From assembly GCF_964355755.1 (NCBI RefSeq), contig NC_092674.1:25482001-25546000 (forward strand): a DNA stretch of 64,000 nucleotides, given 5' to 3'. Positions 1 to 64,000 of the stretch are shown piece by piece. Origin of the DNA: Antedon mediterranea (taxonomy: Eukaryota > Animalia > Echinodermata). Each line of letters starts with the position of its first letter. The first letter of the stretch is position 1. A program made the position numbers and the translations under genes. The notes beneath the pieces were generated by a model that did not search any database, was not told the origin of the DNA, and was given only the letters and a program-made list of their open reading frames with translations.

Positions 1-393
1 TTAACAGCATGCAAATCTATCACTGATTTAAGCTTCCATAGGTGTTTTCAATTCAAGGACCTACAATTTCTCAGCATCAAAATGTGTAATTTTTTAACAG
101 ATAAAGGACTCCATTCCGTTACTTTTAACAATCCAGCATTGCAGATGTTAGACATAAGTCATTGTCACCAAATCACTGACATAGGCTTAGCTTACGTGGC
201 TAAGAAGCTCAGCCGTCTTATAACATTACATATGTCAAATTTAGACTTGGTGACCAACGCTACACTGGAGCTTATCTCAATCTATAATCTAAGGCTCAAT
301 AAAATTGATGTGTCTTTATGTCGTAAAATTACAGTTTCGGCCGTACAGAGGCTGCAAACAAAGTTAGTTGCGCTTAAAGTTGTAAACATGTGA
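1..393 (+). CDS. 3' end of leucine-rich-repeat (F-box/LRR, cysteine-containing LRR-like) protein, 5' partial
   Basis: Frame is open from base 1 (LTACKSITDLSF...) to TGA at 391-393. Repeated LxxLDISxCxxITDxGL motifs (LDISHCHQITDIGL, IDVSLCRKIT). Confidence 0.75.
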   Translation, partial: LTACKSITDLSFHRCFQFKDLQFLSIKMCNFLTDKGLHSVTFNNPALQMLDISHCHQITDIGLAYVAKKLSRLITLHMSNLDLVTNATLELISIYNLRLNKIDVSLCRKITVSAVQRLQTKLVALKVVNM

Positions 394-1332
394 ATGATGC
401 AGATCTATAGCATCTATAGCTGTACAGTTGCGACAATTCCACCCCATATATCCCATCAGGAGTTTTCAAAAGCTTCTCCCTTTTTAAGGCTAAAATGATG
501 ATCTGACTTTTTATCTGTCGCAGTCTATTCATTTTTTTTCACTGCCATGTTTGAAAGTTGATCAACATTGTTTACTTTCTTGACAAACAATTTCCAACAT
601 GTGACTGCGTAAATTTAGAAATGAAATCAAAGATCGTAGTAATGAAAACACACTCTTACCTTATCATCTTCAATAGAAAGTCTGACAAATACTATATTAT
701 CTATCTCTATTACAATTTACATATGGATATATGTTAACATAATGATTATATATTGGACAATATTATTTAATTTAAGGACTATTTATATTTGAAGGATAAT
801 ACATTTTGAGGACAAAATACTAGGAAATGGCGAAACCAGTTGTCAATAATGAATTGGGTATCAAAGCATAAAAAAACTGTTTAGGGCGCTAGTTTATTAT
901 ACTATGTCGTTTTTTGTTAAATCTATACCTAACTCGGAAATTTTTTTAGTGACGTCATCCCGGTTCACACCGTTTACCTTTCTTTTATAAATGTTTGTAA
1001 ATACCCAGTGTTGGTTGACTCCTTAACTTAATTACTAAATAATTTAATTGTTAATTATTACTCAAAAAAAGGTATAATATTTATTATATTATAATTTATA
1101 ATTTATTTTATTGATATATCACATATAATGATATGACTTTTAACTTGAGAAAAGAGAATAAATACTTCAATAAAAATTAATAAAATCAAGATTTTTTTTA
1201 TCAAATTATTTTATATTTCATTCACTTGTCATCAGATCATCGAATAAAAAATAACTTATTGTCTAAAGGCCATCTTGGCGTTTCATAGTATGGGGAGGCT
1301 ACTAGTACTTTAGATATGCATAATGCGGAGGT

Positions 1333-4300
1333 ATATTCAGAGCGTCATTTCGACGATGGAGCATTCTCTACTTCTACGGAGCGCCATTTATGCCTTTATT
1401 TACTTCCGAATTAGAAATAGTACTACGGTAACTGCTCCAGTGGACCAAATTTAGCACCGGTGGAGCACAGTGATATAAAATAGAAATAAGTCACTAATTT
1501 TAATATCTTTTCGTATGTAAATACACTGTGCTCAAGTGGACACAATTTGGCGCCAGTGAGGAGCACAGTGATATAAAATAGAAATAAGTCACTGAATTTT
1601 AATATCTGTTCGTATGTTGATAACACTGTGCTCAAGTGGACACAATTTGGAGCTAGGGGAGCACAATGATATAAATAGAAATAAATCACTGAATTTTAAT
1701 ATCTTTTCGTATGTTAATACACTGTGCTCAAGTGGACCCAATTTGGAGCCAGGGGAGCACAATGATATAAAATAGAAATAAATCACTGAATTTTAATATT
1801 TTTTCGTATGTTAATACACTGTGCTCAAGTGGACCAAATTTGGCGCCAGGAGAGCACAGTGATATAAAATAGAAATAAGTCACTGAATTTTAATATCTTT
1901 TCGTATGTTAATACACTGAGCTCACGTGGACCCAATTTGGAGCCAGGGGAGCACAGTGATATAAAATTGAAAAAAAGTCACTGAATTTTAATATCTTTTC
2001 GTATGTTGATAACACTGTGCTCAAGTGGAACCAATTTGGAGCCAGGGGAGCACAGTGATATAAATAGAAATAAATCACTGAATTTTAATATCTTTTCGTA
2101 TGTTAATACACTGTGCTCAAGTGGACCAAATTTGGCGCCAGGAGAGCACAGTGATATAAAATAGAAATAAGTCACTGAATTTTAATATCTTTTCGTATGT
2201 TAATACACTGTGCTCAAGTGGACCCAATTTGGAGCCAGGGGAGCACAGTGATATAAAATTGAAAAAAAGTCACTGAAATTTAATATCTTTTCGTATGTTA
2301 TTACACTGTGCTCAAGTGGACCCAATTTGGCGCCAGGAGAGCACAGTGATATAAAATAGAAATAAGTCACTGAATTTTAATATCTTTTCGTATGTTAATA
2401 CACTGTGCTCAAGTGGACCCAATTTGGAGCCAGGGGAGCACAATGATATAAAATAGAAATAAATCACTGAATTTTAATATTTTTTCGTATGTTAATACAC
2501 TGTGCTCAAGTGGACCCAATTTGGAGCCAGGGAGCACAGTGATATAAAATAGAAAAAAGTCACTGAATTTTAATATCTTTTCGTATGTTAATACACTGTG
2601 CTCAAATGGACCTAATTTGGCGCCAGTGGAGCACAGTGATATGAAATAGAAATAAGTCACTAATTTTAATATATTTTCGTATGTTAATATACTGTGCTCA
2701 AGTGGACCTAATTTGGCGCCAGTGGAGCACAGTGATATGAAATAGAAATAATTCACTGAATTTTAATATCTTTTCGTATGTTAATACACTGTGCTCAAGT
2801 GGACCCAATTTGGAGCCAGGGGAGCACAGTGATATAAAATTGAAAAAAAAAGTCACTGAATTTTAATATCTTTTCGTATGTTATTACACTGTGCTCAAGT
2901 GGCCCCAATTTGGAGCCAGGGAGCACAGTGATATAAAATAGAAAAAAGTCACTGAATTTTAATATCTTTTTGTATGTTAATACACTGTGCTCAAGTGGAC
3001 ACAATTTGAAGCCAGGGGAGCAAAGTGATATAAATAGAAATAAGTCCGCGAATTTTAATATCTTTTCGTATGTTAATACACTGTGCTCAAATGGACCTAA
3101 TTTGGCGCCAGTGGAGCACAGTGATATGAAATAGAAATAAGTCACTAATTTTAATATATTTTCGTATGTTAATACACTGTGCTCAAGTGGACCTAATTTG
3201 GCGCCAGTGGAGCACAGTGATATGAAATAGAAATAAGTCACTGAATTTTAATATCTTTTCGTATGTTAATACACTGTGCTCAAGTGGACCCAATTTGGAG
3301 CCAGGGGAGCACAGTGATATAAAATAGAAATAAGTCACTGAATTTTAATATCTTTTCGTATGTTATTACACTGTGCTCAAGTGGACCCAATTTGGAGCCA
3401 GGGAGCACAGTGATATAAAATAGAAACAAGTCACTGAAGGTTAATATCTTTTTGTATATTAATACACTGTGCTCAAGTGGACACAATTTGGATCCAGGGG
3501 AGCACAGTGATATAAAATAGAGAAAAGTCACTGAATTTTAATATTGTTTCGTATGTTAATACACTGTGCTCAAGTGGACCCAATTTGGAGCCAGTGGAGC
3601 ACAATGATGATATAAAATAGAAAAAAGTCACTGAATTTTAATATCTTTTCGTATGTTAATACACTGTGCTCAAGTGGACCCAATTTGGCGCCAGGAGAGC
3701 ACAGTGATATAAAATAGAAATAAGTCATTGAATGTTAATATATTTTCGTATGTTAATACACTGTGCTCAAGTGGACCTAATTTGGCGCCAGTGGAGCACA
3801 GTGATATAAATAGAAATAATTCACTGAATTTTAATATCTTTTCGTATTTAATATACACTATGCTCAAGTGGACCCAATTTGGAGCCAGGGGAGCACAGTG
3901 ATATAAAATTGAAAAAAAAAGTCACTGAATTTTAATATCTTTTCGTATGTTATTACACTGTGCTCAAGTGGCCCCAATTTGGAGCCAGGGAGCACAGTGA
4001 TATAAAATAGAAAAAAGTCACTGAATTTTAATATCTTTTTGTATGTTAATACACTGTGCTCAAGTGGACACAATTTGAAGCCAGGGGAGCAAAGTGATAT
4101 AAATAGAAATAAGTCCGCGAATTTTAATATCTTTTCGTATGTTAATACACTGTGCTCAAATGGACCTAATTTGGCGCCAGTGGAGCACAGTGATATGAAA
4201 TAGAAATAAGTCACTAATTTTAATATATTTTCGTATGTTAATACACTGTGCTCAAGTGGACCTAATTTGGCGCCAGTGGAGCACAGTGATATGAAATAGA

Positions 4301-6032
4301 AATAAGTCACTGAATTTTAATATCTTTTCGTATGTTAATACACTGTGCTCAAGTGGACCCAATTTGGAGCCAGGGGAGCACAGTGATATAAAATAGAAAT
4401 AAGTCACTGAATTTTAATATCTTTTCGTATGTTATTACACTGTGCTCAAGTGGACCCAATTTGGAGCCAGGGAGCACAGTGATATAAAATAGAAATAAGT
4501 CACTGAAGGTTAATATCTTTTTGTATATTAATACACTGTGCTCAAGTGGACACAATTTGGATCCAGGGGAGCACAGTGATATAAAATAGAGAAAAGTCAC
4601 TGAATTTTAACATTGTTTCGTATGTTAATACACTGTGCTCAATTGGACCCAATTTGGAGCCTGTGGAGCACAATGATGATATAAAATAGAAAAAAGTCAC
4701 TGAATTTTAATATCTTTTCGTATGTTAATACACTGTGCTCAAGTGGACCCAATTTGGCGCCAGGAGAGCACAGTGATATAAAATAGAAATAAGTCATTGA
4801 ATGTTAATATATTTTCGTATGTTAATACACTGTGCTCAAGTGGACCTAATTTGGCGCCAGTGGAGCACAGTGATATAAAATGGAAAAAGTCACTGAATTT
4901 TAATATCTTTTCGTATTTAATATACACTATGCTCAAGTGGACCCGATTTGGAGCCAGAGGAGCACTGTGATATAAAATAGAAATAAGTCACTGAATTTTA
5001 ATATCTTTTCGTATGTTAATACACTGTGCTTACGTGGACCCAATTTGGCGCGCCAGCCAGTGAGCACAGTAATATAAAATAGAAAAAAGTCACTAAATTT
5101 TAATATCTTTTCGTATGTTAATACACTGTGCTCAAGTGGACACAATTTGAGCACAGTGTATTAACATACAAAAAGATATTAACCTTCAGTGACTTATTTC
5201 TATTTTATATCACTGTGCTCCCTGGCTCCAAATTGGGTCCACTTGAGCACAGTGTAATAACATACGAAAAGATATTAAAATTCAGTGACTTATTTCTATT
5301 TTATATCACTGTGCTCCCCTGGCTCCAAATTGGGTCCACTTGAGCACAGTGTATTAACATACGAAAAGATATTAAAATTCAGTGACTTATTTCTATTTCA
5401 TATCACTGTGCTCCACTGGCACCAAATTAGGTCCACTTGAGCACACAGTGTATTAACATACGAAAAGATATTAAAATTAGTGACTTACAGTATTTGTATT
5501 TGATATCACTGTGCTCCACTGGCGCCAAATTAGGTCCATTTGAGCATAGTGTATTAACATACGAAAATATATTAACATTCAGTGACTTATTTCTATTTTA
5601 TATCACTGTGCTCCCCTGGCGCCCAATTGGGTCCACTTGAGCACAGTGTATTAACATACGAAAAGATATTAAAATTCAGTGACTTATTTTTATTTTATAT
5701 CACTGTGCTCCCCTGGCTCCAAATTGGGTCCACTTGAGCACAGTGTATTAACATACGAAAAGTTATTAAAATTCAGTGACTTATTTCTATTTCATATCAC
5801 TGTGCTCCACTGGCGCCAAATTAGGTTCACTTGAGCACAGTGTATTAACATACGAAAATATATTAAAATTAGTGACTTATTTCTATTTTATATCACTGCG
5901 CTCCAGAGTGCTAAATTTGGTCCACTGGAGCAGCTACCGTAGTACTATTTCTATTTCGTAAATAAATAAAGGCATAAATGGCGATCCGTAGAAGTAGAGA
6001 ATGCTCGATCGTCGAAATGACGCTCTGAATAT
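1333..6032. mobile_element. Foldback-type element with long modular inverted arms built of a 97-bp satellite
   Basis: About 100 bp of unique terminal sequence at 1333 (atattcagagcgtcatttcgacg...) is the reverse complement of the end at 6032 (...cgtcgaaatgacgctctgaatat). Satellite orientation flips at about 5135-5146. Flanks taatgcggag (1321-1330) and taatgcgaag (6033-6042) resemble a 9-10 bp TSD. Confidence 0.85.
1432..5935. repeat. 97-bp tandem satellite (about 38 units in one orientation, about 8 inverted) with a 1069-bp higher-order duplication
   Basis: Unit ctgtgctcaagtggacccaatttggagccaggggagcacagtgatataaaatagaaataagtcactgaattttaatatcttttcgtatgttaataca. 2795-3863 is nearly identical to 3864-4932 (identical ORF translations offset by 1069 bp). 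Confidence 0.95.
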
Positions 6033-6520
6033 TAATGCGAAGGGGCCAGGCCCAGCCCAGTGGTGTCTCATTTGGCTAGGCCCGTAGTAGAAGGCTAAAA
6101 AACCTGACTGAAGCTAGCTAAGGGTAGACTAGCCTACCAAACCATACAGGCACAGAGGCATGGTGACATCACAAATCAGCCCAGACTGGGTCTGAACGAG
6201 AGTAGCCCAACTACTACTACTAGAATTCTGTACTGAGTTTTAATAATTTATAAGGCTGAAATAAATGCCTGGGCTAGCTAGGCTAGCTTGATCCTCTGTG
6301 GTGTACCGAACAGGAGCATATATATAGCACACACAAAATAAATTTCCACAAGCCCCTACCAAATTTGACAGCAAACAAACCATTTTTTTTTTAATTTTTG
6401 ACTATTGAACTCCAAAATAATTCATAGATTCAACCTCAAGATTATTTATTTAAACTTACAAACTTTGCATTATTTATGGTTATAATCGAATTTACAATTT
6501 TGTCCTGATTATTTTGTTAG

Positions 6521-8605
6521 ATACTCGCCTGAATTGATGGCACATGTTCATATAATCTTACAAGACCTTCTGATCCTCATCAGCCGAGACTGACCGCTCA
6601 ACTGACCATTATTGACAAACACCAGCCAAAAAAAGAAAAACAGAACATTGATGATCCTTCACAGAAGAGTTCTCTGGCAATGCAAGAGGACAATAAATCA
6701 TCTCAAATGCAAAGCAGTCAGTATGTGTGTCCGTCCATCAGTCAACAAATTGATGGCACAGAAAAAATGGAAACACGAGCACAACAGAACACTGATGATC
6801 TACCAGAGAAGAGTTCTCTACTGGCTATGCAAGAGAACGATAAATCATCTCAAATGCAAAGCAGTCAGTATGTGTGTCTGTCCATCAGTCAGCAAACTGA
6901 TTGCACAGAAAAAATGGAATCACAAGCACAACAGAACACTGATGATCTACCAGAGAAGAGTACTCTGGCTATGCAAGAGAACAATAAATCATCTCAAATG
7001 CAAAGCAGTCAGTATGTGTGTCCGTCCACCAGTCAACAAACTGATGACACAATCAAGAAGAGTCTACTAGAAAGACTTAAGTTGTTTATCATGAAACTAC
7101 CGGTTGATGCCATCGTTCTACATCCAAATGCTGCAGAACTGTTTTGTAATTATGCAAGTGAATCAGGTTTACATACTGAATTCAGTTTTACAGAAAGGAA
7201 GTATACAGTTACCATGACAAAATTAAAGAAAGTGAAAAAGAAGAAAACAAATGTTCGAACACACCCTGTTTGGATATGTACCTTATACTTTGAAGATGTA
7301 TTAATCTGCTCCTCTGAAAATTTTGACAAAGTTGAGGCTAAACAAGACTGTGTTGTTGATGCTATAAACATTTTGATGCAACCAGACCTTCACATAAATA
7401 AAGTTGACAGTGCAGATTGGTGCAAGCACACATCTGAACTTGTGGTTGGTAAACTAGATGAAGAGAGTAATTTGTTTGTGAATGAATGTGAACACAGTGG
7501 CACAGAGAAGGCATACATGAATTATACTTCAATGAAGATTACATCTGGTATTGGCATGGAGATGATAAGGAAAATGGGATGGTCTGGTAATGGTGGTCTT
7601 GGTAAATATGAACAAGGTATCATTGAACCAATTTCATTCGTTCGACAAAGGAAATTTCGAGAAGGTTTGGGGTTTCCAGTTAAATCTGTTATTAAATTCA
7701 AGAACAAAACAAACTCTAAATTAACCAACAAACTTTATAATGGTAACCAAAGGAATCAGAAGAACCTTTTAGATGTTATTTTTAGTGAGCCTATAAATAC
7801 TCCTTTAGAGAATGTTGCAGAGACAAGGTCTTCAGATATTGAAAGTAAACCATTGCATTTTACACAATTTAAATCCTATTCAAAAACAACAAAGAATACT
7901 AGTGGGTTTGGTGCTTTTACTATCATTGAATCTGTAGATAATAATGCTGCCTCAGTGCTCATGAATTCAGCGAAAATTAATAAAGTTGCCATCCTGTTGG
8001 AAATTTCAACCATTCCTATTAAATATAGAGGAGAAATTGGGTATTTAGGTACATTGACACTTAGTGACATTGTAGTGGCTTGTGTTGTTCATGAAGATGA
8101 AAAGAAAGTTAAACAATGTGTTGCTGAAAAGTCACTGAAGAAGTTAAAAGCGTGTTGCTATACTCGGAAAAACGGATATTATCAATATTATAACACTGAA
8201 CATTTAAGTAATGTTTCCATGGAAACTAAACAATTTGATGAAGGTTATCTTAATACTAACAGACGTGTGAAAGAACCATTGGTTGAAGAATCATGCAACC
8301 GTAGTGCTGTTACTGATGATGCCAGTCTGTTAACTGAAGATGCCTTGAGAGAAACGGTGAAACAGTCCAGTCCAGACAGTGACTTGGTATTTACTTCTCA
8401 ACTGAGCAGTGCACATTTGAAAGTTATTCATGATACAGGCACAACATTTAAGTTGAATAGTAAATCTTATGGAAATGGTGATGATAACAAATTTGTTGTT
8501 AGTCGTAAAAGAGATGCTCAGCAGTTTGCAGAGTTTATACCAAAGATAGGTGGTAGTACCATACAAGAACATACTCTGGTACCTCAAGAAAAAATGATTT
8601 GGTAA
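6521..8605 (+). CDS. NKRF-like terminal-exon paralog 1 (dsRBM-like, G-patch, dsRBM-like, R3H); frameshifted near the acceptor, 641-aa ORF from ATG 6680
   Basis: Acceptor ttttgttag|a tac tcg cct gaa ttg atg (YSPELM). A 2-bp insertion (gttcatataat vs gttgataat in paralog 2) breaks the frame before 6680. G-patch ITSGIGMEMIRKMGWSGNGGLGKYEQGIIEPI; R3H-like DLVFTSQLSSAHLKVIHDTGTTFKLNSKSYG. Confidence 0.75.
6640..7060 (+). repeat. Three in-frame ~141-144 bp tandem repeats at the start of paralog 1
   Basis: AMQE(D/N)xKSSQMQSSQYVCxSxSQQ occurs three times in the translation. Confidence 0.85.
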
Positions 8606-8868
8606 AGTTTGCTCAAAGTCAATTTTGCATGGTTTTTTTTCAAGTCAGGTAGTCCCAGAGTTTTGATCTATTACTGAGGATAAGATATAGCATTAATTTT
8701 AGAATACTGTACTACAATAGTATTTTACTTCAGTAGGTGATAGCCTTGCTACATAATATAAAATGATAGTATGATGATGGTACAGTATAACACTTTACCG
8801 CCGTAGATTAGTAGACCTGATGTTCACATAATTTTAATAAAATATACCTTTTTATTTTTTTATTGTAG

Positions 8869-10675
8869 GCATTCACCAGAATTAATTGCAGATGTTGATA
8901 ATCTTGCAAGAGCTTCCAATTCTCATCAGCAGAGACTAACTGATCAACTGACCATTATAGACAAGCACAATCACCAATCAAACATGGAAACATCAGCACA
9001 CCAGCACAGCATGGACGCTAACCATCTTCCAGGAAAAAGCTACCCACCGGAAATGCATGCAAATAACGAATCGTCTCAAGGGCAAAGCAGTCAGTATGTG
9101 TGTCTGTCCACCAGTCAACAAACTGATGGCACAATAAAAGAAAGACTCAAGTTGTTCATTGCGAAACTACGAGTTGATGTCAACACTCTACATCCAAATG
9201 CTGCAGAACTGTTTTGTAATTATGCAATTGAATCAGGTTTACATACTGAATTCAGTTTTACAGAAAGGAAGTATACAGTTACCATGACAAAATTAAAGAA
9301 AGTGAAAAAGAAGAAAACAAATGTTCGAACACACCCTGTTTGGATATGTACCTTATACTTTGAAGATGTATTAATCTGCTCCTCTGAAAATTTTGACAAA
9401 GTTGAGGCTAAACAAGACTGTGTTGTTGATGCTATAAACATGTTGATGCAACCAGACCTTCACATAAATAAAGTTGACAGTGCAGATTGGTGCAAGCACA
9501 CATCTGAACTTGTGGTTGGTAAACTAGATGAAGAGAGTAATTTGTTTGTGAATGAATGTGAACACAGTGGCACAGAGAAGACATACATGAATTATACTTC
9601 AATGAAGATTACATCTGGTATTGGCATGGAGATGATAAGGAAAATGGGATGGTCTGGTAATGGTGGTCTTGGTAAATATGAACAAGGTATCATTGAACCA
9701 ATTTCATTCGTTCGACAAAGGAAATTTCGAGAAGGTTTGGGGTTTCCAGTTAAATCTGTTATTAAATTCAAGAACAAAACAAACTCTAAATTAACCAACA
9801 AACTTTATAATGGTAACCAAAGGAATCAGAAGAACCTTTTAGATGTTATTTTTAGTGAGCCTATAAATACTCCTTTAGAGAATGTTGCAGAGACAAGGTC
9901 TTCAGATATTGAAAGTAAACCATTGCATTTTACACAATTTAAATCCTATTCAAAAACAACAAAGAATACTAGTGGGTTTGGTGCTTTTACTATCATTGAA
10001 TCTGTAGATAATAATGCTGCCTCAGTGCTCATGAATTCAGCGAAAATTAATAAAGTTGCCATCCTGTTGGAAATTTCAACCATTCCTATTAAATATAAAG
10101 GAGAAATTGGGTATTTAGGTACATTGACACTTAGTGATATTGTAGTGGCTTGTGTTGTTCATGAAGATGAAAAGAAAGTTAAACAATGTGTTGCTGAAAA
10201 GTCACTGAAGAAGTTAAAAGCGTGTTGCTATACTCGGAAAAACGGATATTATCAATATTATAACACTGAACATTTAAGTAATGTTTCCATGGAAACTAAA
10301 CAATTTGATGAAGGTTATCTTAATACTAACAGACGTGTGAAAGAACCATTGGTTGAAGAATCATGCAACCGTAGTGCTGTTACTGATGATGCCAGTCTGT
10401 TAACTGAAGATGCCTTGAGAGAAACGGTGAAACAGTCCAGTCCAGACAGTGACTTGGTATTTACTTCTCAACTGAGCAGTGCACATTTGAAAGTTATTCA
10501 TGATACAGGCACAACATTTAAGTTGAATAGTAAATCTTATAGAAATGGTGATGATAACAAATTTGTTGTTAGTCGTAAAAGAGATGCTCAGCAGTTTGCA
10601 GAGTTTATACCAAAGATAGGTGGTAGTACCATACAAGAACATACTCTGGTACCTCAAGAAAAAATGATTAGGTAA
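8869..10675 (+). CDS. NKRF-like terminal-exon paralog 2 (open reading frame; chimera of paralogs 3 and 1)
   Basis: Acceptor tttttattgtag|g cat tca cca gaa tta att (HSPELIADV), in frame with ORF 8984-10675. Body is nearly identical to paralog 1 at a 2070-bp offset. Confidence 0.8.
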
Positions 10676-10938
10676 AGTTTGCTCAAAGTCAATTTTGCAT
10701 GGTTTTTTTTCAAGTCAGGTAGTCCCAGAGTTTTGATCTATTACTGAGGATAAGATATAGCATTAATTTTAGAATACTGTACTACAATAGTATTTTACTT
10801 CAGTAGGTGATAGCCTTGCTACATAATATAAAATGATAGTATGATGATGGTACAGTATAACACTTTACCGCCGTAGATTAGTAGACCTGATGTTCACATG
10901 ATTTTAATAGAATATACCTTTTTATTTTTTTATTGTAG

Positions 10939-12555
10939 GCATTCACCAGAATTAATTGCAGATGTTGATAATCTTGCAAGAGCTTCCAATTCTCATCAGC
11001 AGAGACTAACTGATCAACTGACCATTATAGACAAGCACAATCACCAATCAAACATGGAAACATCAGCACACCAGCACAGCATGGACGCTAACCATCTTCC
11101 AGGAAAAAGCTACCCACCGGAAATGCATGCAAATAACGAATCGTCTCAAGGGAAAAGCAGTCAGTATGTGTGTCTGTCCACCAGTCAACAAACTGATGGC
11201 ACAATCAAAGAAAGACTCAAGTTGTTCATTGCGAAACTACGAGTTGATGTCAACGCTCTACATCCAAATGCTGCAGAACTGTTTTGTAATTATGCAATTG
11301 AATCAGGTTTACATACTGAATTCAGTTTTACTGAAAGGAAGTATACTGTTACCATGACAACATTAAAGAAAAGGAAAACGAAGAGGAAACAAAATGTTAG
11401 AATACACCCTGTTTGGATATGTACCTTATACATTGAAGATGTGTTCATCTGCTCTGCTGAAAATTTCAACAAAATTGAGGCTAAACAAGAATGTGTTTTT
11501 GATGCTATAAGGAAGATTACCTCAGGAACTGGAATGGATATCATAAAGAAAATGCGATGGTCTGGTAAAGCTCGTAAAAAGAAACGAGGCATCAGGAAAC
11601 AAATGTCATCATCTCAAGAATGGCAATTCCGTAAAAGTTTAGGGTTTTCTGCTGAATCTGTAGATGTTTGTTTTAGTGAGCCTATTAATACTCCCTTTGC
11701 ATTGTGTAATCCTCCTAAAACATGGGATTTTAACAAAATCTATTCTAAAACAAAAAAGAATACTAGTAGTAGGTTTGGCGATTTTATTATCATTGAATCC
11801 GACATTCACCACAAGAGTAACATTGCTGTACTAAGAAATTCAGCGAAAATTAATAAAGTCCGCATTCTGTTAGAAATGTCCACCATTCCTGTTAAATATA
11901 AAGGTAACATCGGGTATTTAGGCATATTGAAACTTTCGGAGCTTTTAGTGGCTTCTGTTGTTCATAATGATGAAAAGAAAGTTGAAGATGTTGTTGCTCG
12001 GAAGTCACTGCAGAAATTAAAAGCTTGTTGCTACACTCTGAGGACACTCAAGTCTGATGAATATGACACTGGACAAAGCAATATTGTCAACTTGCAAACT
12101 ATACAAAATCTTGGACAACATATCTGACAAGTACTCCAAAAATGGATGTGCAGCCTTCCATGAAAACTGAAGAAATTGATGAAGATGATCTTGACAGTAA
12201 CAGTGATTTGGAAGAACCATTGGTAAAAAAATCACGCAACCATTATATTGGTGCCCCTCCGTTGACCGAGGATGCCTTAAGGGAAATGGTGAAACGCTAT
12301 GCTGTTGGACAAGAAGAAGAGGACTTGGTATTTACTTCTCAATTGAGTAGGATGGAGAGAAAAATAATCCAAAATACATGCAATAAATTCAGGTTGAAGA
12401 GTAGATCTTATGGCAAAGATGATGATAACAGATTTATTGTTGTCAGTCGTAGAAGAGATGCTCAGCAGTTGGCAGAGTTTGTAGATAAGAAAGGTGGTAG
12501 TACCCTACAACATACACTTGTTCCTCCACAAATGTTGTGTAATGTAGAAAAATAA
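10939..12555 (+). pseudogene. NKRF-like terminal-exon paralog 3; degenerate G-patch, frameshift before the R3H domain
   Basis: Same acceptor as paralog 2 at 10939. ORF stops at 12127; R3H (DLVFTSQLSRMERKIIQNTCNKFRLKSRSYG) continues in another frame at 12142-12555. Confidence 0.7.
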
Positions 12556-13710
12556 ATAAAAACTATATTGTTGCAGAATGATTTTAAAGGTTATTACGGT
12601 AAATGTAAAAAAAAAAATTGCAGAAAATTAAAGAAATGTAAAATGTCGAAATCATAATAGGCCTACTGCAATCAAATAAGAAAAACAAAATGTATTTATT
12701 GTCTTAAGTTAGAGAAGAAAATTGTTATTTTGTTGTTTATTCTGGTGTTGCATCAATAGATAAGTTTTTTTATTTTTAAGCATTTTATATTAAACATGTG
12801 TTTTCCCAAAAACATTAATTTATAAAATGAAAGAAGAAAAATGTGTAAGAACTAAATCCAATTGTTATTTTGTTGTTTTATCTGCATTAACTACATTAAA
12901 AAGGTTTGAATTTGAATAGAAATATTAAAACTGGTGTTGCATCAATTGATGAGTTTTTTTCTTGTTATGGTTTTTAATTAAATATGTATTGTACCAAAAA
13001 CATGAATTTAAAAAATGAAAAACAAAAATAAAACTTTCAATAGGCAATTTAATTTTAATTTTACAGTAAAGGTAATGTTTTTTTTTTTATCCAGTTTTAG
13101 TGAATAACTATTATGTGACAATGAAATAATGGCATATTTAACCCAAAAAATGCATTATTTTTTTCAGGGGGACAATATATCTTTAATTTTCTTTAAAAAA
13201 AATTTATTCTAAATTTATGCTCTAAATTTGTAAATAAGGTAGGTGTACTGTATATTATGGAACGCCATCACTGCCTCCGGCAGCAAACGTTAATTCTATT
13301 CGGCTCTTTTAGCATTACGTTCGGCTCTTTTAGCATTCGGCGCATTTCTATTCGGCCCATTTACCATTACGTTCGGCTCTTTTAGCATTACGTTCGGCTC
13401 TTTTAGCATTCGGCGCATTTCTATTCGGCCCATTTACCATTACGTTCGGCTCTTTCAGCATTCGGCTCTTTTTTATTCGGCCCATTTACCATTACGTTCG
13501 GCTCTTTCAGCATTCGGCTCTTTTTTATTCGGCCCATTTACCATTACGTTCGGCTATTTTTTATTCGGCCCTTTTTTATTCGGCGCAATTAAATTCTAAC
13601 CTTTGACATAGGGTCAAATGAAAGAAAATCAACGGCTGGAAATGAGTCTATGAAAAGTTTACAAAACATACAGCCTGCTGCGCTCTGCAGAGTGTTTGGT
13701 TCACTAATTA

Positions 13711-15363
13711 ATTAATGTGTTAGAGAACTTGCAATTGTCCCACCTTATTGACCATTTTGAGAGAGAAAAGGTTTGATTTATTGCCAACCCAAGAGGCTAG
13801 CTAGTAGGCCTACTAGCCTACTAGGCCTAGCCTATAATTAATAGGGTAGTTTATACTAGGCTAGGCCTACTACTAGCTAGGCCTAGGCCTTCTATTCTAC
13901 TTAATTAGGCTAGTAGTACTATAGATAGTAGAGTATCAATCAAAATATTACTATAATTTCGATAGGCCTAGGCTAGACTAGAGTGGTAGTATTGGTTTAG
14001 TAGTAGTTTAGGCTAGGTAGGCTAGCCCAAACAATCCTAACACAATAGGGCTAGACCTAGCCTATTTATTATTACGCTTTCCTAGAGGACTATTATTACT
14101 ACTCTAGGTCTAGCCTAGGCCTACTCTGCTAGGTAGGCCTAGACTAATTCTGTTTGTTTGAGCACTTTTGTTTTAGCCTAGCCATACAACATTACAAAAT
14201 GTCTAGTAGTAGTAGGCCTAGGCCTATACTATATATAGTAGTACGTAGTAGTACCAATGATATTAATAATTATATAGCCGAAGGCTAGATGGCAAACTGC
14301 AATGTTATCGCAGTTCAAGAAGTGCCAAGATGGCGGCTGCAATTGACCAATCAGATATGCCCTACGCAGTATGCACTGCTATAGTTATACGCCTGTGTTG
14401 AGCCTATTCGTGAGAACGATACGCAACGCAGCGTGTTAAGTGTATAATTTTATTCTAAAAACATGACTTAGGTACATGTTCAGTCAGATTTCAGCCTGCC
14501 ACACACTCATGTCAACGTATGAGACGCTGATATAATTGCCAGCTAGATTTTATTTTATGATTGAGTCCCTTCTTCCTAGGCCAAATCAATATTGGTATAA
14601 GTGTTTTGTAATGATTGAACTGATTTATTGATTGATTAACCATAAATCAGTAATGAATTAAATTGTTTTTAACATCATGAAAATGAGGATGTTAAAACAA
14701 AAGAACAAAGTGGATTATTGTACACAAAAAGCCTAACAATAGTACTCATTATTAATAATGATAATTAAAAAACAGGCTTAATTTATAATATTAAAATCAC
14801 AAATGAAACCCTGTAGTTTTCAATATAATACCTTTTTTGAATGAATGATATACAGTATATATTATGACTAATTTTGTAATACCGGACCATATTTGGCGGT
14901 CAAAAACAGTCCTACTGCCCAGACCGATTTTATCCAGGCCGGACTAGTTTTGGCGGTTAAAAAAGGTCTGGCCGGACAGGTTTTGAAAGCCAAAACTGAC
15001 CATATTTAACTATAATTAAAGTATATGTTTAACAAATAACAGTATGATGAAAAAAATCATAGAGAATGTATTGAATAAATATTTATTATTTCTTATTTAA
15101 TATAGATCACTACTGATGTAGTAGAACTTCTGAGTGTCACAGATTTTCAGCTTGTTGGTGTGTATGATGTGGCTACAGTAACAGCAATAAAAGATGAATG
15201 TACAAATTCAAGTTTGTTAAATAAAGGGAAAGCTAATACATATGTCATCAAAAAAGAAGTATTGGAAAGCCTTATTTGTGAAGGCTTCAAGTATTCTGAA
15301 ATTGCTGCTATACTGTGTGTTAGTGTTCGTACAGTATTCAGACGACTACAGATGTATTTTTGA
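13711..15363 (+). pseudogene. Truncated putative transposase: SAM-like domain plus HTH (exons ~13711-13770 and 15106-15363)
   Basis: INVLENLQLSHLIDHFEREK|gt...ag|ITTDVVELLSVTDFQLVGVYDVATVTAIKDEC followed by HTH YVIKKEVLESLICEGFKYSEIAAILCVSVRTVFRRL. No DDE domain present; no in-frame start codon. Confidence 0.65.
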
Positions 15364-17135
15364 ACCAATCCTGAGTTTTCTTCAATGTTCTAAAAACAAT
15401 ACAAATTTAAAATGAATAAAAATAATTTATCACAATCTGTAAATGTAGCAATTGAAGCTAAAACAATAAAACAATTGAATGATATACTATCCATAATATC
15501 TCAGTATGAATAAAAACTATTAAGCTATTTTACTTACAGACTCTGCTTCCATACTTAAGGCATTTTGAATTGGCCGTAAGTAAATTCGGCCTTGCCCTAA
15601 CTTATCTCTGATGTTTAAAGGGGTATAACTTCCCTTCAGAGGTAAAAGTTGTCTCTCATTCCCAAAGCAGAGCATGATTTCAAATCCCCCTGCATTTTTC
15701 AGCTTGGGGAAGCTGGCGAATAAAACTGTTTCAAATTCTTCCGGGGTTGCATTTATATCGGGCGCGGTAACATTTTTTCCTCCAAGTCCGGCCTCTGCCA
15801 GCATCTGCTTTCTACATGCTTTAGGTGTTGCATCTGTATCTGGCTCAGCCAGGCAAACCACCTTTCTTGTCCATGATGATATTTTTTTTTTTTTTTTTTT
15901 GCATATGGCTTAGTTTTGCCTACTGGCAAAAATCTGGACAAAATGGATCCTATTAAAAAACATAAATAGATAAATAGATAACAGTATTTGAAGCCAATAA
16001 TACAAAATTGATCTTTACACACACACACAAAATTCATACTGTAAATTGCTAAATTAATACAAAAAAACACATGAAAACAAAGGTCATGAAGGATAACATG
16101 TGTCGATGGTCATCAAAATAAGTTTTAAAATGAACAAGATCAAAAGAATATGTTCACAAGTAAATAAGGCAGAATACATCAATAGAAGTTTGATAAAGAA
16201 TAATCGGTTATGACATAGCTCCATCGTAAGCCAATTGGATGGCTGAACGGTAGATTATGCTCCTTTAGTGTTCATGGTCCCAAACCCAACGATGCCTAAA
16301 TTTTTTCTTTTTTTGTTTATAACGCTCCATCTTCTTTCTTCACCATTCACCATTTGGAGGGAGGGACGCTTTTAGGGGATTCCATTTACGACTTATTGTG
16401 TGGATAGCCATGGTGTCAAGAAAAAGGGGTAAAAAGGGGGTTAAGTACATAGAGATTGCAATTATAGGACTTATACCTGTCTGTCTACAGTTGGCTCGTA
16501 GACGCTGACGGTCTCCGAGGGTTGCAACCCCCAGACTTGTTAGCTGTGCGTCCGTCAAAGCACCAACTTCATCACTTGTAATCTGAAATGATAATAAGAG
16601 TCTGAAATTGTACACACTATAACAACCTTGCATGCAAAAATACAGGGTTGCTTTGAATTGGCCTACTTAAAGATTAAAAATATAAAGATTATTATTCACT
16701 TATTTCTTAATTATATCTATTTTTTTTAAACTTAATTTTATATAGTTTTATTATATAGTGGATAACTAGGCCTATCAATTATGTGACATTACAAAAAATT
16801 GCATATTTATTAAACAAAAAGTAAGATAATTATTAAGAATTATTTTTTTTCAGGGTGAACAATACATTAAAATTTAGAATGTTTTTTTTTATAAATAAAA
16901 TAAATAAGCCAAATCAATATACAGTAATTAATCATTATTAACTAGGGCCTAGGCCTAGTATAGGGCATAGGCTAGGCCTAGTAAAAAATATTATATGCCT
17001 AGCCTAGGTAGGCCTCTTCTATGACTGTTTTAGTACTTATGGCCCTGGTTAGTACTAGGCCCTCCTCCTAGCCTTAGGCCTAGCCTGGACCTATAGAAAC
17101 TAGGACTGCCTACTAAGTATTAACTATAGTTATTA

Positions 17136-18686
17136 TCTATATATAAATTTACGTAAGGGCAAAATTCGGTAAATCGCGCCTTACTTCTAGAATTTTTACA
17201 CGGTGGTATATAAAGTTGGTTGGTACTTTCGGTACTGATTTTAACCACCTGATGTAACCCTGTTTACTAATTAAATTAAGTTAGATAATTAGTTATTGAC
17301 GATTAAAACGAATTTAGGTTCAACGATTTGCCCCAAATAGGGGTGTTTTCCGATCGTGGTATACACTGTCTAATGGATGTCCGTCTTGAAAAATACCCGC
17401 CACAAAAATGCGAGGAGGCTTCGCATTTTCCTATCTCCTCCTACGATAATTGTTTTTAATAGCTGAAAACCGGTTGAACAGTTCGAGTACAGCATCATAA
17501 TGTTGAAGACAGGCCGATTTTCTTTAAAAAATACTATTTTGATACATTTAATATACGTTTTTACAAATGTATTGATTTGTGATGAATGGAACATTCCAAA
17601 TTATTTGGTTTAACCATACAGGTATAGATTTAGATTTATGGGCCCCCTTGGAGAATAAACATAAATAGTATTGCAATGCTGTACAATACTGTTAAGGTAT
17701 TAACCACTTTTGATCGCAATTTGAATCGCAAATTTCTTACTGTGAGTGTTGGTACTGTTAGATGTAATATAAAAATATATACAAATAAACTTTATTACTG
17801 TGAGTGTGGGTAGGCCCTACTGTTAGATTATAAACATATAATATAGAAATAAACATTCCAAATTATTTGGTTTAACCATAGAGGTATAGATTTAGATTTA
17901 TGGGCCCCCTTGGAGAATAAACATAAATAGTATTGCAATGCTGTACAATACTGTTAAGGTATTAACCACTTTTGATCACAATTTGAATCACAAATTTCTT
18001 ACTGTGAGTGTTGGTACTGTTAGATGTAATATAAAAATATATACAAATAAACTTTATTACTGTGAGTGTGGGTAGGCCCTACTGTTAGATTATAAACATA
18101 TAATATACAAATAAATAAATGTTATTACTGACAGTTGCTTCTCAACGTTTGTATTAATTAATAATTTAAAAATATATAAGCGTCGTAGTGGTGTACTTTA
18201 CTATTTCAATCGACTATGACAGTGAGAGTTTTAACAAAGTACCGTATTAAATCGTAAATGTTTTACTGTATTTAGTGGTATATTATTTATAGGCCTATAA
18301 AACATTAAAAACAATATTTCGTTACTGAGTGGATAAGAATATATTTTAAAATGTTTCCTCTTTGTACCCATCTTCTTCCCCCATCCCTCAACCCTTAATG
18401 TTACATACAAAACACAAATTGGGTTTGTTTAAATGAGTCCAAATAAAAAAATTTGACTCATTTTGTTTTTCTCTCGGAAGTAATTCCCAGGGTGCTAATT
18501 TTGGTTGACTACATAAATCATTGTGTATATTTATTCGTTTCTGTAAACGACAATATGTATTATAGTCCTGCGGTACGTACACTGTTTGAAATCTCCATTT
18601 TTTTCTCGCTGGAAATACTGTGTATTCGAGAACCATCTGTGGGCACGACCTAGATGGTACGCGAGCGAAGCGAGCGTGCCATCTAG
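17136..18686 (+). mobile_element. Non-autonomous Helitron, copy 1 (nested in the TIR element)
   Basis: A|TCTATATATAAA 5' end and hairpin-CTAG|T 3' end (ctagatggtacgcgagcgaagcgagcgtgccatctag). No TSD. Internal ~263-bp tandem duplication near 17590-18115. Ends shared with 33209-35769. Confidence 0.85.
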
Positions 18687-18921
18687 TTATAGTAATTATT
18701 ATTAGGCATACTTTATATTAAACTAACAAGTCTAGCTAGGGTCAATATCCATAAAATGGCCATGACTGTTTAGATTGCATCTCCTCATAGTTTTTCTGTA
18801 TCACGTGTAGCTACTGTTTTGTGTGTGTTACTACTGTGTGACGTGGGTTATCAGGATATTTCACTTTAAGTTTAGGCCTTCTACCTACCCATACAATTTA
18901 TATTACAGATCTAGCCTAGGC

Positions 18922-20225
18922 CATGGATTAAAGAATAGAAGGATATGCATCGACGTGAGATCAAGGGTTCCTTGACTCTCGCCGACAGACCGCGGACCGC
19001 CCACAATGTTACAGTTTAATTAACCGCATGGTAACAACGAAACGGTCGCGTGCCTAATATATTGTTTACTGCACATGTGCAACGACATTTAACCTTGTTG
19101 GCTACTACGCTTCTTTCGCGCGTTCTTTGGTGGCATGATGTTTGTAGATGGTCAACTATTGACTATGTTGGTTTCTGCCGCGATTGATCTACGCTAATGA
19201 TTTTTTTATGATGATTAAAGTAGCATTTTATGACCTGTAGTAGCCCTACATCTGAGACAATAACTATTAGTTGTCTCATTTGTTGTAAAATTACAAAATC
19301 AGCAAGAATGCTAGCCTAGCTAGGCCCAGGCCTTGTACTAACTAGGCTAAACTGGGCTAGTAAACCCTATGATTTGCCGACATTGATACTGCCTAGGTAG
19401 GCCTAGGCTAATCTTAAATACTCACCGTTGTCTTACTTCTTGTGTGAATAATAATAATAGGTAGGCCTACTTCGTTTGTTCGTGATCAAGTTTGCCCTGC
19501 GTGTACTTTTCAAAACGACCGCTAGGTAACGAATCGCAACTATACATAGCCAGCCAATCCCGGATCAGGGATCGCTGTTTTCATTCAATTAGGCCCGGTG
19601 ATTGGATGTGATGTGGATGACATAACCACTAGCCAATCACCAGGCACTACAGTTTAAATATAATCACATCGATAATTAAGGAGATTTATGAAGAAACCAC
19701 TGCTTAGCCATATATTAAAAAACACGATTGTTGTATGTCTGAACACCGGCCACGCTAACAACATACATGGTCAAATGCATAATTTAATATTCTATAGATT
19801 AACGCAATTTTTAATGACAGAAGATGGCAGGCAAATAATGATAATTCAAATATAAAAATGGCATATTTTATTAATATTACCAACTACCTAAAATTACCAG
19901 TCGTAAGAAAGTGAACTTTTCGTAGTCCGATTGTGATGAAACTAAAACAGAATTATTCAGCAATATATGTTTGTTATCAATTAATCATCGACGCAGACAT
20001 GTCAATAGAACATTCAGACTGCGCATACGATTTCTACATGGTTACGTTTTGGTCTCAAAAAATGTAACAGTTGATTCGCAGCGTTTTACAGAGGGCCGCG
20101 GTTAGAGACACGGAGTTCAATGAACGTGTTTGTTTGATTGGCAGCAGTGCTTTAGTATAGGCAAGCGCGTTGTAAAATCGTTTGATGTCACCGTCGATGC
20201 ATATCCTTCTATTCTTTAATCCATG
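18922..20225. mobile_element. P-element-like MITE (nested in the TIR element)
   Basis: Perfect 34-bp TIR catggattaaagaatagaaggatatgcatcgacg, CAT..ATG ends, 7-bp TSD cctaggc. Confidence 0.8.
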
Positions 20226-20978
20226 CCTAGGCCTAGGCCTAGCTTAGACCTAGTGTCAGACTAACATTTAATAATAATAATAATCATTTACCCTTTCTCT
20301 CTCAAAATTTGTTAAAAGATTACTTAAATTTAGGTTATTCAACACATCTTTAATCGATTGGCTACTCATGGTTGGCGCATGATGATGAATTGTAAACTTT
20401 TCATAGACTCATTTCCAGCCGTTGATTTTCTTCCATTTGACCCCATGTCAAAGGTTAGAATTTAATTGCGCCGAATAAAAAAGGGCCGAATAAAAAAGAG
20501 CCGAACGTAATGGTAAATGGGCCGAATAGAAATGCGCCGAATGCTGAAAGAGCCGAACGTAATGTTAAATGAGCCGAATAGAAATGCGCCGAATGCTAAA
20601 AGAGCCGAACGTAATGGTAAATGGGCCGAATAGAAATGCGCCGAATGCTAAAAGAGCCGAACGTAATGGTAAATGGGCCGAATAGAAATGCACCGAATGC
20701 TAAAAGAGCCGAACGTAATGGTAAATGGGCCGAATAGAAATGCGCCGAATGCTAAAAGAGCCGAACGTAATGCTAAAAGAGCCGAATAGAATTAACGTTT
20801 GCTGCCGGAGGCAGTGATGGCGTTCCATAGTATATACAGGTATTAACTTCAGCGTTGTTTGCTTGTCATACCTTGAGTTACCGCTTGGTGGCGCTTTTTA
20901 GCTAACTCGAGTGTTTACGTTACGTAGCGTACAGTTTTAATTTTTCTCTACAAAAAGTAAAGTAAATTTGTAATTAAA

Positions 20979-23900
20979 ATGAATTCTGACGAGTTAGCAG
21001 ATTATGTCGAGAAGAAGTACAGAAAAGAGTATGAACCTAAAGGACACTGGCTAGCAAGAAAGGAGTTTCTTCTTAGAAATTGGGCAGATTATCCAGAACG
21101 ACAAATTGTATGCCTGTCCATGGTTTGGTCAAATATGGAGTACGATGGAAGCACGTAAGTACCGCATGATAAGGGATAGGTAGTGACGATGTATACTATA
21201 GGACTAGGCCTACTACAGCTTTGTTTGTTGTTCGTCTCTTGCTTTGGTTTGTTCTGATATTGATGGTGGCAAGTTTTCGGCGTGTACGGAAAGTTTCAAC
21301 TTTATTACCTTAAGAATAATATTATTGTAACACTACAGACTCATCAGACAGTCAGAGAGAATATTATTAATAATAATATTTCAAAATACTGTACAGTAAA
21401 ATTAAATAAAAGTAAATACTGTAACAGTACTGTAATAAAATATTTGTAGACCCTTTAATTAATATTAACTTGCCATCAGCATGCCAGTGTTATATTTATT
21501 TGTTTGTTGTTCAGCTTTAGTTTTTTTTTGGTGCAGCCAGTACTGTATCATTTAATAATTAATACTGTAATTCTTATTTAAGTTCAGATCATCTAGGCCT
21601 ATCTCTATCTATCCATATCGTTGAATAGTACTACTAGTACTGTAAGTACTACTAGCCTAAAAGGTAGGCCTACTCTAGAACAAACCACAACATTTATTTA
21701 CAAATTGCACATTAATCTTGTTTATGACAAATATCCACGGTAAAGATCAAATACACAACATTAACAATGAATCATTGTGCTTTCATGTGGTAGGTATCAC
21801 CCAGAATTGATGGATAAAGTGAAGGACTTGGCTGCAGGCATTATCCCCAACGACCCCTAAACACAAATTGGTAAGAAAATTTAGGTAATCAATTTAGTAA
21901 TGTGCCTGCTTTTTATTTATTTATTCATGGGGACAATCTTTAACTTTTAATAAATAAGTTTACCAAGACACAAATTGTTCCATATTGACATTGCTGGTCT
22001 GCAGGACAATTTTGGCAAATATTCTATTCTACTGCCAGATTTACCAAATTTAACTTACCCTAAAAACATTGTGGTGGCGCCAACCTTTTTTCACCACCAA
22101 AAAAAACAAACTAAAATGAACTTTTAATTGATGTTAATTACTGTACCTTCTTCCATTCAACTTCAATAATAAAATGGGTGAGTACCTACAGTATTACATG
22201 TTCAATGGTTCTGTACCGTATGTGTCCACTTTCAAAACATGTCTTTGTCCACATCAAAACCAGTGTAATCAGGGATACTGTATGACCTACTCTTTCATTT
22301 GGTTTTTACAAAATGTTTATTTCTCCTTAAAAATTCTGCACTAGGATTATTAACATTGTTTTGCAACTGTTTTGCTATCATGTGACACGTGCAAGCGAAA
22401 TCAGACATTAGTTGGAATTTTCAAAATTGAAATTTTCGCAAATACTACTACATACAGTAATCCAAGATTTAAATTACTGAAAAACATATCTTGATACCAT
22501 GTCCACTTTCTATTCAGATATTACAGTCTAAAGTTTTTTCCACATCAAACCAATGTAATTATTTCATTTGTTTTTTTTACAAAACAATGTTTTCCTACAC
22601 AATTTTGCACTAGGATCTTATTATTAACATGTTTCCCAATGTTTTGCTATTAACAGTAGCATTAAATTATCCTCGGCCAATTGAAATGCTAAAAATAGGA
22701 CCCTACAGTAATTACATTATTGCAATATTTGTTTTTGTTAAGTGTTGGGAGAATTTGACTCGGTATGGTTTCCTTATTTAAAATAAAATTTATATTGTAC
22801 TGTAGATATGCAACTGAACTAATGGAAAAGGTAAAACTTCTTGGAAGTGGAATTGATCTGCAATTGTATGATTCAATTACTACTAATACTACTACAACTA
22901 AAACACCAAAACAAACAAGTTTAAAAAGAGCATCTTCAGAACCTACTGAAGATACCCCAGCCAATAAGATTAGAAAGAACTCTGATGCCAAGGAAGAGCC
23001 ATCCATCAGTCATCAGAATGATTCCGTTTGTAAGGAATTACCAGACATTTTAAAAACATTTATCAGGAAACTTCCTCCTCAATCAACCATAAATCAATCA
23101 AACGCTATCGATATTTTCTATATTACTGCTAGTAAAGCAAGAATTCATCCGGACATTTCGTTTACAGAGAAGAAAGAACCGATCACTGATAATCCAATCA
23201 AAAAAGGAAAGAAGAAGAAAATTGTGATGGCAACATCGTGGTTATGTAGACTATACATCGGTGATTTGCTAGTTTGCTCATCAGAGAGTTTGAACAAAAC
23301 TGAGGCTAAACGCAAGTGTTTTGCAGACGCTGTCACTATGCTGTTTAATCCAAATGTTTGCGTGAAGAACGTGAACTATGTTGTAGAGGACGAACGTAAA
23401 CACACAACTGAACTTTTTATTGATCTTGCTTCCAACGATTTAGTTGCGGACGCAAAGAGTGCAACGATCAAACAATCAGAGAGCGACATTGACGTAAAAA
23501 GTAAGCCTTCAGTGACATTGTTGAGTAAAAATTCAAATACTGATAAAAACGGTTTTGGGAACTTTATTCTTGTTGAAAGTTCAACGCATGAGGTCCCAAT
23601 AACCACAATTATGTCATCAGCTGCAAGAAACAAAGTTGAAGCTGTTATTGAGATATCTGATTCACCTGTCAGTCACAATAAGGAAACTGGTTATTTAGCG
23701 ACGTTGTTGCTAGGGGATAAAGTGGTAGCACGTGCAGTCAACCAAGACAAGAAAGCGGTGAAGCACGCAGTGGCTGAAGCGGCAGTTAATTTGTTAAAGA
23801 CTTGTTGCTATACTATCAAAACTCGATTCCATGAGCATGAAAATGCGCAAAGTAATGCTGTTAGCATGAAGGAGGTCAACACAGAGGATGAACAAAAAAT

Positions 23901-24324
23901 TACCTCAGGCATCGGCATGGAACTCCTTAAGAAAATGGGGTGGTCTGGGGAAGGTGGCCTAGGAAAGAAAGGCCAGGGCCGAGCAGAACCGGTGATGGTT
24001 GTAGAAAAAAGCAACCGTAAAGGTTTTGGTACTTCAACTATTAAACAAACTGATATAACTTCCCTCAAACAAATGGTGAAGAATTTTGCTATCGAAGGTC
24101 GTGAAGATGACCTGGTGTTTTCTTCCGAGTTGAATAATGAACAAAGAAAAGTGTTGCACACCACTTGCCGTAAATTTAATTTAAAAAGCACTTCATACGG
24201 CAAAGACGATGATAGGTACCTCATCATAAGTCCTAAAAGAAACATTCAACAGTTGGCTGAGTATATAGAAAAGAATGGTGGAGAAACTTTACAATATATA
24301 CTTATACCTCCATCTAAAAAATGA
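20979..24324 (+). CDS. NKRF: NF-kappa-B-repressing factor-like protein (XTBD, dsRBM-like x2, G-patch, R3H), about 564 aa; exons 20979-21154 and 22806-24324
   Basis: Exon 1 MNSDELADYVEKKYRKEYEPKGHWLARKEFLLRNWADYPERQIVCLSMVWSNMEYDGS (XTBD-like); donor ac|gtaagt, phase 2; acceptor tgtag|a tat gca act gaa cta (YATELMEKV). G-patch GIGMELLKKMGWSGEGGLGKKGQGRAEPV followed by R3H. Confidence 0.85.
21794..21860 (+). CDS. Alternative exon 2a giving an 80-aa XTBD-only isoform (CDKN2AIPNL-like)
   Basis: tag|g tat cac cca gaa ttg atg gat aaa gtg aag gac ttg gct gca ggc (YHPELMDKVKDLAAGIIPNDP*). Same phase as, and homologous to, the start of the long exon. Confidence 0.7.
22380..22500. repeat. Dispersed repeat fragment, also present inverted at about 60700-60820
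   Basis: gtgacacgtgcaagcgaaatcagacattagttggaattttcaaaa matches the reverse complement of about 60776-60820. Confidence 0.55.
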
Positions 24325-24829
24325 AACCCTGTATTACTATAATTTAGGAAAATTATAGTAATTAGCAATATTGATTGGTACCATCATTTTCGCTTCTAGT
24401 TTTTTAAACGTCCAAATTCATGGTGCGCTACTCTAGACATAATTAACAATGTTCATTTCATTCAAAATCACAGGATCTTAGGAGGTGAAATTATGCCCAT
24501 AAGTATTTTTAATGTTTTTAAAAATGTAAATCCTTTTTTTTTGGAAATTTATAGTGTTCCATACATTTTGTGTTAAAACTTGAAATATTTTGTATCCAAA
24601 ATAGAATAAAACAACAATATACATCTAGCTGTAGAATTTACAGAAATAATTTATTAATAATACTCATGCTGTATTTATGAATTGTTAATACAATTAATTA
24701 AACAATGTTTGGAAACTTTATGATATACGGTAGTAACCAATTATGTATAAAATATTTTTAAAAATGGACAAATTCCAAACCTTCAAAATATGTATTGAGA
24801 TAACATTCACAAACCACATTATGTGATTC

Positions 24830-27720
24830 TGAGCATGGCATTAAAAAATAGTCGAAATTTTGCCATTTTTCAAACACATTTCCCAGTAAAGTACTATTAA
24901 GTACAGGTTTTTTGTAGAAAAATGTCAACAGTTCGACTGTTTAAAATAGGCATTGAGGTAACATGCGCAGTTCAGACCAGACCATATAATTGAATTTTGA
25001 AAAGTGCAATTTTTGCCATTAAAAAAAAAAAATCACTGTACTATACCCAAATTTTGACCCTTTTATTTTTTTACAAAACTGCTTACTACTATGCGTCTAT
25101 TATGAGATGATAATAATGCAATATACAGTACACGCATATATAGCAATATTATTGCATAATAATTGAATTTTGAAAGGTGCGTATTTTAGCCATTTTTCGA
25201 AAAAATCCCTTGAATAGTACAGGAAAATGTTTGAAAAATGGCCAATTTTCGACCGTTTTATTTGTTGACATAACTGCTTAATATAGCATAATTAACATGC
25301 GCAGAACCCATTATTCGACTCTGCGCATGTTTATTATGCTATATTAAGCAGTTATGTCAACAAATAAAACGGTCGAAAATTGGCCATTTTTCAAACATTT
25401 TCCTGTACTATTCAAGGGATTTTTTCGAAAAATGGCTAAAATACGCACCTTTCAAAATTCAATTATTATGTAATAGTAACCAGTTTTATCGAAAATAAAA
25501 ATGTCGAAATTTGGCTATGTTATGTAAAAATCTCTGTACTATTAGAGGAAACCCATTAAAGTGCACAACAATGGTGTTAATTGCACAGCAAGCTGTGTAA
25601 TGTTGTTGTTTTAAACATAAAATAATTTGGTACTGCCCTACGAATAATTGTCAATAATTATTTTAGTCAATAATTATTTTATTCAATACTCACTTAAACT
25701 TGTTTAGTTATTATTAGAGTATTAATTTTATTTCTGGAATATTTAGAATTAAATACCCCGGAGAGAGACTATTGAACACCATAATGATATTATTATTCAA
25801 TATTCTCCCTCTTAAATTAATACAGTACTTAAAACTAAAGTAAAAATACAAGAAACATGAAAAACAATTTTCGAAAATTTCCCTGTACTATAGTACAGGG
25901 ATTTTTCAAAAAATGGCAAATTTTCGACCTTTTTATTTTTCAATAAAACTGGTTACTATTACTATAGCACAATTGACATGCGCAGAACCCATTATTCGTC
26001 TCTGCGCATGTTTATTATGCAATAGTAACCATTTATGTCGAAAAATAAAAGGGTCGAAAATCAGCCATTTTTCGAAAATTTCCCTATACTATAGTACAGG
26101 AATTTTTTCGAAAAAAAAGGCGAATTTTCGACCTTTTTATTTTTCGATAAAACTGGTTACTATAGCACAATTAACATGCGCAGAACCTATTAGTCGACTC
26201 TGCGCATGTTTATTATGCTATAGTAACCATTTATGTCAAAAGGAACCACTTTTGACATAAATGGTTACTATAGCATAATGAACATGCGCAGTCGAATAAT
26301 GGGTTCTGCACATGTCAATTGTGCTATAGTAACCATTTATGTCAAATATGGTTTTATGATAGCACAATTGACATGCGCAGAACCTATTATTCGACTCTGC
26401 GCATGCTTATTATGCAATAGTAACCAATTACGTCAACAAATAAAAGGGTCGAAAATCGGCCATTTTTCGAAAATTTCCCTGTACTATAGTATATGAATTT
26501 TGTCAAAATTGGCCAATTTACGACCTTTTTATTTTTCGATAAAACTGGGTACTATCGCACAATTAACATGCGCAGAACCCATTAGTCGTCTCTGCGCATG
26601 TTTATTATGCAATAGTAACCATTTATGTCGAAAATCGGCCATTTTTCAAAAATTTTCCTGTACTATAGTATAGGAATTTTTTCAAAAAAAATGGCCAATT
26701 TACGACCTATTTATTTTTCGATAAAACTGGTTAATATCGCACAATTAACATGCGCAGAACCCATTAGTCGCCTCTGCGCATGTTTATTATGCTATAGTAA
26801 CCATTTATGTCAAATATAGTTATGATAGCACAATTGACATGCGCAGAACCCATTATTCGACTCTGCACATGTTTATTATGCAATAGTAACCATTTATGTC
26901 GAAAAATAAAAGGGTAGAAAATCGGCCATTTTTCAAAAATTTCCCTGTACTATAGTACAGGGATATTTTCCGAAAAGTGGCCAATTTTCGACCTTTTTAT
27001 TTATCGATAAAAGTGGTTACTATAGCACAATTAACATGCGCAGAACCCATTAGTCGACTCTGCGCATGTTTATTATGCTATAGTAACCATTTATGTCAAA
27101 AGTGGTTACTTTTGACATAAATGGTTACTATAGCATAATGAACATGCACAGAGTCGACTAATGGGTTCTGCACATGTCAATTGTACAGGGGTTTTTAAAA
27201 AAATGCCCAAATAATGACTCTTTTATTTTTTTTTAAACTGCTTACTGCCTCTATAAGATGATGATAATGTAATATATATACATATATAGCAATATTATTG
27301 CATAATAATAGAATTTTAAAAATTGATTATTTTGGCCATTTATCAAAAAATCCCTGTACATGGATTTTTTCAAAAAAACACCAATTCCTTGAAAAAAATG
27401 CTAAACTATGCGTCTATAAGATGATGATAATGTAATATCATTAATGTAATATCATAAATGTAATATCATAAAATATATACGCGATTGCAATATTATTGCA
27501 TAATAATTGAACTTTGAAAAGTGCTTATTTTGGGTATATATTTTAGGCATTTTTAAAAAAAATTACAAAATTTCGACCTTTTTATTCTTCGACAAAACTG
27601 GTTAATATGGCTCTATAAGATGATGCAAAGCAATATGCGCACATATAGCCATATTATCACATAATAATGGAATTTCAAAAAGTCAATATTTTGGGCATTT
27701 TTCGAAAAAATCTCTGTAGA
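24830..27720. repeat. Palindromic/foldback repeat field; near-perfect 316-bp palindrome at 25155-25470 and tandem hairpin units at about 25870-27190
   Basis: Recurrent acatgcgcagaacccattattcgactctgcgcatgt hairpins and cgaaaatttccctgtactatagtacaggga axes. Confidence 0.85.
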
Positions 27721-27969
27721 AAAAAAACTGTGATTTTAAAGGGGAATGTAGTTATAGCTCAATGTCCGACAGTAGTTTTTACTATTATTATTATTATTAT
27801 TCACTTTTATTTCAAATATCAAAAATTGACCAAAATTAAAACTCGTGGCTAAGAGCCAAATTGCGTGTAAAATACATGTCACAGCAAAAATATATATACA
27901 GTATAAAAAAATATAAAATAAAAAACAACAAAGAAGGGGAGAGCAGTCGCAAGCTCGCAAGGGAGAAAA

Positions 27970-28100
27970 TTAAGAATTTAATAATTTGATGAAGTAGGGT
28001 ATAGGGCTATTAGTAAATCTGGATGTTTTAGACGCTAGCTGGGTAATTTTGTCTCTCTCTACTAGATAGTCGTGTAGGGGCGTGCCGCGATTGTCTACAG
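27970..28100 (-). mobile_element. 3'-terminal fragment of a non-LTR retrotransposon ORF2
   Basis: KTSRFTNSPIPYFIKLLNS* resembles the RTxRFxNSxIPY C-terminal motif of invertebrate L2/CR1-like ORF2. Confidence 0.45.
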
Positions 28101-28405
28101 TATAGTTTGAAAGAGACAATAACACCACAGAATTTATTGTTGTTAGAACAAATAGCACATTTTAAAAAATAGTTATAACTTTGGCAACTTTTATTTTATT
28201 CATCTCTATATAAAAAGTTTCCAAGAAGCCTACTTTTAAAAAAAATATTAGTAAAATAGACAATACAGTAGAACCTCCTTTTTTGGGACATCCAAATTAT
28301 ATTCTATAATTGAAAATAATGTCAAAACTAAACAAGTTAAAATTCTATAACAAATTTAAAATCCTGTATTAGCAAATAATTAGAAGAGCACATGTATCTA
28401 TAAGA

Positions 28406-31400
28406 CTAAGAGAACATGGCAAATATTGGCACATACGATTGAGAGTTGATTCGACTAAAAGTCTGCCATGGAGAGGTTTGGCCTGTTGTTGGTGATGGTA
28501 ATTCCTCTAGGAGCATTCCTCACGACACTATCGGACGGAAAATCACATCGTACAGCTTTTCCATGTAGTGTTGGTACTGGGACTTCCTGGAAAGATAACT
28601 TGTATTGTTAAAATGGTTCTAGTAGAATAGAAATTGTTCACGACTGTGCTAAAACACTATAGATATAAACCTTTAGATTTGGAAAGACAGGGCTATGGAA
28701 TATACAGTAGTATAGTAAATACTTACCTTTTTAAATCTCATTGCTCAAAATGTTATACATGTACTGGCCCCATCAGGTCCATCTACCTACCTGGATCTAG
28801 CTGGATTTCAAGACTTAAAGCATTAATGCTTCTTCTCTTGACTAGAACATATTTTTCTTTGATTCATATGGGCTGTGTTTTAATGAGTTATTAGACCAGT
28901 GCTTTTTTAGTGCAGTTTTAAATTGGTTTAGATTTTGATATTCAAATAATATAGGGTTCCTTCAAAGACTACCATTTCCACGCCGTGGGAACTAAAATAT
29001 TTATTTGACCAATTGTGTGTTTATTTAACTTAGAAATTTTGTCTGTAGAATTTTAATTGGAAATAAATTGATTTATGAAAAATAAATTCTTGTTATTACC
29101 TCTGGTTTTTTAAATTTGTCAATTAATTGTCGATAAGACTTCATGGTCTCTCCTCTGCCTCTTCCTCTACCTGGAGACGCCATCATTCCTGTAAAGCCAG
29201 GAGAATCTGCTCTATGATTGACAGTTCTTTTGCCACTTACAGCACTTGCATATGACGAGACGTTTGGTATGGCATCCTCCATGCTTCCCTCCGACGAAAT
29301 CAATGGCGGAGGAGTCAGCGTATTTGTTTGGAGGTCTCTAGATATGCTTTTAAGTGTCAATGTACTAATCTGTGCCGTTACTTTTTGCTCCGAGGTCACA
29401 AGAGCTTCCCTTTTTATGCTGTTCGAGAGCACTCTGTACGGTGATGACGTTTTCAAGGAATGTGCTTTATATGGAGAACTGCTTGTACTAGTTGAAGTAA
29501 TTTCGTTGTCCGAAGAAGAGGGAAGGGTTGATGATGACAGATTGTCCAAGAGGTCTTCATCAGGTATTCGCAAGTGTCTATTTACTATAGGGATTCTTAT
29601 TTCTTGTTTGTTTCTTTCTGTGTCAGTGGTTGTGTTTCTCATGTGTTGTTTGCTGCTAGGTTTTCTTGAATCCTGACTACGACAATATTTGCTGTCACTA
29701 TAAGCAGAATCATTTGCAGCAGATGTGTGTTCTTCTTGCATTTCTGTGGCATAAACATAAGAGATTTGTTTCTAGAGACAAAAAGTTATTAAAATACAAT
29801 TCAACAAATGTGGCTAAAATGTTAAAAAGTGTTCCAAGTTTAAAATACAAAAATGTTGGTTTTCTATTCGTATTGCATTTCTGATTGTTGTTGTTTTACC
29901 TTTAACTTGATATGCTTATGTTGTAATAAATAGATGTAACTTTTCTTGTTTAATTAATTTATTTTTATCTTTCATAATTTGTTGTACAAGTTATTTAAAA
30001 CAGTTACATTACATCCTAATAATTTTGTTGCTATTTTATAGAGATTATTAGAAATTTATAGAGGTCATTATTAGTTTTACTTTTACTAAATAGATTTACT
30101 TACTTCTGTACCATGAAAATTTCTCGTTATCATCATCATCATGAAATTGTCTGCCTTCCTTCCAATCAGCCCTGCTCCAGAAGTTTTGCTGACCTACGAC
30201 ATCCCTATCGAAATAACATTCGGTGGTCTCGTCTTGTTGCGATTGTGGAGGAACATTTTGGAATGTAGTGTTGACGGATTTCGGCACACTTGCAAATGCA
30301 GAAACCTGTTTTATATGAAATAAAAAATTATCAATAAATTTGATACATTGCTTTAGATTCATTAAAGAAAGACAAGGACATACTGTATTAATCTTACCAG
30401 CCGACAAGGGGAGGGCAACAGTGATTCTAAACAAAGTTGATTATATAAAAAAACTCCAAGGGATGCTCAATGACGATAAGGTATACCAAGCCTTAAACCA
30501 CAACCCTACCAAAAGATACAAAACACAGTATGTTAAAATATTAAAACGGCTCCTAGATGAAAAGAAAATTAGCAATAAAGAGAAAGCTACTTTATTCCCA
30601 ACTGAAGAAATCACACCAAGGTTATACTGTTTACCCAAAATCCACAAACCTGATGTTCCACTACGACCTATTGTGGATTGCATAAACACCATCTACTATA
30701 ACTTGGGGAAAAAATTAGCTGAAATCCTCTTTCCGTTGGTTGGCACCTCATGCCACCACGTCGACAATTCAAAACAACTAGTTGAGGAACTAATCACGCT
30801 TGACATTCCTGAAAATCACACATTTGTCTCGTTTGACGTTGTGTCTCTTTTCACAAAAACCCCCTCCAAAGAAGCAATAGCAATAGTAGAAAGGAGACTT
30901 TCACAAGATAAGACACTGAAAAAACGCACAAACATGGTCATTAGAGATATAATACATTTACTATCACTTGTTATCAATACCACTTATTTCAGCTTCCAGG
31001 ACAAAATATATAAACAGATTGGCGGTATTGCCATGGGCAGTCCCATCAGCCCGATCGTTGCAAATTTGTATCTGGAGGATTTAGAAGAAAAAGCACTGCA
31101 AACAGCACCAAACGGAATGAAGCCAACATATTGGAAAAGGTATGTTGACGACATATTAGCTCTCATTCCAGAAGGATCAGCGGAACATCTTAACTCACAC
31201 TTAAACACAATTGACAAAACAGGTAACATAAAATTTACAACTGAGCATATGTCTAACAATACATTACCTTTCTTAGACATCATAATTACACTAAACAATG
31301 GTTAACACTCTGGTTGACAGATGTGAAAAAGTTGTCACTAAAAAAGACGAGAAACTAACAGAAATGAAAAAGATCAAACATGCGCTCGTTGGGTGCGAGT

Positions 31401-34400
31401 GCCCTAATTGGTCCATGGACAAGATAATCCAAAAAAGATCGGAGAAAGGAAAACAAAATGTCAAACAAAAAACAAAAGATACAACCAACAAAAACAAAGG
31501 TAACAATAGGGATACCTTACATACCAAGAATATCAGAAAGAATTAGACGCTGCTTATCTAGTTACAATGTCAACACTTATTTTACTCCACAAAACAAATT
31601 AAGAAATCTTTTAGTTCACCCAAAAGACAAAATAAAAAATGATCACAAATCTGGTGTAATATACCAAGTAAATTGCAACAACTGCGAAAAAGCATATATA
31701 GGAGAAACAGCCAGAACCTTATCCACAAGGATAAAAGAACACAAAGCAGATGTCACTTCACATTGTACAGGGATCCTAACACGTTCAGCCAGAAATTCAG
31801 CTTCAGAAATTGTTCACAACTCAGCCATCACCGATCACATGACCACTCACACTCATTTACCAAATTGGAACGTAAAAATACTGGGCACAGAATCGTCATG
31901 GAAAGAAAGGAAAATAAAAGAATCAATAAAAATAAGAAAACATGGTAACACTATGAACAGAGACGACGGCGGTTTGGAACTCCCAAATTTGTACAACAAC
32001 TTACTAAAGAGGAGGCCCCGACAATCCCATTTGGGAAAACCTGAACGATCTATAGATGGCACTATACCATATACGAGATCTAATGGTAACAAGTCCAAGT
32101 CACAGAGACTCACTCATGATTAAGCTGCGTCGTTGACCAGCGAAAGCTAGAGTAAAAAACGTAAGTTTACGAATTTTATTCGACTTTGGATCATCCAAAA
32201 GAAAATTTAATAAACAATATATGTGTTACGACAGTTAAGCGAGTAAAAATCTTCATTACAAGTCAGAAACCTAAAGTCACTATATTACATTAAACTGTAG
32301 TTGAAGAATAAATAAATTATTAAAAACAAATATTTTTGAAATTTTTGTTTGTTTTTATTGAAAATTATTAAGGTTTAAAATGACTACTTCAATAATAAGC
32401 CTATTCCAAACCATTGGTGACCTTGGAGTCACTCAGGCAGGTTGAACGCATTTTTGGTTGGCTAGCAACCATGCAGCGCCACCTACCATTGTGACATCAG
32501 CACTGCAGAACTCTATGTGCCCAATGGTAGTGATATGCCAAAAAATGATTGTGATATTACCTTTTTGTCAAGCTGTTTTGATAGTGTAAGCTCTGTCTAC
32601 ACTATCAAATTTTATGTTACACCTGTATATGTGGGTGGTGTATATTGAAATAGAAAATTGAAAGCAAATGTATACATGCCCTTTCTTTTTCTCTTGTGCA
32701 GGTCTTATCTCTCCAGACACTTAAATATTCGTTAACACCCGTTCTAAAGTCGTTCATCATATAATGCGTCAGCATCCTACGTAACGTTAGAAGGCTTCTC
32801 ACTTTAAAATCTGCATATTTTATTAGTTGGTTATCTAGCGGCCGCTCTTCCCAAAGTCCAGGATCACCCTATGAATAAAGCATAAATACATATTTTATTT
32901 TATTTTGGTCTTTTCTTACTTGTGATATTTGACCCTTTACATGTGAGGATCAAGAAAACCTCCTTAGAGAAAAATAATCCTAAAAGATACTTATTGTCTA
33001 CAGCGAAATACTTTGTAGTTATTGGAAATATCTTCAAACTTTAAAAGATAGTGAGAAAAAATTCTTTAAATTTAAGCTAAGCCCTCTTTTTGACACGTAG
33101 GTAAATTGAAATACTATTTAAGCTAAATATCTCATTTAGATTTGACAGTTAAATACTACTACAGGTACATGGTTGAAAAAAAAAAAAATTATCTGTTAAT
33201 TTTTTAAACTAGATGGCACGCTCGCTTCGCTCGCGTACCATCTAGGGGTGCTCACAGATGGTTTCTCGAATACAGTAGGGAGAATCTACGGACGGGGACT
33301 TTTTTGGGACACTAAACAAAAACGGAAGTGTCCCCCTAATTCAGAAATAGAGACAACAAAACCAATACTGGATTCCATAAAGGACAATTAATTTATGTGG
33401 ATTAAAGAAATTAGGGAGAAATGGAAATGTATGTACGGGAATTGGGCGGCACGTGGTGGTGGTGATGGAACCGCAGTAATAAAGTTGATTGTATTTATAT
33501 ATTATAAGAACCAAACTAAATAAATAGACCTAGACATTCTGCGAAATGGAAATCGGAAATTCAAGCTCCTATTCAGTGAAAAATTAAACTGTAGTCTACC
33601 TAAATATTTAGGGCAAATCATCGGTTGTGGTGTTGAAATTCCTGTAAACATTTGTGTGAACCAAACTGGGTCGAATTTCTGTCATGAGTACTGATTTGTT
33701 GGCCTGTGATTTATGACGCCTAAGGGATCTATCTAGACTTATTTTTTAGAATAATGTACGTACCTGTCAGATACAATTGTCTTGTGTCGTATAATAAATA
33801 AGTACTGTAATAGTTACTGAAGTTACTATTACAATCTCGTCAATGAAAACACGAAAATGTATATGCACTTACTTATGAAAACGTATACAGTATTATACTC
33901 AGTTATTGAAACAGTATGTTTTAAAAAAAGTTTCGTTTGTCTGTAAAATGATGTAATCAAGCTGTTTACATGAGTCTTAATTTATAAGCACATCAATAAT
34001 AAAATAGTTTATCTATCCTGTAATTGGCGAGATTATGGTCGCTGTTGAATGAAATAAAGCCAATCGGTATCATATTTGTACAGAAACGTTTTCGCGGCCG
34101 AAGGGTGTAACCTAAATTCGTTGTATTATCGTCAAAAACTAACTGTAACTAAACTTACATAGAAAGTAGGGTATCATAAATTTGGCCTTAGCACTCGGGG
34201 GAGTGGCTAAGATGAAGTCCGTGGGACTACTAAATATAAATTGTAATGAACCTCGAGGGACATAAATAGGAATATTTCATGTTTCATTATCAATGTATAA
34301 TAAATGGAAACTGTTTACCGATTCAAATAATAGAAATTGGTTTTTAACATATTCCGAACCTATTGCAAGTTTATTCTCAAAGGGCCCATATATTTACCTA

Positions 34401-37400
34401 CCGTATGTGTTAAACCAAGGGCTCATAAATTTACCTACAGTACTTGTGTTAAACCAAACTCTGGCAGACTGAGAGATTGGGATGTTCCATTCATCGCAAA
34501 TCAATACATTTGTATAATCGTATATTAAATCTATCAAAATAGTATTTTTTAAAGAAAATCGGCCTGTCTTCAACATTATGATGGTGTACTCTAGCAATCT
34601 ATCAAAATAGTATTTTTTAAAGAAAATCGGCCTGTCTTCAACATTATGATGGTGTACTCTAGCTGTTCAACCGGTTTTCAGCTATTAAAAACAATTATCG
34701 TAGGAGGAGATAGGAAAATGCGAAGCCTCCTCGCTATGTAACATTAGGGTTGAGGGATGGGAAAGCGGATAGGTACAAAGAGGAACAATTTTTAAATATA
34801 TTCTTTATCCACTGAGTAACGAAATATTTTGTTCATGTTTTATAGGCCTATAAATAATATACCTCTAAATACAGTAGGCCTAAAACATTTGCGATTTAAT
34901 ACTTTGTTAAAACTGTCACTGTCATAATCGATTGAAATATTAAAGTACATGTCACGATACACCACTACGACGTTTATATTTTTGGTAATTATTAATTAAT
35001 ACAAACGTTGAGAAGGAACTGTCAGTATAAAGTTTATTTGTATATCTAACAGTAGAGCCTATCCACAGTCTCAGTAATAAAGTTTATTTGTATATATTTT
35101 TATATTACATCTAACAGTACGAACATTCACAGTAAGAAATGTTCGATTCAAATGAAAAATAGTTAATAGGTATTTACAGTATTGTCAAAGTATTGCAAGT
35201 TTATTCTCAAAGGGCCCATATATTTACCTACCGTATGTGTTAAACCAAGGGCTCATAAATTTACCTACAGTACTTGTGTTAAACCAACTCTGGCAGACTG
35301 AGAGATTGGGATGTTCCATTCATCGCAAATCAATACATTTGTATAATCGTATATTAAATCTATCAAAATAGTATTTTTTAAAGAAAATCGGCCTGTCTTC
35401 AACATTATGATGGTGTACTCTAGCTGTTCAACCGGTTTTCAGCTATTAAAAACAATTATCGTAGGAGGAGATAGAAAAATGCGAAGCCTCCTCGCATTTT
35501 TTTGGCGGGTATTTTTCAAGATGGACATCCATTAGACAGTGTATACCACGATCGGAAAACACCCCTATTTGGGGCAAATCGTTGAACCTAAATTCGTTTT
35601 AATCGTCAATAACTAATTATCTAACTCAATTTAATTAGTAAACAGGGTTACATCAGGCGGTTAAAATCAGTACCGAAAGTACGAACCAACTTTACATACC
35701 ATCGAGTGAAAATTCTAGAAGTAAGGCGCGATTTACCGAATTTTGCCCTTACGTAAATTTATATATAGATAATAACAAAATAAAGTGTGCATGATCAAAC
35801 ATTACCAAACAACCAAGTGCCCAATCACAACGCAACAATTTGTCCTTTAGGATAAAGTTTAAAAATTATCGCATCTATCCGATAATAATCTGCTTTGAAT
35901 GAGATGACAATACTCTAGATTGGAATTGTTAAACCGCATTTCCACAGGAATTTTATCGGTTAATTTTTTGCTGCGAAAACACGGCCTTAGGCTAATCTTA
36001 ATTATTCCTCCATGGGTGTAGTGTGTACAAAAAAAGTTTTGATTACCTTGGTGCGCTTTTCGTGAATTAACATAAAGCTTATATCTTCCTGCTCTACATT
36101 ATCCATGTATTCCATCATGCATATCGGTAGTGTCTTGATTAATCTTGGTAATCTTCCCTGATTGTTGCGCTTAAATACAACAACATCAGCAACCTAAAAA
36201 AACCCCAAACAAATTCAGAATTGTGCCATGTTAATAATCTACATTATTAATAATTAATCAATATTTGTTGTGTTACATTGCCTATCTATGACCATGGAAC
36301 CAGAACCAAACATGGCATACTGTAGCCAGTTTAACATGCCTCTTTCAAGCATGAAATGTAGTGCAAAGTAAGCTAGCCTAGCGTTTACAGTTCTACAAAT
36401 CATCACCAAGCTGTACATGGTCAGCTAGCATACCTCATCATACTGTGCATTGTAAGCTAGCATACTGTACCTAACTCCCACCTACATAATAGTATTTACC
36501 TGTGTGTCAAATATGCTTTTTAAGGTCAAACCATACTCATGATAAACAAGATCAGATATTGGACGACAATCATGAATAACCTGCATAAAAATATATAAAA
36601 GTCACCATAATACAAAAATCATTAAGAAAGCATGAAACACAACAATGCCAATAAATAGCCAACACAGTAACTATCCGCATGGTACGTGCTGAGAATAATT
36701 TACACACAGTTCCATGATTCTATATTGGAAAGTTTTACTTGATAAGCAGTCTGCCACAACACTACTGTGGCTAAGAGGGTAAAGCGTACCTCATACTAAG
36801 CAAATAACCTAAATAATACAGATAATAAAATATTATTTTTCTGATTTCATGTGTGGATAATTTACTTCAATCTCTTTCTTCCTCTTACCTTTTCAATGTG
36901 TTCACTTTCCAGAATATCCCCTAACCCATTGCCAAATGCCTTCCTACCAATACAACCAATATCAAAAATATATAGTCTGTCTGTAGTAGAGAACTGAAGG
37001 AAAAATTAAAAAACTTTACAATTATACAGTAATGCAGTTATATAACTTATATAACACACCTGCTTGTATTCCTGCAATTTGATTCGACATTAGTTCTAAC
37101 GGAAAAATGATAATTAATTCTTTCTAATGCATGTTCGGCTTCTGTCAATATTTTGTAGTGCGCGCCGTCTATAACTGTTACTCCGCGTCAAAAGTTGGAG
37201 CAATGCATTTTTTAATGGCCTTACTAAGTCAATATTTCAAGGTTATACTGTATACTGTACAATTTTTTACCTGTACAAGTGAAAGTTTTCCATTTCTTCC
37301 AATATCAATACCCTCCATTGCCAAACCAATCACACTCTCCTTCTGTAAATTTTCCACCTGTGAAAAAAACAAAAGGAGAAAAGTTTCTTTAAAAAACAAC

Positions 37401-40400
37401 ATTTCAGAATATTATAAAAATAACAAACTCAAGGGGGTGAATCAACACATGCGTCTGCACCACATAGTTAACTTACAAATAACTTACATAGTTAACTCAC
37501 ATAGTTAACTTACATAGTTAACTTACATAGTTAACGTACATAGTTAACTAACATCGTTAACTAACACACAGTTAACATTAGACGCAGGAGCCCCGGTTAC
37601 GGTTATAAAAAATGAAATGAATACCATCATATTAATTATGCATGGAGAAAGCTTGAGCGGAAGTCGAGCGTTACGTTTGCCAACAAGACGAAGCGCGAAA
37701 CATCTGGAATGATGTACAAAACATGTGAAAACACAGAATATATTTCATTCATAACTTGAATTTTTCCAAAGGCTCAGACCTGGAGGAAGGGCCATAAAAA
37801 ACTGAATTGCTATATGTTAGACCACATTTACATAACTTTTCTAAACTTATCGAACCCTAGGAGGGTATCGGCAAATCATTAAAAAAAAATAAAACATGGC
37901 AAGATGAAATCAATCAAACAACAGCCAAGGAATACCAACAATTTTAATTTAGGTTTCGATTCGTAATTACTATGTAAGCCTAGCTTGAAACTATAGTGAC
38001 CATTTATTTTAGAAAGAAAGATGGAAAAAGTTGTTTCCATCTCCATGTTGTTAATATCAATTTTGGCCTAGTATTCTTGCAAGGTCGTCACAACTCCAGT
38101 TACAAATGGTAATACAAAATGTCAATCATTTGACCAGCCCACTGGTAGGATAGTCCTTGAAAACGTCTGTAAAACACATTAATCACTCACATCAGTCATG
38201 CTGCTAATGGTTGAAAACCTCACTTTTTGAAGTTTTTAAACATAACAGTATCCCAGGCTCCTGCATCTAATGCTAACATAGTTAACTAACTAAGGCCCTG
38301 TTCAGACCCATGGCGTTAGACCGTTTTAGCGTACAACGTTACTATCAAGGTCACGTTACAAACCGCAGAGAAAAAAACGAGGTGTTCAGACCCATAGCGT
38401 ACGATTATCGTTACAACGGAAGTACGTCATCCAAGTTGTTTCTAGTTGCATATTCATGTGCTCTTACCCACGTGTTTTCATCATTATTTCCACTGTATAC
38501 AGGCCTAGATCTCAGCCCTACAATTATGACAAAAGTTGCCGTAAATAAAACATACCTCAGCATTTATTTAAGAAAAATATAGTAAAGCAAAATTTCTGTT
38601 TCTATTGTTTTTATTTTGTAGTAAAAAACATTTTCCCCAGGCTCTTGTGTTACGAAAATAAAGCAGGCCTCGTAATGATGAAGAAAAAAATGATTGTGAT
38701 TAGTCTATCCAGTCCAGTCTAGTCAAAGATTATATATTCTTTGGTCCAGTCGGTTGAAAATAACCCTTAACTTGCTAATAAAAGGGAAACAGCTCCCCCT
38801 TGTTTGTTTACTGATTTTTTTTAGGAGTTAGGGGGTTTTCAGCATTAAACTTGTCCAGTCTAGTCTGCCTTGTATGAATGAGTGACTTGATGTCCCAGGC
38901 TAGTTTTTAGCTTGAATGAAATGCGTGAATGGCTCTAGGCCTAGACCTAGGCCTAGTTAGGCCTAAAAGCGGATGGGATCGTAGTCCCTATGTTTAAATA
39001 CAAGGTGCATGTATTTATGTCATTTGTTAGAAAATATAATGGTAATCAGTTGATAATAGTTTGTAGCCTTTGTAACAGTTGTATTTGTAGTGTAGTTAGG
39101 CCTTATTTATTCTGGCCTTTTTGTTATTGAAATCCATCTCACACGTACATTGACGATACAGGATGTCAGCCTAGGTCAAACCTTGTTTCGCGTCATAACA
39201 GGAAACGTTCTGATTGGATACAACGTTGACTTACAGTAGCGTCGTACGCTAAAACGGTACTATCAACCGTTTTCCACTACAACGCTACAACCGTTGTACG
39301 ACGCGTTGTACGCTAATCCCCAACTGTTCAGACACACATTCTTTTAGCGTCGTACGCTAAAACGGTCTAACGCCATGGGTCTGAACAGGGCCTAAAATAC
39401 TAATTTACTTACTGCTTCATAATAAACGTCATCTAGTTTAGTAATAATAACTAGGTCATCAGGTTTGTAAACTGCTCTCGGAATTTTCTTTGGCCTTGGA
39501 GAAGCAGCGACATCTGAAAAGATAAAAGAATAATCAAATTTATACAGCAATTATATTAGATTTAGCTTTAAAAATATGCTCTTGCCTTTTTTTACATTTA
39601 ATAAAGTTTTTTGTGCTTGTATCTTGATGTTTTAACGTTTATAAATACATATATTTTATGCGATATTGTTTTTCTTTTCTTTTTTGCCATGTTTTTGTAA
39701 GCCTGGTGTGTATTTTTGTATATTTTTGGCCACCTCAATGGAAAATACACAGTACACTACAGTCAGTTATTGGAGGATGGGCTAGGGAGTGGCTACAGAG
39801 TTTGAATAAAATTAGAATGAGCAGCTGAATATATTGTATTACAAACCTGTAGACCGACTTCTATCTTCATAAGGTTGGTCATGTTGTGTTGGCTGTACTG
39901 TGGGCCGTACCACATCATCTTCCTTGGGCCGAGAAACACATGGTGATTGCAGAACTTTGTCTGGTGTATCACTAACATCAATAACGATCACTAGAAAACA
40001 AGAATAATTTTGAATAAAGTTGACTAGAATGAGCACAAATTTAAGGGCTTATATAAATGTAACCTTTACTGTTACATGACGTGCAAAACATAAAAGACTC
40101 AAACACAGGTACAAAATATAGTGTGAGAAATTGATTTATTGATGTTGCTCACTTAAGGCTCTGACTGCGAATTGTCTTCCTCACCATTTACATTAAGTTT
40201 TAATTATTATCAAAACTAAGAAAATACACTTAATTACTAAAACAGGAATTAAAGCTAATTGATTGATGGCCGAAACAGATACCAATGACCAAAAGATTAT
40301 AAAATTGTTAATCCTATAAACAAATAGTGGACCACAGGCATTTCCAGATTACCCTATGGGGAGTAAATGTGGTGTCTATTCACATTCTAAGTCGAAAAGA

Positions 40401-41109
40401 AAGCATTCCAAAATGCTGTACATCAATTAAAAAATTAAAAGTAAAAGAATCAAAAAGCTAAAAGTAATGTATGCCACTATAAAGAAAACTATTACTTTTT
40501 TGAAATAAAATATATCTCAATTGGGCAAAGTGAGAAATGTATACTTACAGTTATCAATGTCTGTTGAAAAAAAGTTGTGTATGCCAGTCAGTTTCTTGCG
40601 ACTTGGTAAAACAACAACTAGAGACGTGCGAAAAAAGAAAGTTATTACAAAACTGTGAACTCAATTTGAACTTACTGTATGTTATTGTTACTATGTAACA
40701 AACAAAATCCCCCAAACCAAATTTAAAAAATACAATTATTTTTTTAAATATTTAATTTATAATTACAGCTAGGCCTAGTATTAGTAAATTCACGTCAATC
40801 TACTTATATCAACATTACATATTACTACAGTCCAGCATAAAATATTCATTTCATGTACTTCCTACCATAGGCTAGGCCTATCTTGTCATTTTATACACCC
40901 GGAGAAAAGCGATTACACAGTGTACAATCAATGACTGTGCATAAACCGTGTGTCTGGCTAAGGCCTAGAGTTAAGCAACATTTATACATAAAATACAAAC
41001 CTTTTTTTAATGATATCTTATTTATCTTCAAATCAAGATCATGTATTATTCCTTCATATACACCCTCACTAGTTGACAAATGCACTTTAGCACCAATATA
41101 TGCCGACAT
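28406..41109 (-). CDS. EXD1: Exonuclease 3'-5' domain-containing protein 1 (piRNA biogenesis EXD1-like)
   Basis: Phase-consistent exons 41109-41001, 40617-40549, 39990-39847, 39513-39413, 37357-37271, 36993-36889, 36580-36500, 36193-36047, 32868-~32680 (donor uncertain), 30305-30104, 29743-29100, 28586-28406. Lsm-like N-terminus (YIGAKVHLSTSEGVYEGIIHDLD); exonuclease motifs VIGLAMEG..GRNGKLSLVQ, KVIHDCR..SD, FDTQVAD, WEERPL. Confidence 0.85.
30357..32210 (+). mobile_element. Penelope-like retroelement (RT plus GIY-YIG), 5'-truncated with an internal deletion, antisense in an EXD1 intron
   Basis: ADKGRATV, LPKIHKPDVPLRPIV, SFDVVSLFT, GIAMGSPISP, RYVDD; GIY-YIG GVIYQVNCNNCEKAYIGET. The segment VYRKPTHTDQYL seen in the other copy is missing at about 31300. 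Confidence 0.92.
32111..32153 (+). ncRNA. Degenerate minimal hammerhead-like motif at the Penelope 3' end
   Basis: actc-ATGATTA-a-gctgcgtc/gaccagc-GAAA-gcta-gagt. Stems I and II pair, but the core deviates from CTGANGA. Confidence 0.45.
33209..35769 (-). mobile_element. Non-autonomous Helitron, copy 2 (EXD1 intron)
   Basis: Reverse complement of the same TC 5' end (35769) and hairpin-CTAG 3' end (33209). Internal duplication about 34363-34735 vs 35194-35494. Confidence 0.85.
37462..37575. repeat. 13-14 bp minisatellite (acatagttaactt)n
   Basis: Direct tandem units; the array resumes at 38273. Confidence 0.8.
37576..38272. mobile_element. Unclassified TIR element inserted in the minisatellite
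   Basis: TIR cattagacgcaggagcc / ggctcctgcatctaatg (1 mismatch); no clear TSD. Confidence 0.65.
38294..39392. mobile_element. PIF/Harbinger-type MITE
   Basis: About 45-bp TIR ggccctgttcagacccatggcgttagaccgttttagcgtac; TAA on both flanks. Confidence 0.85.
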
Positions 41110-41510
41110 TTTATGAAATTTTCCAAACAGAAAAAGTATTCGCTGTCTACTCCACACACTCTAGACTTTGTTTTCTCTCCAATTATATTTGTTCGGCGCC
41201 CTCTATATTATCTTTCAGAAAGTTCCAAATCGCTCTTTTGATGTCGCCGCGCCGTAAGTAATTGATTAAATAAAGTTAAAAGATAACACAACCAGAAAAA
41301 TGAATTATTTCAGATAAAATAATAACAAACTCTTTATTTAGAGTAACATATTATATTAAATTGTTGAATTGTGTATTGCTCAATATAAAGAACAATCAAT
41401 AATGTTATTCTTCAAATACAAATATTTTATTTTATTAAAAACTCCTATTGTTTAAATTTCGAGATCACTACAATACACATCATACGTTATATGATCATAA
41501 TTTTTATTAA

Positions 41511-41641
41511 GCTCTGTCTACACTATCAAACTAGTTTGACAAAAATGATGTGCCAAAATATATATGCTCAAATATGCAGGTAATGATAATGGCATCATCG
41601 TGTCCATTGGGCACATCACATTTGGATAGTGTAGACAGAGC
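41511..41641. mobile_element. Short MITE family (other copies or fragments near 32575-32610, 52203-52296, 53612-53765, 58558-58690)
   Basis: TIR gctctgtctacactatc / gatagtgtagacagagc flanked by ttaa on both sides. Confidence 0.75.
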
Positions 41642-41981
41642 TTAACAAAGCAAGCTAGGCAATTTCTACATATTGCTGATTTGGTTAATGGTAATTTTCA
41701 GGCCTTCTTTGAGTAATGTACTAGACACACATGATTTATCCTTTTTATTTTAAAATGCAATATTAAAAGGATATGTATATATTTACATTCATAGTCAAAT
41801 GAGGTACAGTACAGAGTTAAGAATACAATTTTTTTTAAATTGATTTAGATTTTACTGTTTGCCAACATCCATTATGGAGAGGCTTTAAAGTAATCTCAGG
41901 CCGTTTAAAGTAGCCAGTTTATCATATGTAAAGAAAATTTTCCCATCATTCAAAGGGATTTGCACCATTATAAAAATAGCA

Positions 41982-44900
41982 TCATGTAAACTGCATATTT
42001 TTGCATATGCTGACCCCAGCTACTGCACGTGGCATTCCAATCGAGCCTATACTGTGCCACTCTCCAACTGTCTGGTCAAACTTTTCTGCTGTGCTTAAAT
42101 ACTGCGTGCCATCGTGGCCTCCTACTACATATAAACTCTCTCCCATAGGAACAACACCATGGCCGCTACGGCATTGATTCATGGGGGCGACGTATACCCA
42201 TCTGAAAACAATGATCAATAGTATTGTAATACTGATACTGATTCATACTTAAAATAATTAGTAGAGTAGAGCCCGTCCTTGAGGACAACCCTATTGAGAG
42301 CAACCTCTATTAAAGGGATACATTACAAATGAGGAAATATTAACACCAGGCACAATCTTATTCAGGGGCAACCTATTAAAGGGACACATTTGTTAGGTTC
42401 TGAAAGATGTTTCCTCTAAATAATAATGGTTCCATCGTGGTAAATTTAACAAGAATTTAGATTTCTTACTGTAAACGAAGCCTTGCTAAGTTCAGGGGCA
42501 TTTTCAAAAAATTTCATTTTAGGTTACTTAGGTCTCAAACGCAAGACTATGGGTTGAGTCTATGTACCAGTTCAATCTAAATGCTAGTGCATGTCCCTTT
42601 AATAGCAACAACCCCAGCCTCTTGCTATATTAAGATTATAGTCAAAATAAATAGAAAACCAATGTTGTATGTACAGTACCTGTCCTCAACAGGATAGTAT
42701 CTTTCAACAGTAGCAAGGTTAGCCTGGCCATTGTAGCCACCTAATGCATATATCTTGCCTCCTAACACACCAGCTGCTACCCCTCCTCTTCTGGACTGAA
42801 GGCTGCATACCACCCTCCACTACAAGAAAAAATTATATATTAAAATACATAACAAGAGCCAACAAGGTCATTCACTGTGAAGTTCAGACAAATCCCTTTT
42901 AACTTTGTATTGGAGCTGTAGCTTGATGGTCAACGTGCTTGCCTTCCGATCCCAAGGTCCAGGGTTTAATCCTGACCTAGTGCCAGGGTTGTAACTCACG
43001 ACTCTTTCAACTTCACTCCCTAAGAGACTTAGTTTATAAGCATGATAAAATGACGTCACAGCAACTTACGGCGACGGCTGTACGGCAAGAGCGTGCAGCG
43101 ATATTCTTAATCTCGCGATGGTTCTGAAATCTTATGTACATCCCTAATACGTTATTAAAATATGGTCCTCGGCCAAGTTGTCCTTTAAGCATCACTTACC
43201 TTATCAATTCGTGGTTCATAAACTTCAACGACATCGAGATAAGCACTTCCGTCGCTACCACCTATTGCACAGATGTAGTCCTCAGTAGAAACAAGACCTA
43301 GATGCCTACGCCGATGCCCCATGCTGGATAACCTTCCTGAAGATAGAAAAATATTATTAATTTTAGAAGATGCTTTAACTGTTCTGTCCGTGGCCCAAAA
43401 TCAGCCAAACAAAAATTGAATAAAGTTCACTTTAGAACAATACCTGTAGCTGTGTAAAACAAACAATAAAAGTTTTGTATTTGTTGAATGGTGATAATAT
43501 TTTCATTTGTTGAACTGTAAGTCTGACCAACCTATTCAACTCATCTTTATCTCACTATATAGAACAGGCAATCTTTCAAATCATGGAAATATTCTCAACC
43601 ATATTGACTGATAAAGATTCATTATTATAATGCATATTATTTATTGTCTATAGAAAATTCAGGCTGTTAAGTTTAACCTTAATAATACATACAGGAGAGG
43701 CATGGCATTTCATTCATAACGGCCAACTTACACAGACGAGCGGTAACGGTAATAAAAATATAGAATCTATGTTATTTCTTATGATCATTTACACCATTTA
43801 CACACAATGCGGAGAGGACGGGCGGTTTCCGCTCAGAATAGTTACAGATTCTACATGGTACAAGCTACAGCTGTTTTCTGCTTACTGTTACCGCTTGTCT
43901 GTTTAAATTGGCTGTTAGCCTCACGTACTTACTCCATCTATTAGTTCTAGGGTCATAACATTCAACAGTGTCCAGCACCGATCTACCATTGTAGCCTCCA
44001 ACAACATAAACTTGTCTGTCTAGAGTGCACGCCGAATGGTAACGACGAACTTGGTTCATTGACGTCATTGGACACCAATTTCTTTGGCCGGGATTAAACG
44101 CTTCAACTGACGATAAGTACCTTCCATCATACCCACCTGATAAATAAAAAAATTAAATACAAAATTGTATGGCGATTAAAAAAAATATATATATAAATAT
44201 AGTCCTAAGAGGAAAGAGGTCTCTGCAATCTTGTTCAGAGTGTCGACCTCCTCGCCTATTTTATCCATCCTTCAACAAAACATTATGGTTTTCAGTCTTT
44301 TTCCTTGGGAATTGTTTACCTTTATCTTTCCGTCTGGCAATTTCAGTCAGCTTTGAAAATTCACGTTTTTAATTATTACTTTTTTTGTTAGTTTTCTGGC
44401 ATTTTACCTTATAATTTTAAGCACTTTGATTTTTCAATGCATAGGGTGTTATATATAATAAGCCTGAATTAATATTATTTTTACTAGTACTAGTAGTGGA
44501 GAAAATACAAAATCGATTTCCAAAACAAAACAAAAAGGCTCTTTATATCATTATAATGTTTAACAGTTTTTCTTGTGGTGAAGTACATACACTATTGTAC
44601 CTTTTGTTTTTGTTCAATTTTAATTTGTGTTAGTCACACAATTAGACAGTATGGGTCAATTAAGACAAATCATGAGTTTAATTTAAAACATGACATAATT
44701 AAGATAACATCCTACTACTGTCATGACCTTGTTAATTGACAAAAGTTACGCCCAAAGACATCAAGATCCAAAAGACATTTGATTTTTAGGCACAATCACA
44801 ACACCAGCCACACCTCACAATACAATGCCAAATGTGGCATCGAGATGGCTGATCCCACCTGGTGCCGAGCATGCAACACCTCCAAACTTGGAGTGTCTCA

Positions 44901-47900
44901 TCTTACAATACAAGACTCGGTTTCCCAAACTTCACTGCAGGTGCTACATGTGGCAATGAATGAGAAGGCTGAACACCACACCTGCCACACTTACAGTGTC
45001 ACACCGCACAATACAATAATTGGTTTCTTGTGGTTCACTGCAGGTGCCACATACGGCATCAATAGTGTTGATCCCACCTGGTGCCACTGCAAGAACACCA
45101 CACCTGCCACACTTACAGTGTCATACCGCGCAATACAATAATTGGTTTCTTGTGGTTCACTGCAGGTGCCACATACGGCATCAATAGTGTTGATCCCACC
45201 TGGTGCCACTGCAAGAACACCACACCTGCCACACTTACAGTGTCACACCGCACAATACAATAATTGGTTTCTTGTGGTTCACTGCAGGTGCCACATACAG
45301 CATCAATAGTGTTGATCCCACCTGGTGCCACTGCAAGAACACCACACCTGCCACACTTACAGTGTCATACCGCGCAATACAATAATTGGTTTCTTGTGGT
45401 TCACTGCAGGTGCCACATACGGCATCAATAGTGTTGATCCCACCTGGTGCCATTGCAAGAACACCACACCTGCCACACTTACACTGTCAAACCTCACAAT
45501 ACAAGACTCAGTTTCCCAAGCTTCACTGCAGGTGCCACATGCGGCATCGAGAGGGTTGATCTCACATTATGTCACTTAAAGAACATCACACGTCTGCCAC
45601 ACTTACAGTGTCAAACCTCACAATACAAGACTCAGTTTCCCAAATTTCACTGCAGGTGCCACATGCGGCATCGAGAGGGTTGATCTCACATTATGTCACT
45701 TAAAGAACATCACACGTCTGCCACACTTACAGTGTCAAACCTCACAATACAAGACTCAGTTTCCCAAGCTTCACTGCAGGTGCCACATGCGGCATTGAGA
45801 GGGTTGATCTCACATTATGTCACTTAAAGAACATCACACGTCTGCCACACTTACAGTATCACACCTCTCAATACAATACAGGAAATTGGTCAGGTGCTAC
45901 ATGTAACATTAAGAAGGGTTTTACCACTGCAAGAAGACCACACCTGCCATGCTTTCAGTGTACTCACCTATAGCCAGTAATCTATTATCTAAATTTGTAA
46001 TGGCAACACCACTACGAGATGACATCATACTAGCTTCAATGCTGACCCGATGTGACCTCAAATTATAGCATTCAACGCTGTTTAACGAATGACCTGTACT
46101 ATCCATACCACCTACACTGAATATACAACCTGTAAAAAACAAACCAAAAATCAATCATAATTAAATATTCAATGTATTATTTCTTCATGTAAACTTTTTT
46201 TTGCCCTAATGGCTGCCCATACCAAGGATCACCAGAGTACACTTTGTGAAATGGATGTGGTAGGATATTGAGAACTTCCAAGGCAGGATTATTTTAATTA
46301 CAGTGATTATATTCCTTAATAAATACTAAAATAGATTCTATAAAGTGAAACAATTTGGTTCATGCCTATTTTTGGCATTTTTTGCACTTATATTTAAACT
46401 TATTCAATGAATAATATTGAATTTGACCACTTTTCAAATTAGTTAAAAAACAAATTGTAAAATTTAATAAATTGAAGACTCATTTTCCTGAAAAACTCCA
46501 CCAAAGAAATTAAATCATGAATCACAAATTATTTTATTACATCAAGTCTTTGGAAAAATCTACAAAAAAACTATGGCCATTTCGTTAATTGAGTTATCAA
46601 TCAATTCACCAATAATCAATCATACTGTACAATCAATACATTGTATCTTTAATCAATCAGTCTTCAATCAACAGTTCATGCAAAACTTAAAGACTCATTT
46701 AACACACAGTAAACAAGCCCGAAAGGGACAACTAAATTGACAAATGACAGAAATAAATTAGCAAATTGACAGGCAGGATAGTTACTACACGGGCGTAGGA
46801 ACATTAAAGTTAACATCGTAAGTAATAAGGATTAAGGAAGTAATGAAAAAGAAAGTACTTCATTAGCGTCATGCTCATTATTTTATACCTTGACCTCCGA
46901 AGAAGTAATCACAAAACATAAAGAATAGTTTTCCTTAAATTATGTTGTGGGTTGCTACGAAACATTACAAGTTTGTGTATAATTCATCTGACAGTGGTGT
47001 TGATTCAAATTCATTATTTAAATATAAAATTGTAAGCACATTTTAAAATGCAGCACTTATTCAAATGCAGTAGCTATTTAATGCAACACTTATTAAAATA
47101 TGGCACTTATTCAAATGTACCATATATTCAAATTCAACACTTAATCAATGCAACATTTATTTTAAAATCAGCACTTATTCACATACAGCACTTGAACTTA
47201 TTCACATACAGCACTTGAACTTATTCAAATGCAGCACTTAAATGCAAAACTTGTTCAAAATTTGGCATTTGTTCAAATACATCACTCGTTGAAATACAGC
47301 ACTTATTCACTTACAGCACTTCAATGCAATACTTTATTCAAATACAGAATTTTATTCAATGCAACACTTACTTATTCAAATACAACACTTACTCACATGT
47401 ATATTGTATATTCAAATGTTATATTCAGTTTATTGCTATGATTATTTGTCTTACTTCATAACTAAATTAAAGATTTAATATTGAAAATTTTTATAAAAAC
47501 AGCTATGATTGATAAATAAGCCGGAACTTAATATTTAGCAAAAAACAGAAAAATAGACACTATAGATATTGGTGCAACTAATGAAAATAAATGACTTAAT
47601 TTCCTAATATCCGGTTCTATTGACAGCCACCAAATTAAAATCACAGCCACACACACACATCGGAAACATGACAATTATCTGTAGGGAAAACATGTTATCT
47701 TTCAAACAATTAAAAAAAACACTTATTCATACAACACTTACTCAAATATCAGCACTTATTCAACACAGCATTTCCTCAATGCAACACTTATTCATACACA
47801 GCATGTATTCAATGCAAAACTTAATATTAAAATACAGCACTTGTTCAAATTCAGCACTTATTCAAATGCAGGACTTAATATTGCAATGCATGACTTATTC

Positions 47901-48735
47901 AATACAGCATATCTGTTCTATATTTGACAGTAATATATAATTATGTGATTAAAATAATTAACAACTGTTTACTGAAATCATACCTACTGTAGAAGTTCTT
48001 GGTTTCATATTTGCTAATCGATGATGTTTCCGTCGATCAGGAAACATGTGAAAGTTTTTAGCTTCATCAAGAATATCTCTGCATTTCCAATCATATCTAA
48101 TAAGCTCTTCCATCTCTAGTATATCAACAAGAAAATGCGGGGATAAGAATGTAAATCTAATCTCTTTCAACAGCCGCGGTAAACAGCTCATTCTGTTCTT
48201 TTTGTCCACGTACACCCAACGAATAATCGCATTGTATACTTCCTCTTCGCTTGAAACATTTAAATCTTCGGACGTTAAGATGTCCACTAATTGGTCAACG
48301 GGTAGCTGGAGGAATTCATCTCCTTTTGCGACTTCCTCAAAGTGTTTTTCGAGAAAGCGATCAGAAGCTTCCACGAGATCAACGCACGTGTGAGCATCAG
48401 CTAAACTTCGTATTCCTAAGTTGTAAAAGAATAAAAATATAACTATAATAATTATTAAGCAGAGGTCAAAGGTCAAAGTGCCAAAAATAGTCTTCGTTAA
48501 GGTGTCCCATTTCCACCTCTCTACACACTAAGCACATCAATTAAATATATTGTTTAAAGATTTGCATGGTGAATATTAAAACACTATTAAAGTCAGGTTT
48601 GTGGTACATCCCATTTTATTTTATTTTATTTTATTTTATTCAATCAAAACCAACAGCGATAAATACCGCCACTAACAGGTTTGAAACATAAAACAATACA
48701 ACATCAAAAACGGTTAACAATAAAATACAGATAAA

Positions 48736-48766
<31 letters not shown>

Positions 48767-51700
48767 AGATTGGCATGCCATAAACAATTTCAATTAAAAC
48801 AGGTTATGCAGGCTGTTCAAGAAGTGAACACATCATCGTCCTCTTAAAATAACCAAGTCTATCATTAAAAATATCGATATGATTGCTATTTAGATTATTA
48901 AATGTATAAGGTAGTCTATGAAAAAGTCCCCTCTTAGTACAGTCGACACGGCTAAAAGGAATATGCAATAAATGTCTATTTCGTGTACGACCAGGAACAT
49001 TTAAACTAAATAGTGAAATTAATGAACAGTCATATTTAGAATTTAAAATATTATATAAAAAAACCATATCAGATATCGTTCGACGATTGCTGACAGAATC
49101 AATGGAAAAGGCAAAATTAACACAGTTATAAGACAGGAATCGAACAAACTTCCGTTGAACAGTGTCGATTCGACGGGCCTGACATGGAGAAATTGAATTG
49201 AAAATTGCGGAACAATATTCAAGGTGAGGACGTATAATAGATTTGTATAAAGATAAAAGTGCCCTGCCGTCGTTCATAAACCTACAATTTCTCCATATTA
49301 AGCCCATCATTCTATTAGCTTTTGACAACACATGATTAATATGTGAACAAAAATTTAATTTACTATCAATAAAAATACCTAAATCTTTCCATACATAAAC
49401 CATCTCAAGATCATGTCCACTCAGATTATAATTGAAGAGCACAGGCCTTTTTTTAAGTGTTATAGATAAATATTTGCATTTATTAGCATTAAGTTTTATC
49501 CCCCACTTCTCCGTCCATTCCACGAGACCATTCAGATCCTCCTGAAGTGAAAAAGCATCCTGTGGAGTGGTAATCACTTTAAACAATTTCAGATCGTCAG
49601 CAAATAAAAGAGACTCGGAATGATTAAATTTTAAAGGAAGATCGTTGATAAATAAATTAAACAAAAGCGGGCCCAGGATCGAGCCCTGCGGAACGCCCGA
49701 TAACACAGGGAGCCAATCAGATGTCTCTCCCCCAATGACAACACGCTGTTGTCTATTAGTTAAATAGCTTTTAAACCAACTTAACAGTGAACCGGATAAA
49801 CCAAATTTTGAAAGTTTAAAAATAAGCAAATCATGGGAAACGGAATCAAAAGCCTTAGAGAAATCAGTGTAAATCACATCGCACTGCTTCTTGCTGTTAA
49901 TTGCATCGTATGATGTAGCAAGAAGCAGTGCGAGGTTGGTTTGACATGATCTCCCAGAGACAAAACCATGCTGCCTAGGACTTAAAGCATTAGCAACATG
50001 TGATGACAAACCATCATGCACAATGCGCTCAAAAATCTTAGACATAGTAGGCAATAACGAAATAGGACGATAGTTACAGATTAGTTTTTTGGGACCACTC
50101 TTGTGAATTGAGACAATATTAGCGTGTTTCCAAGATGAAGGAAAAACCCCAGAATTAATAGATAGCTGAAACAATTTGCAAAGCGGATAAGAGAGTGAGG
50201 CACCCTTTAAGACAACGTTACTAATCTGATCAATGCCAGTAGCTTTATTGATATCAATGTTACTAAGTGCCTTTTCCACAGAATGCTGATTCACAGACAG
50301 AGAACTTAAGTTTCCACCGCAGAGTCAGGAAGACCTGGATAGTCCCGGGGAACGTCCGGAGAAGGCTCACTGAAAAAAGAATGAAAATAAGAATTAAATG
50401 TGGTAGCTTTATCATAATTAGACTGGAATGAAATGTTATCGTGACTCATGACAGAAGGAAGATTATTTGACTTGTATTTAGTTTTCATCCAGCTCCAGAA
50501 TCTTTTACTGTTAGTGACAATTTGCTTAGCCAAAGAGTCCAAGTAATCTTTGTACTTTTTATTGGACATTTTTTTAAAAGACGCGCGAGCAAATTTGAAA
50601 TTACTTTGGGCTAACCGATTATTATTTTTTTTCAGATATCTATAATACTTTTCTTTGAGTTGAAGCGCACTTCTCAACTCATTGTCAAACCACGGAGGAA
50701 GCTTTCTGCGCTTTCTAATTTTAGGCACTGTGTCATTGACGGCAGCATTTAACAAATTATAAAACATATCCAAAGCTTCATTTAAATCACCTTCAAAATC
50801 AATTAATCAATTTGTCGGAAATGTTTTTACTACAAATAACAAGATCAAGCATTTTATCCATTCTTGTACAGTACGTATTGCATTGAAATAGGCCACAGCT
50901 AGAAAGCAATTTCCAAAAGGCAATAAAGTAAGGTTGATAATATACAGATATTGACTGCTTAGAGGTTAAATATAAGATTTGACAATATACAGATATTGAC
51001 TGCTTAGAGGTTAAATATAAGATTTGACATCCCCGAGGGAATGATATTTTGTTCGAGGGAATATATATTTTCAATTAAAAAAATATATATATTCCCCGAG
51101 AACATAATATCATTCCCGAGTTCACGTATTTACATAGGCTATGTAATATTGTCTGGTACAACCATACTTCTGGGGTATCATATAAAACTACAAACGCAAT
51201 ACAAAAATCTCTTTGTAATTGTGATTTAAGATGATTTTGAGAAAAATAAAATAGATATAGAAAATTTAATAAATTAATGCTACAACCTGGCTTATGGTCT
51301 TAATCCTACAGAGATCCATGTTTTATTAATTTATTTATCTGATAATAATTATCTTACTATCATTCTTAAATCAAAAATTCAAATGCATTTTGACCTGACA
51401 TTTCATAATACAATAATCTCCCTATCAAACTCTTTCATATTTGACATTAAGAGATCATATTAATTAATTTTCTTAATTGACTGGCCTATAGTTTAAGTCC
51501 CATAGGCCTTGATTAAGGGTAAAGGGCACTGAAATAGGGGAGGTTAGCTGTATTTGAAAATGTAGTAAAAAACTAGGAACAAACATACAGAGGTCATTGA
51601 ATTAAGTGACCTACATTTCCTTATCACATTCTAAAGCTTGGTTCCCACTAGGGATGCAACACAAGGACGTAAAGCGTAATGTATTAGCGATTTGACCAAT

Positions 51701-54700
51701 CAAAATTGATGAATTATTCAAAATGTCGCTTGTCATTGGTCATCTCGCTTGCGTTGCGTCTGCGTCCTTGAGTTAGAACTCAGAGCATTTTATTATACCA
51801 TTTTGATATACCTTATAATAAATCTCTCAATAAATATTGTGTACACTTATATTTTGTATACCATGATATAAAGAATTATTTTTAAAACAGTTTAATTATG
51901 TGTTATTAAATGCCTATTAGAAAGAATTTAAATTTAAAAAATAAACCAATAATATAATTTCCTGTTTTTAAACATTTACTTAAAAAAAATATATTTTTAC
52001 ATTCAATCATAAGAACTTATTTTTCTTGTCTTTATATACCATAATAAACTCTAATAAAAAAATTGTCAGACAATCTCAAATATGCTTATTTGTAATAGAA
52101 AAAAAAAGTGTAATATTTTTAATAATTTTCAAATAAAATCCATGGGATCCTAAATCTTGTTGTCTTTTTCACTTCATTTCATCATTTTTTGTTAAAGATC
52201 TTAAGCTCTGTCTACACTATCAAACAAGTTTGACAAAAAAAAAGTGGTATGCCCAGATACTGTAGTGATATGTATAAAGTTTGATAGTGTAGACAAACTA
52301 TAATATTTTTTAATTGTATAGCCATAATCTTAGTATTTTTGAGATGCAAATAAAAAGTAAAATCAAATCAATAAAGTAAAATCACCTAAACAATTGTTTG
52401 GATGCAGGTTCCTCTTGAGAAAGTCTGAGCATGCAGCTTGGACATCATCCACTTGAAGCAGAGATGACAGATTGAGAAGTGATTGCACAGAGTCAACATG
52501 AATCTTAAGAACACCTGAAAGAGAAGGGTCATTTAAAACATAAGCTGTGGAAATCTTCCAAACTTTCTGATTGAGAAGTGACTGTACAAAGTCAACATGA
52601 ATCTTAAGAACACCTAAAAGAGAAGGTCATTTAAAACATTAGCTATGGGAATCTTCCAAACTTTTTGATTGAGAAGTGATTGTACAAAGTCAACATGAAC
52701 CTTAAGAACACCTGAAAGAGAAGGGTCATTTAAAACATTAGCTGTGGAAATCTGCAAAACTTTTCGATTGAGAAGTGATTGCACAGAGTCAACATGAACC
52801 TTAAGAACACCTGAAAGAGAAGGGTCATTTAAAACATTAGCTGTGGAAATCTTCCAAACTCCCTGATTGAGAAGTGACTATACAAAGTTCACATGAATCT
52901 TAAGAACACCTAAAAGAGAAGGTCATTCAAAACATTAGCTATGGGAATCTTCCAAACTTTTTGATTGAGAAGTGATTGTACAAAGTCAACATGAATCTTA
53001 AGAACACCTGAAAGAGAAGGGTCATTTGAAACATTAGCTGTGGAAATCTTCCAAACTTTCTGATTGAGAAGTGACTATACAAAGTTCACATGAATCTTAA
53101 GAAAGCCTAAGAAGGACATTTAAAAGACACTTTTCAAACTTTGAACAGTGAAGAAATGTTGAATCTAAGACCACTCTTAACCTAAACTAATTAGGTGTAA
53201 CTGGGTTGAAACTTCAGTTGTAAACTAAGTCTTGTAATTATCTGAGGAGAAGACTTGTTCTACTACAAGAACTATGATCAGGTTATAGGTACAATGCCCC
53301 TAATACCAGTATTTAGGTTTGACACTATTGCTGGCTGTAAATTACAAATCTGTAGGTCATTTTTAAGTTAACCAAGATTATTTATAAACATATCAGCTAT
53401 CAACATCTTGAAGAAATTGATGATCAATACATACAAGGTCAACTGATAAAGTACATGGATAGAATGAGCTTGGATTTTTTCCTGTTTTGATAATGCACAT
53501 TTTTTTTTATACAGTATGTTCACCTCTCTATATGGACCCTATGTGAAGTACACTTTTTAGTTTTTTATTTTACAACAAATTATGGAAAGGAAAATCTTTT
53601 AATCCTTACTGAAGCCCTGTCTACACTATCAAACATGACAAAAAAATGTGATGTGCCCATGGACATCACATTTTTTTAACTACCATATTTTAGGTATATC
53701 ACTACCATATTTTGGCACATCACACTTATCTTTTGTCAAACTAGTTTGATAGTGTAGAAAGAGATTAAATTATAAACATTTATACAGGGAATTTTACTCT
53801 TTCCTGATTTATACTACTGCAAAATTGCGTTTGTAAAGCAAGCATTACGCAAAACTACAGTGTAAACATTTTTGCATTCTTCAAGTAAATTCAAGAGGTT
53901 ATGAGTTAAAATTGTAGATCCACTATCTGCATATTGTTTGTCAATGTTGTTTTTAAAGATTTGTTTTTAAAAATGAATGTGCGAAGAAAAAAAATTTCAA
54001 CCATGCAAATCAGTGATTGTAAAATCAAAAAGTACTCGGGTTGATTAATGTTTGGCTTTTTTTAATACTTAATTTTACTTTAAAAGGTGAAAGTGTATAA
54101 CACAAAGAGAAAAAAAGATCTTTCTTCAGTATTAAAACAAGAATAAATCTTCTTTATGATTTTTGCAGAAATTTCCAAAAATGAAAGTTAATATCCCAAA
54201 TGGCCAATAAATTGAAGTATATATCTTCCGGGTAAAATTAAATGAGTAAAATGTTCGGTTTCATAGGAAGCAATTGTTATCTTATTCAACCTGTTTATCA
54301 TTGAATTAAGTTGCAAAACACCAGAATGTATTAAAGACTAGAATCGGCATTCAAACGTAATCAGTTAAATGAACTTCCTGCGCATGTTGATACGCCATTC
54401 TAATTCTTTCGCATTTGTGCTGTTTTCTATTTGCGTTTTTTCTTGTAAATTTCAGTATATCATGATTAAAAACGAAACTTGTCTATCCTACGTATTGTCT
54501 TACAAAACATAAAAAATATATAGATGTATAAAATCAACTTTGAATAGGTCATTTTGTAGTTATTCATTTTTGTCAGGGAAACGAGCCAAAAATAATGATA
54601 TGGCTTTATGAAAAAAGACAAAATAAATGGTTACATTTTTTAGCCAATTGACATTTTTTTTTATTTAAATTTATTTTTTATTTAAATTTATTTTTTTATT

Positions 54701-57700
54701 AAATTTATTTTTTATTTAAATTTATTTATTATTTAAATTAATCTTTTATTTAAATTTATTTTTTATTTAATTTTATTTTTTATTTAAATTTATTTAAAAA
54801 CAAATAAATTTTAATTAATTTTGTTTCAACCCACATTTCGGTCAAATAATTATCATTATTATTGAAATGACCTATTCAATATCTGTTTTTAATTTGGGAC
54901 TTTTTTTAGATGAAAGGGTTAGGAAAAAAACCAGTTCAAAAAAAGACCAAACATCTCTACTACTAATCATTAATCATGAATTATTAATTGATTATAAATT
55001 ATTAATTAGCTGAACATATTATAGTTATAGTTGTGTATGAACATTTTGTGATATAATAAAATAAATTCATAATTTTTTTATTATTCTAATGTTTTCAGCT
55101 AACCTTTATTTAGATCATCAAAATAAACCTTCTTTAATAATTTAAACAATTATTTTTACCAATTAGAAAGAAAGTAAAAAACATGTATTTATAGAGAAAT
55201 TATAAGTGAAATGATGGAATTATTTTTGAAAAAAGAAACTAATTGAGTGCATTCGGAACGAGTCTTCAAATCAACAGTACCAATTAAAAACATGTTTATT
55301 TTTAAAGTTAATAGGAAATTGAGAGGGTCAATAAAATGTTGTAACTTAATTTAGCTAGCGCTTAGACTTCCTGTTTAAATTAGAATCACTCTATTAATCT
55401 ACGTAAATATATTTTATCAAATTATTTTTTGTTAGATAATGTATAGTTTATTCAAAGAAAGGCATTGAACTTATGTCATTTATTATTGCCATATTTATTA
55501 ATTAATTTCAGTGATTTTATTGTAATTAGCTTGAATTGTTATTTTAACTATTTTCCATAACATTGAATAAATTCATCTGGTTCCAAATAATATTTTTGTG
55601 GATTTTTACTTTTATGTTAAACCAAGACAACGAAAAGGAATAAAATTACCTTCCTGACGTTTCGCCGACAATCTGTCAGCTGCTTCAGACTAATGCCTGG
55701 GTTGGAATGGTCTGGTTTTTTGTAAGTGACGCTGAAGAGCGCAGATAGAACCATCAAACCACGTTTTTGGAGACGGTATGTTGATGATGTTTTTGCCATT
55801 GTCCATAAAGATGCACCTCTCCCCCTCAATCGCCATCTTGATAGCATTGACCCGTCGGGCAACATCAAGTTTACCACAGAAATAATGTCAGAGAAACAAA
55901 TACCATTCTTGGACATGATTATCACGATTAAACAAGATGGAACACTCGCTACCAAGGTATACCGAAAACCAACTCACACCGACCAATACTTGGACTTCCA
56001 CTCTAATCATCCCTTAGAACACAAACTAAGCGTGGTTAACACGTTAGTGAATAGAGCAGACACAATTGTTAGTGAAGAGAAAGATAAAAAACATGAGTTG
56101 GAACACATTAGAAAAGCATTGAAAATTTGTAACTATCCAAAATGGTCAGTAGACAGAGTCGTAAACAAGAGAAAAGAACAAAAGTCAAAAAACAAACCAG
56201 AAGAACGCCAAAGAAAGGAAATGGAGAAGATGAAAGCTCACATAGGTATCCCATACATACACGGAATTTCTGAAAAGATTCGATGCACTTTTGCTAAGCA
56301 CAAAGTGAACACTTTCTTCATTCCAAGTAATAAATTAAAGAATGGACTGGTCCACCCAAAAGATAGAATAAAAACCGAAGACATGTGCGGGGTTATATAC
56401 GAAGTGAACTGTCTAAACTGTGAGAAAGTATATATAGGAGAGACCGGAAGGGCACTGAATACAAGAATTGGGGAACATAAAAAAGACGTATCAATACACA
56501 ACCAAGTAGTTAGAACACGTGCTAATAGAAATTCTTCGTCCAAGGTTTTACATAAGTCAGCCATAACTGACCACGCTATAGGGAATGACCATATTCCAAA
56601 TTGGAATGCGAGAGTTATTGAAAAAGAAGCACAGACAGACAAAAGAAAAATAAAAGAATCTATCTGCATAAGAAAAAGACCACATAATATCAACAGAGAC
56701 ATTGGTGGGTATGACCTCCCACATACATATGATAGTTTGCTGGAAAAAGTTGAAGCAGGAGGGGGCCAGCGGAGACGCTCTACCGTCAATACCAACCAGA
56801 CGGCTGGTGGCGCTGTTCAGCGTCACTTACAAAAAACCAGACCATTCCAACCCAGGCATTAGTCTGAAGCAGCTGACAGATTGTCGGCGAAACGTCACAA
56901 AGGTAATTTTATTCCTTTTCGTTGTCTTGGTTTAACATAAAAGTAAAAATCCACAAAAATATTTTCCATAAATTTTATTTTCATTCAACATTTTTAATTA
57001 ACACCCGATTCACACATTAAACACAAATGTAATAAAATGTTATGGATCTTTTGGGAAAATCGTTTTCACACACTAGTTTTTTATGTTGCATAAAAACTTG
57101 ATAAAAGATATGTGCATACACTATGCCCAGATACTGATGCATAACCAACTTTTTTCAACATTTTGGATCAATGTAACACGGAAAGATTTTAACACGATCA
57201 TACGAAAGTGATAATTTGTTACAATATATCGGTGTCTTTATTTCCATACAACATCAAACATATAATACAGTATAAAAAAAAGTGCCATGACAACCGAAAA
57301 GCATTTATTTGTACGTATGTGTGAATCAGGAGTTAAAAATTGCACTAGATTACATTAGTATAGTGGTTTGGTAATCAATTTTTACCTGTATAAGCATAGT
57401 TTATTAACAGTTCCAAGGAAGCTGCATCTATTTCGTTCATTTGAATCACGCTTTGGTACGCTTCCTTCATATCACCGGTAAACATTGCGAAAAAGTACGG
57501 ACTGAATGCTGCTAAAACAAGTTTATGCGCCCAGATTTTAGCTCCCTCAACGTTCAGCTGAACATCGCAAAGTTTTTCTATATATCTCAACTGATACATC
57601 TGCGATAATAGCCGGCTCCCATGATGCTCTTGTGCACGATGGACACTGTAGTCCGCAAAATTTTCTTTAAAATCGTCATAATCCATTCCTTTGGCGTTTG

Positions 57701-57719
57701 CTTTGCAGATGTATTTCAT
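41982..57719 (-). CDS. Kelch-like protein (BTB-BACK-Kelch, KLHL20/diablo-like)
   Basis: Phase-consistent exons 57719-57386, 52514-52386, 48415-47984, 46129-45968, 44136-43933, 43336-43200, 42819-42680, 42201-41982. LCDVQL..AHKLVLAAFSPYF (BTB), HPNNCLGIRSLADAHTC (BACK), GG-Y-W kelch repeats. Confidence 0.92.
42911..43058 (+). mobile_element. Possible tRNA-derived SINE fragment
   Basis: gtagcttgatggtc (A-box-like) and gggtttaatcc (B-box-like) with tRNA-like spacing; no full cloverleaf. Confidence 0.35.
44975..45870. repeat. 122-bp minisatellite with two sub-types in a Kelch intron
   Basis: Near-identical ORF translations offset by 122 bp (44991, 45113, 45235); variant units from about 45490. 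Confidence 0.9.
47040..47910. repeat. Degenerate short tandem repeat (cagcacttattcaaa), two blocks
   Basis: Recurrent cacttattca motifs at about 47040-47400 and 47720-47910. Confidence 0.6.
48613..50900 (-). mobile_element. 5'-truncated non-LTR retrotransposon (CR1/L2/Jockey-group RT) in a Kelch intron
   Basis: RT ORF 48804-50294 (NYRPISLL, QHGF, DFSKAFD, SGVPQGSILGPLLF, FADD); frameshifted upstream part 50306-50773 (PPWF); (ataaa)n tail at 48613-48640. A related 3' remnant lies near 61315-61372. Confidence 0.92.
52470..53105. repeat. 98/99-bp tandem repeat that copies the Kelch exon-2 splice acceptor
   Basis: Six to seven units of gattgagaagtgattgcacagagtcaacatgaatcttaagaacacctgaaagagaagggtc... 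Confidence 0.9.
54650..54800. repeat. AT-only tandem repeat (tttatttaaatttattt)n
   Basis: Directly visible. Confidence 0.75.
55589..56963 (+). mobile_element. Penelope-like retroelement, 5'-truncated, with an inverted terminal repeat (pLTR)
   Basis: RYVDD, VYRKPTHTDQYL, GVIYEVNCLNCEKVYIGETGR. About 55589-55736 is the reverse complement of about 56816-56963. Confidence 0.93.
56862..56898 (+). ncRNA. Minimal hammerhead-ribozyme-like motif in the Penelope pLTR (inverted copy at about 55654-55690)
   Basis: CTGAAGCA-gctgaca(gat)tgtcggc-GAAA-cGTC. Strong stem II, palindromic short stem III, C in place of the core A9. Confidence 0.6.
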
Positions 57720-59427
57720 TGGTTATTTGGATAAATAGCCTATAATACTGAAAGTAAAATAACAAATTATGAAGACATGAATTTACTAAAAATGATAATT
57801 TAAAATGATAAAATTATATATTTTAAATGTCCATCAATCACAAATAGCATATTTATAATTTCATCAAGAAATTGGATCCAAAGTTGAAGATTTTGGCTTC
57901 TAATAAAAATTATAAAGTTAACATTTATATTTTGAGCAAGATGTGAAACATAGAGTGAGAATAAACAACAACCATCTTAAGGGTTCGCACATGTCTAAAA
58001 TGTGATACATATCATCGCTTCATAGTCACTAAGTACATGGTAGACCAAGATAAGAGAGGCCAGTTTATACCTAGTCAATCCTGGGCATTCAATTTATGTT
58101 GCTTTGATAAAAAAAAAAGCTCAAACTTACCTATAAATATGTTAAATTATCTTAATGTTGACAAATCCCATGTTGTTTGTTATGTGAATATGCGAATCAA
58201 GTCAGTGTGTAATAGTAGATACCACAATGTTTTTGCTGCATATAAATAGTATTTCACAATGACACTACCTGACTTCACATATTAGAATCTACTTGTTCCA
58301 AAAAGTTGGTCATATTTTGGAATTGAGGGCAGCAGAGTTTAAAGAGCTGTCATTCATACGTCATTAGCTCATTTGGTCAGCTAACATAACATATAAAAAC
58401 AAGAATTACTCTAAGCAGCAGAAAAGCGTTTATCAGTATATTTTTTTTTGGATTATTAAGTTAAGATTATAAAAAAAATAATAAATTACCTCAAGCTTTT
58501 AGCAAGGCAGCTAGTAAATTTTGATAATCAAAAAGATTCATCTGTTAAGTTAAACTTAAGCTCTGTCTACACTGTCAAACTAGTTTGACAAAAAAAGCTC
58601 AAATATGGTAGTGATATGGCAAAATACGGTAGTGATATGACATCATCATGTCCATTATGGACACATCATATTTTGTTGTTACATAAAGTTTAATATCTTA
58701 TGTTTTTCAGAGGGTTTTTCACAAATGCATTATAACATTTTGGCCCTTTAACAATCTATAATTTCAGTGTGAATCAAGTTTAAGTTTAAATGTTAAAGAA
58801 TACAGTATCTAACAATAACATTCAAATTTTAAAATACTGTATATCTTTTATATATTTTGTTATTTATTCAATACCTCTTATATACACATACAAAAATGAA
58901 CAGTAAATACAATAGTTATAGCTAAATTAACTATAATAAATAAATTTATAAGCAAAAGTCACATTTACTTCAAGGTATTTTTATGGACAATGTATAGCAA
59001 CATAATTATTACTGGAATGAATAAATTATATAACCGTTCAATATGATTGGTCAATTGCACTGCAAACTATAAATCATATTGGTCAATAATAAATAATAAA
59101 TGTATGAATAGTTATAAAAACTCAAATATGATTGGTCACTCTTTATATACTAGAAAGATCATATATATAATAAAGCCTTACAGTATAAATTGCACTTAAA
59201 ATAAATATTAAAGAGTTAAATTCTGGGTTTAAAATTGATAGTGTTAATTAAAAATGTTTGACAATATATAGATAGTGGACATTTTAGTCTGATGGCAAAG
59301 ATATTGGTGGAAGGCATCACAACACAGAGTTTATTTTTCAAATAGCAATTTGCTTATTATAAAAGTCTAATACTGTACTGTACTTAATCTTATAGTATTC
59401 AATTCTTTATATTAGATTTTCGCTATA

Positions 59428-59819
59428 CAGTTGAACCTCCTGTACGCGGCCACCATTGGGACAGGGAAAAGTGACCGCTTACGGGAGGTAACCGGGCCCC
59501 TAAATTCTCCAGCTAATTGTATTTTATTGTTTATAATCAGGTGGTTTAGTAATATTTATGATCTTCAGACAGAATTTAAAGGTTTTATCATATGAAAATG
59601 GTCGGTCAAAATATGTATAAATATACCTAATATATATAGCACAATAAGTATCAAAATTGTATTTTTGTTGTCAAAAGTCAATACAAATTTTTTGGGTGGC
59701 CGCTTACGGGTGGTACCAAACGCACTAATTAGATAGAAAAAACAAACATGCTTTTGAATGTACGGCGTTTAAGGGAGGTGGCCGCTTACGAGAGTTGGCC
59801 GCTCACGGAGGTTCAATTG
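59428..59819. mobile_element. Tc1/mariner (pogo/Tigger-like) MITE
   Basis: ta|cagttgaacctcc ... ggaggttcaattg, with internal ggccgcttacg repeats. Confidence 0.7.
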
Positions 59820-60237
59820 TGTTTATAAAGCATGTACTGGTTTCACAGGGTTTTTAAAATTAAGAACTTCTTTATGTTAGTTTAAGGCTTGTTCTTTTCA
59901 AAAGTTTTTAAAAAGAAAAATATTTGTAATCAATATTGAGATTGAAATAAATAAACGTTAATGTACTAAATATAGTTTGATAAACTATTTATATAATCAC
60001 AAAGGGTAATACCAGATAAAATAATAAAAATAAATAAAAGAAATTATTCAATTCTTTATATATATTTTTGCTATATCTAAAAGATGAATGAATGAATGAC
60101 TACTGGTTTTACTGTGTTTTTTTAATTGGAGAATTTAATTCTTTGTTAATCTCACACTTGTCTTTTATTTATTTCAATTGTATATTCCCGGGAAATAATA
60201 AATGAATATATATATAAATACTTGGTCATTGCACAGT

Positions 60238-63200
60238 TCAGAAAGGGTTGATAGTATCACCAGTTGCTAATGGTGAGAAGCTGTTGCACGTAGCCCACAT
60301 CAGAGCCTCGTTGATTGACATGGCGGAAACGCTATCTCCTAGAAAGAACGATGCACCCTAAAAAAAAAAAAATAATAATTTTAATCAATTCAGAAATAAA
60401 TAAGAGAGAATTAAATAAACGTTAATGTACTAAGGATAATATAATAAACTATTTATTTAATCGTAAAGTAATGTAATACCAGAATAGTTTTATGCTTAAA
60501 TTGAATGTGTTCCAATGGGTTGTTTTTAATAACAATTTTTTCATAATGATAGAAAAATACAACAATCAGAACACCCTTTTGCTAAGGTGTAAAATTAAAC
60601 GCCTATGTTTTATTGTACTTGTCATTTCCTGTTACTTAACTTTACCAACAATTTTATCAAAATGCTAATTGTATCAACCAAAACTTTAGACTTCAAAGTG
60701 CAAGTAAACATGGTATAAAGATATTTTTTCAGTATTTTAAATCTTGGATTATTTAGTTTCAGTATAAAATTATTATTTTGAAAATTCCAACTTATGTCTG
60801 ATTTCACTTGCATGTGGCACAGATAAAATAATTAAAACAATGGTAAATTAACTCATTTCTATGATTGTGATGATGATGATGACTATGTATGATTATGTAT
60901 GATAATGATTATAATCAGTGCATTCTACATCACCTGTATACGTTTATCAGTTAAAATTGATATATGAACATCAGAATGACTAGGAAACTGAGAGCCTGTG
61001 ACCAGGTAACAACCAGGCTCTACCAAGGTTTCTGATTGGCTGACACGATCCAGCAAAACTTTGTAGTCTGTTTGATTTTTGGCAGTTGCTGTAGCAGATT
61101 TATTATCACTTTTACTGAAATAGAAAACGCTCAATTAATATACAAATAATGAATGTTTATGAAAAAACGCAGTGTTCAAACTTTAGACGCAGAGTAGAAC
61201 AGTTTTAGACGGCGCACACAAAAAGTTGATTTACGAACGCGATCAGTCAACAACGTAGCATGGTAACAATTTTCAGAAAGCTGAACGTTCATTAGACCAT
61301 GTTAATTATCACCATTATTTTATTTTATTTCGAAACCCAACCAACAGCAAAAGAAATTCGCCAATAACAGGAGGGTATATAGATATCACTTAGGGCGAAT
61401 TCCTAATGACATGCGTTGCATAATTAACCAATCAAATTGCAAGATGTGCGAGTTTATCCTTGATATTTCACTCCACTACATGAGTCTCTGAGACTTATAT
61501 TGTACTTATTTGTTGTATGTGTAAGAATATTTCAAATTTGTTTAAAACTTTATTTGAATTAAAAACAAGGAATACTTACAGAACACTAGAGTTTGAACAC
61601 ACACTAATCGCTGTTATCTCAGCTAAGATCCTCTCATCAGTAATACCAACATCCACAGTGTATTTTCCCATCAAATTCCTAGAATATAAAGACATACATT
61701 GGTAGTCAAATAAAATAATCATTGATATTGATATTTTTCCGCCAACGTAAGGATAGGGGTTCCTCTACAGTATTTAATGACTTCTTCCAATTAGAGACCA
61801 CATACTTTTTATGTGAATGATGGCAATATAACTAATTTCTTTACCTAAAATTGTTAAAATCACCAAAAGTGGCCTTAAATTTGGAAAAATATCTCATTAT
61901 TTGAAGGGGACTTTAAGGTTGTAAGATTCATAGCAGATGGAGTATCTCATTATTTTTAGGGGGTTTAAGGTTGTAAGATACATAGCAGATGGAGTATCTC
62001 ATTATTTTTAGGGGGTTTAAGGTTGTAAGATACATAACAGATGGAGTATCTCATTATTTTTAGGGGGGTTTAAGGTTGTAAGATACATAGCAGATGGAGT
62101 ATCTAATTATTTTTAGTGGGGTTTAAGGTTGTAAGATACATAGCAGATTGAGTATCTCATTATTTTTAGGGGGGTTCAAGGTTGTAAGATACATAGCAGA
62201 TGGAGTATCTCATTATTTTTAGGGGGTTTAAGGTTGTAAGATACATAGCAGATGGAGTATCTCATTATTTTTAGGGGGTTTAAGGTTGTAAGATACATAG
62301 CAGATGGAGTATCTCATTATTTTTAGGGGGGTTTAAGGTTGTAAGATACATAGCAGATGGAGTATCTCATTATTTTTAGGGGGGTTTAAGGTTGTAAGAT
62401 ACATAGCAGATGGAGTATCTCATTATTTTTAGGGGGTTTACGGTTGTAAGATACATAGCAGATGGAGTATCTCATTATTTTTAGGGGGGTTTAAGGTTGT
62501 AAGATACATAGCAGATGGAGTATCTCATTATTTTTAGGGGGGTTTAAGGTTGTAAGATACATAGCAGATGGAGTATCTCATTATTTTTAGGGGGTTTAAG
62601 GTTGTAAGATACATAGCAGATGGAGTATCTCATTATTTTTAGGGGATATAAGGTTGTAAGATACATAGCAGATGGAGTATCTCATTATTTTTAGGGGGGT
62701 TTAAGGTTGTAAGATACATAGCAGATGGAGTATCTCATTATTTTTAGGGGGTTTAAGGTTGTAAGATACATAGCAGATGGAGTATCTCATTATTTTTAGG
62801 AGTGGTTTTGGTACCTTGCATGTTGTAACATTGGAATGACGACATCATCGTATTGGTTCTGGAAAGCTTTCAGAGCTCCAACATACGCACTGATAATAAG
62901 TAACTCGGTTCGCAATCTGAAAATGAAAACACCAAGAAAATCAATTTTGTCCAACTGGCACTGGTCATTTTCAAACTATATGCGCTTACATTGCAGGGGT
63001 TACAGGCAAGAGAAAAGAAAGAAAAACAAAACGTACTGTGCGTTCTTCAAGCGTTTCAGTCTGCATTTTCTGATACAACTGAGTAGATCAACTAACGGCG
63101 CAACACTGTCTAGGTGAATCGTTGGACTTTTCAACTTATCTAAAAAAAAATTGTCAAATTGTTAATACACAATTTGTGTAAATTTAATAACTGCTGTGAA

Positions 63201-63641
63201 ATAACTTTGGGTAGGGAGTAAAGTAATTGATTTAGATGTTTTGCCCTACTCAAACATACCAAAATTTGTAGGTAATTCAAACTCAAACCAAGGTCTCTAG
63301 ATAACTAGCATGAATAGGGTAGAACATCTGACCGATAGCAAATGTGTACACTGTATTATTACACATCCCCAAGAAATCAAACAGCATCGGCAAACTATTA
63401 AGAAAATGTTGGCACTTTCATATAAGCAAAAAAACATAAAAGCATACAAACTTAGCACTCTCAATTCCCACAGGGTTACATAATAAAAGTTATAGCTACC
63501 TTTTAACTCCGGCATTGCAACCTCAAGAGCCAGTTCAGGTGATGATGACAAGAGACAATATTTGACAAACTCCATCAAGTTGCCTTTTGACTTAAACTCT
63601 TCAGCCAGTGATAAACATTCATCCATGTCCGGTAATCCACA
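60238..63641 (-). CDS. WDR17: WD repeat-containing protein 17, C-terminal exons (5' partial)
   Basis: Exons about 63641-63500, 63139-63035, 62917-62815, 61678-61580, 61114-60934, 60357-60238. VTGSQFPSHSDVHISILTDKRIQGASFFLGDSVSAMSINEALMWATCNSFSPLATGDTINPF* matches the WDR17 C-terminus as recalled. Confidence 0.85.
61890..62800. repeat. 51-52 bp minisatellite (about 17-18 copies) in a WDR17 intron
   Basis: Unit tttaaggttgtaagatacatagcagatggagtatctcattatttttaggggg(g). Confidence 0.95.
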
Positions 63642-64000
63642 CTTAAAGAATATTAAAGAAAGAAATTATGAAGTTCAGACTAGAGTAACATTTACAGCAG
63701 AACCTTCAAAATTATTAATTATTCATTAATTCATATTCAAATTTATTTCGACAAAGAAGATACATAATATATAATTGTTACAATATAAATTGGGAAAGCT
63801 CACTAAATTTTTTTCCCTTTCTCATACAATTGGAAAAAAAAATAAAAAAGAACAAATTCATAAATAAATATGGTACTAGCAAAAAAGTAAATTATAACCA
63901 TCACAGTGACTTGTGAAGCCTAGGCCTACTGTAACAACTAGAAAAGCTACATACCAGGGAAGTTATCTACTCCATTGAGGTTTTAAAATTTAGTTTAGAG

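Follow-up and report, generated by a model that had tools for sequence, protein, structure and literature searches.

The window, a stretch of 64,000 nucleotides of the Antedon mediterranea contig NC_092674.1, contains a transposon at positions 13256-20829 (Table 1). Its termini read TAT..ATA, and the two ends match each other perfectly in inverted orientation over the first 35 nt (TATGG..CCATA). The TIRs (approximately 410/440 bp, 90% identity) are composed of 52-bp subrepeats. Scanning for the TSD gave a single solution, the 6-bp sequence GTATAT, and the corresponding empty site was recovered from the public run X1, in which a 3587-nt contig links position 13249 straight to 20830 with the TSD in single copy. 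The TIR ends agree with the TA..TA termini (TAYGG..CCRTA) given for IS3EU/GingerRoot in sections of PMC10045372 and PMC12730594, and the 6-bp TSD, backed by the empty site, is that of the same group. A transposon with these boundaries and TIRs had been proposed in a preliminary description of this DNA, which pointed to the TAY..RTA ends and 6-bp TSDs of IS3EU elements, and the 35-nt inverted ends, GTATAT, and the empty site confirm it. A Polinton identity was rejected; its TSD is likewise 6 bp, but Polinton ends are AG..TC according to the available part of PMC6839031. A Mutator identity was rejected on the ends and the TSD.

Table 1. Features of the transposon and its insertion site (positions in the window)
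Feature	Position	Strand	Remarks
TSD, left copy	13250..13255	.	6 bp; single copy at X1 empty site
Left TIR	13256..13664	+	Unique ~38-bp tip, 52-bp subrepeats, ~70-bp inner part
Left exon 1	13711..13770	+	First SAM half; in-frame stop just upstream, no in-frame ATG in the window copy
Left intron	13771..15105	+	Phase 0, GT..AG; contains high-copy repeats
Left exon 2	15106..15363	+	Second SAM half without GDR motif, then IS3EU-transposase-like HTH; stop or weak donor directly after HTH
AT-rich junction of two truncated genes	15364..15537	.	23% GC; common to other copies
Right exon 3	15538..15949	-	Basic linker and predicted ubiquitin-like domain; frame broken in A19 run; strong GTAAGT donor at end
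Right exon 2	16477..16582	-	Second SAM half, GDR motif present
Right intron	16583..20291	-	Phase 0; enlarged by two nested insertions
Nested high-copy repeat	17136..18686	+	TC...CTAG, flanked by A and T; missing from other copies (X1 and X6 show the joint 17135-18687)
Nested TIR element	18922..20225	.	CATGG..CCATG ends, 7-bp TSD; missing from other copies
Right exon 1	20292..20369	-	ATG and first SAM half; 21 bp inside TIR edge
Right TIR	20390..20829	-	
TSD, right copy	20830..20835	.	6 bp

Two convergent genes lie between the TIRs. Both are headed by a SAM domain, and in both an intron in phase 0 splits the domain at one and the same codon. In the left gene, a weak donor (GTTTGA) follows position 13770 and the acceptor precedes 15106; in the right gene, the donor follows 20292 (GTAAAT) and the acceptor precedes 16582. 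The splice joints of both genes were placed by their splice signals, by the continuity of the profile match, and by gene models of relatives. In the public runs, none of which is recorded as RNA and which therefore say nothing about expression, no splice joint appeared among contigs covering 15020-16720 or among the 15 of 363 joints listed for the whole element. Against a SAM family profile built from 70 database SAM heads, with the window sequence excluded, the spliced left peptide scored 26.8 bits (best of 500 shuffles 7.3) and the spliced right peptide 69.7 bits, gapless at the joint. The left match covers model positions 4-55 and is gapless, also across the splice joint, with a divergent helix 5; left exon 1 alone scored 15.1 bits and left exon 2 alone 1.3 bits. 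The earlier reading of the inward exons as SAM halves, spliced in phase 0 at the same position, was therefore correct. Its first exons do code for SAM; it had overlooked that they begin just past the near-identical part of the TIRs, as well as the upstream stop and the missing in-frame ATG on the left and the lack of a DDE core. What is new in the finding is the presence of a SAM on both genes. As the right ATG lies 21 bp inside the TIR edge, transcription of the right gene would start within the TIR. The ends of the nested high-copy repeat in the right intron are Helitron-like.

The HTH noted earlier after the left SAM was recovered as Pfam HTH_23 (E 1.3e-5, better than the curated cut-off). 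Two rva_4 transposases that are intact have an HTH with which it aligns, at scores that were reached by 2/1000 and 0/1000 shuffles, respectively; the match by tblastn is modest (E 0.006 and 0.011, small database). Because of this alignment, the left gene is likely the front end of a transposase. The donor directly after the HTH is weak and putative. A word-based search with left exon 2, covering longer proteins only, gave no match among 114 candidates, and ESM Atlas returned HTH leads only, all below 0.9. No intact SAM-HTH-DDE protein was found among the 76 SAM-head proteins, none of which had a transposase match. The lowest SAM-head match among those listed reached 38 bits, so that a SAM diverged to the same degree as that of the left gene (27 bits) would escape this set.

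In the right gene, the preliminary description had left the domain behind the SAM uncharacterised and had missed the third exon (15949-15538), the reading frame of which breaks within a 19-nt A run (15882-15900). A word-based search with this exon among longer proteins (175 candidates) gave no match. A relative, the Anneissia protein P0002, is 56% identical and matches Pfam SAM_2 above the cut-off. Its AlphaFold model (pLDDT 86.5) displays the five SAM helices at residues 7-69, and ubiquitin-like (Ubl) domains fill the top rows of a structure search with residues 84-193. The best of them is the TBK1 ULD (79 aligned residues, rmsd 2.6, Z 7.0, a value in the range that the structure-comparison tool calls common), and Ufm1, RA, and PB1 domains are also among the best matches. 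The domain after the right SAM is thus predicted, at the level of the fold, to be ubiquitin-like (beta-grasp). It was matched by 44 of the 76 SAM hits, and in the ESM Atlas it led to unnamed cnidarian and mollusc clusters. The unnamed domain of the G2E3-like proteins thereby gains a predicted fold.

P0003, a sibling of P0002, carries a HECT domain and is named G2/M phase-specific E3 ligase-like in the database. HECT is also present in P0105, P0157, P0199, and P0228, the last three being full SAM..HECT proteins that include the catalytic-Cys motif. Judged from these sequences, the right gene in intact relatives is a SAM-Ubl-zinc finger-HECT E3 ligase. The accessory protein postulated earlier accordingly exists in relatives, but its catalytic part is missing here.

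The transposase partner was found in metagenome loci. One of them (L011) has a 6-bp TSD and ends whose first 11 nt are those of the window element; inside lie a Ubl gene and, convergent to it, an rva_4 transposase (265 bits), the core motifs of which match IS3EU rows in the accessible supplement of PMC10045372. Through L011, the HTH of which aligns with the left HTH, the window element shares its ends and genes with a DDE-encoding member, as is expected for a non-autonomous derivative; the direct parent was not among the loci found. A convergent DDE core was present in 7 of 18 metagenome loci, five of them from one assembly, which leaves about four independent cases. The 11 loci in which no DDE core was found comprise nine short contigs as well as L014 and L015 (16 kb). 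In L001 and L008, a SAM-headed gene faces the convergent DDE core, the N-terminus of the transposase lying beyond the contig edge, and the 9-mer at the tip of the window element recurs at the start of L004, approximately 300 bp ahead of a SAM-headed gene. The anticipated DDE core thus occurs in relatives, among which no intact SAM-headed DDE transposase was found; SAM was matched on neither gene in the elements of L011-L013, L016, and L018. Judging from these loci, a SAM on both genes is not a feature of the IS3EU superfamily as a whole, and since they hold the ligase/transposase pair without a SAM hit, the two proteins cannot in general be linked by SAM docking. Scans of the viral_contigs collection and a scan of genome_contigs with the Ubl alignment gave no match. 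Three short bacterial matches to the transposase in genome_contigs (L019-L021) were judged to be due to chance.

A six-frame scan of the window with the core profile detected no DDE core in the element, and no HECT domain with catalytic Cys was found in it either. As both genes of the window copy are broken and neither DDE nor HECT is encoded, this copy is a non-autonomous deletion derivative. The element is a recent insertion that has undergone internal deletion, and of its two facing genes it retains no more than the fronts. The AT-rich junction between them is probably the site of the internal deletion that took out the DDE core, the zinc finger, and HECT. The proposal of a two-component system is therefore upheld for the convergent genes, the paralogous SAM heads, and the likely transposase front, but the window copy encodes no working system.

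The left SAM clusters with the right SAM and P0002 (support 97/99) in a tree of 58 columns, in which its branch is long (2.21) and its placement unsure. A junction motif is confined to the same three sequences (3/63 rows). The GDR motif of helix 5 is present in 64 of the 70 family SAMs and missing from the left one, which could be plain decay; the net charge at the start of its helix 5 is 0 versus a family mean of +1.6. Between the arms, identity is 103/105 in the inner TIR, drops to 24/52 in the non-coding spacer, and amounts to 34/54 in exon 1 just beyond the TIR. The intron end beside the exon is no more alike than shuffles (70/200). In the comparison of left and right SAM, 18 of 37 codons specify the same residue, 10 of them via different codons (P 0.0003 versus neutral simulation); the picture is mixed when the exons are taken separately, with P 0.11 for residue identity and P 0.011 for the synonymous count in exon 2. 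By this codon comparison, the left SAM shows apparent purifying selection. Its likely source is the ligase gene, from which it would have been copied onto the transposase. As an explanation of the SAM likeness on its own, recent homogenisation of the TIRs was rejected, given the retained coding halves, the synonymous changes, and the intron end at chance level.

The locus is probably best explained as a non-autonomous, internally deleted IS3EU-type transposon, the stumps of which are likely the fronts of a DDE transposase (SAM-HTH) and a HECT ligase (SAM-Ubl), with a left SAM for which copying from the ligase in crinoids and retention as a ligase docking site are both likely. An inverted duplication of the ligase-side end would have placed the 5' portion of the ligase gene, comprising exon 1, the intron, and the beginning of exon 2, ahead of the transposase, and selection would have held the copied SAM coding while helix 5 diverged. 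A subsequent deletion between one intron of each gene would then have taken away both catalytic halves and left a derivative still mobile in trans. Such an element connects IS3EU transposons with a large class of proteins that are annotated as host genes, the "G2E3-like" SAM-Ubl-ZnF-HECT proteins.

For the parent element, we tentatively propose that one-way SAM docking may deliver the transposase to the ligase, which would then ubiquitinate it. The SAM profile matched 20 PDB entries, all of them SAM-bearing proteins by name, and the top match, 4NL9, belongs to the ANKS3/ANKS6 pair, the closest solved SAM sequences. These are host kidney proteins and serve by analogy only as a model of one-way docking of an end-helix to a mid-loop surface; capping by a one-surface SAM is described in the part of PMC4105859 available. 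The ligase SAM would retain both the basic end-helix and the acidic mid-loop surface and the transposase SAM only the acidic mid-loop, so that the latter would bind the ligase one way, as ANKS6 caps ANKS3. By ubiquitinating the transposase, the ligase would restrain transposition or set its timing. Should the twin SAMs bind each other, the substrate of the ligase would be the transposase itself, which would answer why these transposons carry a ubiquitin ligase; the idea would be testable with two domains of ~60 residues, and the duplication of a TIR end would have created a new interaction between the two proteins of one element. The full circuit, in which a crinoid IS3EU lineage copied its own ligase SAM to the transposase by end duplication and pruned one binding face, the ligase capturing and ubiquitinating its own transposase in a SAM-addressed self-regulation, must be regarded as rather unlikely. 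The broken window copy itself is a derivative, and the SAM-SAM interaction is conjectured for its parents.

With the same element and history, the transposase SAM might instead never bind the ligase and be kept for oligomerisation on the TIR subrepeats or for contact with a host SAM protein. We hold this to be rather unlikely, although the selection on the left SAM is uninformative about its partner, the many TIR subrepeats suit an oligomeric binder, and the nearest solved SAMs of the family include the polymer formers tankyrase, BICC1, and Shank: head-to-tail self-association requires a basic start of helix 5, according to the accessible portion of PMC4105859, and in the left SAM this is missing.

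The structure of the junction bears on whether the left gene is instead a complete small SAM-HTH DNA-binding regulator, in which case the ~4.7-kb element would be a stable family of two short proteins, possibly dominant-negative on an autonomous partner. The frame ends directly after the HTH, and the junction is common to other copies: an X1 contig over 15074-15864 is unbranched (791 nt, 7 differences from the window copy), and no loose end of it shows a coding continuation past the left HTH. However, the HTH resembles that of IS3EU transposases and occupies its place, right exon 3 ends in a strong donor without a splice partner, the window copy has neither a left start codon nor an intact right frame, and 4 of the 7 differences between copies change the residue, so that synonymous changes are not clearly in excess, which together make such a regulator improbable. 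Very improbable is a left SAM that arose as a passive by-product of TIR extension, was never functional, and is decaying: the arms can be aligned past the TIR into exon 1 and the intron start, the left gene lacks an in-frame ATG, and the GDR motif is gone, yet both coding halves, 1.3 kb apart, are kept gapless beside a poorly conserved spacer and an intron end at chance level, both splice sites are kept, and many changes are synonymous.

The deletion derivative favoured here shares the TA..TA termini, the 6-bp TSD, and TIRs with IS3EU/GingerRoot, and relatives with near-identical tips encode an rva_4 DDE transposase (compared with the available parts of PMC10045372 and PMC6839031). It differs in its TIRs of about 410 bp, versus the 100-150 bp reported for GingerRoot in those parts, and in lacking the DDE core. 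The fungal TET+ IS3EU families likewise have TAYGG..CCRTA ends, a 6-bp TSD, and a transposase opposite a second enzyme gene; their second enzyme is an alpha-kinase, with TET/JBP between, and SAM or HECT are not mentioned in the accessible part of PMC12730594. A similar layout is known from maize MuDR, in which mudrA (transposase) and mudrB are transcribed convergently from TIR promoters (PMC3276141, in part). MuDR differs in belonging to an unrelated superfamily and in having two genes without a common domain. Its TSD is longer than 6 bp.

Among G2E3-like HECT proteins, which occur in invertebrates and fish, the right gene corresponds to the N-terminal part. They are annotated as host genes, whereas here they lie inside or beside IS3EU elements, the window copy being without zinc finger and HECT. 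The term HECT is absent from the available text and supplement of PMC10045372, as is "ubiquitin" from the available portion of PMC6839031. In the literature searched, we found no paper joining IS3EU with HECT, none on a transposase with a SAM domain, TIR, and ubiquitin ligase, and none on a HECT E3 ligase encoded by DNA transposons; broader searches brought up unrelated papers. Repbase names ending in _1p and _2p suggest that Repbase already curates two proteins for each family.

The tips of the element are perfect inverted copies, its TIRs (approximately 410 and 440 bp) are made of 52-bp subrepeats, and a 6-bp TSD flanks it. A contig of the public sequencing run X1 reads through the site without the element and contains a single target copy; the element is therefore a genuine insertion that is polymorphic and probably recent. 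Contig joints showed that both nested insertions are missing in other copies, which leaves an element of about 4.7 kb. In X1, the depth of the TIR contigs was much higher than that of the coding core, which was covered a few times more deeply than the empty site, depth being no copy number. The first nested insertion, presumably Helitron-like, is a very high-copy repeat whose TC...CTAG ends are flanked by A and T; it contains a 262-bp tandem duplication. The second, a TIR element, has the termini CATGG..CCATG within a 7-bp TSD, and we take it to resemble a P-like non-autonomous element.

Features of the element and its surroundings (window positions)
Feature	Position	Strand	Basis or remark
97-bp satellite array	1433–5932		
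Tandem gene array	6476–12555 and 20979–24312		
IS3EU-type element	13256–20829		
Right exon 3	15949–15538	−	sequence; phase-1 intron between exons 2 and 3
Right exon 2	16582–16477	−	sequence
First nested insertion	17136–18686		partial second copy near 34477–35776
Second nested insertion	18922–20225		
Right exon 1	ATG 20369 to donor 20292	−	sequence

The IS3EU superfamily is already known, and PMC10045372 defines it by TA..TA termini and 6-bp TSDs. The assignment to this type in the preliminary description was borne out by the TA..TA-type ends, the 6-bp TSD, and the kinship with the metagenome locus L011, a complete 7.5-kb element with a 6-bp TSD and a transposase matching the DDE core rva_4 with 265 bits. 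The first 11 terminal bases of both elements are identical, and the core motifs of the L011 transposase match the IS3EU rows in the supplement of PMC10045372. The unnamed domain of the right gene led to 18 metagenome loci, and in seven of them (five from one assembly) a DDE core lies on the strand opposite to it. In L001 and L008, this core lies opposite a SAM-headed gene, with the transposase start beyond the contig end. The left HTH aligns with those of the L011 and L016 transposases, so the left gene, described as the transposase, retains a transposase-like HTH; the DDE core is absent from this copy and from the whole 64-kb window. Because of the L011-like ends and TSD, the L011 transposase, the HTH alignment, and the lack of a DDE core in the window, the element is, judged by sequence, a non-autonomous IS3EU derivative. 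L011 (9131–16598) and L016 (8925–19091, flanks matching in 5 bp only) look like complete IS3EU elements with a Ubl/HECT-type gene and a convergent DDE transposase, and no SAM match was obtained on either gene in these two intervals. Upstream of the IS3EU copy in L013 (3824–4480; also in L012 near 7000–7740), there is a gene with a weak Ulp1-like peptidase match and a PHD finger, which probably belongs to a neighboring transposon.

The twin SAM is the new part of the element. The left spliced peptide, proposed to be SAM-like, scored 26.8 bits against a profile built on the SAM heads of 70 database proteins, compared with at most 7.3 in 500 shuffles. In a set of 63 SAM rows, it groups with the right and the Anneissia SAM (support 97/99, on a long branch and few columns), and a junction motif is confined to these three. 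The left and right SAM keep the residue in 18 of 37 codons, 10 of them via different codons (P 0.0003), whereas the likeness of spacer and intron end is near chance; this indicates old paralogues under selection rather than a recent TIR copy. In the runs X1, X6, and X12, contigs with loose ends at the acceptor of right exon 2 suggest additional diverged families that share this exon start. Most of the family (64 of 70 members) carries a GDR motif; the left SAM has lost it and retains an acidic mid-loop region. Arguing against generality of the twin SAM, none of 76 SAM-head proteins gave a transposase match in a search too insensitive for a SAM that has diverged as far as the left one, and five loci with a ligase/transposase pair gave no SAM match; 44 of the 76 matched the ubiquitin-like domain. 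Fungal IS3EU members have a second gene on the opposite strand according to PMC12730594. A search conducted outside Repbase entries and subscription literature turned up no publication that combines IS3EU with HECT or SAM.

The database protein nearest to the domain of the right gene is an Antedon mediterranea model (98% identity), which makes a feather star the likely host. Right exon 3 has 929 relatives (cluster representatives, E ≤ 0.001); the 150 matches listed are mostly short and include six with a SAM head, and HECT was found in two of the 56 relatives scanned with Pfam. The full proteins of Mytilus, Ptychodera, and Saccostrea are ordered SAM, unnamed domain, C2HC zinc finger, and HECT, and the catalytic-Cys motif is present in five of six long relatives checked. 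The family SAM profile matched 20 PDB entries, headed by ANKS6, BICC1, and tankyrase. The AlphaFold model of the Anneissia relative P0002 (131 sequences, pLDDT 86.5) contains five N-terminal helices followed by an alpha/beta domain with ubiquitin-like structural matches. For this domain, Foldseek gave no match at E 0.001 (best, the Rgl2 RBD at 6e-3), and the best VIA hit was the TBK1 ULD (Z 7.0). Thus, the right SAM head stood as described, and the domain behind it, previously termed uncharacterised, is predicted to be ubiquitin-like.

On inspection, all four proposed splice sites are present and in phase 0. The exon 1/2 joint is a continuous protein in P0002, and the exon 2/3 junction is the same in the Antedon model P0001, whose frame is open where the window copy has a frame-shifting 19-nt A run in exon 3. 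Contigs break off at this run, which could reflect either a true mutation or faulty assembly. In this copy, the left gene has no in-frame ATG, a stop immediately precedes its exon 1, and its frame passes a weak donor and terminates directly after the HTH. Right exon 3 ends at a strong donor, and 177 AT-rich bases lie between. A deletion between two introns presumably created this junction of two truncated genes, which is common to other copies (one unbranched 791-nt contig, seven differences).

The right ATG is located 21 bp inside the TIR edge, and the transcription start of the right gene would therefore lie within the TIR. Maize MuDR has two facing genes with promoters in the TIRs (PMC3276141); the facing layout is shared, and TIR promoters are predicted for the window element. 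The same upstream ATG occurs in both TIRs near the inner edge (13650 and the matching place on the right); on the right, the stop of its short frame overlaps the main ATG, possibly as translational control. SAM domains pair via acidic mid-loop and basic end-helix surfaces, and a one-surface partner can cap a polymer (PMC4105859). On these grounds, the ligase SAM of the parent element might have docked one way onto the transposase SAM and so would have brought the transposase as a substrate for ubiquitination, a tentative reading that we favor with some doubt. Nearly as likely, the transposase SAM self-oligomerises or binds a host partner.

The tandem array around the insertion comprises at least four genes with dsRBD, G-patch, and R3H domains, which we take to be NKRF-like and which are mutually 31–59% identical. 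The transposon lies approximately 145 bp upstream of the ATG of an XTBD exon (at 20979) and could affect the expression of that gene. The satellite array consists of about 38 copies directly followed by about eight in the opposite orientation.
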